A stretch of 63,622 nucleotides of DNA, the filler included, from Asterionella formosa (Eukaryota): assembly GCA_002256025.1 (NCBI GenBank). It is 27 parts of 27 records of this genome, joined end to end, with 100 filler letters (N's around TTAATTAATTAA, not from the genome) between each part and the next. Parts side by side here need not be neighbours in the genome. Positions count along the whole stretch, not along the records: positions 54,381 to 55,448 come from NKIB01004552.1; positions 55,549 to 56,616 come from NKIB01004553.1; positions 56,717 to 57,784 come from NKIB01004554.1; 24 more parts are not named here. One strand, written 5' to 3'. The position numbers were made by a program, and so were the translations under genes. The notes below the pieces were generated by a model. The model worked only from the letters and a program-made list of their open reading frames with translations, made no database searches and was not told the origin of the DNA. Numbering within the stretch: position 1 is the stretch's first letter; each line of letters opens with the position of its first letter. This document shows, in pieces, positions 1-63,622 of the stretch.

Positions 1-687
1 GCGCCCCATCAAGGGCTTACCGGCCTTGGTCAGCCATTTGATGGCTTCGAGTGCCATCATCGAGCCCACCACGCCCGTCAAAGCCCCAACAATGCCCATC
101 TCCGCGCAGGATTCTGCTTGGGGTGGGACTTCGGGCACAAAGCAGCGGTAGCAGGGCAAGGCTTGACCGTGCGGATCGGTCTTACTGAGGCCAGAGCCAA
201 AGACCGCCACTTGCCCATCCCAGCGCCCAACAGCACCCGACACCAAGGGAATGCCCAGTCCATGGCAGGCTGCATTGACGGCAAAACGGGTTTGAAACTG
301 GTCGGTGCCGTCCAACACAAGGTCAGCACCGGCAATCAAGCGCTCAGCATTGCTTTCATCCAAGCGCTGCACCTGCACTTCCACTTCAATCGCGGGGTCC
401 AAATGCTGGATCGCGGCTTGGCCAGCGCGGACTTTATCGACGCCCACATCTTCGGTTTTGAACAGGATTTGTCGCTGCAGATTGGACAGCTCCACCACAT
501 CGGGATCAATCAGGATCAAGCGACCAACCCCTGCGGCGGCCAAATAAAGCGCCGCGGGTGCCCCCAAGCCGCCCACGCCAACCAGCGCCACAGTCGCCTC
601 TGCCAGCCGCTTCTGCCCGGGACCACCAATCTCTTTAAGGAGAATGTGCCGAGCATGCCGGTCGAGTCGGACATTACCTGTTTTCAT
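1..687 (-). CDS. moeB: MoeB/ThiF/HesA-family adenylyltransferase, bacterial, 3'-partial
   Basis: Manual minus-strand translation from ATG at 687: MKTGNVRLDRHARHILLKEIGGPGQKRLAEATVALVGVGGLGAPAALYLAAAGVGRLILIDPDVVELSNLQRQ...CYRCFVPE...GVVGSMMALEAIK. Contains GxGGLG, SNLQRQ and CxxC motifs. It is missing from the ORF track because it runs off the window. moeB versus thiF is not resolved. Confidence 0.9.
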   Translation of the reverse strand, partial: MKTGNVRLDRHARHILLKEIGGPGQKRLAEATVALVGVGGLGAPAALYLAAAGVGRLILIDPDVVELSNLQRQILFKTEDVGVDKVRAGQAAIQHLDPAIEVEVQVQRLDESNAERLIAGADLVLDGTDQFQTRFAVNAACHGLGIPLVSGAVGRWDGQVAVFGSGLSKTDPHGQALPCYRCFVPEVPPQAESCAEMGIVGALTGVVGSMMALEAIKWLTKAGKPLMGR

Positions 688-742
688 AGCGCCATGATGA
701 CCGCCTCGGCGCACGATGGCAAGATCGGCGTTCGGGTGTAAA

Positions 743-906
743 GCCCCTCTCCCTCTGGGGTCGACCTATAGGTCGACGGACGGGGGTGAGGGCTTACACT
801 CACCTTGATGACGCGCGCGTTGCGGAGCTTTCATTGCACGGAGCAACGCGCCCTTGCGCAACGACCCCCTCACCCCCGACCCCTCTCCCCGGTGGGGCGA
901 GGGGAG
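743..906. repeat. Two REP-like GC-rich palindromic intergenic elements
   Basis: CCCCTCTCCCTCTGGG-GTCGACCTATAGGTCGAC-GGACGGGGGTGAGGG (743-792) and CCCCCTCACCCCCGACCCCTCTCCCCGGTGGGGCGAGGGGAG (864-906), in inverted relation to each other. They resemble proteobacterial CCCTCACCC..CCCTCTCCC..GGGAGAGGG repeats. Confidence 0.65.
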
Positions 907-1070
907 TACGAATAGATAAAAACTTATCCCCCTCCCACTAGAGCCCGGATAGCATAGCCCCATCTCCGACGAGAGGGCGTTGTTGCTGCAGCGGTGACAC
1001 CGGTTGGAGGATGGTAAGCGGGACTAATCGAGGTTGAAGTGGCGACCTCGTGTTTCATAGGGATTAGCTG

Positions 1071-1170
1071 NNNNNNNNNNNNNNNNNNNNNNNNNNNNNN
1101 NNNNNNNNNNNNNNTTAATTAATTAANNNNNNNNNNNNNNNNNNNNNNNNNNNNNNNNNNNNNNNNNNNN
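1071..1170. other. Artificial contig spacer (N-run TTAATTAATTAA N-run); first of about 25 in the window
   Basis: An identical 100-nt spacer with stops in all six frames recurs throughout, and flanking sequences are unrelated. Confidence 0.98.
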
Positions 1171-2240
1171 CAGCTCTCGCAATTTGGCCATTCATCCAAT
1201 TTGTCTGATTGCAGAAAACAGAGGGGAAACCTGTAATTTTGTTACCTTCAAGATGAATGTTGAGTCCTGGAAGGTCGTTAATACCCGCTGGAACCACTCC
1301 ACTGAGTTGATTATGAGCAAGAAAAACATTTATTGATGCTTGTGCTGAGGCGTTTAGGAAGCTAGCTGGAATCTCTCCAGTGAGATCGTTCCCGTCAAGG
1401 TACAATCCTCTCAAATTAGGGACATAATCGAACGCAGGGAGGGGACCTGACAGTCTTGGACCTGGCTTGGTTCGTCGATAAACCGAAAGAACTTGGAGAG
1501 CATCAAGAGAGGAAAAATGAGATGGAATAGAACCCGAGATGAGATTCTCAGAAAGGACCATGTTCTCAAGAGAAGTCATTAATCCGACTTCAGACGGAAT
1601 AGTGCCGCTGAAGTCGTTGTCAAGAGCGTAAAAGTCAGTAAGTGATGTTAAGCCTCCAACAGCTGGTGATATTGAACCAGAAAAAAAATTGCCATTCATG
1701 TATAGGGCTTTAAGTGTAGACGATAAATCAAATAGCTCACTAGGAAGTGGGCCTGTCAGCCCACAATTCGAAATATGCAACTCGACGAGATTCTCCGCGT
1801 TTGATATGCCATTAAGATTGTCCACCCAGGTACCAGACAAATCTAGAAGTTCCAGTTTCTTAGCATTTTCCAATCCATCGAAGGTTACGATGAGATCAGA
1901 GTTAAATGACACTTCCATGGACTTGAGCATCGGTAGTGTGTATACTTCGGAAGGAAGTGTTCCGACGAGATTATTGAAAGACAGCGAAATCCCCGTTACA
2001 TCTGCAACTCCTATGTCGTCTAGAGTTCCACCATCACATGTAATGCCCTCCCAACTACAGATGGGTTTTTCCGAATTCCAATTATCTTTGAAATTCCAAT
2101 TTGCGCCTCCAGTGTTCCTGTAAAGCTTAAACAACACCTCCTTTTCGGGGGAAACGTCTTTGCAACTCATCTGTCCCCACAAGGCTGCTGTCGCCACATG
2201 GCTGCATACGTCACAAGGCTGTTCCATTGTTGACTGTCTT
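1171..2240 (-). CDS. Leucine-rich-repeat (plant-type LRR, receptor-like) protein, internal fragment
   Basis: LRRNT-like cap (LYRNTGGANW...ICSWEGITC) followed by many LxLxxNxLxGxIP repeats. Confidence 0.9.
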
Positions 2241-2559
2241 NNNNNNNNNNNNNNNNNNNNNNNNNNNNNNNNNNNNNNNNNNNNTTAATTAATTAANNNN
2301 NNNNNNNNNNNNNNNNNNNNNNNNNNNNNNNNNNNNNNNNGTTGCATTATGGTTTACGGGCCAAAAAGGGCCTGATGGAGGGGACGAAATAGATGATTGG
2401 TTCGTTTTGTTGTGTGGAACCGTTAAATTTTTGGCGATGGTTCAAAGTAGATAAAACAACCATACAACATATATCAAACCCTATTCTAATGGTGATACTA
2501 ATGTGTTATCATCGAATTCCCGCAAATTCTGTGCTGTCTGTCCTCTCAAATACAATTGT

Positions 2560-3380
2560 GAAGAAAGAATTGAAGCGATTAAATTAATCGCATATCGCAA
2601 ACGTTCTACATATCGTAAATTAGCAGTTGTTCTTGCCCTTCCCAAGTCAACAGTTATTTGAATTGCAAAGGATAACAGACACAAAGTAATTTTTCCACAC
2701 ACAAGTGCGGTCAAGCCGATGCTTTCAGAGGAGGGTAAGATTAGTCGTTTTTAATGTACTACTGTGTTAACCATTTACAATCAAACCATCAAGATCAAGA
2801 GCGTTGCCCCTTACATTGATTTTGATCCTGAACTGTTTGGATATTACGATGTCTTCTACAACCATGTCCATATTGACGAAAAATGGTTCTTTTTTCCATA
2901 AGAAAAGTTGAAAATATATCTGGCTCATGGAGAAGAGGCTCCCACCAGGCGAACAAGACATAAGGACCATATCGAAAAGGTTATGTTCCTTTTGGCTGTG
3001 ACTCATCCGCGTTTTGACAATGATAAGGTTTGCATGGCACGTTTGATGGTAAATTTGGAATTTGGCCATTTGTGCACCAAGTAGCAGCGCAAAGAAGTTC
3101 AATTTATCGACCAGCAGGGACAATGGAAACGAAGTCACTCCCAGTGACAAAACTGTCATATGCTGACATGATTCTTAATAATGTTTTACCTATGATCAAA
3201 GCAAAGTGGCCTGATGGAAACAAACGAATTTATCTACAGCACAACAATGCTTCAACACATTGTTCCGATTTTGCTCCCTTTGTGGCAGCTGCAACAGATT
3301 CTAACAGATGAAGAATGGGATATTCGATTGACTAAGCAAACAGCGAACATTCCGGATTTGAATATCAACGATCTATCAAA
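2560..3380 (+). pseudogene. Degenerate Tc1/mariner (plant-type DD39D-like) transposase
   Basis: Motifs spread across frames: HVHIDEKWFF, HIEKVMFLLAV..PRFD, FDGKFGIWPFV..AAQRSSIYRPAGTMETK, VLPMIKAKWP, IYLQHNNA (second catalytic D changed to N) and PDLNINDL. Interrupted by stops and frameshifts. Confidence 0.85.
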
Positions 3381-4387
3381 GTAGAAAAAGTCGAAAATTG
3401 TATTTTTCAANNNNNNNNNNNNNNNNNNNNNNNNNNNNNNNNNNNNNNNNNNNNTTAATTAATTAANNNNNNNNNNNNNNNNNNNNNNNNNNNNNNNNNN
3501 NNNNNNNNNNGGCATTTATGATGGCTTTCGACGGGACCGCCTGGATTCGAGGAGACGATATTACTAAAGTCGAGCAATAGGCATGAGAAAAACTTTTTTT
3601 GCGCAGTGGCTGACTCGATTCTTGCTTTTCTTCAAAAGCATACCTGCCGTTAGTAACACCCATTTTTGTTTGGAAACAAGAGTGACTACCGGAACTAAGG
3701 TTCATGTGCGATGCAGAGTTTCTCCAGTTTTTACTACCAAGTGTTTCAGTTAGTGTTCGTTAACTCTTGCATTACACCTATCCGTATACTTTAAACTGTG
3801 CATGGCGATGGCATCAACCCCTTGTTACCACTGGTCCAAGAATAGGTGGGCAAGGTAACTTTAGAACACTGTACTGGTGCCAGGGGGGTACCTAAAATGA
3901 AGTAGGTCTACCAATGTTGAATTTTATTCGTCATGTATCTACGTATGGCTGATATCATTTGTTTGTTGTTTATCGTCGTTGAGTTATTGGCAGCGTCTTG
4001 TCGTCGCCTTCCCAGTCAGCCATCACCACATCACCATCATACGATATGTAGCGGCATCTATGTTTAGCTTTGTATAAGTCGTCCAGCAGGCAGTACATCC
4101 ATCGTCCGGAATAAATATACCAGTATATGTGTGTTTGTCCTGCTGCTGCACCATGAAGTATATCTACATATACTGTCATATCTCCTTTATATTTACTACT
4201 CCACTAATTATAAGAATTTATATTTTGGCGTATAGGAAGTGCATTTTTTTTATTCATTGCACTTACCAGTAATTATTAATTTATCTTGACTCCTTTCTAT
4301 CACCAAACAAATAAATATACAAATCATTGATCTCGACTCGTCGTTGTCCGTGACTTTGAGATTGAAAAGCATAGCTTGTCCTCCCAA

Positions 4388-4580
4388 ATGGAATTCAATC
4401 AAGTTGGCGTTCCGCAAGTTGGGGCTGTCATCCCAGGCACCAATCCAGCCACATCGGCATGCTTCCACGCGGATGGTGTTCATTTGTTTGTGGCTTCCGA
4501 AGCCGATAGTCGCCTTCGAGTGATTGATTGTCAAAAGGGACTTTCAGAACAACCTGCGATTCGTTGCGAGAGGGAGGGAG
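4388..4580 (+). CDS. WD40 protein N-terminus, WDR82/Swd2-like (3'-partial)
   Basis: MEFNQVG...ATSACFHADGVHLFVASEADSRLRVIDCQKG is a WD40-like blade. The family assignment is tentative. Confidence 0.5.
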
Positions 4581-4680
4581 NNNNNNNNNNNNNNNNNNNN
4601 NNNNNNNNNNNNNNNNNNNNNNNNTTAATTAATTAANNNNNNNNNNNNNNNNNNNNNNNNNNNNNNNNNNNNNNNNNNNN

Positions 4681-4983
4681 CTCTTCCTCTTCTTGATAGT
4701 CCTCTTCAGCCTCGTCGTCTTCCTCGCCGGGAAAGTCAAAACCATCGTCCTCTTCGTCGTCGTCTTCGTCTCGTTCGAGTTGCTTGCGACGACTGCTACT
4801 GCTACTGGGAGTAGGCTTGCTTGGTTTGGATCGACTTGTGGCAGTCTGACTCGCATTCGGGGGTTTGCGCGCCGCCGACGACGGCGGTCGTGAAGGCTTC
4901 TTGGCCTCCGCTAAGTTTCGCTCATCGCTGGCTAGGCTAGCCAGCAATACAAACAATGCGCATGCTGATGGAAGAATCCTCAT
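4681..4983 (-). CDS. Secreted/ER protein N-terminus (signal peptide, Ser/Pro-rich then acidic), 3'-partial
   Basis: MRILPSACALFVLLASLAS hydrophobic leader followed by low-complexity and acidic tracts. Confidence 0.65.
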
Positions 4984-7020
4984 GGCTCGGAACTATACAG
5001 CGACGAGACGCGGCTTGCTTCTTGCTGTGTAAAATGAAAAGCCTGTTGCGGATTTTCTTGGCCCTGTTTCTGGGTATACTACTAGTGGTAGTTGGAATAC
5101 CGGTACCAGGGGGTACCTGGTACCTGGTAGGAGGCATCGTGAATGGGCGAGCATGTACTCCGTACTATTTGTCAACCGGTCGTAGTTACGAATAAAATAC
5201 TCTCAGCTCAGAGAGTACTCGTACAACTCCAGTACCAGGTACCTTGTACATCAAATAATTGCAACTCGGAGTGAAGGTTGAGCAACGCACCAGTACGGTA
5301 TTCTACGTACAGTAGTGTATCTGTCTGTTGTAATTATTTATCCTTTGACTGTACCAGGTACTGTATTGAACGGAGATTAGATTGCCATCATCATGATGTG
5401 ATGGCCGACCACATCCAAGTGGAAGTGCATGGTAGGAGAATAGGCTCCACGTGTCATTTTTGCAGCTCCATGCCTCATCGTACAAATGTTCCCCCTTGTG
5501 ACGACGAGGCCTGTACTTTGGCTATACAGTATCCAATTTATTTAAAGGGTCATTTTCAAAATAGCTGCAGTATGGAGGGATTATGAGCCTATGATCCAAG
5601 AAACGGGTTCAACTCTGATATGGTATGGTACCTGGTAACCAGGTAGTGGTACTGGTACCCAGGGTAATTGCTAATATGAGTCGTGCCCATTACTAGAACG
5701 AACGTTAATATAAATGCTGCAATACCATGTTTGTCTAAACTATGAGCGTANNNNNNNNNNNNNNNNNNNNNNNNNNNNNNNNNNNNNNNNNNNNTTAATT
5801 AATTAANNNNNNNNNNNNNNNNNNNNNNNNNNNNNNNNNNNNNNNNNNNNAGTACAAAATGAATGTTGGCGAGGAGGACCGTCCGCGCCAGTTTTCTTAA
5901 CGAAAAGCAGCTGCTGGAATGAAAGGAACAAAATATCACATTCATGGTAAAATGAAATTATTGTTCTTGTTATTGTTATTGTTGTCGTTTTTGTCGTCTT
6001 TTCTGCTATCATGGTTGTCTTCTCGTTTTCGTTACCGCTGTCCATGCTGTTTCTGCTGTCATTTTTCTTGTTCTTATTCTATTGTTCTTTCGTTATGGTT
6101 ACTGTGGCTGTAAAACCTTCTCTTCCTTGGTGTTCCTCGCCCTGCGTTTGAACTTGAACATGCATTGTTTGATATGGAATGTAAAAAGGTCTTGTTTGTT
6201 AAAAACCAGCCATCATCTGACTCTGTGAATCTTGTTCTTCGCTTCCAGATAACAAGAAGGATTCTGTTGTGGGCCGGTTCCTCTGGAAGAAACAGGCAGG
6301 CATTTTTTGTTTCTCCTTGCTTGGTGTCATCACAGAAAGGATGCATCTGAAAGTTCGAGAAATTATGGTAAGCAGTTAAAATTTTGGGAAATGGAAACAG
6401 GTCTTTTGTCACATTGCTGTTGTTCTTTTTGTTGTTGCTCTGCACCGTCGCTCGTTTTCTTCGTCTTGTGTTTGGAAATATGTTTGATTGCTGTTGTAGT
6501 TCCCTTACCTCCATTTCGTTCTTCCTCTTACTTGTGCCGTTCGGAATTGGAAAAGTGGTCAGTCATGAACATACTCTGCGAACCTTTTTCTTTTTCTACA
6601 GACAATCAATCTGTTTTTGGCAGGGCAGGGTTGAACCTTGGGAATAATGAAATGCGTCGTGCTCTGCCTGTGTCAGGATGGCTATCCTGTGTCAGGCAGG
6701 CTATCAATCATTTGTTATTTACATTGTTGAAAGGATTCCTCTGGTGCATAGGGGACAACTGTATACATGGTAAGCAAGTGCAATGTTTTCTTGCCTTCTG
6801 CTGATATTGTTTGCTGTTGCTTGTTGTGGGCAGATCTCCTCTCCTATTCTCCTTCGTCTTTGTTCGGAATTGTTAGCGCAGGCATTGCCTATTTGTAATG
6901 AATTAGAAGAAGGGCTTGATNNNNNNNNNNNNNNNNNNNNNNNNNNNNNNNNNNNNNNNNNNNNTTAATTAATTAANNNNNNNNNNNNNNNNNNNNNNNN
7001 NNNNNNNNNNNNNNNNNNNN

Positions 7021-7549
7021 TGCTACCCTGCAGACCGGTTTTCGTCACCCTGTTGTTTTCATTCACAGCCAAGTTCTGTAGTGCTCCACAACCATTTTCT
7101 TGCACAGTAGCATTGGAGGAATGATTCTTCATTGCAGACAGAATCGTGGTGATACCTCCCGCTTCAGAAATCGTCACTCTGTTGTTTTCATTCACAGCCA
7201 AGGTTTGCAGTGCTGCACAACCATTTTCTTGCACAGTAGCATTGGAGGAATGAGTCTTCATTGCAGACAGAATCGTAGTGATACCTCCTGCATCAGCAAT
7301 TTTCACTTTGTTGTTTTCATTATTATAAGCCAAGTTCCGAAGCTCCATGAGACCTTCTTCTTGAATGTTAGCATTCCGTTCATTCATTCTCATCTTTGAA
7401 AGAATTTTAGCAATCGGAGACGGAATTGAAGTGGTTGGAATTTGGGTTGAAGGCTGAGATTGTGGTGCTGGCAAAGAAGGAGACTGCTGAGGCATTGGAG
7501 TCACTGGAGCAGTAGGACCTTGGGTACATCTAGGTGCAATATTCGCCAT
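7021..7549 (-). CDS. Armadillo-repeat protein with near-identical 42-aa repeats (3'-partial)
   Basis: Repeats of GGITTILSAMKxHSSNATVQENGCxALQxLAVNENNRV with a 126-bp DNA period. Confidence 0.85.
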
Positions 7550-8190
7550 GTTTGATTTCTGTTTAATCTCTCCCACGTGTGTTTTAAATACGCCTTTTTC
7601 TTTGTTGTGGTCGTGTTTGTAATTCTATGTAGAGTCCTTCCCTATTTTACGGGAAATAGTTTCCGTTCCACCTCATGTCGTTCAATTCTACATGCAAGGT
7701 CCAAAATTCATTCAGTCACACCGGAACTTTTGTCCCTCATCCATGTATGAATGTATATATGTATGTATGCATTATATCATACACACATTTTAAGTAATAT
7801 GCCGGTAGTGGTGATGAAAGGGCTTTTGGGATAATTGAATTTATGTATAAAAAGTGTAATAATTAAGGTTCCTGCATTTGAACCCCTAGGCAAAAATTAA
7901 AATATTGCTTAGGGTTGCCGAAATTCCCTGGAACTAAGAATTTTTATGAGTTAATTTTGAATGACGTGATTCCAATTGAAATATTTGAATCACTGGAAAT
8001 TTGCGCGTACATACATAGATTCCTTTTCGAATTCAATAAATATATACATAAACGTTCTCCATCGCTCAATGTTTATATACCCTATCATACNNNNNNNNNN
8101 NNNNNNNNNNNNNNNNNNNNNNNNNNNNNNNNNNTTAATTAATTAANNNNNNNNNNNNNNNNNNNNNNNNNNNNNNNNNNNNNNNNNNNN

Positions 8191-9260
8191 GGTGCAAACG
8201 AGTCGGTAAAATCAACACCGGGGATTTGAACATATCCCTTGACAACCACACGTGCCTTATAGCGTGTAGTCAAGTCTTGTTCCTTCTTTTTCTTGAAGAC
8301 CCATCGACTCCCAAGCGGCTTGCGTCCATGCAATTCTGATCTTGGGAATTTTGACCAGACTTTTCGTTTTATAAAAATATTAATTTCACTTTTGATTGCT
8401 GGAATCCATTTTTCTCTGTCATCTGCTTTCAGTGCCGCACTGTAGGTCTTGGGTTCACCTGGATCTGATGCAAGTGTAGAGCTGTAGATGTAATGAACCT
8501 CCATGGATGAAGTAGGCTTAGAATCCAGATCATCATCGTCATCTACAATAGTATGCAATCTTCCAGAACGTAGTGTAGACATCGTTGGAGCAGTTTCATG
8601 ACCAAGTTTCTTGAGCTCTCGTTCAGCTCTTGTAATAGCAGGTTTTGAAGTATTTGAAGCTTCATTCCTCCCTGCTTCAGAGACCTGCAAGTCATTAAGA
8701 GTCGAAAGTGATCCAGTCTCATCATCTGGGATGACAGTCAGAGTTGGCGCAACAGGTTGGTCAAGTTCCTCCTCAAACTCAATTTCATCAATCCCAGTCT
8801 TGAACATGGTCAGATCATCAGTAGGTTTCGTTTCTCCATGCCATTCAATCCATTTTACATCACGGCTCTGAATCACCTTCTTGGTTATAGGGTTAAAGAG
8901 TCGGTAGGTATCACCTGAGTGGTTTTCAGAGTATCCAATCATGACACATTTAATTGCTTTATCATCAAGCTTATTCACAGGAGTTCTTATGGTGACATAT
9001 CCAATTCGTCCAAATTGGATCAAGTGTTCATAGATTGTAGGTTGTTTCCCATACCATAGCCAATCAGGGCACTTGATATTTCTTGAATTCGAAACCACAT
9101 TTGTCACTCGAGTCATTGTGTTGGCACATTCTGCCCAAAGAAGTCCTTGAAACTCATCATTTAGCTTTGCATTGATCATAGCAGCACAGCTTCTATCACG
9201 TATGGTGACAAACTTGCGCTCAACAACACCGTTCTGCTGAGGTGTATTTGGTGCTGTGTA
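8191..9260 (-). mobile_element. Ty1/copia pol fragment (integrase C-terminus to reverse transcriptase N-terminus)
   Basis: TPQQNGVVER, LWAECANT, KLDDKAIKCVMIGY, EPKTY, RWVFKKK, YKARVVVKGYVQIPGVDFTDSFA; integrase-before-RT order. Confidence 0.95.
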
Positions 9261-9360
9261 NNNNNNNNNNNNNNNNNNNNNNNNNNNNNNNNNNNNNNNN
9301 NNNNTTAATTAATTAANNNNNNNNNNNNNNNNNNNNNNNNNNNNNNNNNNNNNNNNNNNN

Positions 9361-9431
9361 ACAACAACAACAACAACAAGCAACAACAAGCAACAACAAG
9401 CAACAACAAGCAACAACAAGCAACAACAAGC

Positions 9432-9462
<31 letters not shown>
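9361..9462. repeat. (CAA)n / (CAACAACAAG)n microsatellite
   Basis: Directly visible at the contig start. Confidence 0.95.
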
Positions 9463-9463
<1 letters not shown>

Positions 9464-10109
9464 GAGATCAATGCTACATACCTTTTGCAGGGAAATGAGT
9501 GGAGGGCAATATACTGGAATATGTAACAAAGAATTTGCATCAATTTATGTGTGTGTCACAACTTTTTACTCCTAATTATTATATGCAGAAGTAAATCTAT
9601 ACTAAGGCCTGCATATCTTACTTTATTGATCTTCAGGTTGCAACCAGCAGCCATAGCTACAGTCTTGTAGTCTGCCTGCACCGCCTGCGGTACATGCAAG
9701 GAACAACCCCTGTTGTCGATGTCTGTCAGGCATCACTCTTCGCCAGCTCTGCTCAGGAAAGAATGCATACCATCGTCATACTAACTGGTGGTCCAGTACA
9801 GGAAAGAAGGATTTTTCTTGCTCGTACGTACTAGTTATGTGCATCATACCAGGGTACCAGGTACTGAATTGCCCGCATCACTACCGGTATGTATGAAAAA
9901 ATCAAGGTATACGTGGAAACAAGCAATCATACATACAAATATCTACGTACGGTACCAGGTACCTGGTAGACTACTTTACTTTTATCTCGTAGTACCTGGT
10001 ACTGTGCAGGAATATTTCTTATCGGCGCACAATGTTAGTCTAGTCTTGTTATACCGCGACGGTGTCGATGTAAAATTGAACTCATATGACAACATGACTG
10101 ACAGACAAT

Positions 10110-12641
10110 ATGACAAACAAACAACAAAGAATCCCATTGCCACAACAAAATAACAGTCGGACAGTCCTCACCGCCATGAACCTCTCCTACATGGATATGC
10201 AAATTAGCAGCGATGGAAGCGTTCTAGGAAGAGAGCAAATCAGGGAATTGAGGATGCGACAGGGCTTCTGCACAGAATGTCGAGGCGAGCCAATACGTCT
10301 CTTCAATATCAAAACAAATCGTTACAATCCACTGTGGAGCACCAAGGAACCCAGAAATGTAGAAGGTGAATGCATCAATGGCAATTGTTTTGCTTGTCAC
10401 CCAGAACTCAATCCCAAGAAAGGAAGGCACCTGCGCTCGTCCAAGAAGGAGCTAAGCCGAAAGCAAGCGGCTCCTCTTGTTCATTCGTTTCCAGATCATA
10501 GTATTGAGCACAGACGACCATCTCTGCGAGCTCAAGCAGATGGAATCCACCACTATACGAACCATCCTACCGGCGGTAGTCTTGGAAGTTCCAGACAACG
10601 TACAACGCGCTTCCATTCCAATGCCGACACCGAAATTTCAAACTTTGGAGAAGCTTCTGCATCAAAGTATGGACCTTTGGAAGGAAGCTACCACTCTCTG
10701 GTGAACTCTCTTGAAAGATATTCTACAACGCACCGAGATAGCAACGATGCCGCTCAAGACATCCATATCTCAAATTTAGGAGAGTCGACGATGGTATCCG
10801 ATTCTTCTTCTGGATTATTTGAAATTCAGAATGTTGAGAGTGATCGAAGTGATCTCGACAATTTGGAAACAATTTACACTCAATGCCGTAGAAAAAGCTT
10901 TTTGCGGAATGTGCGACCAAGTAGCTTCCGCTCAAGCGAGATCCACAATGAAGCATCAGCCTCTGAAACCACTTCTACGCCAGAAAATAACAGTTTTGAC
11001 GCGTCGGATCAAAGGCTAGAATTATCAACACCATCTACCCCAACCCCAAGTGACATTCTTGATGCTGAGGTAACATGGGCCGTTTTAGATCAGCCAGAGC
11101 AACCTCAAGTGACACGGTTGTCAGCTCCAATCAATACGGATTGTTTTCATAATTCAGGAACGCATTCCGGGCGATCTTCCGTTGTCGGAGCGTTTCATCA
11201 TCGACCGGGATCAACAAATATGGAGGCGACCTCTCGCCACACACCAAATTATGAAATTATGGTGGAAGAATTGGAATCTTTGGTAAAAGATTTATCTGCA
11301 TCAGGAAATCCTGATCTCACTTCCGACGTCGTTGTTAATGCGATGAAGGTGTATCCAATGGCAAAACCAGTTCAAGTCTTTTGTTTGAAAACGATTTGGA
11401 ACCTCTGCAAAGACGACGATGCTTATAAGGCCAGCATTATTTCAACAAGTGCACCCGATGATATCTTGTTGGCAATGATGAACCACATCGCGTGCCCTGT
11501 GGTACAAGAACGTGGTTGTGGAGCCATATGGGCATTGTCCGTCAATCAGCACAATCGCATCCTAGTTTCCAGAGCGGGAGCCCCCGCTCGGGTTGTCCGA
11601 GCTATTATGGACCACAAGAGCAATGTAGACGTCATGAGAACTGGGGTCGGGACTCTGCGTGCCTTGTCTGTTGAACCAGAAATTCAAGAGATTTTGTCGG
11701 AGTTGAACGCGAAAGAATGGGTCGCAGAAGGTATGGCGATTCATCGATCTGTCGCATGTATTCAGAGAGATGGTTGTGCATTCTTGTCCAATGTTACTGT
11801 TGATCTAGACGAACATCAGGTTTCAGTAGCGACTGAAATGGAAGTTCGCACTATTGTTGATGCTTTGAAAGCTCACCAACAGGAACCTTCGGTCATCACA
11901 GGAGCATGCTTTGCGTTGAAGAATTATACTTTCGACACGCAGAACCTTCGTATGCTTGCAAGTTTTCCTGACGCCGTCGAACTACTGGAATACGCAGCTC
12001 AACATTCTCCCGAAGCAAATAGCCGATTTGATGCACAGACTATACTTAAACGAATTCAAGAAATTGAGCTGGAAGGAAATGCACTTGATGAGCAAACATC
12101 CGCATCAATGGTTGATCTCGTGCAACAGGAAAGCGTGCCGTTCGACGCAGTGTTGAAAATCATCGATGCAATGAAAAATAATGAATCATCGGTTATGATT
12201 GCCGCTGAAGGGCTTCGATCGCTTCTTACTCTCGCACACGACTCGGATTTGCACCGAAATCGAATCAACGACGCAGCGCTCAAGCGAGTCATTACTTCCA
12301 TGAGACGCCATCAGGAGGACGCTTCGATCCAAATCAGTGGCTCTAGCCTGCTAGAGGTGATGGCTGCATACAATGAAAAATGTCGTTACTCAATCATCGA
12401 TAGTAATGCCTGCTTAGTCATTGTAAATGCTATGCGCCAACATGCTAATGATATTTCGGTCCAGGTCTCTTGTTGTGGTGCTTTTCGAGCTCTATCGATT
12501 GAGTTTGAATGTTGGTTCTTGTTGGAGCAAAGTGGCGACGCCGCAATCTTCCAAGAAACCATGGTTAGGCACCGAGAGTCCTCTATGGTTCAAAACCTCG
12601 TGTCGGAAATTCTCACAAACCTTTCGAGACACAGTGCATGA
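10110..12641 (+). CDS. 843-aa protein: N-terminal Cys-rich motif, disordered linker, C-terminal armadillo repeats
   Basis: Long intronless ORF with GFCTEC...CFACHP and ARM-like motifs such as VQERGCGAIWALS and IQRDGCAFLSN. Confidence 0.85.
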   Translation: MTNKQQRIPLPQQNNSRTVLTAMNLSYMDMQISSDGSVLGREQIRELRMRQGFCTECRGEPIRLFNIKTNRYNPLWSTKEPRNVEGECINGNCFACHPELNPKKGRHLRSSKKELSRKQAAPLVHSFPDHSIEHRRPSLRAQADGIHHYTNHPTGGSLGSSRQRTTRFHSNADTEISNFGEASASKYGPLEGSYHSLVNSLERYSTTHRDSNDAAQDIHISNLGESTMVSDSSSGLFEIQNVESDRSDLDNLETIYTQCRRKSFLRNVRPSSFRSSEIHNEASASETTSTPENNSFDASDQRLELSTPSTPTPSDILDAEVTWAVLDQPEQPQVTRLSAPINTDCFHNSGTHSGRSSVVGAFHHRPGSTNMEATSRHTPNYEIMVEELESLVKDLSASGNPDLTSDVVVNAMKVYPMAKPVQVFCLKTIWNLCKDDDAYKASIISTSAPDDILLAMMNHIACPVVQERGCGAIWALSVNQHNRILVSRAGAPARVVRAIMDHKSNVDVMRTGVGTLRALSVEPEIQEILSELNAKEWVAEGMAIHRSVACIQRDGCAFLSNVTVDLDEHQVSVATEMEVRTIVDALKAHQQEPSVITGACFALKNYTFDTQNLRMLASFPDAVELLEYAAQHSPEANSRFDAQTILKRIQEIELEGNALDEQTSASMVDLVQQESVPFDAVLKIIDAMKNNESSVMIAAEGLRSLLTLAHDSDLHRNRINDAALKRVITSMRRHQEDASIQISGSSLLEVMAAYNEKCRYSIIDSNACLVIVNAMRQHANDISVQVSCCGAFRALSIEFECWFLLEQSGDAAIFQETMVRHRESSMVQNLVSEILTNLSRHSA

Positions 12642-13873
12642 GATCTGTATGAGTTCCTAGCGGACTAAAGACTTGGACCCTTCACCTAAGCTCCACTTAT
12701 AATTTGCACCATTGTTGATCCCAAAACGATTTTATTGTAATGGGAAGTTGAGCAGCATGACTTCATGTCGACCAATCATCGCTTCATATATTACTTGCCC
12801 TATCTATCATTCCTTAGCAATATACAACCACCATTCCAACCGTCTATCTGTACATCATGCATTTCTTCTCGAGGCAATACATGATCGTTTATCAATTATT
12901 ACTCAATCTGTATCAGCTGGAGGAAACGAAATGATTTACACTTATATATACGCCGGGGTAGGAAATAAATACATGCACAAGCCTACGATATGATATCCTG
13001 TGAATTATGTGGAAGTGGGACTAAATTGCTACTTACATCACAGAACTTGCAATTACCGGTACTAACAGCCTGCTATCAGAGGGAGCCCGCCTAGAGATGA
13101 GAGTCGCAAGCAATCGTAAAATTTGCTGTCACTGTTGATGCTCTACCGGTATGTTTGTCGAGTACCTGTAAACATTTTACATTTACCGGTAATAGGCAGC
13201 TAGACTATTCGTTGGTATCGGTACCAATTTAGGATTTTCCTATATATTTGATGATTACACAACCTGTATTTCGTGCTCCAAAATCCATTACAATACTGAT
13301 ATGTAGCCAGTATTGGTGACATATTTTATGACATTTTGAGGATGAAAAATGGTTTTTTATATATAATTATAATCCCTGCTTGGCCAGCGATTGGGCATTT
13401 ATATTTACAATTTGTTCTCCGGAGTATCCGTTTATAATCAGGATACCGGTGTCGTCATGTTGTTACAATCTATATAAATATATTCCTTACGGTATAAAAA
13501 GGAATCTCCAACGAAGTTGCAAGGAGCATCGCTTGTTCTCAGCAAACAACGAACTCCGGGTGCTGATAATGGAAGAAGTGACTGTTGGTGCATCACCCCG
13601 CGTTATTTATATTTATTCAGAGCTGAAGATGAATATTTGCACATTGCTCCAGTAGCAATATCCATGATAGATCGCCGATTCACTATAATGTTGAGGAGCA
13701 ATTTTGAAAGGGGCACCATCGAATCCACCAAAGGCAGTACCGAATCCTGCATCAGTATAGACTGCCAAGCTCGCGAAACATCGATTCAAAGTAGAAATTG
13801 TCGTTTCGCCCATGGGTATTTGGCCATCAGTGAGTTAGAACACAATCCACAAACTATATTGGTGTGACAAGCA

Positions 13874-16237
13874 ATGGACAACGCAATACCATCCTTCGAA
13901 TCTTCATTGTTTAGTACCACACGAAGAGAGAACAAGCCATACCCCTTGAGCCCCACTGCCTTTCCAGATCCATTAGGGCTTTCCCTTGGTGTTCAGCAGA
14001 CGGCAGAACCTCTGGATCTTTCCAGCCACAAGCCCATGTTCCCGGACGCCAGACTAGAACAGTTCAAGAAGGGAGATTCAGTGGGACGAGAGTCATCGGC
14101 AAACACGTATTTAAGAAGAAAGCCAACGCTAGACAGCCGAGAAGACGAAACAAGTCGAGAGCTAAATATTCAATCGACAAATATGCACGAACGTAGACTT
14201 GCCGAGAAGGAAAGGTATCCTAGTAGGTACGACGACCAACGAAGAACACAACGAATCGATCCAGACTTTGATTCACGAAACCAGAGACGGGTAAAGTCAT
14301 TAGAACGTCGACAAGTAAAAAGGCCAGACCTCCATTCGAGTGGTATTGAGTATGTACGTGACCGAAGAGATCACTCGTTCGATAAAAACGACATGAGAAG
14401 ACGGGACGATCAACATCGAATCGACGACCGATGGGAGGAAGTGAGCGATGCTAGTTTTGGCCAAGAAGGCTACCGAGGAACAAGAAGAAATGAACCCGAT
14501 CATAAAGTTCTGGAGCCTAGCAGTAGATTTTCCGATGAGTACGGCCGCGAAAGTATCCAATTGAATGAAGGATTGCGCTCACCCCGACGGTATTCAGTAG
14601 CTCAGGACTTTGTTGAGCGAGGACCTCTTCATTTCTACGCAAACGAGGACGTTCCAGCTCATCACCCTTCACCACGAGTTGCATACCAAAATCATGGAGC
14701 CCGTGTTGACCGACAATTCGATGATGATTATGTGGTACGACGACAACTAACAAGACAGCTCGCTGACGACGGCGCTTACGACAGATATATCTCTCGAAGT
14801 CCTAGGCACCCTTCCACCTCCCATCGAACCAGATCTGACTTTTCTGACCAATACGACGTTGATCAAACGAGATCGATCGGATATGCTCTGGACGATAGCG
14901 ATGCTGATTTTCCTATTGTTCGTTCGCCTGTATACGAGAAGAAGGACCAACGGAGGAGCGGGCGGGGTCGATCGCCTCTTCGAGACACCATTCGACATGA
15001 TCACGGTACCAGAGTACATGATAACATGATTGTCCGCAGTTTAAGTAGAGTGTCACCAAGATTAAGATCCAAGAGTCGAGAAAGATATCTATTCTCTGGT
15101 GGCGATCAAGTTGAACAGTCACATGCAACGCGACCTTACATGAGGGAGGCAAGGTTTTCTGACGAATACGGAAACGACCGTTCACGGGGTACTCGAGAGA
15201 ACACAATAGAATCCGATCGGCGCAGTGTTGGCAGCAGTCTTAGCGACCTTGATCCAATAACACCACGACGAGAAGTGCGAAACAGGCGCGAGGACGAATG
15301 TTCAAGTGAAACTTCATCAATTCAACAACATCATCGTAGGCATCACCATGATGAAACAAGTCTAAGCGAAGAATCGGAATCAAACTACTTTGCTGGACGA
15401 GGGAGAGGAAGCGATAGGCTGTCGAGGTCGACTAGCAATTTAAGGTCTCATCGTGCAACAAGTGAAAGTGCTGACCGAAGGATCACCACACCTTCTCATT
15501 TCGTCATCGAAGTGAAAGAAGAAAGTAGACCTGAAGAACGTGGGGTTACTTTCTCGCCTTCGACGGAACTTCCTGCACCATCTCGCAGTGCCCGTAGTGA
15601 CTTATCGGAGATGTCTCAGACTTCGGCAGACCGTTCATATTTGAAGAGGCTAGCTGATGCTGCATTGATTAAAGAGGAGTCCGAAGCTAGGCATCAAATC
15701 CTTCGAGAAGTGCGTCAAGCGATGGAAATGCGAGACATATCTACTGATGCGGATGACCACTCGTTCTGGGAGAAACAAGTTGCAACATTGAATGCGTCCT
15801 TGAAGAAGTTGTGCTCTCAACATTCCTCGACTCCAATCAGGAAAATTACGGAAACTGGTACTTCCATGAATTGGAACACCCCGTCACCTTCACAGAGCAC
15901 TTACACCACTGTGAAGGTTCAAGCTCCAGAAAATCTTCCTGCCGGTCATCAGTTTACTGTGCGATTGAACGGACGGGTCTTGAAAGCGACAGTACCAAGC
16001 GGAGGTGTTCGAAAAAATGACGTTTTTTCTATTCGAATCCCTTTGGACCCAGTTGAACCAGAAAGTCCAATGCGATCACCTTCACTGTCATCAGTTAAAA
16101 TTCGAGCTCCTGCTTCCCTTCCAGAGGGTTATAGGTTCACAGCCAAGATGGGTGATCGCACAATTGTTGCAACTGTGCCTCCTGGGGGAGTGCAGAAAGG
16201 TCAAATCTTTTCAGTTCCAGTGGTCGACGAGCAATAA
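13874..16237 (+). CDS. 787-aa Arg/Ser/Asp-rich protein with a coiled coil and a duplicated C-terminal ~45-aa domain
   Basis: Long ORF with two copies of V.V.AP..LP.G..F....G...ATVP.GGV.K...FS. Confidence 0.8.
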   Translation: MDNAIPSFESSLFSTTRRENKPYPLSPTAFPDPLGLSLGVQQTAEPLDLSSHKPMFPDARLEQFKKGDSVGRESSANTYLRRKPTLDSREDETSRELNIQSTNMHERRLAEKERYPSRYDDQRRTQRIDPDFDSRNQRRVKSLERRQVKRPDLHSSGIEYVRDRRDHSFDKNDMRRRDDQHRIDDRWEEVSDASFGQEGYRGTRRNEPDHKVLEPSSRFSDEYGRESIQLNEGLRSPRRYSVAQDFVERGPLHFYANEDVPAHHPSPRVAYQNHGARVDRQFDDDYVVRRQLTRQLADDGAYDRYISRSPRHPSTSHRTRSDFSDQYDVDQTRSIGYALDDSDADFPIVRSPVYEKKDQRRSGRGRSPLRDTIRHDHGTRVHDNMIVRSLSRVSPRLRSKSRERYLFSGGDQVEQSHATRPYMREARFSDEYGNDRSRGTRENTIESDRRSVGSSLSDLDPITPRREVRNRREDECSSETSSIQQHHRRHHHDETSLSEESESNYFAGRGRGSDRLSRSTSNLRSHRATSESADRRITTPSHFVIEVKEESRPEERGVTFSPSTELPAPSRSARSDLSEMSQTSADRSYLKRLADAALIKEESEARHQILREVRQAMEMRDISTDADDHSFWEKQVATLNASLKKLCSQHSSTPIRKITETGTSMNWNTPSPSQSTYTTVKVQAPENLPAGHQFTVRLNGRVLKATVPSGGVRKNDVFSIRIPLDPVEPESPMRSPSLSSVKIRAPASLPEGYRFTAKMGDRTIVATVPPGGVQKGQIFSVPVVDEQ

Positions 16238-17272
16238 TAGTCAACCTAGTGGTATTGTTGCCCCCACCGCTTTTTGTGAAGCCCAGTATTTCGCTCACAA
16301 TAAAGCATATGTGTTAATAAATGTCACTTTTTTACTTGATATTCTGGAGTTTTCTGAATTCTTCCCCTGATACAACAGCTAAGGACAAATCCAAAAGTGA
16401 GAAAGGTTTCAACTTGGACACAATGAAATTTGGTCCAAAGGGAAAAACAAACATGACATGGCTTGATGTTTAATTGCTGCCAGGAACCCTCTGTCTCATA
16501 ACAGTTGCATCAAATTTCCGAACCCCAAGTGTATTTTTGGACAGATTTTAAAATTCATATGTAGACAACAGACCATTTTTCTACGAGAGGGTCAGCTTAC
16601 TCGGAAAAATGCGCTTTTTATTACTTATTTAGATGCGAGAATCTTGGAATCACCATTTAAAATATTAGCATCTAAATAAATTAATCGAAACCAATTTAAC
16701 ATTCTTTAATATATTGAGTACATCTACATATTGCCAAATGCTGTTTTACATTTGCCCGCCACTCTAATATTTGTGGAAAATGGAATAACACAAAATCCAC
16801 TATCATAATTACAATATCAGGAGAATAACAGTCATTCCATACACATTACGGTTACTACATTTACATTGACTGTACCACTGGATATTTCATGGCTCCAATG
16901 ATCAAAACAAGCATATCATCATCGTTTTCTTCCTTTGCATCATCGCCAGGTTGCGCAATCCACAATCAAAGTCAAGTTGCCATTGTTCTACTGTTATATC
17001 CTACTTTGTATGCATGCTTTATGTATGATGTTGCAAATATAGCAGTAACCTGGTAGGCTGTTGCATCAGGCATTGGTAATCAGCCACTGTGACCATGGTG
17101 TCTATAAATTTAAAATTATTAAGTAAATTTGCTTTATAGTATGCAATTGTTAAAGAACTCGACAATTGTAGAGGTTGTGAAGTCACACTTGGCTCCCCAG
17201 AGGGCCTTAGACCTGCTTGTTGCTTGTCTGCCTCACCACCTGGAACCCAAGGGACTACATAAACAAAGCAGG

Positions 17273-17341
17273 TGGAGAATGCGGTGGGAATTGAACCTGC
17301 CACCTTGGAAGGTGAGCTAACCAACTGACAAGCTATTCCCC
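17273..17341 (-). ncRNA. tRNA-Ala-like module, copy 1 (dispersed repeat, not a canonical tRNA)
   Basis: Reverse complement reads GGGGAAT AGCT..TGGTT AGCT CACC TTCCAA GGTG GCAGG TTCAATT ..GC ATTCTCCA. It aligns with 56516-56577, including about 35 nt of 3' tail. Confidence 0.6.
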
Positions 17342-18217
17342 TGTGACCATGATGTATATACATATAGATATAATGTTACATATGTTCATAGTATTGGCAG
17401 GGCTATCATGGGGTGGCGGTTGTGTCTGTTCATGTAGCTAGTATATACTTAATAGGCATAAGGGTCATTGAGAAAATCTATTTGTATTTGCAAGTTCTAG
17501 TCGTTGTCAGTAGTTAGCAAATACTAGTCCTAGTCTGCAAATTCTAGTTGTTGTCAGCAAATTGTAAATGTAGAAAGATGATTCCTATTTGTATTCCTAA
17601 GCTAGAAGACAGTTTGCTGAAGTGGTTCATTAGTCAGCAAGAAATCCAAGCCATGTTCAGAGACTGATTCTGCAAATTTTCATCAGTCAATTAGAGTTAC
17701 GTATTTTCCTGAATTGTTGAGGAATATTAATTCCATCAAAAGCTGCCCTATCTCGTCTGGCAGGCAAAGGGACAAATCATTGGGAATGAGTCGAAACTGA
17801 AAAGGTGCGCATAAACGTGTGCTACAAGTACTGGGTCTCCCTCGCTTCGGCCGTCGTCCATGGAAAAACTGGGGGCTGGGCTTCTTTGCTATACTGGAAT
17901 ACAGTAAGTACGGTACAATTATTTTTTATTATACCGGTAGCTGGGTACCAACACCCTACCGTAATACCGGTAGGGAGGATGCAGACAGGAACCAGTCGTA
18001 CATTTGTACGATGACAAGCGAGAAAGCAACCCCACATAAAAAGGAGTAAAGCCGGGTCCGCTGTTGCTGCTGTGGTTCCATTCCGGCCTGGCCTGGCCTC
18101 GTTCTATTTAATTATCTATACGATACCAAGTATACTCCCAATCAACATTATCGCCATCATCATATACCGGGTATTCTGAGAGAGGACTCATCTCTCGCAA
18201 CTTGTTGAAGCGTAACA

Positions 18218-19013
18218 ATGAGCACAAGCGCAAGACGCCGCCTTCTCCGTGATTTCAAAAGGTTCGTGCGGTTGTTTGCTTGACAGACGAGATTGTGTTT
18301 GCCTGGGAGAGAGGGCCACGGAAGGAAGGACTGAAATGGGAATAATTCAGAGGAAAAGCCTTTCTGGCGTAGCGTTCACGTACCACTCAGTACTCGTGAC
18401 GTTTGGATGGAAAATGTTCCGACCGTTGATGCCATGGAGTGTTTCCGATCACGTTCATGAAGCTTCAGACGAGATCTGCAAGCGCTGACTTGGCGTTCTT
18501 GGAGATCTCGGTCCAGTTCGCCTTGTTATCTTTCATTCCCGTTATCCTCTCGCTGTCTGTACTCACATGTCCTTGGGTTCGCTCTGCAATTCCAGGCTCC
18601 AGAATGACCCGCCATCAGGTGTAACAGGTGCTCCCATGGATACGAACATTATGTTATGGCAGGCAGTCATCTTTGGGCCCGATGACACCCCCTGGGAAGG
18701 GGGCACCTTCAAGCTTGTCTTGGAGTTTACGGAGGATTATCCCAACAAGGCGCCTCAGGTTCGCTTCTTGACGAAGATGTTTCACCCGAACATTTACAAC
18801 GATGGTCAAATCTGCTTGGACATTTTGCAAAATCAGTGGTCTCCGATCTATGACATTTCAGCCATTTTGACCTCGATCCAATCCTTGTTGTGTGACCCAA
18901 ACCCTGCATCACCTGCAAATTCGGAGGCGAGTCGACTTTACAACGAGAATCGACGCGAATACAATCGCCGCGTGAGAGAGATTGTAGAACAAAGCTGGAT
19001 TGACGAGTCATGA
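18218..19013 (+). CDS. UBC2: Ubiquitin-conjugating enzyme E2, RAD6/UBC2 (exons 18218-18261, 18596-19013)
   Basis: [24 protein letters not shown]...[21 protein letters not shown]. The GT-AG intron restores the frame. Confidence 0.95.
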
Positions 19014-19308
19014 GAAGGGTCTAACGTGGAGGGCGAAGCAAACAATCCGAATGTGGTTCCAGCCTTTTTTCTTTGAACAAGGGCAAGGGGCGATGTAGAT
19101 CACTTTACTCACATGCTGGAAGTTGTAAATGATTGTTGCATGATTCTCAAATAAAAAGGTCTCATCATTGCCCTAAGATAACATGTGTTGCTTACATAGT
19201 TACTATCATGAATCATTGCGCCTGATTTTCGAACCATCCTGCGCACATTCCCGATTGATATTGTGTCCTTGTCGTTGACTAAGGTGGGGCGGCTGATTCA
19301 CATCCCCT

Positions 19309-19974
19309 TTAGGGTAGTTTCGACTTTGCAAAATCTATGAAGGAATCAATGAGTGCATGTAGCTTCAAATCTTCCGCTGACAGCTCCTCATCGCCTTTGT
19401 ATCTCGATAAAAACAGAAGAATCCCAATCTTCTTTGTACCCAACGCAGCTCCAAGCTCTACTGAAGCATTTCCAGGAAGCAATAGGATGGGAGTATTCGT
19501 TTCTCTTGCAAGTAAAGGAATATGAGATAGAATGCTGGGTGGATATAGGTCTCGCCCTACTATTAGGAGCGTTGGAATTGTTGCAGTCAAAGTCGTTTCC
19601 AGAGCCCGGGTGCATTGATTGACACCAAATACCATTCGAGATCGGAGCAACGTGATCTTTGGGTCCTGAATTTTCACCAATCTTGCTTGTATCTTGATCT
19701 TTTTGGATTCTTGACATTTGCCTTGCTGTAGTTTTTCCCCAGTCTTGGAGAAAATATGCTGCTTCTTATTCCTAGGAATAGAAAGTACTAGGCCAAATCG
19801 ATCAACAATTTCCTTGCGGAGGCGCTCCAGGACAATTTCCTTCGCAACGATTGACGCTAGTGGAGTAGAAATAGGTCCGTATGGTGAAGCCACCAAGGAT
19901 AGAGATTCATTGTCTGTGAGAGTGAGAGGATGTTCTTTCCGTTGTCGTTTCGTTGGTCTTGTCGACGATTTCAT
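19309..19974 (-). CDS. L7Ae-family protein, RNase P/MRP subunit POP3/RPP38-like
   Basis: VFGVNQCTRALE...ILSHIPLLA...PILLLP..ASVELGAALGTK is an L7Ae-type motif. Confidence 0.65.
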   Translation of the reverse strand: MKSSTRPTKRQRKEHPLTLTDNESLSLVASPYGPISTPLASIVAKEIVLERLRKEIVDRFGLVLSIPRNKKQHIFSKTGEKLQQGKCQESKKIKIQARLVKIQDPKITLLRSRMVFGVNQCTRALETTLTATIPTLLIVGRDLYPPSILSHIPLLARETNTPILLLPGNASVELGAALGTKKIGILLFLSRYKGDEELSAEDLKLHALIDSFIDFAKSKLP

Positions 19975-20600
19975 TGTTGTGTCTTGGGAGTTGTTGTTGT
20001 AGTGATAGTATCAAACAAGAACATGGTCAATGGCACCGGTAGCCGAAGTTACCAGGAGGGAGTACCGATCTCATTGCTGGAGTTATTTACTGTTGGCGCT
20101 AAATAATTATTGGAGGTACCAGGTAGTTATGATACAATGCTATTTAGCTATGAATATACAAGACAGCGTACTGTATCATACATACGTACTGGAGAAGACG
20201 GCTCTGCCGTCGTCCTGATTGTTTGGTGCTGTCTTAAAAATAGGTCTATATATGTACCGGCACATGTTCTTACTTTCCAGGCGCGCAAGAAAAATCCTTT
20301 CCTTTCCTAGAGATACTGACTGGTACACTGTACCTGGTACCGTATTCCGAGTGAGGAGTGAGTATACCCGGTATTCTAGCTGGTAGGAGTACCGGTACTC
20401 AGGCTAGGATGAAATACCGGTACTATTATGGCAATGATTTTGCTCGGGTTGTTTGTAGACAACGACATACTACTACTGGTAAGAGGATTACCATCATGCA
20501 GTACATTTATCAATCAATAAAATCGTTGCCATTCCCCTCCCCTCCCCACTCACATCATTGACCTTTATGTTGTTTCTGTTGATCGATACTGTTTTGAAAA

Positions 20601-21622
20601 ATGATTCAATTTATTGTCAAGTTTTTGGTTTGGATGGTATTCGTATCAATGACCTCTTCCGAAATCCAACTAGGGGGTGGAGCGATCGAGCTCACGTCGC
20701 GGACATTTGACAAGTCGGTTCGCGATGGAAGTGTTTGGATCATTGAATTGTACGGTAAGGCAGAGACTGTGAGATGCAAATGGGTGGGTATACATTATTT
20801 AGACAAATGTGATGACTCATTCTAGACTATTATATTTACATATGTAAATACCGGTATACCGGTACTGTTATTTGATTGGACGCAATTGGTTCACATCAGC
20901 ACCATGGTGCATCCACTGTAAAACAATCGCTCCAAGTTATGAGGTACGTCATGTGATGGTGTTATTGATTGGCGGTGTAACAATGTCGAGGGACCAGGGT
21001 TCGGAAGTTTCCAAGGTTAGATTTGGCTGACTAATGTTCGGAAACTAACCTATCTGCTGAACTTCGAAACTATCTACACACAGAACTTTGCTCGATTACT
21101 TCATGCAGAAAACAAAAAGGGATTGAAGCAAATTAAAGTTGCCAAGGTCGATGCTGATTCAGAACGAGCCATTGTTTCGAGGTTCAATATAGCCGGCTTC
21201 CCTTCGTTCTACTTGATCGATGGTTGGAAAGTGTACGAATACAACGAGGATCTAAGTGCGGCCAGTATGATGTCCTTTGCCAAGGGTGGATACAAACAAC
21301 AAGAGGTGAGTGCATGTTGTGGAGCACTGTTCCTTTGTTTTCTAAAAGCCTTCTCCCCGTTGGCTAGTGCTAACCATCGTGTGCGTCTATCGGGAAGGCC
21401 CTTCCATTTTACTCGTCACCCATGGGACCTCTTGGACAGATTCAAAGTATGTTGTTGGTTATCGCGATTCAAATATTGACAACCTTTGAGTGGATGCAAG
21501 AATACTTTGGCCTTTCACCAATCGTGGCTGGTCTTGTTATGGCATCAACTGTCCTCTTTTCTGGAGGAGCTTGCATGATACTGTTAGTGTTCATGTGGGT
21601 ATCAAAGCAAAAGTTGGACTAG
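20601..21622 (+). CDS. Membrane thioredoxin/PDI-family protein, TMX-like (exons 20601-20754, 20900-20943, 21084-21305, 21398-21622)
   Basis: Signal peptide; spliced YAPWCIHCK active site; VAKVD and GFPSFYL motifs; C-terminal TM helix and KQKLD* (KxKxx) ER-retrieval motif. Confidence 0.85.
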
Positions 21623-21737
21623 TTTGGGGATGTACTCGTTCTAAAAATACATTGCAATATGACTGGAGCTACCGGTAGTCTACAGTTTGGGAATATACTA
21701 AATGTAGGTATGTGATGCGAACTTGTGTATACATCTT

Positions 21738-22340
21738 TTATTCCATCGTCCCAAAGAAGTGGTCTTCGCCTTGCCATCCAGTTCCTCTGTATACAATATC
21801 AGGCTTGAAAGGTATGCGCAAGCCGTGTGCTCGACTAGGGTTGTCCAAAATAAATTTGGTGTATTCCTCAAGCGTCTGTAGCTTGAGAACCATTCGTACC
21901 ATCTCCCTAGTGTCGTTATAGGACCGCATCAAACCAAGGAAATCATCCCAAGAGACCCAGTCCTCTTTGTACATTTCATCAGGATGATTTGGTAGATACG
22001 GCCCATGGTATTTCTTACCATCTGCTACATATTCGTCCCAATCTTCCTTGCAGGTAAAGCCCATATCCATGACAGCTCGTCTGGCTTTCTCGTAGGGGAT
22101 CAAGTGCCTGTATTTATTAGTCCAGACCAAGGAGCGATTGCGATACGCCTCTTGATACTCATCCTCATCTTCCAATTCGTCGTGGTCATTGTTGTCAAGG
22201 TGTGTCAAGACGAACTGATGGTGCCGACCAAAATGGAAAATGATAGACGACGTCGACCTCGCTGACAGGGGAACAAAACGGTTGTGCAAGGTATCGGTCG
22301 CAAGGAACAAATGAGCAAGGATGAATAATGAATGCATCAA
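21738..22340 (-). CDS. Protein with integrase-repeat-like (INT_rpt-like) units and a hydrophobic N-terminus
   Basis: YEKARRAVMDMGFTCKEDWDEY...YLPNHPDEMYKEDWVSWDDFLG plus a second degenerate unit (YNDTREMV...IPFKPDIVYRGTGWQGEDHFFG). Confidence 0.7.
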   Translation of the reverse strand: MMHSLFILAHLFLATDTLHNRFVPLSARSTSSIIFHFGRHHQFVLTHLDNNDHDELEDEDEYQEAYRNRSLVWTNKYRHLIPYEKARRAVMDMGFTCKEDWDEYVADGKKYHGPYLPNHPDEMYKEDWVSWDDFLGLMRSYNDTREMVRMVLKLQTLEEYTKFILDNPSRAHGLRIPFKPDIVYRGTGWQGEDHFFGTME

Positions 22341-24461
22341 AGAAACAAGAGGAGTACCGGCATGTAGTACCCGACGAATATTTCGCTTTAACTAGATAAA
22401 AGAGGCGGTGGTGCATTTCTTGGCAGCAGCGTACAAAGAAAGTCAATAGAAAACTCTTCATCGCGTGAAATAGTATGCCGGTTGCTACTACGTAACGGCA
22501 ATTCCCGCTCCAGCTATCGTCTTGCCATTCAGGTACTTCTAAGTAATTTTTTAAGCTCTAAGTAATTTCTATTTAAGGGCAATATGGGGCACATCGAATT
22601 TTTCGGCAATAAAATTGCCGATTTTAGCAAGACAGCCAGAATAATGGTAATATGCATAGTAGAGATGATGCAACAAGCGTAAAACAGACGAGAATGATTG
22701 TGTAACATGCAACATCAATGAAAATCGAACATGATGTTTGGAGCAACCAAAGTATGAAATGCAATGTAATAAGTAGCATCAAATAAGAAATAGAAAAAGT
22801 TGTTTTGGGTTAGAAATGAAGTAACAAATGGGAGTTTCAATGGAGACATATGCATTGCTGTGACATTGTACTTCTTACACAGGCAACATTGACCTTCCAT
22901 TATCACACAATCCTAGACCGAAATAAGAAGAAAAAAGCTGAACCCAATTTACTCCTGCATTGTTATGTAGCGTCGCTGTATAAGAAAGTCGAAAGTTCCT
23001 GTTGCAAGCCCAAATTGAGCAACGGCAGGCAGGATAGAGTGAGAATTATAATTGTGAGGACAAAATCAGGCATACAGTACGTAAAATCAATCAATATGTG
23101 AATGATAGAATTTAACATTCTGGTCTTGTAAAAATAATACCGAGTCTACAGGGATATTATTATAACGTGTTCAAAGTAAGCGTTAAAGTTTAGCTTAAAC
23201 CATACATGGTTGTTTTCAGTACCATGTACATATGTAGTCTAGATGACTACCATTAAGGCAGCATCATCACATGCATGACCGGAACAAAAACTTGCCACCA
23301 ACATCAGATGTATCGTTATCGTCATTTGTCCGAAGAAATATGGACGATGCGACTACATGAATCCCTCAAGAAGATACAAAACCCAACAACCAACTGCATC
23401 CATTTGACAACGAATCGCTACTGATGTCATCACTGAACTGATTTTGCTTCAAATCGGTCATGATGGACGACGATCGGCATGGTGAAAGGTGAATTGCCTG
23501 AGTCCACTTTTCAGGTGAATTCTAGATATAAATTATCAAAATCTGTATAGTATATAAAATGGTTTCCTTAAGTAGACCCCTTGCCGATTTCGGAATCCCA
23601 GGGCTGGAAAACCGAGGGGCGATTGGCGTCTGTTGTCTTGCCAAAATGCTAACATATGAAATACGCAAAATTAATTTTAATTATGGGCAATATCGGACCT
23701 TAGGCAATTTATGAGGTGAAGATAGAAAATATACAAAATGTACTTTGTATGATGGCCAATTGCAAGCTAAAGTTGACATTTATGCTTTATTTGTGGGTAG
23801 TAGCTAGGTAAGCGAATGACGCGACGATAGCTTGCGCGGGATTTGCCTCAACAATACCCTTCTCGGTGACCACTTGCCTTCTTGTATACATGTGTACTTG
23901 GCTGGGATGGCACTCGTAGGGTGACCTTGTTCTTGCAGTGCTGGGGGCGCCACTCTTATGACAGTCAACCTACTCAAGCCACCCAGCCTCGAACACGTGT
24001 TTACTTCCAGGCAAGAGACCACCTCAGGCGTGTATTGCCTTCAGCAATCAGTGGGGTACCTGGTACTGGTATAATAACTGAAATAATTCTTTTCACATGC
24101 AGCATGATAATACCCAGTACTCATTTACTCTGTATAAAGTAATGGTAGACTACCACCATGATGCATGATCATCAAGCAGTAAGTTTTGGAAGAAAACATA
24201 TCAAAAGTGCGAAGCAATCATGGCTGTGACCGCAGTACAACTTCAATATCCGCCCATGTCAAGCAATGATAACTAGTAAGTAAAATACAAAACACTTGTT
24301 GACACAATCACAATGATACTATATGCCGCCAGACACAGAGAAACTATTTATCAAATATTATTCTGCTATTGTGTGCTCAATCGGCTATCACGTTGGCATC
24401 TCCTGGGACCCATTGGCTGTAGCTAGGTACACGCCTGGGTTTGCTCGAGGATCACGGCAAG

Positions 24462-24830
24462 CTATTGAGAGATTGCTAGATGGGTCGATTTTTCTAGACC
24501 TTGAAACCATGTGCCACTGTAGTGAAGCCAATAATCTGCCGTCAAGCTGTCCAGTTGGGAGAGAATGCAGTCGTTGGATCTGATGTTGCCAACTGCGGCC
24601 TTGGTGGCAATGGTGGTGATGGATGCAAGGAACTCCAGTAGGTTCAATGACAGGTGTCCCCTACATTCTGTTGGAATTTCGAATCGCCAGGCTTGGCCCA
24701 ATGTGAGGGAGAACCCTCCGATTCCGTGTTGGCAGGCGTCGGCATGCAGGAGAATGGTGGGAACGCGTAGTTTCAGACGGTTTAGGCTCATTCGTTGGCT
24801 TTGCGGTACATAAGAAATTGAGCCATTGCC
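24462..24830 (-). mobile_element. DIRS/Ngaro-like retrotransposon RNase H relic
   Basis: ADACQHGIGGFS...AWRFEIP...SLNLLEFLASI...DCILSQLDSLTADYWL matches the D...E...D pattern of RNase H in YR retrotransposons. Confidence 0.7.
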
Positions 24831-24929
24831 TCAATTCGCCCTTTTGTACCCCAACCCTAACCCTAACAGTCGCACTTGAAATTGCGAATAAAATCGCGAT
24901 GCTCGATGCACGATACAATGATGAGTCTG

Positions 24930-25280
24930 AATTACAGAACATGCGCGCACAGCCTTATTAGCACGATATCCAAGATGTGCACAACGTGCACAAGCTATCC
25001 ACAACGTGTGCACAACCTATGAAAATAAAGGCTCTTTAGAAAAGCCTTACTTGCATCAGGCGCTTTTTGATCCGACTTAACAGCACGAAATCCACAATGT
25101 GCACAACATGTACCAGGTACAACCATTAAAGTGCTGGCTCTGTAGAACAGCCTTATTAACCTCAGGCGCTTTTTGCGCCGACTTAATTTAGCACGATATC
25201 CAGAACCTGCACAACCTAACAAAGTAGAGGCTCTTTAAACCAGCCTTATCTAGCTAAGGCGCTATTTGCGCAGACTAAGA
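24930..25280. repeat. Imperfect tandem repeats (GCACGATATCC..TGCACAAC..GGCTCT..AGCCTTA)
   Basis: The motif blocks recur three to four times at roughly 120-bp spacing. Confidence 0.55.
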
Positions 25281-26422
25281 GCCTCGCCACCGCATCGACC
25301 ATATTCCAAAGCCAATTGCAGTTGAAAATATCAATAAACGTCACTTGGTTGAGAAATTTTTTATCAATAGTCGAATTTTTCATATTTTTTCCCACCGCAT
25401 TGACCAAATCCTAGAAGAATCAAATCTTGCGCCGAAACTTTTAGCGAATAGAAATAGCACTAGAATGTTATTACGCGTGTGTATCGTTATATTAATAAAC
25501 CCGATTACTAGCAATAAGAAAATGATGGGACGCACTGCGTGGTTTGTGGTAGCATACCAGGGTACTCATCCATATGTATCTGCCTGATGAAATGAACAAC
25601 GAGAGCGACTCATCAGATGACGACCGCTCCTACACTTCCGTACATACCAGTTAAACATACCTATACAGGAAGAAAACGAGAAAAGGCAACCGAAGGAGGA
25701 GGCGGAGGATCAAAGGAAGTCGCTTAGCTACCGGTAGTCTGTACCTGTAGTTTTTAGAATAATTGTAGCACCACATTTCCTGTAAATTCCTTATTCTTAC
25801 GTAGCTAGTACTACGCCTAACTGCCCATCAAAAACTAATATGACTATGCATTTGTATATTGGTATTCTAGAATAGAAAAACCTTCCGTTTTTCCAATTAG
25901 CTAGAGTGATAGCCTAGCTTTCTAATCAATCATACTAGCATTGACATGTAATCTATATTATTTTTCCTTCATTTGGAATCATCTACTACATCAAAATCAT
26001 CAGTGGTGGATGACAGGTGGGACAGTGGAGTACTGGAAGCACTTGAATTATTGAGATGCAATTGGATCACACCTAATGCCTCCTTCATTTTGTTCCATTA
26101 AACGACATTGCCTTTATTGGCGTGAAACCCTTCATTAAATGGCACAACTCTCTTGGATACATTTTTGAAATTCTTCGGCAGATTAATCAACCATCGACAC
26201 AGTAAACTGTTACACAATATACCCATGGCATGCAAGGGAAAAAGATATCGATACTAGCCAGGGACATGCAGCAGTCTGCCAACAATGACACATCACGGTA
26301 CACCACGAGGAACAATGCTGCCTTGACGAAACTCGCACATTGCTATCGATTGTTGCTCTTGACAGCGCCAAAATAATCCAACTTTGGTTTTGTCTGCAAC
26401 CAACAATGAATCATCTTCGTTG

Positions 26423-26507
26423 GCTGCTGCTCCTGCTGCTCCTGTTGCTCCTGCTGCTCCTGCTGCTCCTGCTACTCCTGCTGCTCCTGCTACTCCTGCT
26501 GCTCCTG
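26423..26507. repeat. (CTGCTGCTC)n 9-bp microsatellite at contig end
   Basis: Directly visible. Confidence 0.9.
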
Positions 26508-26608
26508 TNNNNNNNNNNNNNNNNNNNNNNNNNNNNNNNNNNNNNNNNNNNNTTAATTAATTAANNNNNNNNNNNNNNNNNNNNNNNNNNNNNNNNNNNN
26601 NNNNNNNN

Positions 26609-28326
26609 AACCCATCATAGACCTGATCAAAGCAGTCAAGAAAAAGGAAGTTCGAAAACAAGGAAAGGCAACATCAGCAGTGCGACCACTAGAGGCAGAA
26701 GAGTTTGCTTCGACATTGAATTTATTACGAAAATAACCTGAAATTCTATGACGATTTCAAATGCCTGCTCTATGCACCTTCCAGTTCCACATGATTGGAC
26801 GCATTGACGATTGCTGCAAATTCTTGAAAGAAAATTTGACAAGCAACCGGCGCTTTCTCTTTACATTGGCAGCTAAGCTCTGCTGGTCAAAGAATGTGAA
26901 AGAGGAGCGTGAGGCACCAAAGCAAGTCCTTATCGGTTTAATGTTCACAATCTACTGTGTTCTACTTACTTTGGCTGTGCACCTTGAAACGTCCATCGAA
27001 AGCAGTGTTTCGCAAACCAGCCGCTTTGTCTTCGATATTCAAACTGACTCCCCCCAAAACTCAAAGAACAGAGCATATTAGATCCTGCGAGACGATGTTT
27101 GGGCAAAGAGTGAGTTCGAGAAAGTTATGACAGGTCCCATTGGAACTCACAGCCTCCGCAAATATCCGTTGACGCACGCACAAAGAAATGGATGCTCCAG
27201 GGATGATATTGACTTCCGCGGGCGCTGGAAAAGGCATACAAGGCAAGTGGATACGTACATAAATGTAGAACTCCCCTACCCTGATGCCAAGGTGGCAGCA
27301 GCACTTTGGATTAGTGGAGCATGCAAATATGTCATGAAGGAATCAAACGGAGTGTCAGACAGCTGGCTTTTACAGTATTTGGTCCCAAATATTTGCACTG
27401 AGTACGCACGTGACGTTGCACTGGTGCTGGCACCTCCACTTTTGTGGGCAGTGTTTGAGCCTACACTGCAGAATTACCTGCCTCAATCACTAACGCGTCG
27501 GATTAAAGCTGCATATGAAGTCATATGTCCTCCTCTTCAGCAGAACATCGACAACAATAATCCAGTTGAGCGGCGACTGATTGTTGTTAATGGTTGAGAG
27601 GCGCAGGTGTATTTCGATGAGGTTGGAGCTGATGTGGAGGTTGCAGTAGACAATGGTGTGGCTGCTGGTGGCGGAACAACAAAAACAACAACCAGAGGTG
27701 AAGGACGAGGTGGACAACAAGCTCGAGCTGCCGGGCATAGTCGAAACAAGATCCTTGGGCTGTACTATCAGCAGAGTGAGACACAACATGTGATGATACA
27801 GTTACAGGCACAAGCGGGATGCAACCAGGTTACAGTTATGCAAACTACCCTTTCAAGAATGTCACAGATGCCATCACAAAGATTAGCAGCAGGTAACCAA
27901 ACTTCGGCAGCTGCCAGCACCGCAAATGTGGTATGCAATGCAAGCAATAATAAACAAGTTGATGCTACAGCTGATCCAGACATGATGGATGTGGAGGATG
28001 GAGGTAGCAATTATGTCAGTAGCCTTTCCAAGGCACCAAAGACACTATTTGTTCTTTGGCAGGAATTCGAAGTTGGAATTGGGGGACGAAAGGCAGCTAG
28101 ACTATTTACAATGGTTGAGAGGGGAAGAGTCAAGGTGCAGTATTGTTGGCGTCAGGTTATGTGGGATACTGTGGCTGCCTTAGTTCGAGCTGGATTGCTT
28201 CACTGCTCATACTGCAATTGACAAAATATATGAGGTCTATGGTCAAGATAAAATGTAACACAGATTGTCAATCAAATGATGCAAGATCATTGCACTGGTG
28301 CTAGTCATCCACAGCTTCGCATTTAA
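26609..28326 (+). mobile_element. Degenerate Crypton-like DNA transposon (tyrosine recombinase plus GCR1_C-like C-terminus)
   Basis: HMIGRIDD (catalytic R), GTHSLRKY (HxxR), RGRWK...VDTY (W/Y); C-terminal LSKAPKTLFVLWQEFEVGIGGRKAARLFT. Several in-frame stops and frameshifts. Confidence 0.75.
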
Positions 28327-28852
28327 ATAATTACATTTACTAGCATGCTTGATTTTTTACATTAGCTACATTCATTGCTTGTGTTCACTTCATTTCCGGC
28401 ATGTTGACAGTATAGAATGGAAATACCGGTACCCATAAAATGCGATAGAGTCGTATTCCCGGTACCTGTTACCTGGTAGGGTACCTGGTATACCAGCAGG
28501 ATTACCACCAGAAGCTAAATGCATACCGGTATAATTAAGCAGAAGGAAAATACACGATGAAGCAAGCAGCAACGGTACCAGGTACCGTATGATCATTGTC
28601 GCTAGCTTGTGCACTGTACTACTGGTACCAGGTTGTTAACTACTATCGCTAGCTTCCACTACGGGTTTAATTAACTGGGAGTTTAATTTTTTACGACTTG
28701 GTACGTTCCCGGTAAATGTATACCGGTACGGCATAAAAATTATAATTTTGCGCCATGATTGCTTACCGGTACATGTAGAATTTGATAGACCGCAGGTACT
28801 GAAGTCCACGTTGTATATTTGTATGTAGATTATCGACTGTAGCTCTAACCCA

Positions 28853-30356
28853 ATGACCATGATGATGGTTCGTATAGTTGTCCTTCTCCTAGCGGTTGCA
28901 TTGGTTACGATCGCCCAAGACAGCGAGCAAACGTGCCTAGCCAATGGAGCTCCTTGTGGCTGTCGTGATGAGCACAAATCCTGTAAACATCGGAAAACGT
29001 TGGGTGAATGGTACGAGTGCTGACATTAAGCATAATATTTAGAGGCCTGCCTCTATTTGACAAAGTACAATAATTCACTTTTGTCTCATTTCCCGTGCAG
29101 TGAAAATAATGCCTCGTGGATGAATATTAATTGTCGCGCGAGCTGTAGGGTGTGTGATCCTAGTCAAGTTGATTTGGGCTTGCCCCAACAGGTTGACGCC
29201 AAGCTTAAAGCAGAAACAGAAGCGATCATGGCCAAGGCCAGAGCCTATGTTGAACGCATTGCTAATGATGAGTTTCTCCGACGAGCTTTACCAGCATGCA
29301 AGAATCTTCACGAGTCATGTGCGTTTTGGGCTATAACAGGAGAGGTGAGACTTTTCTTTGTTCATGCTTGTTCTCTCTGAGGATCACTTGTTGGCGACGG
29401 CTTACCTCCACTCGCTTGAATTGCATGCAGTGCACCAAAAATCCTGCCTACATGGAGCGAACCTGTGCTCCAGTATGTGAAAGCTGCGACCAGGTCACTG
29501 TCGAAACACGCTGCCCTATCGATCCCGATGCTCCAAATGCATGGGTCCCTGGGGATTTGGAGGAAATGTTTATCAACATCACGACTTTTCCTGAAAACCA
29601 AAAGTACAGCCCAAAAATACATTCCCGACCAACCATGGTGGAAGGCGATAGTATTTCCACTATTGACTACAAGATCGGTCCATGGGTTATTGTCTTGGAA
29701 AACTTTATAACTGACGAAGAATGTGACCGCTTAATTGAGTTGGGAATGGCGGCCGGCTATGAGCGTTCTGCCGATGTTGGGAAAATGAAGATTGATGGAA
29801 CTTTTGAGGCAGATCTAAATGATAGACGTACTTCAAAGAATGCGTGGTGTCAGAATGACTGTTATGATGATCCAATGGCCAAGAGCATCATATACCGGAT
29901 TGGAAATCTTACTGGTATCCCTGAAGAAAATTCTGAGTCCTTGCAGCTCTTGCAATACGAAGTTGGACAGTACTATAGAACCCACCATGATTATATTGAG
30001 CATCAGGTAACACGTCAACAAGGAGTCAGGTTATTGACTGTATTTCTGTACTTGAACGATGTTGAAGCTGGTGGGGGGACCAACTTCCCCATGTTGGATA
30101 TTACTGGTATGTTCATTACTTAATTACATCCTTTTCTGGACAAAATTTCTTATCCTTCCCTTCTTTCTATTTTGCAGTCATGCCAAAGAAGGGACGTGCT
30201 CTCATTTGGCCTTCAGTGAAAAACGAAAATCCAGATGAAAAGGATGGGAGAACAATACATCAAGCATTGAAGGTTGAGAATGGAATCAAATATGGAGCCA
30301 ATGCATGGCTTCATCAACGTGATTTCAAAGGGCCAAACAAAAATGGTTGCCAGTAG
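28853..30356 (+). CDS. ShKT-domain prolyl 4-hydroxylase (4 exons)
   Basis: Signal peptide; ShKT motifs (CRDEHKSC, CKNLHESCAFWA..GEC); RTSKNAW, LQLLQYEVGQYYRTHHDY, TVFLYLNDVEAGGGTNFP, TIHQA..KYGANAW; GT-AG introns. Confidence 0.9.
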
Positions 30357-31074
30357 ATCGACCATTGAATATCCCCTGTAGATATGCACAGCAATAAAAC
30401 AAGAATGCATTGCTATTATGGCCCATTCATCAGCTTGCAAGGGATTTGACAAAGCATTCCACTGACTCTCTGTTAGATTCTCATTATACTGCTGGCCAGA
30501 CTACTTTGGTGGACCTAGGGACTATCATGGGTTATTTGCATCATTCACGTGTCAATTCTTAGGAAACTTTGGTGTACTAGTTACAAGAAACTACATTCTC
30601 ATTTTCCAGGGTACCTGACTTTCGAAGTTGAAATGCTACCAACAAACTACTGATAAAAATAACATTGTCCAAGACTGCAGATGGAGTTCAAAGTTTCTGT
30701 CATTGCCATGGAAAAATTCATTGAAAATATTTTTAAATTTAAGACCAAAGTTCCTGCTGCTGTATATTCTTAATAGTCTACCCAAATATTCTGTGTTGAT
30801 TTCCTACTGATTCTAAAGGAACCACTAAAAAATATTCTGATTCTATGGAGTCTCCTTATTGCCATCATGTATCCTCCTAGTATTTGACTCATTCATAAAA
30901 TGGCTTGTTGTACTAGACTGCTCCCTGAATTAGAAATCTATTGACCCTTCCACTGTATCTGGTGTGAATGCGTGTATTTTGAATGTTAATTCTCTCCCCT
31001 CTAGTATTAGTCGATGCATACAAATGTATCTGTTTGTCTGCAGCAAAAATATGAAAGTTTGTGCAGGATGGTAA

Positions 31075-31152
31075 GGAGTGTGGGAGTCGAACCCAACAAT
31101 TGCTTCTAAAAAATTGCGGGAGTCGAACCTCACCACCACTAAGCCATTCCCT
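31075..31152 (-). ncRNA. tRNA-like module, copy 3 (internally deleted, with a second B-box)
   Basis: Reverse complement AGGGAATGGCTTAGTGGT-GGTGAGGTTCGACTCCCGCAATTTTTT matches copy 2 with the middle deleted. A second GGGTTCGACTCCC follows. Confidence 0.5.
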
Positions 31153-31518
31153 CGGTTTGTGAGATTAAATATTTGCATTTTAAATGGGATTCGCTGCAGA
31201 GCATGGTGATTCACAGCGCAGGGGTGTGATGTGAATCATAGACTGATCGGCTCACAGCGATTCATCCAACTTAGTTTAGAGTGCTCATAATAAATAAAAT
31301 AGATCAGACGCTATTTGCTACTAACTAAATTTAGCTTTACCTAAATTCGCCAAATAAAGAAGAATATCCTGAATCCATCACTTAAGTGTCGGATTCATTA
31401 GCTAAGACAAGACACTACCATTTCAACCAGAAGTTCCTTGAGACTTCAAGGAAGAGTTGCCAAAAAGGATAAATCAAGTTCTGATTCGGAATTGGAAGAA
31501 GATAGCTTCAACCTAAGC

Positions 31519-32420
31519 ATGTCCACACTTTCGACAGGTCCAAGCCAAAGCTGCAATCCATGTAAATTTGCCAGCTCAGGTAGCTCATAACAGTGTGCAA
31601 TTATAAACATTCTTGTACAACTTTCTCAAGCCCACCAAAGCATGAACGCTGAAGGTGGCATCAGCGTTTGATGAGTCTCTATGCCATATTGGAACGCCAC
31701 CCATCAACATGAGTGCATGCTTTCTCAAGCTTGTTTTCATGAGATGCACTGTAGATACCCGATAAACAGTATCCACAATTCGAAAAAACTTCGCCAGTAT
31801 GGATGGATAAATGCTCACTGTCAACAGCAACGTTGAAGTATTTAGTCAGCATGGTTTGGCAGCACAGCGTGATTTGCTGGCTACCCATTGTGAGACATCT
31901 AATGATTTACTCACTAATCTGTTCACCACGGCATATGAGACACTACAGGACCAGCCATTTCATCAGGACATTGCAGGACTGGAGAACAAGTACAATGATG
32001 GTAGATTGAATTTCGATGCAGATGCCCTTATGGAGTATGCAATAAATACCAACAGCGCAAGATGCACAGATTGTAGCCCCTACAGCATAAGTCAAGAAAC
32101 ACTCTCATGAGGATAAAGTTGCTACTGCGCTGCCCAAGCCATTCAAGAAGCAAGAAGAGATCTCTCCTGGCTGGCTCCAATAGTGGTAAATTTGCTTGGA
32201 AAGAGACGCCCCTAAAGGAATAAGGAGAGGCAAAAATCAAGAAATTTCAGGGTAAAACATACCATTTGGTGCCCTTGCTTATACTATTCACACCCCAGAT
32301 CAGTTTAAATTGGTTAGCAAGCTGAAAAAAGAACCGGTGAAGACGTCAAAGGCTCCACCCAATGTCGGAGCGTTCGTCAGATTTTATGAGGATGAAGAAA
32401 ATGAGGAATATGAAAGAGGC
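31519..32420 (+). pseudogene. Degenerate diatom copia (CoDi-like) gag
   Basis: FLKLVFMRCTVDTR*TVSTIRKNFASMDG*MLTVNSNVEVF...ETSNDLLTNLF..AYETLQDQPF resembles diatom copia Gag and carries many stops. Confidence 0.6.
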
Positions 32421-33404
32421 CAGAGACAGGGGATAATACGATGATAACATACTATCAATGTCATGTTCTACTGTCTCTGTGGGCCAATGAATTGGGTAAG
32501 TTTATTGGATTGGGATTTTTTTAACATGGTGGCCACAATCACCATTCCCGTGATCAGTACCATGTTGATCTTTTGGTTGCTGAAAAGTGAAACAAGCAAC
32601 AAAAGTCCAGCATTGGTACCCAATTTTATGTCAATTAAGAAAATTTATCACATAAGAGCTATCCAATAATCGCACTTGGGCCCAAATAATTGTATAGGTT
32701 ATCTCTTTCTTCCCATTGGGTACTTTGCTTGATGAATACCACATTGGTCAAGTTGCAATGTTGATCCAATTGTTCTGCTTTCTCAGGATGCTCTGGCTTG
32801 AGCAAACAAGTTTTCTTTCTGAATGCAGCTGTATTTGTTAGTGATCTCTGTGGATTTGGCAAGACAACTGTTTTTCGCTCCATTCTTGTTGGTCTCTTCT
32901 GGAATATCCATCAGTGAAATCTCCATATTGGATATTTAGGAGTCATAGGAGGACTTTGAATTTCACTCTTTTCAACATCCATGTTCTTCATTGGACACTC
33001 TGGTACTTTCATGGGGTCCATGTTTATGCTCTGACTGAGGCTGTCTGGAGACTTAAATGATCTCTTGGTACCTGATGTTTTCGATGTCGAAATGCATATG
33101 CATTGATTGCTAGTAAAAATTTAAACATTGCTTGGAAATATATATATAATACCTTTGCTGAATTGTTCTATTAAGGTCACCTTGATCGGATGATGCATGT
33201 GACAGATTGGATCATGCCTGCATACAAAGCAAAATTATTACATTCAAAACATGAAAAACAGCTGCAGATATGAGCATCTCAAAGTAGCTATCATGACTTT
33301 TTTAAGCTAAGTGCAATGCCTTTATGGGGTCACTTAACAAAAATACTTGAGCTAAAGCAATCCTGATGAAAGAAATAGCATTATAGCATTACAAGCATCA
33401 CCCT

Positions 33405-33989
33405 CTAGAATGTGGCGCTCGTCAAGACAGTCAAGACGTCTTGATCCCAGAACTCTCGGTAAGACATAATTAGGCCTGTCGACGCATCTCGGGCCAGGAC
33501 AACCTTGCCTGTCAGACTAACCTTAGGCTGAAAAGGAACGTTGAACACCAAATCCTCGTCAAACAAAAAGTAAATTTGTTCTTTTGAAACATTGACATCT
33601 CCGACCAATCGTACAGTTGACTTTTCTCCTCGAAATAGCTTTTGTGTTCCTTGGATCCACTTGTCTAATGCGTAAGTATCGATCTCATCTGTAAATGTTG
33701 ACGATTCATCGTAGATTTGTCGAGTTAGCTGACCTGTTGCCAGAAATTGTTTCTCAAGAATATCTTTCTTGACTATCTCTTTGAGTTTTTCATCGGGAAG
33801 ATTCACAAATTTTTCGTCAGCAGCGAAAACCGGATGCAAAGGGACCAATGATGTTGCTGCAATTGTAACAGTAGCAGAGACACCTTGCTTCCAAAACTGA
33901 GATCGCGACATCTCAGGAGCAAACCCAAGTGCTAGTTGGGCGGACAAAGAAGCAATGGCTACCACTCTCATGCTAGTGGACAGCATCAT
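33405..33989 (-). CDS. Plastid (probably thylakoid-lumen) SnoaL/DUF2358-like protein
   Basis: Signal peptide ending ALG-FAP, then SRSQFW, a hydrophobic stretch and VFA. Mature part contains QFLATGQLTRQIYDE..FTDEIDTY...SYREFWDQ. Confidence 0.75.
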   Translation of the reverse strand: MMLSTSMRVVAIASLSAQLALGFAPEMSRSQFWKQGVSATVTIAATSLVPLHPVFAADEKFVNLPDEKLKEIVKKDILEKQFLATGQLTRQIYDESSTFTDEIDTYALDKWIQGTQKLFRGEKSTVRLVGDVNVSKEQIYFLFDEDLVFNVPFQPKVSLTGKVVLARDASTGLIMSYREFWDQDVLTVLTSATF

Positions 33990-35278
33990 TTGTTTGAGGG
34001 AAAGCCAAGCGAGTGAGAAAGAATGTGGAGAATTAGTCGCATTTTAGGACGGTGAGATGTTGCGCTCTTATTTTAGTCTATCATGAACCGATTGACACCT
34101 GTTCTGTACGGTACATGACGGAATGCGCAACTGCGAAAGTGGCGAGGATGCATGATGGGAAGGAAGAAAACGACGTGGTATGGCTGCTCGTGATGATTAT
34201 TGGAACCGTTATATGTCCGGTTACATGCAACAACCGTAGAACGACAGATGCTCTTTTCGTATTAAAATTATCACATGTACTATTGACATGTTGCATTCTG
34301 TTTCCCGCAAATATTTGCTGAATGGCCGGCAAATATAAAACAGCATTTGGCGATATGTACATGAATCACGCTATCGATATACCGGTAATTAGTGATTACG
34401 AGTTTATGTACACTACCGGTATGTTATCGATAAATGTATGTTAAATTGGTTTCGAATACCGGTAATTTATTTTAAGTCTAAAATTTTAATCATTGATTAC
34501 GAGATTATAGTCACGTCTAAATAACTACCAGGTACCAGTAAATGTAATAAAAAACCCTTTTTTCGAGTAAACCGACCCTCACGTAGAATGATTCTAATTT
34601 TCCTACGTAATCCGTCCTAAAAATAAGCTGCTCGGCACTTGAGTCGCTGCAAATTGACGCAATTGTTTTCGCCCAGAGGTGGTAACTGGTCCTACTGGTA
34701 GTACGATCACCTCTGGCGGCGCACATGCTACGAATGAGTCTATGAGGTACCTGCTGCTCGTTGTCACTGTACCTTGTACATGGATACCAGGTACTGGTAC
34801 CGTACTCCGAACTCCGGAGTGCCAGCTTACCGGTACGTATGTTAGGTACCTGGTACTGGTAGGGTGTCAAAGGAGTCTAAGAAGAGCAAGGCACCACCAC
34901 AGCACGGGATCGCTCACCTGGTGGTCCTGGTTCGTGACCCGCAGGTATACTTCATAAAATCTGTTGTTTGGAGGTGGAACCAGGCAGGGGCGGCGCGCGG
35001 AGTCCCATATGTAGACATTCACAGCTGAATACTTTTATAACGCTTCCATCGAGGCTCGCAATTCCATTTTTCCCGTTAATAACTGTTTACTATACAACAA
35101 GCAACTGCCCATCTCGATCGCCTCATTTAGCCTAAGTGAAAGCCAATCGGTCTCGCAAAAACACCGCCAAAAGTGACAAGGAAACTCTCACTTTTTGTTC
35201 ATCCGTCAGAAAGCGTACAATCGCCTATTCGCTCGTCAACAATTTACATATTTTAATATCAATTAAATCAGCTTCACC

Positions 35279-37334
35279 ATGGCAAGAAACTTTCAAAGAA
35301 TTGTGTTCGTTGCTCTCTTCGTTGTGCAATGGACAACGGCGATAGGCAACAAGGAGTCTGCACCAGAAATTCCAGTTTCCTTGGTGTTTGAGCGACTGAG
35401 ATCGACCCCGTTACTTCGAAAAAGGGACCACGAAGATACTTCAAATAATAAAGCAGTAGAAAAAAGTGCATTACTGCGAAATAGCGAAGAGTCGAGATAT
35501 TTGGAATACGACCTTGTCATGAGCATGCCTTCTACTTCGCCCTCAGCTGACCCGTCACTGGTAAGTGTCACAATTGTATCACCGTGCTTCGAATGAATGG
35601 TTTGTGCATACATCTCATCGCCATTCCCTCTTTCTACAGCAACCATCACCTATTCCAACAATGGCTACAACGAATCCGCCTACCGTTGCTACTCCGGTCC
35701 CAACAGTGATTCCAACGAATCAGCCTACTCCGGCCCCTACGCCGAGCCCAACTATTTTTCCAACGAATCTGCCCATCGTTGTGTTTACTCCAGCCCCTAC
35801 ACCAAGCCCAACTGTATTTCCAACGAATTCACCATCTGAAGTACCTACTTCTATTCCGACATCTGGTCCAACGAATTTACCATCGGAAGTACCTACTGCT
35901 ATTCCAACAACAGATCCGACGAATTCACCAACGAATGGACCTACATTTAATCCAACAGTAGCTATATCCGAATTTCCTTCGGATTCACCTTCGCTGAGAC
36001 CAACCGTCAAACCTTCACCTAGACCTACTATTAGGCCAACAACTGTTTCGCCAACGGTTTCACCAACAAAGAAACCATCTCCCGCCCCCTCAACTGCATC
36101 TCCCACTTCGTCTCCAACAAAATCCCCTACATCAAAGCCAACAGCTTCACCAGTCACATCAGCGCCAACTATTTGTAATGGACTATCGCCTACCGAGCGA
36201 AGGGACTCTTTGTTTGCTATTGTTGAAACCATTTCACCGCCTGCTTTGGTCTTGGACAGGAATACAGACCAACACACAGCTTTTAGTTGGCTAGTGAACG
36301 TGGACCCACTGCAAGTTTGCCCTCAACAGATTTTGAATGTAGAGCAGCGTTACATTTTGTCGCTACTATATTACTCTACCAACGGCAACAGTTGGCTAGC
36401 ATGCAATGCACCCGATGCCCCTACTTTAGCTCCTTGTACCAACACTACCGCTTCTAGATATCTGAGCGGCGACAACGTCTGTAAATGGTTTGGAAGCACA
36501 TGCAATGCTGCAGGATTCTTGAGATCCCTCTCTATAGGTAGGTCCATTTAGCATACGAAGCTTCTTATGCACAAGCATTGTCCTCATTCATTTCTCTTTT
36601 TCCTTTCCCTGCCAGGTGATAACAATCTTGCCGGAAGCATTCCGAACGAGATAGTTTCTTTGTCGCTACTTGGAGATATAGACTTCGGTGGAAACTTGGA
36701 ACTCACAGGTACCATTCCAAAAGATATTGGAAATCTCACCGCATTGAAGGCAATAGTCATTGATAGTAATCATTTAACCGGAAGTGTCCCGGAGTCTTTA
36801 TACAAGGCTACAAAATTGATCACTGTTGACTTCGACACCAACAATATAACTGGAACTATTTCTTCGAACATCGGCAAGCTGACAGATCTGAACGTTTTCC
36901 AATTGAACGATAACGATATCAAAGGATCAATACCAACCGAGATCGGTCAGAATCTAGCTCTCAGTTTCCTTACTTTGGACGGCAACACCATCACTGGTAC
37001 CTTGCCCTCACAAATAGGTCTTACCGAACTAGAGGTCTTGACTCTTCACTATAACCAACTATCAGGGTCCCTTCCAACTCAGCTCGGCCAACTACAAAAA
37101 TCAAGTATTCTTTCATTATTTAACAATTCTTTCACTGGTACTATCCCTTCAGAAATCGGTCTTCTAACACAGCTTACGCGGCTATACTTTCATAATAACA
37201 AGTTCACTGGAACAATGCCACAAGAAATCTGCAACCTTCGAACTCTGGGGCTCAATCAGCTGTCGTCGGATTGTGCTGGCCCCAACCCAGCTGTCATATG
37301 TCCCCAGCCACTGTGTTGTACAGTGTGCTTTTAA
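35279..37334 (+). CDS. Secreted LRR protein with a mucin-like Pro/Thr/Ser stalk (3 exons)
   Basis: Signal peptide, PT repeats, QRYILSLLYYSTNG..W...CKWFG cap, LRRs and a DC...CCTVCF end. Introns at about 35561-35639 and 36538-36615. Confidence 0.9.
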
Positions 37335-37987
37335 ATGTTGCAGATCACAGGTGTTATTGTACTGTCTGAAAAAATTATTTGTATTTCTGAAAACCGTTGG
37401 CGAGAGGGCATCACAAGTCATAAAATAAAGTTCTATGATTCATAGAAAATGATGTGGACCCCATGAACTCTCAATCGGAACAAGTCAAAGATTTATTGAT
37501 TCTTAGATTGACACCAGCTTTGTGAGGGAGTAATTAGGGATCAGTACAGATCATATTTTATGATGTCTCAAATACAACATCTGCCATGTAAAATATAGGT
37601 CTGGATTCTAAAACATGCTTTCGCAATCTATCTCCGTGCTATAAAAAATAAAGCAGTAGTAGCCTAGGGTATTGGAACAACAGTAATTTGCTTCTTAAGA
37701 AATGTCCAGTCCAGAGCTTAAGTGGAAAAGGAATGAACCTTCTGAACTATGCATGATGTGGATGTGGGTGCAGTACTCGGGAGCACTGACAACCCGTCGT
37801 GTTGGTCACCTTCTACTATGACCCTTTCAAATCTCTCAGGTAAATCCTCTGACAAAACTCAGCAGTGACTTGGCCGACTATTCACCTTTCCCCCGAATGA
37901 GTTAAGAAAAGGATCCTACATAAGTCGAGTGCTAAAGTCTCCTTGCTTTGAAAACACTTTGATTAAGCACAATATCGCAATAACAAT

Positions 37988-39280
37988 TTACTCCCCTCCT
38001 AGAATTCGCAACAGAAAACCTCTGAGACCTTTTGTGTTTCGCTTCCCTAAATTGTCTTCCAATGGCGGTGGTTTCTTGAATCCCCTTGTGATAGCTACTC
38101 GGGTTTCCTCCAATGTTGCGTCGGGACCAAGTGGGCTCTTTGTTTGGAGCCGGCGATCTTTATAGAAAGTTGCAGCTCGTTTGTCGTCAGGAGGGCCATC
38201 TTTTGTTTGAAAATCACAAGCTAAAACAGTAATGCTCATTCCTTCCGTCATTGTTGGATCCACCAAAGCTCCAAAGATAATATTAGCGTTGTCATCGGCA
38301 TTTTCAAAAATAACTTCTGATGCTTCGTGGATCTCTTGAAGGCCCATGTCTGGTCCACCTACAATATTGAAGACGATTCGTCGAGCCTTGCGAATTGGAA
38401 AATCAAGAAGGGGGGATGAAATAGCTGCAATGGCGGCATCAGTTGCTCTCGTCTTTCCAACCCCGGTTCCAACTCCCATGAGGGCAGATCCCGCATCCTT
38501 CATCACTGTTCGGACATCAGCAAAATCTACATTAACAATACCAGTCTTGAGGATAATTTCAGAAATACCAACAACTCCCTGTCGAAGAATATCGTCAGCG
38601 ACCAAAAATGCGTCCGTAACTGGCGTGTTTTCTGGAACGATTTGCAGGAGCTTATCATTCGAAACAATAATGAGCGTATCGACGTGCTTGCGCAATTCGT
38701 CAATCGCCAGCTCTGCTTGCTGCTGTCGACGCTTGCCCTCGAACTGAAACGGCTTTGTAACCACTCCTACAGTCAAGCATCCACAGTCCCTCGAAATCTC
38801 AGCCAGCACAGGGGCAGCTCCCGATCCGGTTCCTCCGCCCATTCCTGCCGTGATGAATACCATATCACTGCCCTCGCAAAGTTTCTTCAACTCTTTGTAA
38901 TTCTCCTTGGCTGCCTCTGCACCTACCTTTGGATCACCTCCTGCCCCCAATCCTCTGGTCAGTTGTCTTCCAATGTTTAGCTTGTTTGTTGCCAAACTCT
39001 TGCTGAGAGCTTGCGCATCTGTATTGACAGCCCAGAAGCTGACTCCTTCAATTCCGGTCGAAATCATTCGATTGACTGCATTTCCACCTCCGCCTCCAAC
39101 GCCAATCACCTGGATTAAACATGGAGGAGCCAGGTTCGGAACTTCCTTGTTATTATCTTCCCTGGTCGAGTAAAGCTTCGGATAGTGATCGTTCAGCGGT
39201 GATCTTATGAAAAATGCCGACGTCGATGATGACAGTGATAGAAGCAGGCCTAAAATACAACGAGAAACAATCTGAATCAT
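37988..39280 (-). CDS. ftsZ: Plastid division protein FtsZ, nucleus-encoded
   Basis: IQVIGVGGGGGNAVNRM, GMGGGTGSG and NVDFADV motifs; bipartite presequence with an SSTSA-FF cleavage site. Confidence 0.97.
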   Translation of the reverse strand: MIQIVSRCILGLLLSLSSSTSAFFIRSPLNDHYPKLYSTREDNNKEVPNLAPPCLIQVIGVGGGGGNAVNRMISTGIEGVSFWAVNTDAQALSKSLATNKLNIGRQLTRGLGAGGDPKVGAEAAKENYKELKKLCEGSDMVFITAGMGGGTGSGAAPVLAEISRDCGCLTVGVVTKPFQFEGKRRQQQAELAIDELRKHVDTLIIVSNDKLLQIVPENTPVTDAFLVADDILRQGVVGISEIILKTGIVNVDFADVRTVMKDAGSALMGVGTGVGKTRATDAAIAAISSPLLDFPIRKARRIVFNIVGGPDMGLQEIHEASEVIFENADDNANIIFGALVDPTMTEGMSITVLACDFQTKDGPPDDKRAATFYKDRRLQTKSPLGPDATLEETRVAITRGFKKPPPLEDNLGKRNTKGLRGFLLRILGGE

Positions 39281-39637
39281 TGTCGCTGCTTACTATCTCC
39301 TGCAATTCGACTGACTTAAACCCTTTTTCGTTCCGACCTGACCGGTTGTAAGAAGATCAGGGGCGACAAACAGGCTGCCAGGAGAAAGCTACTTTCCAAA
39401 ATCAGTTCAATTAAAACGTCAAAGAATGCAAAATCTCCATTTTCCATGCAAGAGCGCAACAACAACAATGCACGGTACCCCTGTTACATGGTACCTTGTA
39501 CGTACCTGGTACCACGTGGTACCTGGTAACAATATTTGCATGCTGGGTTTTATTACCTGATTGAAATCTATTTTGTAACATCGTACGTACCTTGTACAAA
39601 TATGTTTTACTGTGTTCGTTAGTTACTACATTAACTG

Positions 39638-39698
39638 GTACCACGTACCACGTACCACGTACCACGTACCACGTACCACGTACCACGTACCACGTACC
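39638..39698. repeat. (GTACCAC)n heptamer array, about 8 copies
   Basis: Directly visible between the divergent ftsZ and MOB1 genes. Confidence 0.95.
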
Positions 39699-40172
39699 AG
39701 GTCCCAGTAACGCCAGGTTGTGTGCCCTTGGAAAACACGCACCTCGGCCGGTCGTGAACGCAGCCTCACCTCAGTAAGATTGTTGCACCTGGTACATACC
39801 AGGATCATGGTATTTTTTGCATTACGACAGCAACCTGGTAAAGATTCATGTCCATAATTGTATATGTACATGTAAACTCTAGCAGTACTACCGGTACTCT
39901 ACTTCACATGGAAATACAGCATAATACCGGTACCAGGTACCGGAATATCAATTTACGAACAAAGATGATAAATAGAAACGGGCTACTACGTCACTCATGA
40001 ATGGGTCGGCGCGGCTCGTTGAAACATAGGCACACGACGCACGACACGCACACCCCGCCGACCAACAACACAAAATGGCTTAAAGAAAAAGCAGCCAATC
40101 GTCTCGTCGTCAACGGACCGATATGGCAATCATAATCGAAGGCTTAGCTTGTTTCACACAGTATTGACTTTC

Positions 40173-41013
40173 ATGTCCTCCAAAATGCAGTCATCCTCAG
40201 GAACGTTTCAGCCCTTGAGGCATCGGAGCGGAACGATGAGAGATAGATTGCATGCATACACGAAGCGAACGCTTGGAGCTGGAGGGTCTATCAACGAAGC
40301 AGTACGTGCGAATTTTCTAGCGCGGTCGTTTCGTGGGTTTGCGCGTCCACTAACTTTTGTTTTCTTCGTCAGGTCGCCTTGCCTCCTGGAGAGTCATGTG
40401 CTGGTTGGGTCGCTGTGCATGCCATAGACTTTTACAATGATGTGTCGACTATCTGGGCTGTCATGGCTAGCGATCCATATCTGGCCAGTTTCAGACCCGG
40501 CGAAGGTTTCCCGAGTGGTGTTGAATATAGGTGGTCGGATGGAGGCGAGGCTGTTTCTGTAAGCGCTCCTGTGTACATTGAAAAGGTTCTTGGCTGGATC
40601 GGTAAGCTCAAAACTGCGCCAGCATTAGTTCGAGTTGCCCCGACTTTCTCAACTCTATTTTGTCACTGACTGCCCTTGACTCTCGTATTGTAGCCGACCA
40701 AATGAATGACCCCAACAAGTTTCCCGATGACGAAGATGACGAAGTATCTCTACGAGTTTTTCAAACACCCCAATTCGCGGCTCTATGCGGTCAAATTTTC
40801 AGGCGCTGCTTTCGCGTGTATGGTATTATTTATTCTAGTTTCTTCGGGACCCTGGAAGCATTGGATATGGCCCCGCATCTGAACACATGCTTCAAGCACT
40901 TTTTGTTTTTTTGCACAGAGTTCGGGCTCTTACCAGAAAGAGAGATGGAGCCTCTTGAAGTTTTGGTGAAACCTATACGAAAGCAATATCACGCTGCCAA
41001 GCAAGGCAAGTGA
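40173..41013 (+). CDS. MOB1: MOB1/phocein-family kinase activator (3 exons)
   Basis: TLGAGGSINEA|VALPPGE...WVAVHAIDFYN, EYRWSDG, SAPVYI, FPDD, IFRRCFRVYG, HLNTCFKHF..F..EFGL. The start codon is uncertain. Confidence 0.88.
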
Positions 41014-43511
41014 GATGACCTGTCATGTTCGTTCCCTGCGATCCATCGAAATTGAGACTCGGGAACATACATTGGACAACGATCTGTAATTGAATCTATC
41101 TGAGCGGATCATGAGAAGTTATCTCACCTTAGTCTATTGGTAGTTTCTTCTCGCTTTCATATCATGATGGTGGTTCTGAAAGTTAGACTATAGGAATCAT
41201 GTTGTACACGCGCGAACAAATACCGGCATTCAGAGAGGAGCGACTAGCAAATAAGTAGACGATAGTCTGTAACAGTCTGAGATGTGAAGTTACATCACAT
41301 ATGCAGACAGGTCATGAAACGTACTGCTAATGATACATTCCACTCAACGATTTTATTCAGCTTCAATCATGAATCACCTCATCATGGCTTCTTCCTCATC
41401 TCCTAGTGTGCAAATTATCATGTCACGCCTGCTCAAGGATGTCAACTTAAACAAAACCCCGTCATGACAGGCTAAAGTGACAAGCAAGATTACAATGGGT
41501 TACACATGGAGCATTTGTCAATATTGATTGTCCAATTCCTTTGTCTCATGCTTCTCATCTTCACCCTCATTCATAACAGGTTACAGCCCAAGCCAACCTC
41601 AATTGCAACCATCATCACCACATTTGCTTTTGCATTGTCGCGTTTATTTCATCACCTGATCAACGTACTGTTGTATACACAGTTTGTTACTACATGATAT
41701 CGTGAGAAAACAAGTGGCTTTATTGCATTTCATGAAGCGGAGCGACATTTTCTAATTCTCATCATTGACCACATGGTCATTCAGTGAGCATCCACATATT
41801 AATCTCCCTATCATTATATGTTCATAACTGTTCCTCGTTAGCCTAAGGGCCGTTCTTATCATTTTTTTGTGTATTGCGGAATTTGAAAATGTATCAGCAA
41901 TAATGGCAACTCGATTTGATCTGAATTTTATTCATTCCAAAAGTGACACTGTATCACTAATTTGTGATCACAGTGTATCATGAAGTAACACAAATCTTCA
42001 ACAGTGACTGGCCGGCAAAGATCATGAGTATATAATCCTGCAAATTGATGCAAAACTTGAGCAATAATAATCTTGTTGAGGGCACAATATCTCAAAATGG
42101 AAAAAAATTCCTCAAATGAATAATTTTGTACTGAGTTTCATGTTCACACTAACTGTCGTAATTCGTATATCTATGGAATCTTGATTAGGTCATTTGCATT
42201 ATAATATAGAGGACATAAATATAGACATTCAACATTACACTGCTTGTCCTTTCCATGAATAGTCATGAATTCCCTGACTGATGGTTTGTGCATTTTCGGA
42301 AACTTAAATGCAAAATTTGGAGTCATTCTTTCAGCCAGGAGTTGCTTGATGGAGGGACAGCGTCCAAGAGTGAGGTTTTCGCCACCCTGGACTTTATTTT
42401 CTTTCCTCGTGTCTTCCCAGGCACAAGTGCGATTAATAGTCTAGCTAGTTTTAACATTCTATAAAATTTTATTTAACCCGCCCCCTCAGCTGGCTGGTAC
42501 AGCACAGCTTGCTCCCCCAGGCAATCCCAAGCGCTTGTCTCCTTGGCACAATCGTGTGACCCTTGTCTCATTTCATAAATGCCCATCAACCTACCCTGGC
42601 CTCATCTACCCTTCACTGGGCCACACAAAAATTCGCAATTCTGCAAATTAAGAGTTCATGGTTTTCCAGGTCCCTACATGCACAGGAAACAAAAGTTTCA
42701 TGTATTGGCAATTTTTGGTTTGTTTAAAACCGGTTTTCTTCCTCCAAATCCAGCCAGGCATATTTCGTATTGGGTGTCACAACATTTTCCAACACAAAGT
42801 ATCAGTCTATTTCATTGTATTGGCAAAAGCACGGATTCGCAATCCGAAGAACAAAGTTAGCCAATAGCTACAAGGTCAACCTACAGCCATCGCGATTCAT
42901 CTCCTTTTGTTTTATGTGATCATAGATTGGGTTATATGCAGGTTCTGTTGTCAGGGGACTGTATTCTGCTTTGAAATACTAGATCATTGTAAAGTCGTTT
43001 TTCACTATTCTGACAGTATTGAATAAATCGTGAAATGCCGATGTAGGCGACACATGTAGGATATTCTCCGAAACCGTCGTATGTTAGGGGAAGGGGTCTG
43101 CCATGGTGGGAAGGAGGTGCATTTTACCAGAGCGCAACCTACCAGGTAGACTCAACTGTAGACTCCTGGTACACTGTAATTGGTACCAGTAGTACCTGTA
43201 GTTAGTAACTTAGTACATGGTACCGATATGCTGTAGTTTCGCATTCCACGTCTGAGGAATTATGCATCTTGTATTGGCTTCCATTACAAGGTATTTTCGT
43301 TTCCTGTGCATTGTAAACTGCCGTCATCACCAACACAACGCGACTAAAGTGGCATAGAAATGTACCGTATGACTATTTATTTATGCTGTACATACAAATG
43401 GTTATACCAGGTAGCCTATCGTAGCCCTCCCCCATCAAGGAGGAGTACTGGTACCGGTATTACGAACGTACCCGAAAATAAATCAACTCTCAGCGCAACC
43501 TTTTATGGCCA

Positions 43512-43762
43512 TACATATAGTCGTAGCTGTGTACTGCACTGGTAGTTAACTAGCCCCTTCGACAAAGCTCGCGATGTACATATACCGGTACTTGAGTACA
43601 GGGTAGACTGGGTACCTGGTACCAGGTACCAGTACATATAGTCGTAGCTTTGTTGTGCACCGGCACCTTCGACAAAAAAGCTATGTAGCGATGTACCGGT
43701 ACTCGTTTAGACTGGGTACCTGGTACCAGGTACCTGGCACATAAAGTCGTCGCTATGTAGTG
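43512..43762. repeat. Imperfect ~105-120-bp tandem repeat (about 2.2 copies) rich in GGTACC
   Basis: ACATATAGTCGTAGCT...CCTTCGACAAA...GCGATGTAC...TAGACTGGGTACCTGGTACCAGGTACC is repeated. Confidence 0.8.
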
Positions 43763-43862
43763 NNNNNNNNNNNNNNNNNNNNNNNNNNNNNNNNNNNNNN
43801 NNNNNNTTAATTAATTAANNNNNNNNNNNNNNNNNNNNNNNNNNNNNNNNNNNNNNNNNNNN

Positions 43863-44931
43863 CATTTGACAATAAGTGAGCATCTGATTCACTTGTCAAT
43901 AAGTAAACATCTCCAGTCATTTGTCAATAAGTAGTTGAAACACATAGAGATTCCTGATTCCAGATCAGGTTATGAGTGTCAATATATTTCCGCCTCTAGT
44001 GACCTGATTAGGAACATGTACCACAATCCACTAGATGATTGATTCAAGATCACATGGTTAAATATCGCGTGTAAAATGCCACAGTTGAGAGAGGAACTTT
44101 CAGGAGAAGTTCTCTCTAACCTGTTAATTGGACTCTAGAAGACGATCAGACCTAGAGGCCAAATCAATAAATGATTGACTAGACAATTACAGATATGTCC
44201 GCAACATCAAGGAACATTAAAGAAGCAAACTAGATATGATCTAGTTATGATTAAAAGGATCATTCTGTAAGCAGTCTTCGATCAAACAGCATCTGGCCTA
44301 AGTTGAGACAGGCCAAGATTAAGACAAATGTGTATTGAGGAAGAGGATGTAGTTTATTCTCAGTTCAAGTTGGGAACACAAATGAACCTCGCCTCCGAAG
44401 ATCACCTCTATTTGGAAACATGCATGAGCTTGGAAGTTTCAAAATTATACATTCAAATTTACATTTACATTAAGCTCACTCTTTTATAAAAACAATAATT
44501 AGCAAACAAAGTAAAACAAACAAATTGTGTAGAAACATTTTTCTAGCAAATTTTACTGCGTGAGAGCTACAGATACGTAGCATCTATCAACTGGTTATTG
44601 AGCCCAACACGCTCGTAGCTAAATTGTTCTTACACAACAAGGTTCGTTACACGACAAGGTTGTGAGAGTCAGGCAAGAGATCGCGTTCGACTTGTAGCCC
44701 TGTACATAGGCACGCGAAATAGCAAGCACTGCATCAGCGCCTCTGCTATTCAAGGTAACAACACAGACGTACTCTTCGTGAAGTGTGTCGTTCTAAGTTT
44801 CTTCAGGGTGCTGTTCGAACACAACAGCTTGAACTAAGAACTTCAACAAGCGACAACTCACCACGATCATACTTAACGACGATGACGCAAGCAACGAAGT
44901 TTGGACACGTCACGCCCGAGGGGTTACGATA
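43863..44931 (+). mobile_element. Probable copia 5' LTR, primer-binding site and gag start
   Basis: CAA-CTGGTTATTGAGCCCA at about 44590-44606 resembles the copia half-tRNA-iMet PBS (TGGTTATGGGCCCA). ATG at about 44882; short ~27-bp repeats at 43863-43932. Confidence 0.5.
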
Positions 44932-45031
44932 NNNNNNNNNNNNNNNNNNNNNNNNNNNNNNNNNNNNNNNNNNNNTTAATTAATTAANNNNNNNNNNNNN
45001 NNNNNNNNNNNNNNNNNNNNNNNNNNNNNNN

Positions 45032-46100
45032 CTTGTAGTGCCTTATTGTGCAGCAATGGACGACATGACAGAAATGACGAAAACAAGTGAGCTGCCTTAT
45101 GAAACCGACCGGAAACAATGTTTGGAGAAAGTGTCAAGGGTAATTTGTGACAAGCTCAAGAGTGTAACAACGATGCGTTGTCAACAAAGTGGTGGGAATG
45201 TTGTAGCATCGATGAGGAACAGTGCATTGCTATCTCATTCCGAAAGGCTCGAACTCGCTGAAAAGGATGCGGGAATACTCGAAATAAGGCAAAGAGGTGC
45301 TGCTACTAATGCAGTCGTATCTGTTGACCGCAGTATGAAGTGCTTGACAAAGTCCGATCCTGCGGAAGAATCACTTATCCATGAACTTGCACTTTTATGT
45401 GCTGAATCCATGAAGAATTCTACCATGCCGGACTTTGCCGTTGTCAACAAATTAGCCACTCCCGAGCTTCACGCTTTTCTCAAACGTCGAGAACATGTTT
45501 CTCTGCTCACTGCAACTTGGAAGGAGTCATTGGTCATGAGGGATTCATATTATTATTTCGACAAAGTATTATCAGAGGCGTTGTCAAGAAATCGCTTAAT
45601 AAGTGTCGGAGGATCTAAGAATAACCCTGTGCACATTGATCTATATGATGACGAAGGAACAACTGGTTCGTCATCAGACAAAAGCGTTGCTGATTTTTCT
45701 ACTGTTCACGCCAACAAGGATTCTTCAAAGAAATTAAATGGTCACGGACCCCGACAGATTTTCAAATTGGCGCAGAATTTTCCGAGAGAAGACCAAGAGA
45801 ATCAAATGAATGGAGCGTTAGAATCGTCAAATCACTCTGAGAATTGGTTGGAAGACCTGGCGTACCTTGTCGAAAAATCCATCTCGCTTCATAAAAATGC
45901 AGTCCTTGGGTGGATCAAGGATCATGCCACTCCCAGACTTTGGGATCTCATTGAGTTGATGGAATTGCATCATCCTGACTTAAATAAGGACTGCTGGATG
46001 TCTATGCTAGTCCCTACAGGAGACTGGGATTACTTCAGAAGCCTTCGCGAAGTTGCTACAAATAAAGTGAATTTGGAGAAACAAACACTTTCTAATCACC
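45032..46100 (+). CDS. Hypothetical protein, internal fragment
   Basis: Open frame across the whole contig; no motif recognised. Confidence 0.6.
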
Positions 46101-47369
46101 NNNNNNNNNNNNNNNNNNNNNNNNNNNNNNNNNNNNNNNNNNNNTTAATTAATTAANNNNNNNNNNNNNNNNNNNNNNNNNNNNNNNNNNNNNNNNNNNN
46201 ATGTGGATTAGATGATGGCAGTAACGACGAGCAATGAGACGCAGTGGAGCTCCTCGGGTTCACCAACCGAAACCAAGCAGTAATTGTTTGGATTGTTCTA
46301 CCAGGTACCAGGTACCTGGTATCCCCTGCATGGCTAATTTACTACCGGTCTATAGTAACCACAGTCCTGGTTTGCCGGTAGACTAGCGGGGCACTCCGTA
46401 CAAGCCAATGATAAAAGTGCATTTGCTTGCCGCTACTGGGCATTATGGATAAATAGCTACCGGCATTCTGATGTAACAAATATATATTCATACTCGTATA
46501 TATTTCCTATGCAGTCTGTAGTCTGTTCCACATATAATCGACCTTCAGGTCACTCTGCTGTCTTATCTTGTGCATGGTACCTGGTACCAGGTACCAGGTA
46601 GTAAGTGTAGTTAGTATACCGGTAGATAGCTTCCACTATGATTACCGGTACCAGTAGTAAGTACTACATAAATATACAGAGCGACATACTCAGCATATCC
46701 GTATGAATGAGCATAACGGTACATACCCCACATTTCAGACGTGCGTCGCTATCCGTTATGTCAACAGGTCCCTGGTACCAGGTACTGGTACCCAAAGTAA
46801 TCATGTGCGTTGAGTTCGTTCACCTACCATACCTGGTACCAGGTACCGCAACAACCGGCAGGAAGACCAGTAATTTCTTTTGTAGCGTACTGGTATATAC
46901 TCCGTACCAAACTGAGATACTTAGAGCATTAGCTAAGCAAATACACATAAATGTACGTACATGTACCGACTATCAAGGGGCCATCATATAGATATAAATA
47001 TAAAGTATGATCGATGCTTCGGCGGGTCAAATACAGGTATGAAGCTGATATAAAAAGAAAATGAATGAAGAAAGACACTAAAATTTTCTATATATCCATA
47101 CCGTCATTTGTATGTAGCATAGATGCAATGATGTTTGTTATTCATTCTTTTGTATCACTCCCTCATTCGAAATCCGACCATCCACAGCCCTTTCCTGCCA
47201 TGGTGACAACGAAAGCCAGTCCCTTACACAAAGGCATCAATGGCATCCAATTGCTCATTGTTCTCTCTCNNNNNNNNNNNNNNNNNNNNNNNNNNNNNNN
47301 NNNNNNNNNNNNNTTAATTAATTAANNNNNNNNNNNNNNNNNNNNNNNNNNNNNNNNNNNNNNNNNNNN

Positions 47370-48438
47370 CATGAAAAATTCTGTTCTGGATCTAGGTGGA
47401 ATTTTCTGTGATCCCAATAATGAATTTGCTGCCAAAATATTCCAGACGCTTTTGTCAGTTCTCGAGGCCCTACCATGGCAGACAGATACATCCTCATCCA
47501 GAAACTTAAGCTATACGCTTGTCTGAGATCTCTTATTAGCCATGCCTACAAACGCTGGCGTTTCAAGCATTATGCGGTCAAGTGCAGGTGTTGGTGATGA
47601 TTCGATGTTGGTTGACTCAACAAATATTTGGGCATCATTGTTCAACCACTGCAATTTCCAGAAATCAGTTTCTATCATGCAAGCAACTGAGTCATTTTTG
47701 CAGCCAGCCCCTAAGGTTTTATCCATTTTACCCTCAAACAAAATTGGCAAGTTCGAGAGAGTAATGAAATTGGACTCCAAAGCGTTTAGAAGGGGGGGTT
47801 CATAGATTTGGGTGGATTTACATCCATGATCGAATTCTTTTCCGGTACAGGTGCAACAATTAGTGTGGACCAAACGCGTTGTCGAATGGCCAACGCAGCG
47901 GCCCTTCGGATTCTAATATGTTATCTTTTTGGAAACATAGGGTCGACTTCACTTCCTCTTGAGAAGACAAGTGATTTTGATTTAGATGAGGTGGGTGTCA
48001 AACTTTTAGAATCACTATCTAGTGCTGAAGGTCTTTTGCGCAATCTTACTGCCATGGTTGTTTTTGACGAGGGAATTTCGACTTCAACAATTTCAGACTT
48101 CTTGAAGTTTCTCCGTTTCTTATTTTGGTCAACAAAAACGTCTAAAACGTTCATAGTTTTGCCTAATCGAATGGCTGAAAATTTTGTTATAACGCTTGTG
48201 CTGTGGGAAGGTGGTCCGGAGAGTGCTCGATCCAGCTCTGCAATGAGCACGACGTCGAAGATTAGGATGAAAACACATGATTTCGTTCTTTCTATTCCGT
48301 TGCTTGCCAAACATGCCCTGCCGTGGTTGATAAATGCTTTGGACTCCGTTGATGTGGCATCGGATACCACTTCTAAATATTTTGATGTTTTGAAAAAAAT
48401 TGTTTCCAACAATGAAACGAACCGGTCTGTGATTAAGG
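47370..48438 (+). pseudogene. Interrupted coding-like sequence of unknown function
   Basis: Protein-like frame broken by TGA at about 47524 and by a stop/frame change near 47805. Confidence 0.4.
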
Positions 48439-49707
48439 NNNNNNNNNNNNNNNNNNNNNNNNNNNNNNNNNNNNNNNNNNNNTTAATTAATTAANNNNNN
48501 NNNNNNNNNNNNNNNNNNNNNNNNNNNNNNNNNNNNNNATCTAAGCATATGGAAAGGTTGCATATTGGTGAAAGCTCCGTTTAGCGATATACATTTATGT
48601 TTCACTCGTAAGAAGTGTGTGTTTGAGTTCTCTGACTCAATATTATTTTTTAACCCTACCTCTAAACTAGGGTTGAAATACAGGAACCTTAAGCAAAATC
48701 ACCGCAACTTGCAGATAAGGGATACGCATGTTCCATAACAAGCAGGCTAAGCCAAAGACAGTATTAGAATAATTGTTTCAAAGAAGATTTTATAGTACAG
48801 GAAAACTTAACTAATAATTCCACTTGTGCCACAGGGGGTTGAACACGAGGGAATAGAAATTATGGATGGCGAAAACGTACCCTGCTGGGGCATTGGCTTT
48901 CCAAGGTTTCTTCCAATCTTTGAGTAAGGCGAAGCCAAGCTCTATCACTAAGGAGAGTTTCCGATTTGGGATCCCACATGAGAAGCAAGTCAAGTGACGT
49001 TTCGACCGTGCAGATAGTATTAGAATAGCCATAAAATAGAAGTTCAGCTTTGTTAATGATAAGGCTCTATTCAACAGAACCATTATATCTTTTCTTTACC
49101 CTCTTTGTTGCTCTTGATGTTGCAGCTCTATTTGTTGCGTCCTGTGCCAACTTCCTCGCCTTGCACCGCTCTTTGCCCTTCCCGTGGCGTTCCGTCGCTC
49201 AACGCCTCTGCTCTCCTCATTGTAGCCTTGTACAACACTGCAGACCGCAAAGTCATGCTGAATGAATATTCAGCAATTCGTTTCGCAAAGTTATTTGAGT
49301 CAATAAATGTTTCTTGAATTTCTTTTTAAACGTCTTTGTGTATACATGAATAGTTCATTGGAACAATTTGACTTCTGGCTTCTATTGTTTGCTACAGACA
49401 ACAACAACCACAAAAGGAACAATAAAGTGATTGATATGCGAGGAGGTCCAAACGATTCTTGATGAATAACATATGATATAATAATGTTATGACGTGATTT
49501 AAACCCGAGTAGCTGGTACCGGTAATTATAGTATCAACAAAAGTATTAAAAAATAGTTTTTGTGGAAAAAATCAAATAAAATAAACACGGCCGGTTTGGG
49601 TGAAAAANNNNNNNNNNNNNNNNNNNNNNNNNNNNNNNNNNNNNNNNNNNNTTAATTAATTAANNNNNNNNNNNNNNNNNNNNNNNNNNNNNNNNNNNNN
49701 NNNNNNN

Positions 49708-50776
49708 GTCGAGCACCAAAGGTCAACGGAGCCACAAACTGCTGTCGCTGGCAGATTTCGGGGATCTGCATCGACAACTGCGAACGGAAAGATGCACACG
49801 TTCAGTTAACAGGGGAAAACAAGAAAGCCTTTGCGAAATTTTTCAACGAGGCAATTCGCGACTTATCCCCAGCAATCCGCAACTCGAATCCGCAACACTG
49901 ACTAGGGCAGGCCCGAGTAACTGTAAATGATTCTATTTCGAAGCAATTAACAGCCTACTGCGGTTCCTCGTCATCACTCGTAGCTCGCACAGCACTCTCC
50001 ATTCCAGCACTAACCATTGTCGATGCAACAAAGATTCGTATTGTTGCCAATATGTCTCAATCATTACTTCCCACATCAAGCTCAAAATTTTTTGCGCGCA
50101 TAGAAAACCAAATTGCTTCCACGCCTCGCATCACGCAACCAAATCTACCGCCCTTACCTTCATTAACCTTCACAAAACCCCCGCCATATCCACCACCACT
50201 ACATAACCCAATCCCACAGCACGAACAAATTCAACATTTAATGGCCGGTGACACCCCTCGGTATGAGGAACTCCGTGAACCACCACCCGCATCAAATCCA
50301 GCAGACCAGGCCAGTCATGGGGAAACACATACAGACATTACACGCATACTATGCATTCAGCGCATCATGGAAACACGCTCACCTACCATGCATGCACCGG
50401 CTTTCCGTTTTGCATGGAGTCATGAGGCAGCCGTTCACAACTGGGAAATCCTAGCACAATTTGACCTCGACATCCAACGGGCAATTACCAGTCAAGCACG
50501 GTCCCCACTCAGTATCGGATCGGAATTCAGAGACCTACACCTACTACAACCCCTCCTGTCCTACCACCCGCTCTGGTCACGCTTCGCTATGCTACTTACG
50601 AAGGGTGTCGAATTCCCGTTGTTGCCACTCACGGAAGAGCAACGCCTTGCTGACCTGGCCTTGGCAATGTCGCGTGGCAATCACTCCTCTGCGAAATCGA
50701 AAAGGGACGTGGTCAAGAAGCTGCTGATCAAAGAAGTTGAACGCGGTTGGCAACTACCACTACCTCCCGAAAAAAT
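49708..50776 (+). mobile_element. DIRS/Ngaro-like retrotransposon gag-pol junction
   Basis: Gag end CCRWQISGICIDNCERKDAH (Zn finger) stops at TGA 49899-49901. The same frame continues to PAFRF...AAVHNWEIL...GSEFR...HPLW...RGNHSSA...KEVERGWQLPLP, which resembles the region N-terminal to RT in diatom YR retroelements. Confidence 0.7.
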
Positions 50777-51622
50777 NNNNNNNNNNNNNNNNNNNNNNNN
50801 NNNNNNNNNNNNNNNNNNNNTTAATTAATTAANNNNNNNNNNNNNNNNNNNNNNNNNNNNNNNNNNNNNNNNNNNNGTTGGAATTGAAAGCTGCAGAGAT
50901 CTTGTGAATGATTTGAACTTGGCACTGAACGCAGCCTTTGAATCGTATGAGAAGTAGGACACCAACCTTCTTCGGCGTGCTGCATGGCTGGTGGAAGTTG
51001 TCTCGTGGTTAAATTCGTCTGAAGCCGATAACAGGGTTGTGAAAACTCTGAACGATCGGGATAGCTGGATTTCTTCTCGTTTTCCCCTTGCAGGCAGGAA
51101 AATACTTGCCAAACTACAAGTAAAGGAGTACCGGTATTATAATTTCTTGTCCGAGAATGCAGACTACAAGGCGCTGAACTCTGCAGTAGTATGTTACGCC
51201 AAAATATGGTCACACGGTATGTAGGCACATTTTCCCTCAAAAATGGAAATCGTATCCTTCTGATGTTCCTGGTACCTGGTACCTGGTAGTCAAATTATTA
51301 GTCCTCAGCATTTTCACCATAAAAAAATAATTTTACTCTCACAGAATGTTATACTACGACCTGGTACCAGGTACCGATGTCCGGGGACCTTAATTCAGAA
51401 AACTAAAATACCAGGGGTACCTATCCTAGAGGCGCGAGTAAAGGTTGACCGAACTAGTGGCGGTGGGGTACCAGGTACCAGGTACCGGTAGACTACTCAT
51501 ACCAAATACCGGTATGGTACCAGCCGAACTTCATGAAGGTGAATCTTACGAAATAATAAAAATAAAAATAAAAAACGAGGACAGTAGCTTCGAACTCCGC
51601 GCCTGTGAATTAAAAGTAAATT

Positions 51623-51704
51623 CGACGACGGTGAGATTCGAACTCACGCGCTCATAGAGCAATGGATTAGCAATCCATCGCCTTAACCACTCGGCCACGT
51701 CGTC
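51623..51704 (-). tRNA. trnS-GCT: tRNA-Ser (anticodon GCT)
   Basis: GACGACG TGGCCGAGTGGTTAAGGC G ATGGA TTGCTAA TCCAT, long variable arm, GTGAG TTCGAAT CTCAC CGTCGTC G: a complete cloverleaf. Confidence 0.97.
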
Positions 51705-52785
51705 ATCAATTTTCCAGCACACTGGAACTTGAAAAATTGTGAAGACTGATAAATTTTATACCTTGAAGAAAACTCAAAACATAATCATAAAAATTTTTTG
51801 CTACCGGTAGTAGAGTAGTTCATATTGGATAACATGTTACAAATCGAAATCTACCTGCAGCGTTAATTTGCATTACTAAATCTAGTTCCACGTACGACTT
51901 CGTACCGGCAGTACTCATTCCAATTCCAAACTGATACATTTGTCNNNNNNNNNNNNNNNNNNNNNNNNNNNNNNNNNNNNNNNNNNNNTTAATTAATTAA
52001 NNNNNNNNNNNNNNNNNNNNNNNNNNNNNNNNNNNNNNNNNNNNAGGACTTACGGGAGGGCAGTTGCCATTTTCGATTTTTGGATGAATCAGCAATAATG
52101 CTGCCGCCATATACCGGTAGTTGGGAAGGATAGAATTGCAATTGATTGTTTATTTTAGTCCTATTACCATCTCTGGACGACAAAAGGATCGACAGCCAAG
52201 CAAGCGTCTTTACTTATTATTCAAATGGAGTTGCTATTTTCAATTTATTTTCTATTTTGCCGGTGCATTGTACATTCGACTCCTACGACCCGCCCCAAAT
52301 CGCAATCCGATTTGTTGGGTTTTTGGTTACTAACTACCAGTAATGTCAAGAATTTTAGCCCGAGTCACAAGGATTGTGGACTCGATTGTAATCGAACGAG
52401 TCGAATATTGCATTGCCACGTCAATCAGCTGTCTAACGAGATCAGAGATTGAAGATTTCTATGGAAATGTTAAGTGGAAACTCGAAGAGAGTCTTAGAAT
52501 GACTTTGCAGGAAGCAAAGATGCATGGAAAGGAAACATTTAGTTTAGCTTATAATTTAATTTGAGATTTAGATTATCAACCGAGGAAACAGTGTGTTAAT
52601 TGACAGGAAGGTCAATTAGTCTATCTAGCAGGAAGGCTAGAAGCAGAGACAAGAGAGAAAGTAAGTGGTACTAGGTAGTACTACGATCACGTAAGAGTCT
52701 ACGTGAAGAGAGACCCAACCCGCGGGAAGGAGTACGGACCATTTCAACACGCTTTAAAGCGATAGGTTTGAAAGGGTACTCAAGA

Positions 52786-53112
52786 TGGGAATTGACGACG
52801 AATCGTCAGGAGTGCGGTTGCCAACATTTGATGGTACCGATGCCAAGTGGCATGTTTGGAAAGCGAAGTTTGTGGCCTATGCCTGCTACAAAGGTTTTGA
52901 AGGAATCCTAAATGGAGATGAAGTATCACCAGGTGAGAGAGATTCAGCTGGAGTGAAGATTGTTCCGAGCGACAACGATGAGAAGCGTGCGAAACGAAAT
53001 AATACGGTTGCCTATGCAAGTTTGATTATGGCATGTCAGAGTGGACCATTTGGATACGTAAATGGTGCCAGAAGTGAAGAGTTCCCCAATGGAAATGCGA
53101 AGGAAGCGTGGG
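52786..53112 (+). mobile_element. Ty1/copia gag N-terminus (partial)
   Basis: VRLPTFDGTDAKWHVWKAKFVAYA..KGF..IL...AYASLIMAC...GNAKEAW. Confidence 0.8.
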
Positions 53113-54380
53113 NNNNNNNNNNNNNNNNNNNNNNNNNNNNNNNNNNNNNNNNNNNNTTAATTAATTAANNNNNNNNNNNNNNNNNNNNNNNNNNNNNNNN
53201 NNNNNNNNNNNNCTCTTCATTCCACAGAGTTTGTGTGATTGATTGTTGAATCTGATGGCATTCTTTCTCGTCCCCATTGATTGTCCATGTGAAAATTCCA
53301 CCAAAACATTCAGTTGCACTTCTACAATGAAGGTTAGTAGGCACCAATGCTTTCCTTGCTTCCTGGCCATCTCCCTGAATATCGCCCGTTGTCTATCACC
53401 AATGTTGGCTCCGAAATATTCCCCTTCCACATGCCAAGAATTGTAGCTATGGCAATAATGCTCTCCCTTGGCAACTCAAACACAGCTGTCTGTCAGATAT
53501 TCAAGGATGAAGAAGGAGGGTTGCAGTAGTGGAAGAGGAAACGATAGCGAATGACAACAAGGATGAAGGAGGAAGATGAGGAGAGGAGAGTAGTGTGAGT
53601 CAATTAACGAACCTGACAAGCTCAAAAGTAGGAATTTGGAAGGGGGTATGTTAAAAGAGTGATCAGAGTATATTTAAAGTAGTTTTTGTAGAGATAGAGA
53701 ATAGAGCGAGAACATCAGACGGGCGTTCAAGATAAACAGACAGATACATGAATCTACGTCATGATACTAGGACAGTGATTAATAACAGTTAGTGCATGTT
53801 TCTGTAAACAAGAACAATCAGCAATCATCAAATTAAGTTTCAACCAGCACCATATGCCAAGTTGATGACTTGAGACTTCATCGCACAAGTCCAACTTTCA
53901 TCCATGCAATCATGGTCAGCCAATTGGATACTTGTCTATCCTAATTAAACACTTACCTTCGACGGAGTATTGCAACAATGTTTCAACATGTGTTGCACTA
54001 GTGCGAACATCACCAGAGGACGAAGAATGATGATTCCATGGTCTGTTCGACTTGAATGTGTTTTCAAAATATTTGTCTAAATCTATTTTGGAAAAAATTA
54101 CTGCGATCATGTTTTTCCATTTTTACATAGCCACATACCATAGCCCAAATTTCAATTCATGATGTGTGAAATTTAAATAGCTTGTTTTGATGATCATGTA
54201 ACTTCATCAAAAGTATAGAATTTCTGGTAAGCATTTTCAAGGATGCATCCTGTGGTTACAGGGAGGGTGCTAAAGAAATANNNNNNNNNNNNNNNNNNNN
54301 NNNNNNNNNNNNNNNNNNNNNNNNTTAATTAATTAANNNNNNNNNNNNNNNNNNNNNNNNNNNNNNNNNNNNNNNNNNNN

Positions 54381-55031
54381 CTGGTAAGTCCATCTTTTCT
54401 TCTAGTGCTACCTATCTCTAGCCAGGCTTTTGCGGCCGGGATTTGTCGGGTCACTAGCATAGTGGCATAACGGGGTGGTAAATGGACAATATTTCGCACT
54501 GTAATGTATTCAGTATATTGACCATAAAGGGAGTTTCCGGCTGCATCAGACATGGGGCCTATGAACTCCCCATTTTCGTCAGAGTTCGGCTCCCAATTTG
54601 CTAGTGCTTCATCCATAGTTTGGAGGGTAGGAGCATACACCGAGCAAACCAGCAACAGCAAATACCTCAGGAGCAATGTGCACCAAGGGTATCTGGTTTG
54701 CAGTGATGTCTCCAAGGATTCCGAATAGTTTGTTATCCCAAGGGGAGGATTCGGTGAAGGATCCTGGGTAGCAGAAGATACGATGCACACAGGCGATGTT
54801 TACCATGTCATTCATGCGAAGTGTGACAGCGAAAGCTTGATGTGTGGTTTCACCGCCACTAACTATCCTGTTCTCCATTTGTTTGGCATTGAGCTGGTTA
54901 TGTATGGTAGATTCGTAACTATCACAAAAATAGTCAAAAAAGGGGCTACGAAGCTTTTCTAAAAATCTACGATACATAACTGCAGTTTTTCTCCAGAAGT
55001 TAACTCCTGACGTTATGGGGTACATGGCCAT
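54381..55031 (-). mobile_element. Degenerate ORF1/gag of a DIRS/Ngaro-like element
   Basis: IACVHRIFCYPG...SPWDNKLFGILGDI, then a frameshift, then IGPMSDA..TEYITVRNIVHLPPRY..AWLEI. Recognised from memory as resembling ORF1 of diatom YR retroelements. Confidence 0.5.
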
Positions 55032-56515
55032 CTACTTTAATCTTCATTGAACCCCGCATATGTAGAGCAATCCTCCTCCAAAAAGTCGACCCGATCGGCT
55101 TTTTCAACAGTCGCCAAAATATTGGAATTGGAATTTCTATGTGCAAAACATTCTCGTATACTTAGAGTCTTGTGTAGGTATGTTTGCTGCTTAATTCTCA
55201 GTCCGAAAACCCTTTGGGGTACATTGCCGCGTCACTACACATATTCTGATTGGTTGAATTGAATTTACTCACCTGCTCCACATTGGCTGAAGTATTACAG
55301 CCACACTTGAGACACTTGAACCACATGTATTGGATATTAAAATCTGTACCGGTACACCGGTTCTAGTTTCATCCTGTCTTCCATGATCGTCATGGACCGA
55401 GATAATGCACTAAACTAACGGTACACTGGTATCAGGGTACCTGGTACCNNNNNNNNNNNNNNNNNNNNNNNNNNNNNNNNNNNNNNNNNNNNTTAATTAA
55501 TTAANNNNNNNNNNNNNNNNNNNNNNNNNNNNNNNNNNNNNNNNNNNNTTGTTATTTGCCTTTCAAGTTTCTAATTCCAAAACTATATAATTTTTAAATG
55601 AGTGACGCTACAGTCTTATCCAAAGAAATGGGTATCACCTTGTACTTTTGGGGGGTTGAGGCTGTTTTCTTACTCTCGTAGGTTTCATCGTTGTTAATGA
55701 GATGACTGCGATTTGCCTCAATTTTTGGTGTGTCGGAAGCAATTTCTGCTGTCAATTACGGTCTCTGACATGAAAATATGGCTCCATTTTTGGCCTTCAA
55801 GAAATATTGCATTCATTTACTAAGAGTGACTAATTTACTCATTTATTGCTATAGTACATGGTCCATGGCGGTTAAACGCAAATAAATATATATTAGATAT
55901 AAAGTGTTCTACACAAATGTATATATGTATTACCAGGAGATGCCGGCTCAATGGTATAATATTTTTTTGCCACTTTTGAGCCAATCGCTACTTTCTGACA
56001 CATTTATCTGATTATCTAAAATACAATACGTAATCAACAACTAGATATGTTGTGTCCGGCGCAACATCAGGAACAACTTTGTCGTACTAAATGTAGTCAT
56101 AACTGGAAAATTAGAAAAAATCTATGTATACATTGTGAATATTATATCGTTAAGTGACTCAAAGCCATTCTTCGAAGTGGCTCAAAGCCATTTTTAACTG
56201 GTACCAGGTAATCTTGTATAGCATCTCACAAGGACTGTGGACTCGACTAAAGTCCAATGAGTCAAATGGTGCGTTCCCATATCAAGACGCAAGCTTGGTA
56301 ACAAGATTGGTTAACATCAACAAAAAGGGAACACAAAGAACAGGTTCTTGAAGTGTGATGAATAGGATTGAAGCTTAGTTTTATTTTAAGCTCATAATTA
56401 AGAAACAGTGAGAATTGACAGAGTAAGGTCAATAGCGAAAACTAGCACGAAGGCGCGCTAGCAGCAGAAAGCAGAAGATGACAATACTAGTATATAAATA
56501 GGTAAGACCTATGTA

Positions 56516-56577
56516 GGGGAACGGCTTAGTGGTTAGCATACCCACTGTGGTGGCGGGTTCGATTCCTGCATTCTCCA
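56516..56577 (+). ncRNA. tRNA-Ala-like module, copy 2, with upstream TATA and downstream T5
   Basis: Acceptor GGGGAAC/ATTCTCC-A with G3:U70, D-arm GCT/AGC and T-arm GCGGG-TTCGATT-CCTGC. Only 15 nt separate the D and T arms. Confidence 0.65.
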
Positions 56578-57884
56578 CCTGTCTTTTTCATGTAGTCCCT
56601 ACTAGGGTTCTGGGGGNNNNNNNNNNNNNNNNNNNNNNNNNNNNNNNNNNNNNNNNNNNNTTAATTAATTAANNNNNNNNNNNNNNNNNNNNNNNNNNNN
56701 NNNNNNNNNNNNNNNNGTGTTGCTTGTATGCCCATGGTAGATCTTGTTTCTACTTCCTCAGAGCGTCTAATTGAGTCTATTGAATCTGATAGACTTGATA
56801 TAAAATCTCCCCCTCCTTCCAAAGCAAAAGCAAAATTTCAATTAAAGGCAACTCCAGACATGGTTGCCAATCTGGAAGAAGCAGTCCATGAATTGTCACC
56901 AAAGAGTTCCGAAATTGTAGGAGTGATTGGGAAAGTAAATAAAGAACAGGTCAAGGAGGAAAATGATTTATCCCATTTATCCAGCAGTAACAAGTTGGAA
57001 TTATTGAAAGAGGACAAGGTCACCAGTCTGGATGTAGTTCATGGGTGCATTTGGTGGCATATCGTTGTCTTTCTGATGTAGTCTAAAATCTCGAGGAAAG
57101 TGCCGAGTTTTCCATAAAATCATCGCTGGTTCTATATGATTCCGAGATTTCTTTGAAGTTTCAAATGATGTTTTGTTAAACAAGCCAGACTTTGGGACCA
57201 CATAGAATTTGTTGAGAACAAAATCCAGGACACTGTCATCTAGTCTCCTCTTCTCCTCGCCTTTGTCATCATGATCAAAGTATCTGACCAGTAAGAGTCG
57301 TTCCTTACTCTTCTGTTGTCTCTTGAACAGACATGAAAAACTCCATAGAAACAGGTTTTTCCTGATTGAAAAATCTGCGATTGGATTCCCCTTCACAACA
57401 AAGATCATTCCATTCCTTGTAGCACTTGGAACATTTGCCATTCCAGATAACAAGTGATATATTGCACTATAGATAGCTTGCAAATGTCAAGTTGTCAAGA
57501 AAAACGTGACTGTAACAGAACAAGGAAGCAGAAAGGGATAATGGTCTGTCAACTATAGGATTAGACAGTGGGCGAGTGTTGGATTGGAAGCGATGCAGCA
57601 CCGACATATTCAGTAATATACATTAGATTGGTAGCGCAAAGCTACAGTTTCATAGTAAAAGCTTAGTAATAGGTACAGTTTCACTGTAGCCACATCATAT
57701 TCCAACCGGGTATTGAACCGGGTATTGAGACAAGGGGAAGAAGGGAATGCTGGCTGGTAGGGCAAACCTACAGTTTCACAGTACNNNNNNNNNNNNNNNN
57801 NNNNNNNNNNNNNNNNNNNNNNNNNNNNTTAATTAATTAANNNNNNNNNNNNNNNNNNNNNNNNNNNNNNNNNNNNNNNNNNNN

Positions 57885-58951
57885 CCACTGCCATGACCCA
57901 GTACTGATTGCCAACAGCAAATTTCGCGTAGGGTCCGCTGATGTCCACAAACAGTCTCTCTCCAGGTACCGTCGATTTTTCTTGCGTTGTTTTTGGGACG
58001 GCTCGTGCTTTAGCTTTCGCTGCCGCACAGCCTGCGCACACTGTCATGATGCCGCTCAACTTCCATCCAAATAATTTTGCCGTATCGTGCAAACATTTCT
58101 CGCCCACATGACCAAGCATCGCATGCGCTTCATTGATATCGACAATCACATAATTATTTTCAAACTCACCATTTTGATTATTCCATTTGTTCTTTCCTTT
58201 GTTCGTTTTCTTTGCTTCAACTTTCGTCCAATCGTTTTCGTTGTAGTCGTCGATCGATTGTTGTGTCGCGTTCTCTTGTAGTTGATCGACTTCCATCACC
58301 GTTTGCTTGATGATCGGATTACCTTCGACATGATACATTGCTCCGAGCTTTCGAGTTTTATCTCTTTTGCAGGTTAGAAAACCGCTCTTGTTTCGTATCG
58401 TCATCCTATCGTCCTCGAAGATCACTTGATTACCCTTGTCGATCATTCTAGAGACACTGATGATGTTCTGCTTGAACTCCGGTGCATAAAGCACATCGGT
58501 GAGTTTCAAGCGTTTTCCTTCGTCCGTAGTCGTCAGGGTTACAGTACCAGAGACAGTTGATACTATCTCAGTTCCATTCCCTACCACGACCGTTTCACTC
58601 ACTTGTTTCTTGTCTTCCATCATGCGCACGTCTGTGCAGATGTGAACAGTAGCACCGCTGTCTAACAACCAGCGATTTCTGACGTCACGAGCGAGGTTGA
58701 CTTCCTCGTTGTAACTAATTTCGACGCACGTGCTGGCGACGAACATTCCTTGCTGCTGGGTAGATGTAGTCGTGTTGTTCTCTTCGTTTCTATTATTCTT
58801 AGATGCACTGTTACTAGTGCACTCTCTTGCGTAGTGTCCCATGCGTTGGCACTTGAAACACTTGATCGTTTTCCTCTTTTCTTTCTGCTCAGGAGTGAGC
58901 TCCTTCTTTTCGGCACTATTGCCCTTGCTGCGACATTCAGCCGCCTTGTGG
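57885..58951 (-). mobile_element. Ty1/copia gag-pol fragment (zinc knuckle, protease, pre-integrase, integrase start)
   Basis: CFKCQRMGHYAREC, WLLDSGATVH, HAMLGH..CAGC..KA, PGERLFVDISGP. Confidence 0.95.
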
Positions 58952-59052
58952 CNNNNNNNNNNNNNNNNNNNNNNNNNNNNNNNNNNNNNNNNNNNNTTAA
59001 TTAATTAANNNNNNNNNNNNNNNNNNNNNNNNNNNNNNNNNNNNNNNNNNNN

Positions 59053-59350
59053 TTGCCTTCCAGTGGCATACCGGTAGTAGGACTGAAGCGCGTCCAGAAA
59101 GATACGCTCCTTTTCGGCTACTGTGAGACGAATGAGTTCCCCACTTTCCGGATCGACGACACAGTATTCCTCGTCAGGAATGCATTCTTCTTCCTGCAAG
59201 TTACCGGTAGTCTCAAAGAATCGTCCAGACTTGGCGTCGTAAGCGATTTCTCTCGTTCCGCTCGTAATGGTGATCTTTTCGTCGCTTCCTTCTTCGGCCA
59301 TTAAAAGTGGACCAGCAACGGCCACACGACCAGCTGTTGTCGTTGTCTTC
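59053..59350 (-). pseudogene. PGRL1: PGRL1-like gene fragment, copy A
   Basis: CIPDEEYC...RLTVAEKERIFLDALQSYY..ATGRQ. It carries two 6-bp TACCGGTA-forming segments, and no signal peptide is visible upstream. Confidence 0.65.
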
Positions 59351-59378
59351 CTTAAAGTTCGATGATCTTAAATTCATT

Positions 59379-60014
59379 TACCGGTACCGGTACCGGTACC
59401 GGTACCGGTACTGTCCCGCTGTAGTAGCAGCAGTCATAGACATACCGGTATGGTGTTCTATTGCTTGCTTATTACCGGTACCGCTTTTCAGTTTCACGAT
59501 CATACAATCCTAAAACTAGCTACCGTATGATGATTTACTATGGTGTGATATTGCTTGCTTATTACTCCGACTACCACTTTTCAGATTTACGATCATACGA
59601 TCCTAAAACTATGATGACTTACTGTCCCACAAAATTTGCAACAATCATGAACATATGGTGTTCTATTTGTTTTTAGTTTTTCGATCATACGATCCTAAAA
59701 CTATGATGATTTACTGTCCCACTAAATTTGCAACAGTCATGAAAATATGGTGTTCTATTTGTTTTTAGTTTTTCGATCATACGATCCTAAAACTATGATG
59801 ATTTACTGTCCCACTGCAGTAGCAACAGTCCTGAACATATGGTGTTCTGTACCTGGTACCTGGTGCCAGTAAAGTACCTGGTACCTGGTACCCGAATACC
59901 GGTTGCGTACCTGTAGGTAAAACCGTCCTTCCCCGGTCAGCCAACCCAGCAGCTGCAGCAGCAGCAGCTGCAGTACCAGGTACCAGGTACCAGGTACCAG
60001 GTACCAGGTACCAG
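59379..60014. repeat. ~90-bp tandem repeat (about 4.5 copies) bracketed by (TACCGG)5 and (GTACCAG)6 arrays
   Basis: CGATCATACGATCCTAAAACTATGATGATTTACTGTCCCAC...ATATGGTGTTCTA repeats; microsatellites at 59379-59410 and 59973-60014. Confidence 0.9.
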
Positions 60015-60469
60015 CAGCAGACAATGGTGGACTCGGAGTACCGGTAAGTTGTTGGTCGTCAAGGGACGAATTCCCCTGAATTCGCTCTTAACTCTTTTTT
60101 GCACAACATTCGCACTTGAANNNNNNNNNNNNNNNNNNNNNNNNNNNNNNNNNNNNNNNNNNNNTTAATTAATTAANNNNNNNNNNNNNNNNNNNNNNNN
60201 NNNNNNNNNNNNNNNNNNNNACCAGGTACCTGGTCGTAGAGACTGCCTGCGAGTAATCTTGAGTTCGATTTGCCCCTTGCAGGTTGACCGAACGAGTGAC
60301 GCCCGGGCGCTGCGAGAAGGTCAACCTGCGAGGGCCTCCCAAGCCTCGAACTCGAACACTACATTTCGAGTAGGCGGACTCCTCCCGAGTACCGGTAGGG
60401 TCTTAACTAGGCAAATCTCAAACTAGATATCGGCGCGCTTTTTGCCACTACGTTGCCGTTTCAGCTGAA

Positions 60470-60661
60470 ATTGAAAACTATTTTTGATAGTTTGTACGTT
60501 AGATGCGAACTAGCCAATTGCCCTTCATATGAAACTCAAGGCTGGTTGCATAAAAAAATTATCATATTGAAAACTATTTTAGATAGTTTGTACGTTAGAT
60601 GCGAACTAGCCAATTGCCCTTCATATGAAACTCAAGGCTGGTTGCATAAAAAAATTATCAT
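60470..60661. repeat. 96-bp near-perfect tandem duplication
   Basis: ATTGAAAACTATTTT.GATAGTTTGTACG...AAAAAATTATCAT occurs twice. Confidence 0.92.
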
Positions 60662-61074
60662 AGTAGCCCACGTAGAACTGGTACAAAATATTATCCTTAT
60701 CTCTATAGGTTTAAGGAATATCACGCCAATTTGTTCGCTTCAATCACCTCACCATGTTGCTCAATATCGCCGCCGTTACTTGGGCTAAAGTGACTCCCCG
60801 AAGGCTTTTAGTTGCGTTCTTCTAGTCATGAGTGGAACGCTTTTGGGGAATCACTTTTCACGTGATAACAAAAAAGTTGTAGCAATATCAGTTATGGCTG
60901 CTATCAGCGACCCTGCCATTCTTGGTATTTGGTTGCCGGTCAATCAATTCAGGGAATATCACCAGGAAAGTAATCTCTTGGCGATAATATAAAATTTAAT
61001 ACTAATAAATTGATAAGGTATCTAAATAAGGTGTTTACAAATCTATCTTTGGAAGCAAATGAGGTCGAGATTTC

Positions 61075-61288
61075 TAGACAACCATGTCAGATCCGTTCCA
61101 TTGCAAATCTTCCTTCAATAGGTCAAACTCGTCATCCTTGAGCTTGCCTTCCAGTGGCATAGTAGTACTGAAGCGCTTCCGGAAAGATACGCTCCTTTTC
61201 GGCTACTGTGAGACGAATGAGTTCCCCACTTTCCGGATCGACGACACAGTATTCCTCGTCAGGAATGCATTCTTCTTCCTGCAAGTTA
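61075..61288 (-). pseudogene. PGRL1: PGRL1-like gene fragment, copy B (frameshifted, truncated)
   Basis: Nearly identical to 59053-59203. After a frameshift it continues as LKDDEFDLLKEDLQWNGSDMVV*. Confidence 0.7.
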
Positions 61289-61619
61289 NNNNNNNNNNNN
61301 NNNNNNNNNNNNNNNNNNNNNNNNNNNNNNNNTTAATTAATTAANNNNNNNNNNNNNNNNNNNNNNNNNNNNNNNNNNNNNNNNNNNNGGAAGCAATCTG
61401 GGAGGGAAGCCAAGGATCCCACAGTATGTACATTCGTAAGTACCTCATATTTCATATGTAGACCTACTGCCTACACATATACCAGCAATCATAAAGAATT
61501 GTCTTCGAGCTTCGATATGTAGCTAACATATATCGCACCGAGCGAAAGGTGTTGGTTCGCTAGGCCAGACAGGCAGGCATGCGAAGCAAGTCTCAACTTT
61601 TCTTGTACCTGGTACCATG

Positions 61620-62455
61620 TGTTGTAACAACTACCGTATTCGACCGTATCGTAGGCCTTGAACCTAGTACTGTGTTAATCGAATACAGTTGATGAAATTG
61701 ATAGCAACGAGGAAGTTGTCAAACTTAAACTTTCACTTTACTAACTGGATTGTTTCGAGATAATGGTCTCGAAACACTCTTATTACTCACACTGCATTTT
61801 AACATTTTTTCTTGACCTCTGATTGCTTTTCCTTGCGTGGTGCCTTTTACCACGTCAGCCCAGGTAACTCTTGGTAGCGGCTGTACGGTTTTAACTGTAG
61901 TACTGTACTCTCTCCTGTCTACTATACCCTTCACGCCTGTCCTGTGGCAGTCAGCTCGAATTTTTTTAACACGCTCCTCGGCTGTTGCCAGGGAACTGGC
62001 AGTCAGGGTATCGACGTGCGCGGCTCCTAGAAGCACATTACGGAATGTTCTGAACAGGTTTCCTTGCAGTGGTTTCGTAAAGAAATCCCCCAACATTTCC
62101 AACGTTGGACAATGGCGAATGGTGATTCCTTCATCTACCGATCGATCCTTAATCCAGAAATAGCGGATGTTGATATGCCGAGACTTTGGCCCTGCCGAAA
62201 TTCGTCCGTTCTTCTCGAGTTTAATTGCGCTCTCGTTCTCTTGTTCGAAGAAACTCTCTTGAATCTTGTATCCCTGTGCTTCAAGAAACATTTTTACCCA
62301 CAGCGTGTTCGGGAGATAATCGCTGGCGCCCACAAATTCAGCCTCCGTCGAACTCTTTGTGTTCAATTTCTGCTTGGTCGACTTGCATATGATGCCTCCA
62401 GTTCCAAAAGACATCACGCCACCGGTGTGGCTCTTCATGTCAGGGTGCACGGCAA
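61620..62455 (-). mobile_element. Ty1/copia 3' end: RNase H, purine tract and 3' LTR (about 61971 to 61620)
   Basis: HPDMKSHTGG, KQKLNTKSSTEAEFVG, SRHINIRYFWIKD, CPTLEMLGDFFTKPLQG. GAGGAGCG is followed by TGTT..., and ...AACA occurs at 61620. Confidence 0.88.
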
Positions 62456-62626
62456 NNNNNNNNNNNNNNNNNNNNNNNNNNNNNNNNNNNNNNNNNNNNT
62501 TAATTAATTAANNNNNNNNNNNNNNNNNNNNNNNNNNNNNNNNNNNNNNNNNNNNACTGCACATTTTTATGAACTGACTATTATTATCTGATCTGATATA
62601 TATATATATAAATAAAAGGATTTATT

Positions 62627-63622
62627 CTAACCAAAGAAGACATCAAAAAGGTTAAAAATTGGGGCAATGAAGCTCTTGATGTAGAGCCAGAAGCCACCGC
62701 TTCCTGACGATTGAAGGTCGTCCTCCTCCTCTTCTTGATGGCAAGGGTCATGACTCCATGTATCGAGCATGGACAAGAAATGATCCTTGTTTGCAACGAC
62801 AACATCAGGGCTCGCCATGAATTCTTCGCGAATCCACTTCTGAGTCTTCGTTCCTTGTGCGACAAGCAATGCTCTCATGGCATCGTACTTGGAGTCACAG
62901 ATATCAATGGATTCCTTGTGCGCAAAGTCTCCAACGAAGTTATTGTTCTCCTGCCTCAGAACGTCCATTGGCTTTTCAAGACCAAGGAAACTTCGAAGTT
63001 GCTGTTGGAAGCTTTCCCTGCGTTCACCAATGTTATCTTCCATTTGTGCCATTGTATACAAGAAAATCTTGAAGTCATTTGGCTTGACAGCTAAGTGCGG
63101 TCGACCGACCATGTCCTCGAAATCATCAACGGACATCTCAGTCTTACCGAGTTGCATCAAGTACAACTCAAACCGGGCAGAGTCAGTAGACACTCCATTC
63201 CATTCGTTATTGCCAAAAAGGGACTCCACAGGCGGAATGCTGTCAGTGGGAAGTTTCTGGTCGTAAATCTCAGTGATACGTTGGTTGTAGTAGGATTGGA
63301 AGTACTCGATTGGATGACGGACTCCAATGAGCAAGTTGGCATTTGGAGAATGTAAATCGATGCGTTCAAGAGACCTTGAGTTGGAAATTCCAATTGGGCA
63401 CTTTAATCCGAGTTTAACAGAAGGATCCTGGGAAAGCATGGAAAGTTCGTTGTCCAAAGTATCAAGTGCCTCTTGATCCGAAAGACTGGAATCAGCCATT
63501 GCGCATTGCTCGTTCGAGCTAACAGAGGTCTCCATGTTGTTGTCAAATACCTGCAACAAGGACGACGACCCACACTTAGGGAATCCAGCAATAACAAAGT
63601 GAATCTTTGGCCTGACGTAGAA
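62627..63622 (-). CDS. Sulfotransferase-like (P-loop) protein, 5'-partial
   Basis: The frame extends to the window end. FVIAGFPKCGSSSL is a PAPS-binding-like loop; also GLKCP and LLIGVRHPIEYFQSYYN. Confidence 0.75.
   Translation of the reverse strand, partial: FYVRPKIHFVIAGFPKCGSSSLLQVFDNNMETSVSSNEQCAMADSSLSDQEALDTLDNELSMLSQDPSVKLGLKCPIGISNSRSLERIDLHSPNANLLIGVRHPIEYFQSYYNQRITEIYDQKLPTDSIPPVESLFGNNEWNGVSTDSARFELYLMQLGKTEMSVDDFEDMVGRPHLAVKPNDFKIFLYTMAQMEDNIGERRESFQQQLRSFLGLEKPMDVLRQENNNFVGDFAHKESIDICDSKYDAMRALLVAQGTKTQKWIREEFMASPDVVVANKDHFLSMLDTWSHDPCHQEEEEDDLQSSGSGGFWLYIKSFIAPIFNLFDVFFG

Follow-up and report, generated by a model that had tools for sequence, protein, structure and literature searches.

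tRNA-derived SINEs consist of a tRNA-related head, a body of unknown origin and an A/T-rich or LINE-like tail. Pol III-type units are also found in other mobile elements, such as the Cassandra TRIM, which carries a 5S-derived unit in each LTR and shows 5-bp duplications; the duplications of MULE elements measure 9-11 bp. The cellular RNA mascRNA arises by cleavage of a Pol II transcript, outside any retroposon. The tRNA-derived class has reportedly been reviewed by Kramerov and Vassetzky in 2011.

Several diatom genomes carry annotations of putative SINEs. P. tricornutum has an entry of this kind with 13 copies and 1,454 bp (PMC5859163), Cyclotella cryptica (PMC7466962) and Pleurosigma (PMC12803021) have similar annotations, and in Skeletonema costatum and P. 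tricornutum SINEs are given as 0.2% of the genome (PMC8147415). According to the available parts of the genome papers, the roles of these putative SINEs are not understood (PMC7466962, PMC8147415, PMC5859163). In another stramenopile, the oomycete Phytophthora infestans, the accessible text on infSINEm describes 32 copies with low expression and shows that this family is connected with small RNAs and silencing (PMC3429519). A full-text literature search returned no title or abstract describing how a diatom SINE family is built.

The DNA analysed in this work (the window) is a stretch of 63,622 nt from Asterionella formosa, made up of 27 contigs joined by spacers. The dispersed tRNA-like units found in it are most probably, with a probability of about 0.85, copies of a high-copy tRNA-derived SINE, a non-autonomous retroposon of this freshwater diatom. 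They agree with the general class in length, in the head with A and B boxes, in the variable duplications, in the A/T-rich targets, and in having truncated copies, subfamilies that share the head and a high copy number. Unlike the general class, the diatom element has a 14-nt hairpin instead of an anticodon arm and lacks the variable loop; its tail is not poly(A), and one of its forms contains an internal T5. With the putative SINEs of other diatoms it shares the host group and the class label, but those, as far as the available descriptions tell, are automatic repeat-library labels that come with no account of anatomy, boundaries, target-site duplications or tRNA origin, and in P. tricornutum the copies are very few. 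For the present element, by contrast, both anatomy and duplications are documented, and the pieces are counted in hundreds. As described, infSINE is likewise a non-autonomous SINE with an internal Pol III promoter; on the same basis, the copy number in the diatom seems to be much higher. The element is therefore of an ordinary kind, and what makes it of modest interest is its occurrence in a diatom and the reduction of its head, diatom SINEs being hardly described in the titles and abstracts retrieved. Diatom genomics gains a defined retroposon, with head, linker, subfamilies, tail and target-site duplications, which can be used in the search for an active LINE partner, as a source of insertion markers among freshwater diatom strains, for annotation masking and in studies of the effects on neighbouring genes.

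Copies of the element

Copies 1 and 2 had been proposed as related units in an earlier note on this DNA, and their homology is confirmed by blastn (75% identity over 93 nt, E 4e-11); the linker located 3' of the tRNA-like part is common to both. Copy 1 (56516-56616, plus strand) comprises the first 101 nt only, the remainder being cut by the contig end at 56616. It matches the family profile at E 1e-29 (nhmmer), scores 86.5 bits with the head model, and shares 87% identity with the metagenomic copy L003 (99 nt aligned) and 91% with L002a (57 nt aligned). This c1-like form, characterised by a T5 run and a 3-nt ACT insertion, is placed with subfamily B by head and linker only. Copy 2 (17102-17341, minus strand) is a full-length member of subfamily A, of approximately 240 nt, in which the head (17270-17341) is followed by the linker, the body and an A/T-rich tail with T4. 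Its profile match reaches E 1.4e-61 and its head scores 79.1 bits; similarity to L002b is 75% over 141 nt. An ORF of 789 amino acids lies on one side of copy 2 and a ubiquitin-conjugating enzyme gene on the other, so the former statement that all the copies lie in TE-like DNA does not hold: this one sits between host genes.

A scan of metagenomes gave three extra copies in two contigs (L002a, L002b and L003), and all five copies are recovered by the profile search with E values from 1e-29 to 1e-61. Between its duplications the L003 copy measures 251 nt, so the full element has a length of about 240-251 nt, far below the size needed to code for a reverse transcriptase. The window also contains a 5'-truncated copy with the 3' module and tail of subfamily B (32620-32695, minus strand; outer limits approximate, set by eye). 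Its blastn core, 32657-32692, is 91% identical to L002 over 33 nt (E 7e-7) and 81% to L003 over 36 nt. Matches of the head model at 21614-21687 (13.8 bits) and others with E above 0.09 were judged to be due to chance, as were L004 and L005, found by the motif scan in contigs of prokaryote genomes and of alphaproteobacterial nature. The contig of L004 has a length of 10,763 nt, equal to that of L001 from the metagenome scan. The motif scan gave no match in viral contigs.

After the head comes a linker of about 40 nt, common to all the subfamilies, and then a body that differs between at least two subfamilies. A short 3' motif is common to both subfamilies and is present in the four copies that have a 3' end; judging from the sequence, its bearing on the LINE partner is suggestive only. 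The tails are A/T-rich and not poly(A), and those of copy 2, L003 and L002b include runs of T4-T6.

Target-site duplications and proposed mobilisation

Copy 2 is flanked by a duplication of 15 nt on the minus strand, located upstream at 17341-17355 (the last G is possibly the first base of the element) and downstream at 17087-17101. Both halves agree at 14 of 15 positions, a match reached by none of 5000 shuffles, and a repeat search extends the duplication to 29 nt at 83%. The duplication of L003 is modestly significant, with 10 of 12 positions matching without gaps (191 of 5000 shuffles) or 11 of 12 with one indel. Duplications were thus found at the exact ends in both copies that have both ends present, the other three being cut by contig ends, and they directly adjoin the first base of the tRNA-like head. 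The repeat search found neither terminal inverted repeats nor LTR-like direct repeats around copy 2 or L003.

In the proposed mechanism, Pol III would initiate on the first G of the head and continue as far as the T run of the tail. A putative LINE would supply the enzyme that reverse-transcribes this RNA where a chromosome is nicked in A/T-rich DNA, and the insertion would leave a duplicated target site (12-15 nt or more) and, occasionally, 5'-truncated copies. The 30 nt upstream of copies 1 and 2 are 73% A+T, versus 57% in the window. Of the 60 ORFs of the window with at least 110 amino acids, 50 were scanned with Pfam, and no LINE-type reverse transcriptase or endonuclease was detected in them.

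Two motifs that the earlier note had assigned to copy 2 belong in fact to copy 1. One is the TATA-like A/T-rich sequence TATATAAATA (56491-56500, plus strand), which lies 16-25 nt upstream of the copy, outside the element. The other is the T5 run of the linker (56584-56588, plus strand), 7 nt beyond the discriminator base at 56577, which is a possible early stop for Pol III. T5 and linker together form the consensus of 40 contig ends from the sequencing run X1. Since the T5 is so close to the head and the only true tRNA gene of the window, a tRNA-Ser, has just T4 downstream, Pol III might stop before the body. Such an early stop would be hard to square with full-length retroposition of the c1-like form.

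The tRNA-like head

The head of copy 1 (56516-56577, plus strand) has 62 nt and consists of an acceptor stem with G3:U70, a discriminator A, a D arm, a mini-hairpin and a T arm. The anticodon arm is replaced by the mini-hairpin, of 5 bp and 4 nt. The motif scan located both promoter boxes in copy 1 (A, 56523-56532; B, 56556-56566) and a B box at 17287-17297 in copy 2, where the strict A-box pattern has no match. The distance between both boxes in copy 1 (56523 to 56556) is 33 nt, because the anticodon arm has been cut to a 14-nt hairpin and the variable loop has gone.

The architecture formerly described, in which acceptor stem with G3:U70, D arm and T arm are kept around a shrunken anticodon hairpin, stands up well. 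G3:U70 is present in the four heads compared, and acceptor stem, T arm and mini-hairpin can be formed in all of them. A cloverleaf with acceptor stem, 3-bp D stem, mini-hairpin and T arm fits 90% of 80 cells, versus 38-49% in controls with slid partners, and it is also the minimum-energy fold of the L003 copy. Fold energies are no better than those of shuffled sequences (z from -0.8 to -2.1). Covariation of the stems, which the earlier note had proposed as a check, did not appear: among the four sequences compared, none of the 20 pairs shows a two-sided, compensatory change. Covariation is, however, not to be expected between the copies of a SINE.

Standard tools do not recognise the heads as tRNAs. 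ARAGORN calls no tRNA on them with default settings or with thresholds of 95% and 85%, and the tRNA-Ser that it proposes on the copy 1 stretch at 75% and 65%, which also spans the upstream flank and the downstream linker, is regarded as spurious. With the Rfam tRNA model (RF00005) nothing was found at the gathering score, nor at E<=10 on copy 1, copy 2 and L003; other Rfam matches at E<=10 on the heads (Plastid-ycf2 antisense, pieces of tmRNA T arms and mascRNA at 13.5 bits) are at chance level. Degenerate SINE heads are commonly missed by this tRNA model. Since it gives no match here, the tRNA origin of the head rests on motifs and fold. The parent was possibly a tRNA-Ala, to which G3:U70, A73 and the GGGG start point; G3:U70 and A73 are alanine identity elements.

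Dispersal and transcripts

Dispersal was analysed with contigs from two runs, X1 and X3. X1, a run in which this organism is present, contains 0.91 of the words of window positions 16000-19100. Contigs were aligned on the 1317-nt stretch of L003, those of X1 at a likeness of at least 80%, which gave 3346 contigs from X1 and 470 from X3. The summed depth of X1 reaches 717,442 and 506,715 in the bins covering head and linker (529-616), compared with 17,570 and 29,992 in bins 485-528 and 749-792, respectively; single X1 contigs, among those listed, have depths of 319-921. A rough division by the depth of these listed contigs gives several hundred pieces, although summed depth is not a copy number and is uncalibrated. 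This count comes from mixed-sample contigs placed on a locus of another metagenome, and the flanks of L003 are repeats themselves. Places 1057-1144 and 1233-1317 of L003 are without cover and uninformative.

The earlier note had allowed for the case of only a few copies without shared boundaries. Instead, many contigs (31 from X1 and 18 from X3) leave the alignment precisely at place 519, where the element begins, and their sequence beyond this point is A/T-rich and unrelated. The consensus of their flanks is A/T-rich, with an agreement of only 0.43-0.45 (0.45 for the 31 of X1). At place 615 a single variant is found in 95 X1 contigs. The consensuses of the clipped ends from X1 and X3 show the T5 and the 3-nt linker insertion of copy 1, as well as the D arm and hairpin of copy 2; therefore both forms are common in the two runs.

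In RNA data, which consist of Logan contigs and are uninformative on starts, ends and strand, element copies are present inside longer RNAs. A copy was found in at least one abundant transcript, abundant RNA contigs contain a 5'-truncated copy, and 98% of the aligned RNA contigs continue into unrelated sequence. No short or stand-alone transcript was seen among these contigs, which are nearly all longer chimeras. One RNA contig from X9 (247 nt, depth 3.3) covers places 519-756 nearly end to end; it was not counted as evidence of a stand-alone transcript, since repeat borders cause breaks in assembly graphs and some DNA may have been carried over.

Alternative explanations

The boundaries and the dispersal of the element also bear on the alternatives to a retroposon. 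The tRNA-like head, and the fact that just two clear copies are seen within the window, would agree with tRNA pseudogenes or degenerate tRNA genes spread by DNA duplication, with no retroposition. This explanation is extremely improbable and largely refuted by the shared non-tRNA body of about 180 nt, the unrelated flanks, the duplications at exact ends, the hundreds of contig pieces and the 5' boundary common to 31 X1 and 18 X3 contigs. It is also very unlikely that the units represent a Pol III cassette in the LTR of a small Cassandra-like element, or the end of a non-autonomous DNA transposon such as a MITE or a MULE derivative. Copia fragments do occur in the window, on other contigs, and Cassandra resembles the diatom element in having a Pol III-type promoter within a mobile element. 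Nevertheless, the diatom element has no LTRs and no PBS or PPT, its promoter is of the tRNA type, and duplications (12 nt in one case, 15 nt or more in the other) lie immediately at its ends; copy 2 stands alone between host genes. A MITE would carry terminal inverted repeats, which are lacking here, and would show duplications of one fixed length; the variable length of the duplications (about 12 nt; 15 nt or more), together with the 5'-truncated copy, is as found in target-primed reverse transcription. Of the two origins put forward in the earlier note, the cassette within an LTR is not supported, given a duplication that adjoins the head, a unit of about 240-251 nt and no long terminal repeats, and the tRNA-derived SINE is favoured by the duplications at exact ends, the many copies with a common 5' boundary, the two subfamilies and the truncated copy.

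A different question is whether the head, within a SINE, is also a working small-RNA gene. A c1-like Pol III transcript of about 70-75 nt would be trimmed by RNase P and RNase Z to a 62-nt mini-tRNA which, having alanine identity, could be given CCA and charged with alanine, or else serve as a decoy, by analogy with mascRNA. Such a gene is very unlikely, although it would account for the G3:U70 kept in all four heads, for their foldable acceptor stem, T arm and mini-hairpin, and for a T5 after the head that recurs as the consensus of 40 X1 contig ends, when the true tRNA-Ser has T4. The nearest parallel to such a tRNA mimic is mascRNA/menRNA (RF01684), whose cloverleaf also has a shortened anticodon arm, and L003 519-577 gives a weak match to its model (13.5 bits, E 5.4). 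The likeness is one of layout only: the score is far under the gathering value of 42.5, and the head is not a member of that family. Against a gene of this type are also the lack of compensatory changes and of any short transcript, the RNA contigs being mostly longer chimeras. Moreover, the conservation can be explained by descent from master copies, in which case the G:U pair may be a relic. The c1-like form combines the T5 right behind its 62-nt head with G3:U70, A73 and a good T arm. It is likewise very improbable that Pol III stops at this T5 and that dozens or more c1-like loci each yield an anticodon-less alanine-minihelix RNA with a cellular role besides the life of the retroposon. If this were true, the minihelix RNAs could be trimmed, tailed with CCA and perhaps charged by alanyl-tRNA synthetase, and they might serve as decoy, sensor or primer of reverse transcription.

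A probable rearranged relative

The third unit (copy 3; 31069-31152, minus strand) is a rearranged tRNA-like relic that lacks the mini-hairpin and is not followed by the body of the family. It had been described as a deleted form of the unit lying near a copia gag relic. No gag or copia domain was found by Pfam at E<=0.1 in 18 ORFs around it, so the relic claimed there is not supported. Simple deletion does not describe the copy either, as its D loop contains an insertion of 27 nt with a second B box and T6. With blastn only a 17-nt stretch is shared, and the DNA profile gives E 0.032. The relationship itself is upheld by the head structure model, which assigns it 24.5 bits (rough E 6e-5), and 13.3 bits to the true tRNA-Ser of the window; copy 3 is probably, according to this model, a weak, rearranged and distant relative of the head.

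Structure of the element and its subfamilies

The tRNA-like units found in this DNA belong to a real family of tRNA-derived SINEs, dispersed in the genome of a freshwater diatom. The 63,622-base window joins 27 contigs, two long ones (about 17 kb) and 25 short ones (about 1.07 kb), with N/TTAATTAATTAA spacers between them, and copies 1, 2 and 3 each lie on a separate contig. In agreement with a diatom origin, a plastid-division FtsZ open reading frame (ORF; 37991-39289) was assigned to an Atlas cluster in which Bacillariophyta is the most frequent phylum (score 0.97). Copy 1 (56516-56616, +) is cut off at 56616 because it sits at the very end of the contig 55549-56616; other features near the 1-kb borders are likewise cut by contig ends.

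The homology of copies 1 and 2 proposed in the earlier note was confirmed within the window (75% identity over 93 nt, E 4e-11). Metagenome contigs were scanned with a pattern built from two stretches common to both copies, and three loci were returned. L002 and L003 are true relatives, and L001, a GC-rich bacterial locus, was rejected as a chance match. L003 contains one full copy and L002 two copies (L002a and L002b), each cut by a contig end. The element extends well beyond the unit originally described, and the alignment reveals a common architecture, in which a conserved linker, about 40 nt long, connects the 62-nt tRNA-like head to a body, and an A/T-rich tail closes the element. A short motif stands just before the tail in all four copies having a 3' end, and copy 2, L003 and L002b carry runs of T4-T6 in this tail. 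At least two subfamilies can be distinguished: the body of the first is shared by copy 2 and L002b (75% over 141 nt), and that of the second, in L003 and L002a, contains an (ATTT)n stretch together with a 3' module that is conserved. Over head and linker copy 1 is nearer to subfamily two (87% to L003 over 99 nt, 91% to L002a over 57 nt). A DNA profile made from the five copies recovers all of them (E 1e-29 to 1e-61) and gives no other convincing match in the window.

Ends and target-site duplications

Both ends are present only in copy 2 and L003, the other three copies being cut by contig ends. The full copy 2 occupies 17102-17341 on the minus strand (about 240 nt), and a direct repeat of 15 nt, imperfect at one position, borders it on either side (17341-17355 and 17087-17101); when the downstream region was shuffled 5000 times, no shuffle equalled this match at the boundary, and in a repeat search the similarity of the flanks extends to 29 nt at 83%. 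The L003 element (519 to 769, 251 nt) is flanked by a 12-nt repeat, matching at 10/12 positions ungapped (191 of 5000 shuffles) or at 11/12 with one indel. Neither terminal inverted repeats nor LTR-like direct repeats were found in copy 2 or L003, and the reading as a Pol III cassette inside an LTR, comparable to Cassandra, fails these tests.

At about 32620-32695 (-) lies a fragment in which subfamily two is represented by its 3' module and tail alone (L002: 91% over 33 nt; E 7e-7). It is a 5'-truncated copy or, with lower probability, part of a putative partner element.

Several details of the surroundings have to be corrected. The motif TATATAAATA (56491-56500) and the T5 (56584-56588), which had been assigned to copy 2, belong to copy 1. 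Copy 2 had been placed in TE-like DNA, and it is in fact preceded by a 789-aa ORF at 865 nt and followed by a ubiquitin-conjugating-enzyme ORF at 1148 nt; no gag or copia domain was detected (E<=0.1) in the 18 ORFs surrounding copy 3, near which a relic of this kind had been reported. Over the 30 nt preceding copies 1 and 2 the A+T content is 73%, versus 57% in the window. As for the upstream 'TATA box', the simplest view is that it came with the A/T-rich targets into which the copies inserted, and it could also help Pol III.

The tRNA-like head

The tRNA-like layout noticed previously is present. In the head, G3:U70 forms part of a 7-bp acceptor stem, and there are a 3-bp D stem and a 5-bp T stem with canonical loop; a 5-bp stem with a 4-nt loop occupies the anticodon position, the variable loop is absent and the discriminator is A. 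In L003 this layout is the minimum-energy fold. When four heads are aligned, 90% of 80 cells pair, versus 38-49% after sliding the partners by 1-3 columns, and G:U is found at pair 3-70 in all four. This structure is compatible with the data but has no independent support, since changes on both sides of a pair occur in 0 of 20 pairs among the four heads and the fold energies are not better than those of shuffles (z -0.8 to -2.1). Motif searches locate a B box in copy 1 (56556-56566) and copy 2 (17287-17297), and an A box in copy 1 only (56523-56532).

Copies 1 and 2 are not recognised as tRNA genes: in the window ARAGORN and Rfam (gathering score) report only the tRNA-Ser(GCT) at 51622-51705 (-, 66 bits), the sole true tRNA gene there. 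Even at E<=10 the Rfam tRNA model fails to match copy 1, copy 2 or L003. With its threshold set to 95% or 85%, ARAGORN makes no call in these three or in L002b; its calls below 85% were rejected as spurious. The combination of G3:U70 and A73 is the identity rule of tRNA-Ala and, together with the GGGG start, these sequence features point to tRNA-Ala as candidate parent. The mini-tRNA layout is similar to that of mascRNA, although the Rfam score is far below threshold.

Copy 3 (31069-31152, -) is recovered by blastn through a 17-nt A-box stretch only and by the DNA profile at E 0.032. A covariance model of the four heads gives it 24.5 bits (rough E 6e-5), versus 13.3 bits for the tRNA-Ser. In the model alignment it keeps the family acceptor 5' strand, the A box and the D-stem closure, followed by the T arm, the acceptor 3' strand and ACCA; just 4 nt remain at the mini-hairpin position, and the D loop has a 27-nt insertion bearing a second B box and T6. 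The family body is absent after it. Copy 3 is best read as an old and rearranged head relative or as a member of a sister family; the earlier description as a simple deleted form does not hold.

Dispersal, copy number and RNA

Between 0.82 and 0.91 of the words sampled from 16000-19100 are found in each of six DNA runs. Logan contigs from two DNA runs (X1 and X3) and two metatranscriptomes (X9 and X11) were aligned to L003 at a likeness of at least 80%, and the 1317-nt L003 stretch is matched by 3346 contigs in X1 and 470 in X3. The summed word depth in X1 reaches 717,442 (bin 529-572 of L003) and 506,715 (bin 573-616), with 198,010 at the 3' module and 17,570 and 29,992 in the bins directly outside the element; X3 has the same shape (12,581 and 10,287 versus 327 and 387 directly outside). 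Single listed contigs reach depths of 319-921 (X1) and 19-37 (X3), therefore something like several hundred contig pieces cover the head, a rough figure that is no copy number. The L003 flanks (45-480 and 793-1012) are themselves high-copy repeats in X1, where their summed depth is as high as 192,042, and the SINE is directly preceded by a tandem-like repeat of about 45 nt.

The 5' border is independently confirmed by contigs diverging exactly at place 519 of L003 (31 in X1, 18 in X3) into A/T-rich sequence with an agreement of only 0.43-0.45. One variant each is represented at place 615 (95 X1 contigs) and place 717 (82 X1 and 47 X3 contigs). The clipped-end consensuses carry the particulars of copy 1 (T5 and a 3-nt linker insertion; 40 contigs) and of copy 2 (D arm and hairpin; 34 X1 and 15 X3 contigs), therefore both window forms are abundant. 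From these shared particulars and the word content of 16000-19100 we infer that the X1 and X3 contigs stem from the organism of the window.

In the metatranscriptomes, which belong to one study and whose contigs cannot reveal starts, ends, strand or level, 44 (X9) and 41 (X11) contigs match. As 98% of them continue into unrelated sequence, the copies in RNA libraries are mainly within longer molecules. A 5'-truncated copy (places 561-756) is contained in abundant contigs of 625 nt in X11 (depth 4049) and 681 nt in X9 (depth 3036), and may be a SINE piece carried by a highly expressed transcript; its upstream sequence is identical in both.

Classification and comparison with other SINEs

The observation of the earlier note is confirmed in part, and its first reading, a tRNA-derived SINE, is supported by anatomy, duplications and high copy number. 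The anatomy is that of a SINE because the unit is short and non-coding, with a tRNA-related head bearing A and B boxes that is common to the subfamilies; because it has an A/T-rich tail with T runs and target-site duplications of variable length at its exact ends; and because the insertion sites are A/T-rich, some copies are 5'-truncated and the copy number is high. Following what is established for SINEs, Pol III would start at the first G of the head and stop in the tail, and a LINE enzyme would reverse-transcribe the RNA at a nicked target. No LINE domain appeared in the 50 ORFs scanned among the 60 of at least 110 aa in the window. In the form like copy 1 a T5 follows the head after seven nt, while only T4 comes after the tRNA-Ser gene of the window; should T5 terminate Pol III in this organism, full-length RNA of this form would need read-through or another polymerase. 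A bolder and improbable idea is that the head is made as an alanine-identity mini-tRNA, for which the conserved G3:U70 and the T5 are the only positive evidence.

No description of diatom SINE anatomy was found in the retrieved passages of the full-text literature, and supplementary repeat tables might list related consensuses. Those passages contain automatic 'putative SINE' annotations only (PMC5859163, PMC7466962, PMC8147415, PMC12803021): 13 copies totalling 1,454 bp in Phaeodactylum (PMC5859163), SINEs in Cyclotella cryptica with 'functional roles ... poorly understood' (PMC7466962), reports of SINEs for three species only by 2021 (PMC8147415) and a listing for Pleurosigma (PMC12803021). 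Phytophthora infestans, another stramenopile, has SINE families with internal Pol III promoters (PMC3429519).

Other features of the window

Fragments of copia-type retrotransposons lie on separate 1-kb contigs at 8190-9260 (-) and 57886-58950 (-), with RVT_2 and a retroviral SH3-like domain in one case and a zinc knuckle and Pol beta-barrel domain in the other. The T4 run of the tRNA-Ser(GCT) gene begins some 10 nt beyond its 3' end, and a TATAAAA precedes the gene by about 45 nt. A-box-like (12526-12535) and B-box-like (12587-12597) motifs (+), 61 nt apart, occur within an 847-aa ARM-repeat ORF; no tRNA or head-model match is found there (12526-12597), and they are probably due to chance. 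Finally, a stop-free frame of 118 codons (17022-17375, -) passes through copy 2 in the same orientation, most likely by chance.

Follow-up and report, generated by a model that had tools for sequence, protein, structure and literature searches.

Six- and seven-base TA-duplicating insertions in the diatom Asterionella formosa as possible scars of transposon excision

Two palindromic words, TACCGGTA and TACCWGGTA, occur many times in the sampled DNA of Asterionella formosa as short insertions that duplicate a TA dinucleotide: TA becomes TA-CCGG-TA, a gain of 6 b, and the 7-b form, TA-CC(A/T)GG-TA, has the same anatomy. TA-duplicating insertions of six or seven letters at this density have rarely if ever been reported. 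Their best explanation, in our view about an even call, is that the words are excision scars of a TA-targeting cut-and-paste DNA transposon of the Tc1/mariner type. The window, that is, the whole stretch of DNA analysed, is 63,622 nucleotides long and comprises about 61 kb of sampled DNA in 27 separate contigs with N/TTAATTAATTAA spacers between them.

Filled and empty TA sites

The clearest comparison comes from two copies of a PGRL1-like gene, of which copy A matches 167 database proteins at E<=0.001. Since the window is made of separate contigs, copies A and B lie on different ones and need not be neighbours.

59053..59301, minus strand: PGRL1-like gene, copy A, first 83 codons, running off the contig start (ORF; homologues)
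59069..59076: TACCGGTA, derived 6-b insertion at TA, adding residues RY to copy A (alignment)
59202..59209: TACCGGTA, derived 6-b insertion at TA, adding TG inside the conserved GRFFET-NL motif (alignment)
61144..61288, minus strand: PGRL1-like copy B, paralogue or allele (alignment)
61160..61161: unfilled TA of copy B, counterpart of 59069-59076 (alignment)
61287..61288: terminal TA of the contig with copy B, counterpart of the first TA in 59202-59209 (alignment)
60390..60397: single TACCGGTA on copy B's contig (word count)

Aligned over 59053-59209 and 61144-61288, the two copies show one six-column gap, CAGTGGCA-TA-CCGG-TA-GTAG in copy A versus CAGTGGCA-TA-GTAG in copy B, whose frame is disrupted by a 2-b loss relative to the metagenome locus L001. 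The RY insert is missing from copy B and from three full-length homologues (P0116, P0118 and P0145), and at the DNA level the near-identical metagenome loci L001, L061, L066 and L080 all carry a single TA at this site. The TG insert is found only in copy A and P0001 and is missing in 20 of 21 database homologues; L001, alone among the four loci in reaching the site, has a single TA there (GAGAC-TA-ACTTG). As the outgroups have neither insert, the long form is, by sequence comparison, the derived one at both 59069 and 59202. Copy A and L001 differ by three substitutions and three indels in 324 columns, and two of the three indels are CCGGTA.

A sequence-only reading of this region had quoted the copy A/B gap, the second TACCGGTA at 59202-59209 and the differences between tandem units correctly. 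It had also noted that copy B's contig breaks at a TA, and the contig does end on the TA at 61288; a general tendency of contigs to break at words is not borne out, as word fragments stand at 4 of 54 contig ends against a background of 5.6%, which is no enrichment. The break at 61288 is simply the point where the copies diverge.

Upstream of copy A lies a stretch rich in words, in which a tandem repeat offers an internal comparison. The contig of L001 begins just past the first array.

59379..59410: (TACCGG)5-TA array, located upstream of the copy A start codon by about 70 b (repeat and chain listing)
59409..59852, plus strand: tandem repeat with five units of about 92 b, of which units 2 and 5 are partial, serving as internal paralogue comparison (unit alignment)
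59443..59450: TACCGGTA in unit 1 only, ACA-TA-CCGG-TA-TGG (unit alignment)
59473..59480: TACCGGTA within a 23-b block found in units 1 and 2 and missing in units 3 and 4 (unit alignment)
59517..59527: composite AAAC-TA-GC-TA-CCG-TA-TGATGA in unit 1, 9 extra bases (unit alignment)
59850..59890: TACCTGG units, at 59850-59858 and 59875-59890 (word count, chains)
59974..60010: (TACCAGG)5-TA array, in inverted orientation relative to the TACCTGG units (repeat and chain listing)
60039..60046: single TACCGGTA (word count)

At the counterpart of 59443, units 3, 4 and 5 have a single TA (ACA/AAA-TA-TGG), and so do units 2, 3 and 4 at the counterpart of 59517 (AAAC-TA-TGATGA); the majority of tandem units thus polarises the long form as derived at both unit-1 inserts. 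Beyond this region, three further sites come from a dispersed repeat and from a comparison of 26609-43762 with contigs of four public runs from four studies (X1, X3, X7, X9).

34457..34464: TACCGGTA present in one of two copies of a dispersed repeat, against a single TA at 16682-16683 in its partner
28424..28431: TACCGGTA, six bases of which are missing in contigs of three of the four other public runs (cross-run comparison)
43613..43628: TA-CCTGG-TA-CCAGG-TA (cross-run comparison)

The clean comparisons of TA with TA-CCGG-TA therefore number five: 59069, 59202, 59443, 34457 and, from the other runs, 28424. At 28424 the contigs with the shortened form account for a depth of 70 of 91 in X1, 11.4 of 55.7 in X7, 13.8 of 33.6 in X9 and 0 in X3, and since bin depth is raised these may be paralogous copies. 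At 43611, in a high-depth repeat region, all four runs have contigs that lack one 7-b unit. The higher contig depth at word clusters was not taken as a sign of repeats, since a contig rich in words can match any other word-rich sequence. The four related loci, aligned in pairs over about 5 kb at 97.5-99.8% identity, show no new CCGGTA or CCWGGTA indel.

The paralogue and outgroup comparisons, together with the pair at 34457-34464 and 16682-16683, which lies outside the region originally read, bear out the initial proposal that the words are TA-duplicating insertions. Could the short forms instead be deletions between two TAs, the long form being ancestral? A 2-b microhomology could mediate such a loss, and at 28424 and 43611 the change may have gone either way. 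The outgroups, however, refute this for 59069 and 59202 by lacking both PGRL1-like inserts, and each of the two unit-1 inserts is missing in three of four tandem units, so that we regard deletion as exceedingly improbable. To a sequencing or assembly artefact we give even less credence. The assembly is very fragmented, most contigs being about 1.07 kb long, but contigs of the four runs reproduce the word-bearing stretches; those of X1 match 28601-29541, 34615-39347 and 39713-41942, words included, with 0-2 letters different. Moreover, the words recur in close relatives, at metagenome loci from JGI and ENA, and P0001, a separate record, carries the TG insert.

Abundance, anatomy and genomic setting of the words

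In the window's 61 kb of sampled DNA, TACCGGTA has 46 sites, against a mean of 0.43 and a largest value of 4 in 100 dinucleotide shuffles, and TACCWGGTA has 53, against a mean of 0.27 and a largest value of 2. Together they are spread over 12 of the 27 unrelated contigs at a density of about 1.6 per kb, taking up about 1% of the sampled DNA. When all TA-flanked cores of 1-7 letters were tabulated, CCGG (90x) and CCAGG/CCTGG (105x) were the only outliers; CCAG/CTGG (11x) came next, followed by one CCACG microsatellite. Three unit forms account for 99 units. Within the 7-b form, CCAGG occurs 29 times and CCTGG 24 times, and the central letter of the window's TACC-GGTA words is A or T in 53 cases and C or G in 2. 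Other GC palindromes between two TAs (TAGGCCTA, TAGCGCTA, TACGCGTA) and the 3+3 product TACCATGGTA have no site in the window, and one-sided scars are not over-represented there (TACCTA 20 observed vs 18.4 expected; TACCATA 10 vs 6.5). G precedes the TA in 49% of word flanks versus 27% of all TAs, which may reflect a target preference or decayed neighbouring units. Perfect copies of TACCGGTA number 46 and one-mismatch copies 44, of which about 12 are expected by chance and 19 are the CpG-transition forms TACCAGTA/TACTGGTA; copies this close to perfect suggest that the words are recent. A search of viral contigs with the 18-letter pattern TACCAGGTACCWGGTACC matched one stretch and gave no lead.

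The words are clustered (variance/mean 2.0 and 2.9 in 500-b bins). One rival account is microsatellite dynamics: slippage, unequal exchange or conversion would spread (TACCGG)n and (TACCWGG)n arrays, with the words as their seeds or remnants. Homogeneous arrays do exist, namely (TACCGG)5 at 59379-59410, (TACCAGG)5 at 59974-60010 and (GTACCAC)n at 39640-39700, and a 7-b unit was gained or lost at 43611. Yet 64 of the 77 word chains are lone words in unrelated contexts and 8 of the 13 arrays mix unit types, which speaks against plain slippage, and four sites started out as a bare TA, where slippage would have had no CCGG to act on. Slippage may extend arrays but cannot start them, and as a full account we consider it very unlikely.

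With respect to genes, the words are unevenly placed. Stop-free frames of at least 100 codons make up 52% of the window, yet hold just 7 of the 46 TACCGGTA and 12 of the 53 TACCWGGTA sites. Frames with homologues contain only two 6-b words, both in the PGRL1-like gene, and no 7-b unit. Deleting each word chain in turn never merged two frames into a long one, and hence no gene shows an interruption by a 7-b unit. A look-up of protein clusters yielded no names for the window's proteins. Clusters of words lie in intergenic stretches adjoining gene starts, for instance upstream of FtsZ (39503-39939) and of PGRL1-like copy A. This placement and the palindromic form would suit binding sites, with half-sites TACC/GGTA and a spacer of 0 or 1, that selection keeps near promoters. 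Such selection would leave unexplained the TA-duplicating origin, the two copies in coding sequence, the presence or absence in tandem units and the growth of arrays, and we rate it a shade lower than microsatellite dynamics, as distinctly improbable.

Excision scars or direct micro-insertion

The words share several features with Tc1/mariner footprints: two TAs surround the putative scar and one TA marks the empty site, the long form is derived (at two sites by outgroups and at two by the majority of tandem units), and the alternative products differ at the central position. An element would insert at TA and duplicate it; on excision, the non-transferred strand would be cut a few letters inside ends reading CC(A)GG...CC(T)GG, so that each flank would keep a short overhang. 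End-joining could then yield CCGG, two letters from each end, while longer overhangs might pair around a central A-A mismatch that is resolved to A or T, giving CCAGG or CCTGG. That the centre is almost always A or T fits such a mismatch and not random filler, and lends support to the parallel with the CAG/CTG footprints of Sleeping Beauty drawn from the sequence alone. Each scar would create two new TA targets, and nearby re-insertion could build arrays such as (TACCGG)5 and (TACCAGG)5. Because an element moving by cut-and-paste with end-joined donors does not multiply, scars could come to far outnumber elements even if only a few, very active copies exist.

The element itself did not come to light. 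Among TA-flanked inverted repeats of at least 13 b, the window holds only word arrays and one 13-b pair at 54901-54976, and L001, L061, L066 and L080 (11.6 kb in total) hold none of at least 12 b. No transposase family was found in 59 window frames (14 in one scan and 45 of 72 stop-free frames of at least 100 codons in another) or in 13 of 20 frames scanned from the four related loci; the only mobile-element domains in the scanned frames are of a copia-type retroelement. No element-occupied site appeared among the 12 of 68 cross-run indels and 24 of 1336 loose ends listed for 26609-43762. One candidate, a joint of 39707 to 41844 that skips 2136 b, with word-rich filler and a side of only 20 b, was rejected; we take it to be a repeat-driven mis-join, since the skipped stretch holds a host gene of the Mob1 family. 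A transposase may lie outside the 61 kb plus 11.6 kb searched, much too small a sample to argue against one. The original footprint reading thus stands in its descriptive half, with the words duplicating TA and derived, while its causal half, which calls for a highly active element ending in CC...GG, stays a proposal.

Several observations sit awkwardly with excision. Two scar lengths would require either two cleavage offsets or two element families, and independent offsets of 2 and 3 should also yield TACCATGGTA, which has no site. The lack of enrichment of one-sided scars, the absence of new word indels among the four related loci and the excess of G before the TA also weigh on that side. 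A different, unlikely proposal is direct micro-insertion with no resident element, in which 2-b staggered breaks at TA are sealed with a fixed filler of four or five letters. The agent might be a nuclease to which CCGG and CCWGG are equivalent, or a transposase that has been domesticated, and the 6- or 7-b unit would itself spread. CCGG/CCNGG-group restriction enzymes read both by flipping out the central base. Consistent with this proposal, neither element nor transposase was found in the sequence searched, the products are uniform, with one-sided scars not enriched and 3+3 scars absent, and CCGG and CCWGG units are interchangeable within single arrays, at 39925-39939 and at 51469-51490. However, we know of no process of this kind, no candidate enzyme was seen and the source of the CCGG letters is left unexplained, whereas the transposon-scar model predicts every feature too and has direct precedent. 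The stronger statement, that the units are the direct product of a TA-breaking enzyme sealing with CCGG or CC(A/T)GG and not transposon leftovers, seems to us more doubtful still. If true, it would describe a minimal self-seeding process at work in a eukaryotic genome, one that inscribes palindromes, makes fresh targets for itself, gives rise to microsatellites and lengthens proteins by extra codons.

Relation to known systems and significance

Searches of open PubMed Central and bioRxiv texts found no paper with word arrays in a relevant context and nothing on the phenomenon under diatoms, mariner elements or footprints. The footprint of Minos consists of four terminal letters plus a TA duplication, a 6-b gain like that of TA-CCGG-TA, although its letters differ from CCGG. 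HIP-like palindromes arise within existing sequence and are not known to come from insertion; TACCGGTA is likewise a palindromic octamer in excess within the window, but the words here are 6-b gains at TA.

Excision scars of Tc1/mariner elements consist of 2-4 nucleotides from the start or end of the transposon, set between TAs, and those of Sleeping Beauty read TACAGTA or TACTGTA (PMC6943129). The resemblance to TACCAGGTA and TACCTGGTA lies in the TA on both sides, a few putatively terminal letters between them and products that differ in a central A/T. Sleeping Beauty has a core of three letters, however, as against five here, where a second core of four letters, CCGG, is equally common; moreover, its footprints were seen in assays, whereas the present ones would be natural scars, at about 1.6 per kb and without an element in hand. 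Closer in its letters is Mos1, whose 5' inverted repeat reads TA-CCAGGT, with a 5' break that lies two or three bases inside the element (PMC2642840). The first letters of that 5' end are those of the 7-b unit, but the 3' end reads TCAGGT, not CCAGGT, the 3+3 product has no sites here, and no mariner element or transposase was seen in the window's frames.

Natural excisions have been surveyed in rice, where genome-wide comparison found 94 DNA-transposon excisions, only 8 of them perfect and most with deletions or filler, fewer excisions than insertions, and activity concentrated near genes but not in coding sequence (PMC4423477). As in the present case, the excisions were recognised through comparison of related genomes and lie near genes. 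Scars in A. formosa, by contrast, are uniform and far outnumber any visible element, and by this analogy their uniformity, set against the messy rice excisions, would count against the scar model. HIP1 of cyanobacteria, an 8-letter palindrome in vast genome-wide excess (PMC4390886), shares over-representation with TACCGGTA; it is bacterial, and the accessible part of that paper describes no TA-duplicating insertion origin for it, while in A. formosa insertion is seen directly.

If the words are excision scars, they far outnumber any visible element, and transposon excision would be a leading source of indels in this alga: between near-identical gene copies, word indels stand to substitutions as 2 to 3. 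It would also make visible how hexamer and heptamer microsatellites are born, and would supply conserved proteins with in-frame insertions of two residues. Genetic tools for diatoms are scarce, and an exceptionally active TA-targeting transposase in a diatom would be implied. If no such element exists, the words would point to a process of a kind not yet described.

Abundance, structure and age of the TA-flanked words

The 27 separate contigs of the 63,622-base window (25 of about 1.07 kb and two of 17.1 kb, with 100-base spacers of N around TTAATTAATTAA) contain two words far in excess of chance: the 8-mer TACCGGTA (TA-CCGG-TA), with 46 sites versus 0.43 expected, and the 9-mer TACCWGGTA (TA-CC(A/T)GG-TA), with 53 versus 0.27. 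The words occur in 12 of the 27 contigs and are clustered along the window; contig 59053-60120 has ten TACCGGTA sites (eight if counted non-overlapping). When all cores of 1-7 letters were scored for a TA at either end, CCGG (90-fold) and CCAGG/CCTGG (105-fold) alone stood out; next came CCACG (one microsatellite, 39640-39700) and CCAG/CTGG (11-fold), and other G+C palindromes between TAs had zero sites in the window. Words account for about a third of the window's CCGG sites and likewise for about a third of its CCWGG sites, and at the centre of the 9-mer stands A/T in 53 sites and C/G in two. The microsatellite is a (GTACCAC)n heptamer array of TA-CCACG-TA units, one letter from TA-CCAGG-TA, and looks like a mutated unit amplified via slippage.

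The words form 77 chains (64 single, eight double, three triple and two of five units) made of 46 CCGG, 29 CCAGG and 24 CCTGG units. Slippage as the sole source of the words has a low probability; unit types are mixed in eight of the 13 arrays. The population is young, since TACCGGTA is found about as often in perfect form (46 copies) as with one mismatch (44, about 12 of them expected by chance); 19 of the 44 are TACCAGTA/TACTGGTA, which result from a transition in the CpG of CCGG. Words are depleted in coding sequence: stop-free frames of at least 100 codons cover 52% of the window, yet hold just 7 of the 46 and 12 of the 53 words, and among frames with homologues or Pfam matches only the PGRL1-like frame has words, both of the in-frame 6-base kind. 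That the words are selected binding sites we likewise rate low.

The window encodes FtsZ with both FtsZ domains (nearest atlas cluster mostly Bacillariophyta), copia-type retroelement domains, LRR proteins, a ubiquitin-conjugating enzyme and Mob1, and public runs containing a 10-kb piece of it carry freshwater, lake-water or algae metagenome labels. This gene content suggests a photosynthetic eukaryote, provisionally a probable diatom. Contig 1-1070, which encodes a ThiF-family frame and has 60% G+C versus 37-50% in the remaining contigs, may belong to a different organism in the sample. At 8139-9179 and 57829-58842 lie fragments of copia-type retrotransposons (RVT_2, retroviral SH3-like and Pol beta-barrel domains).

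Insertions in the PGRL1-like gene

Two gene copies and two sites are concerned:

59053..59301, minus strand: copy A, start of a PGRL1-like gene
61144..61288, minus strand: copy B, a paralogue or allele on another contig
59069-59076: RY site, two residues added to copy A
59202-59209: TG site, two residues added to copy A

All sites quoted in the sequence-only reading are present. As it claimed, the copies are separated by a single six-column gap (CATA-CCGGTA-GTAG versus CATAGTAG), a second TACCGGTA occupies the TG site, and the contig of copy B stops on the corresponding TA. Contig ends showed no enrichment for words. The break at 61288 is best explained by two near-identical copies parting there.

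Searched against 1.84 billion representative proteins, the 83-residue copy A fragment gave 167 relatives, 21 of which were aligned with copies A and B. TG interrupts the otherwise nearly invariant GRFFET-NL motif and is carried only by copy A and a 96% identical database protein, P0001; 20 of the 21 aligned database proteins are without it. RY is missing in copy B and in all three full-length PGRL1-type proteins spanning that stretch. Among 80 metagenome loci, the DNA of the four closest shows a single TA at every site covered: both sites in L001, and the RY site alone in L061, L066 and L080. With gaps left out, L001 and copy A share about 99% identity; their 324 aligned columns hold three substitutions and three indels, two of which are CCGGTA gains. 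Because nearly all the aligned homologues and the covering metagenome loci are without the inserts, the long forms at both sites are derived. The outgroups thus rule out at RY and TG the possibility that would have undone the proposed insertions, an ancestral long form, which we rate low as an account of the words.

The third indel, GTGGCC at 59317-59322 a short way upstream of copy A's start codon, is neither TA-anchored nor a word, so not every 6-base indel here belongs to the class. Copy B (61144-61152) lacks two bases (AT) directly after GGAAGGCAA that all four loci have; this loss breaks its frame, which may mean that copy B is a pseudogene or contains an assembly error. Its contig also holds a 96-base tandem duplication (60470-60662, 98% identity). 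P0001 (94 residues), which comes from another record, keeps the TG insert and lacks 18 residues (ALQSYYRYATGRQ...) after IFLD, through either an in-frame deletion or alternative splicing. In another relative, P0002, the predicted N-terminal extension includes LPGT...GTWY, as TACCAGGTACC words read in translation; words probably also occur upstream of its gene.

Differences between repeat copies and between sequencing runs

The pattern described for the 92-base tandem repeat was borne out: unit 1 has TA-CCGG-TA (59443-59450) versus TA in units 3 to 5, and the composite TA-GC-TA-CCG-TA (59517-59527) versus TA in units 2 to 4. A dispersed repeat has TA in one copy (16682-16683) and TA-CCGG-TA in the other (34457-34464), the latter with further 18- and 52-base gains containing TACTGGTACCTGGTA and two TACCGGTA. 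TA-GC-TA, a 4-base gain at a TA seen twice (L080 versus L066; window 59517-59522), may represent an additional, less frequent type of scar; TAGCTA has 22 sites versus 9.5 expected.

Contigs of four other public runs were compared with 26609-43762. Among the 12 listed of 68 indels, six bases at 28424 are absent from contigs in three runs (X1, X7, X9), contigs without one 7-base unit at 43611 occur in all four, and three forms coexist at 28698-28699, read as GAC-TA-CG, CCGG-bearing and partly deleted. Depth is raised in these bins, and paralogy rather than allelism may account for the differences. Long X1 contigs match word-bearing stretches with 0-2 differences; the words are therefore not an artefact of one assembly, and we hold artefact in general to be of low probability. 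A SINE-like, tRNA-like piece of about 50 bases (31066-31113, GGGAGTCGAACC motif, two occurrences in the neighbourhood) combines, in each of the four runs, very high contig depth with loose ends at either side.

Excision scars as a possible origin

The words have the shape of a Tc1/mariner excision scar, a duplicated TA with a few fixed letters between the copies. On excision, the cut in the non-transferred strand falls a few letters inward from the element's end, and once the ends are joined 'the first or last 2-4 nucleotides' remain flanked by TAs; the scar of Sleeping Beauty is TACAGTA or TACTGTA (PMC6943129). An element ending in CC(A)GG...CC(T)GG would leave CCGG from two letters per end, and CCAGG or CCTGG would result if five-letter overhangs paired with an A-A mismatch in the middle. 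A 9-mer centre nearly free of C/G fits this. Every scar would supply two new TAs, mixed arrays could be built by local re-insertion, and homogeneous arrays could then be extended by slippage. A very active, low-copy cut-and-paste element could leave scars far outnumbering its copies.

We give this excision origin about an even chance. Of the very active CC...GG-ended element proposed earlier, the scar-like shape stands, but neither element nor transposase was found in the window or in four close loci, a tiny sample. Two scar lengths also call for explanation, and the natural excisions catalogued in rice (PMC4423477) are rare and messy, which counts against scars here. Also against them, the 3+3 product and one-sided scars were not seen in the window, and about 5 kb of comparisons among related loci gave ordinary indels only, the exceptions being a single TA-GC-TA gain and a single TACCGGTA/TACCGTA difference. 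A micro-insertion process targeted directly at TA could also make the words; we consider it unlikely.

In open PubMed Central papers and bioRxiv, neither these words nor uniform scars at such a density were found described. The scar type itself is textbook; its letters, the two-length spectrum, the density, the building of arrays and the codons gained in frame by a conserved protein go beyond the textbook.
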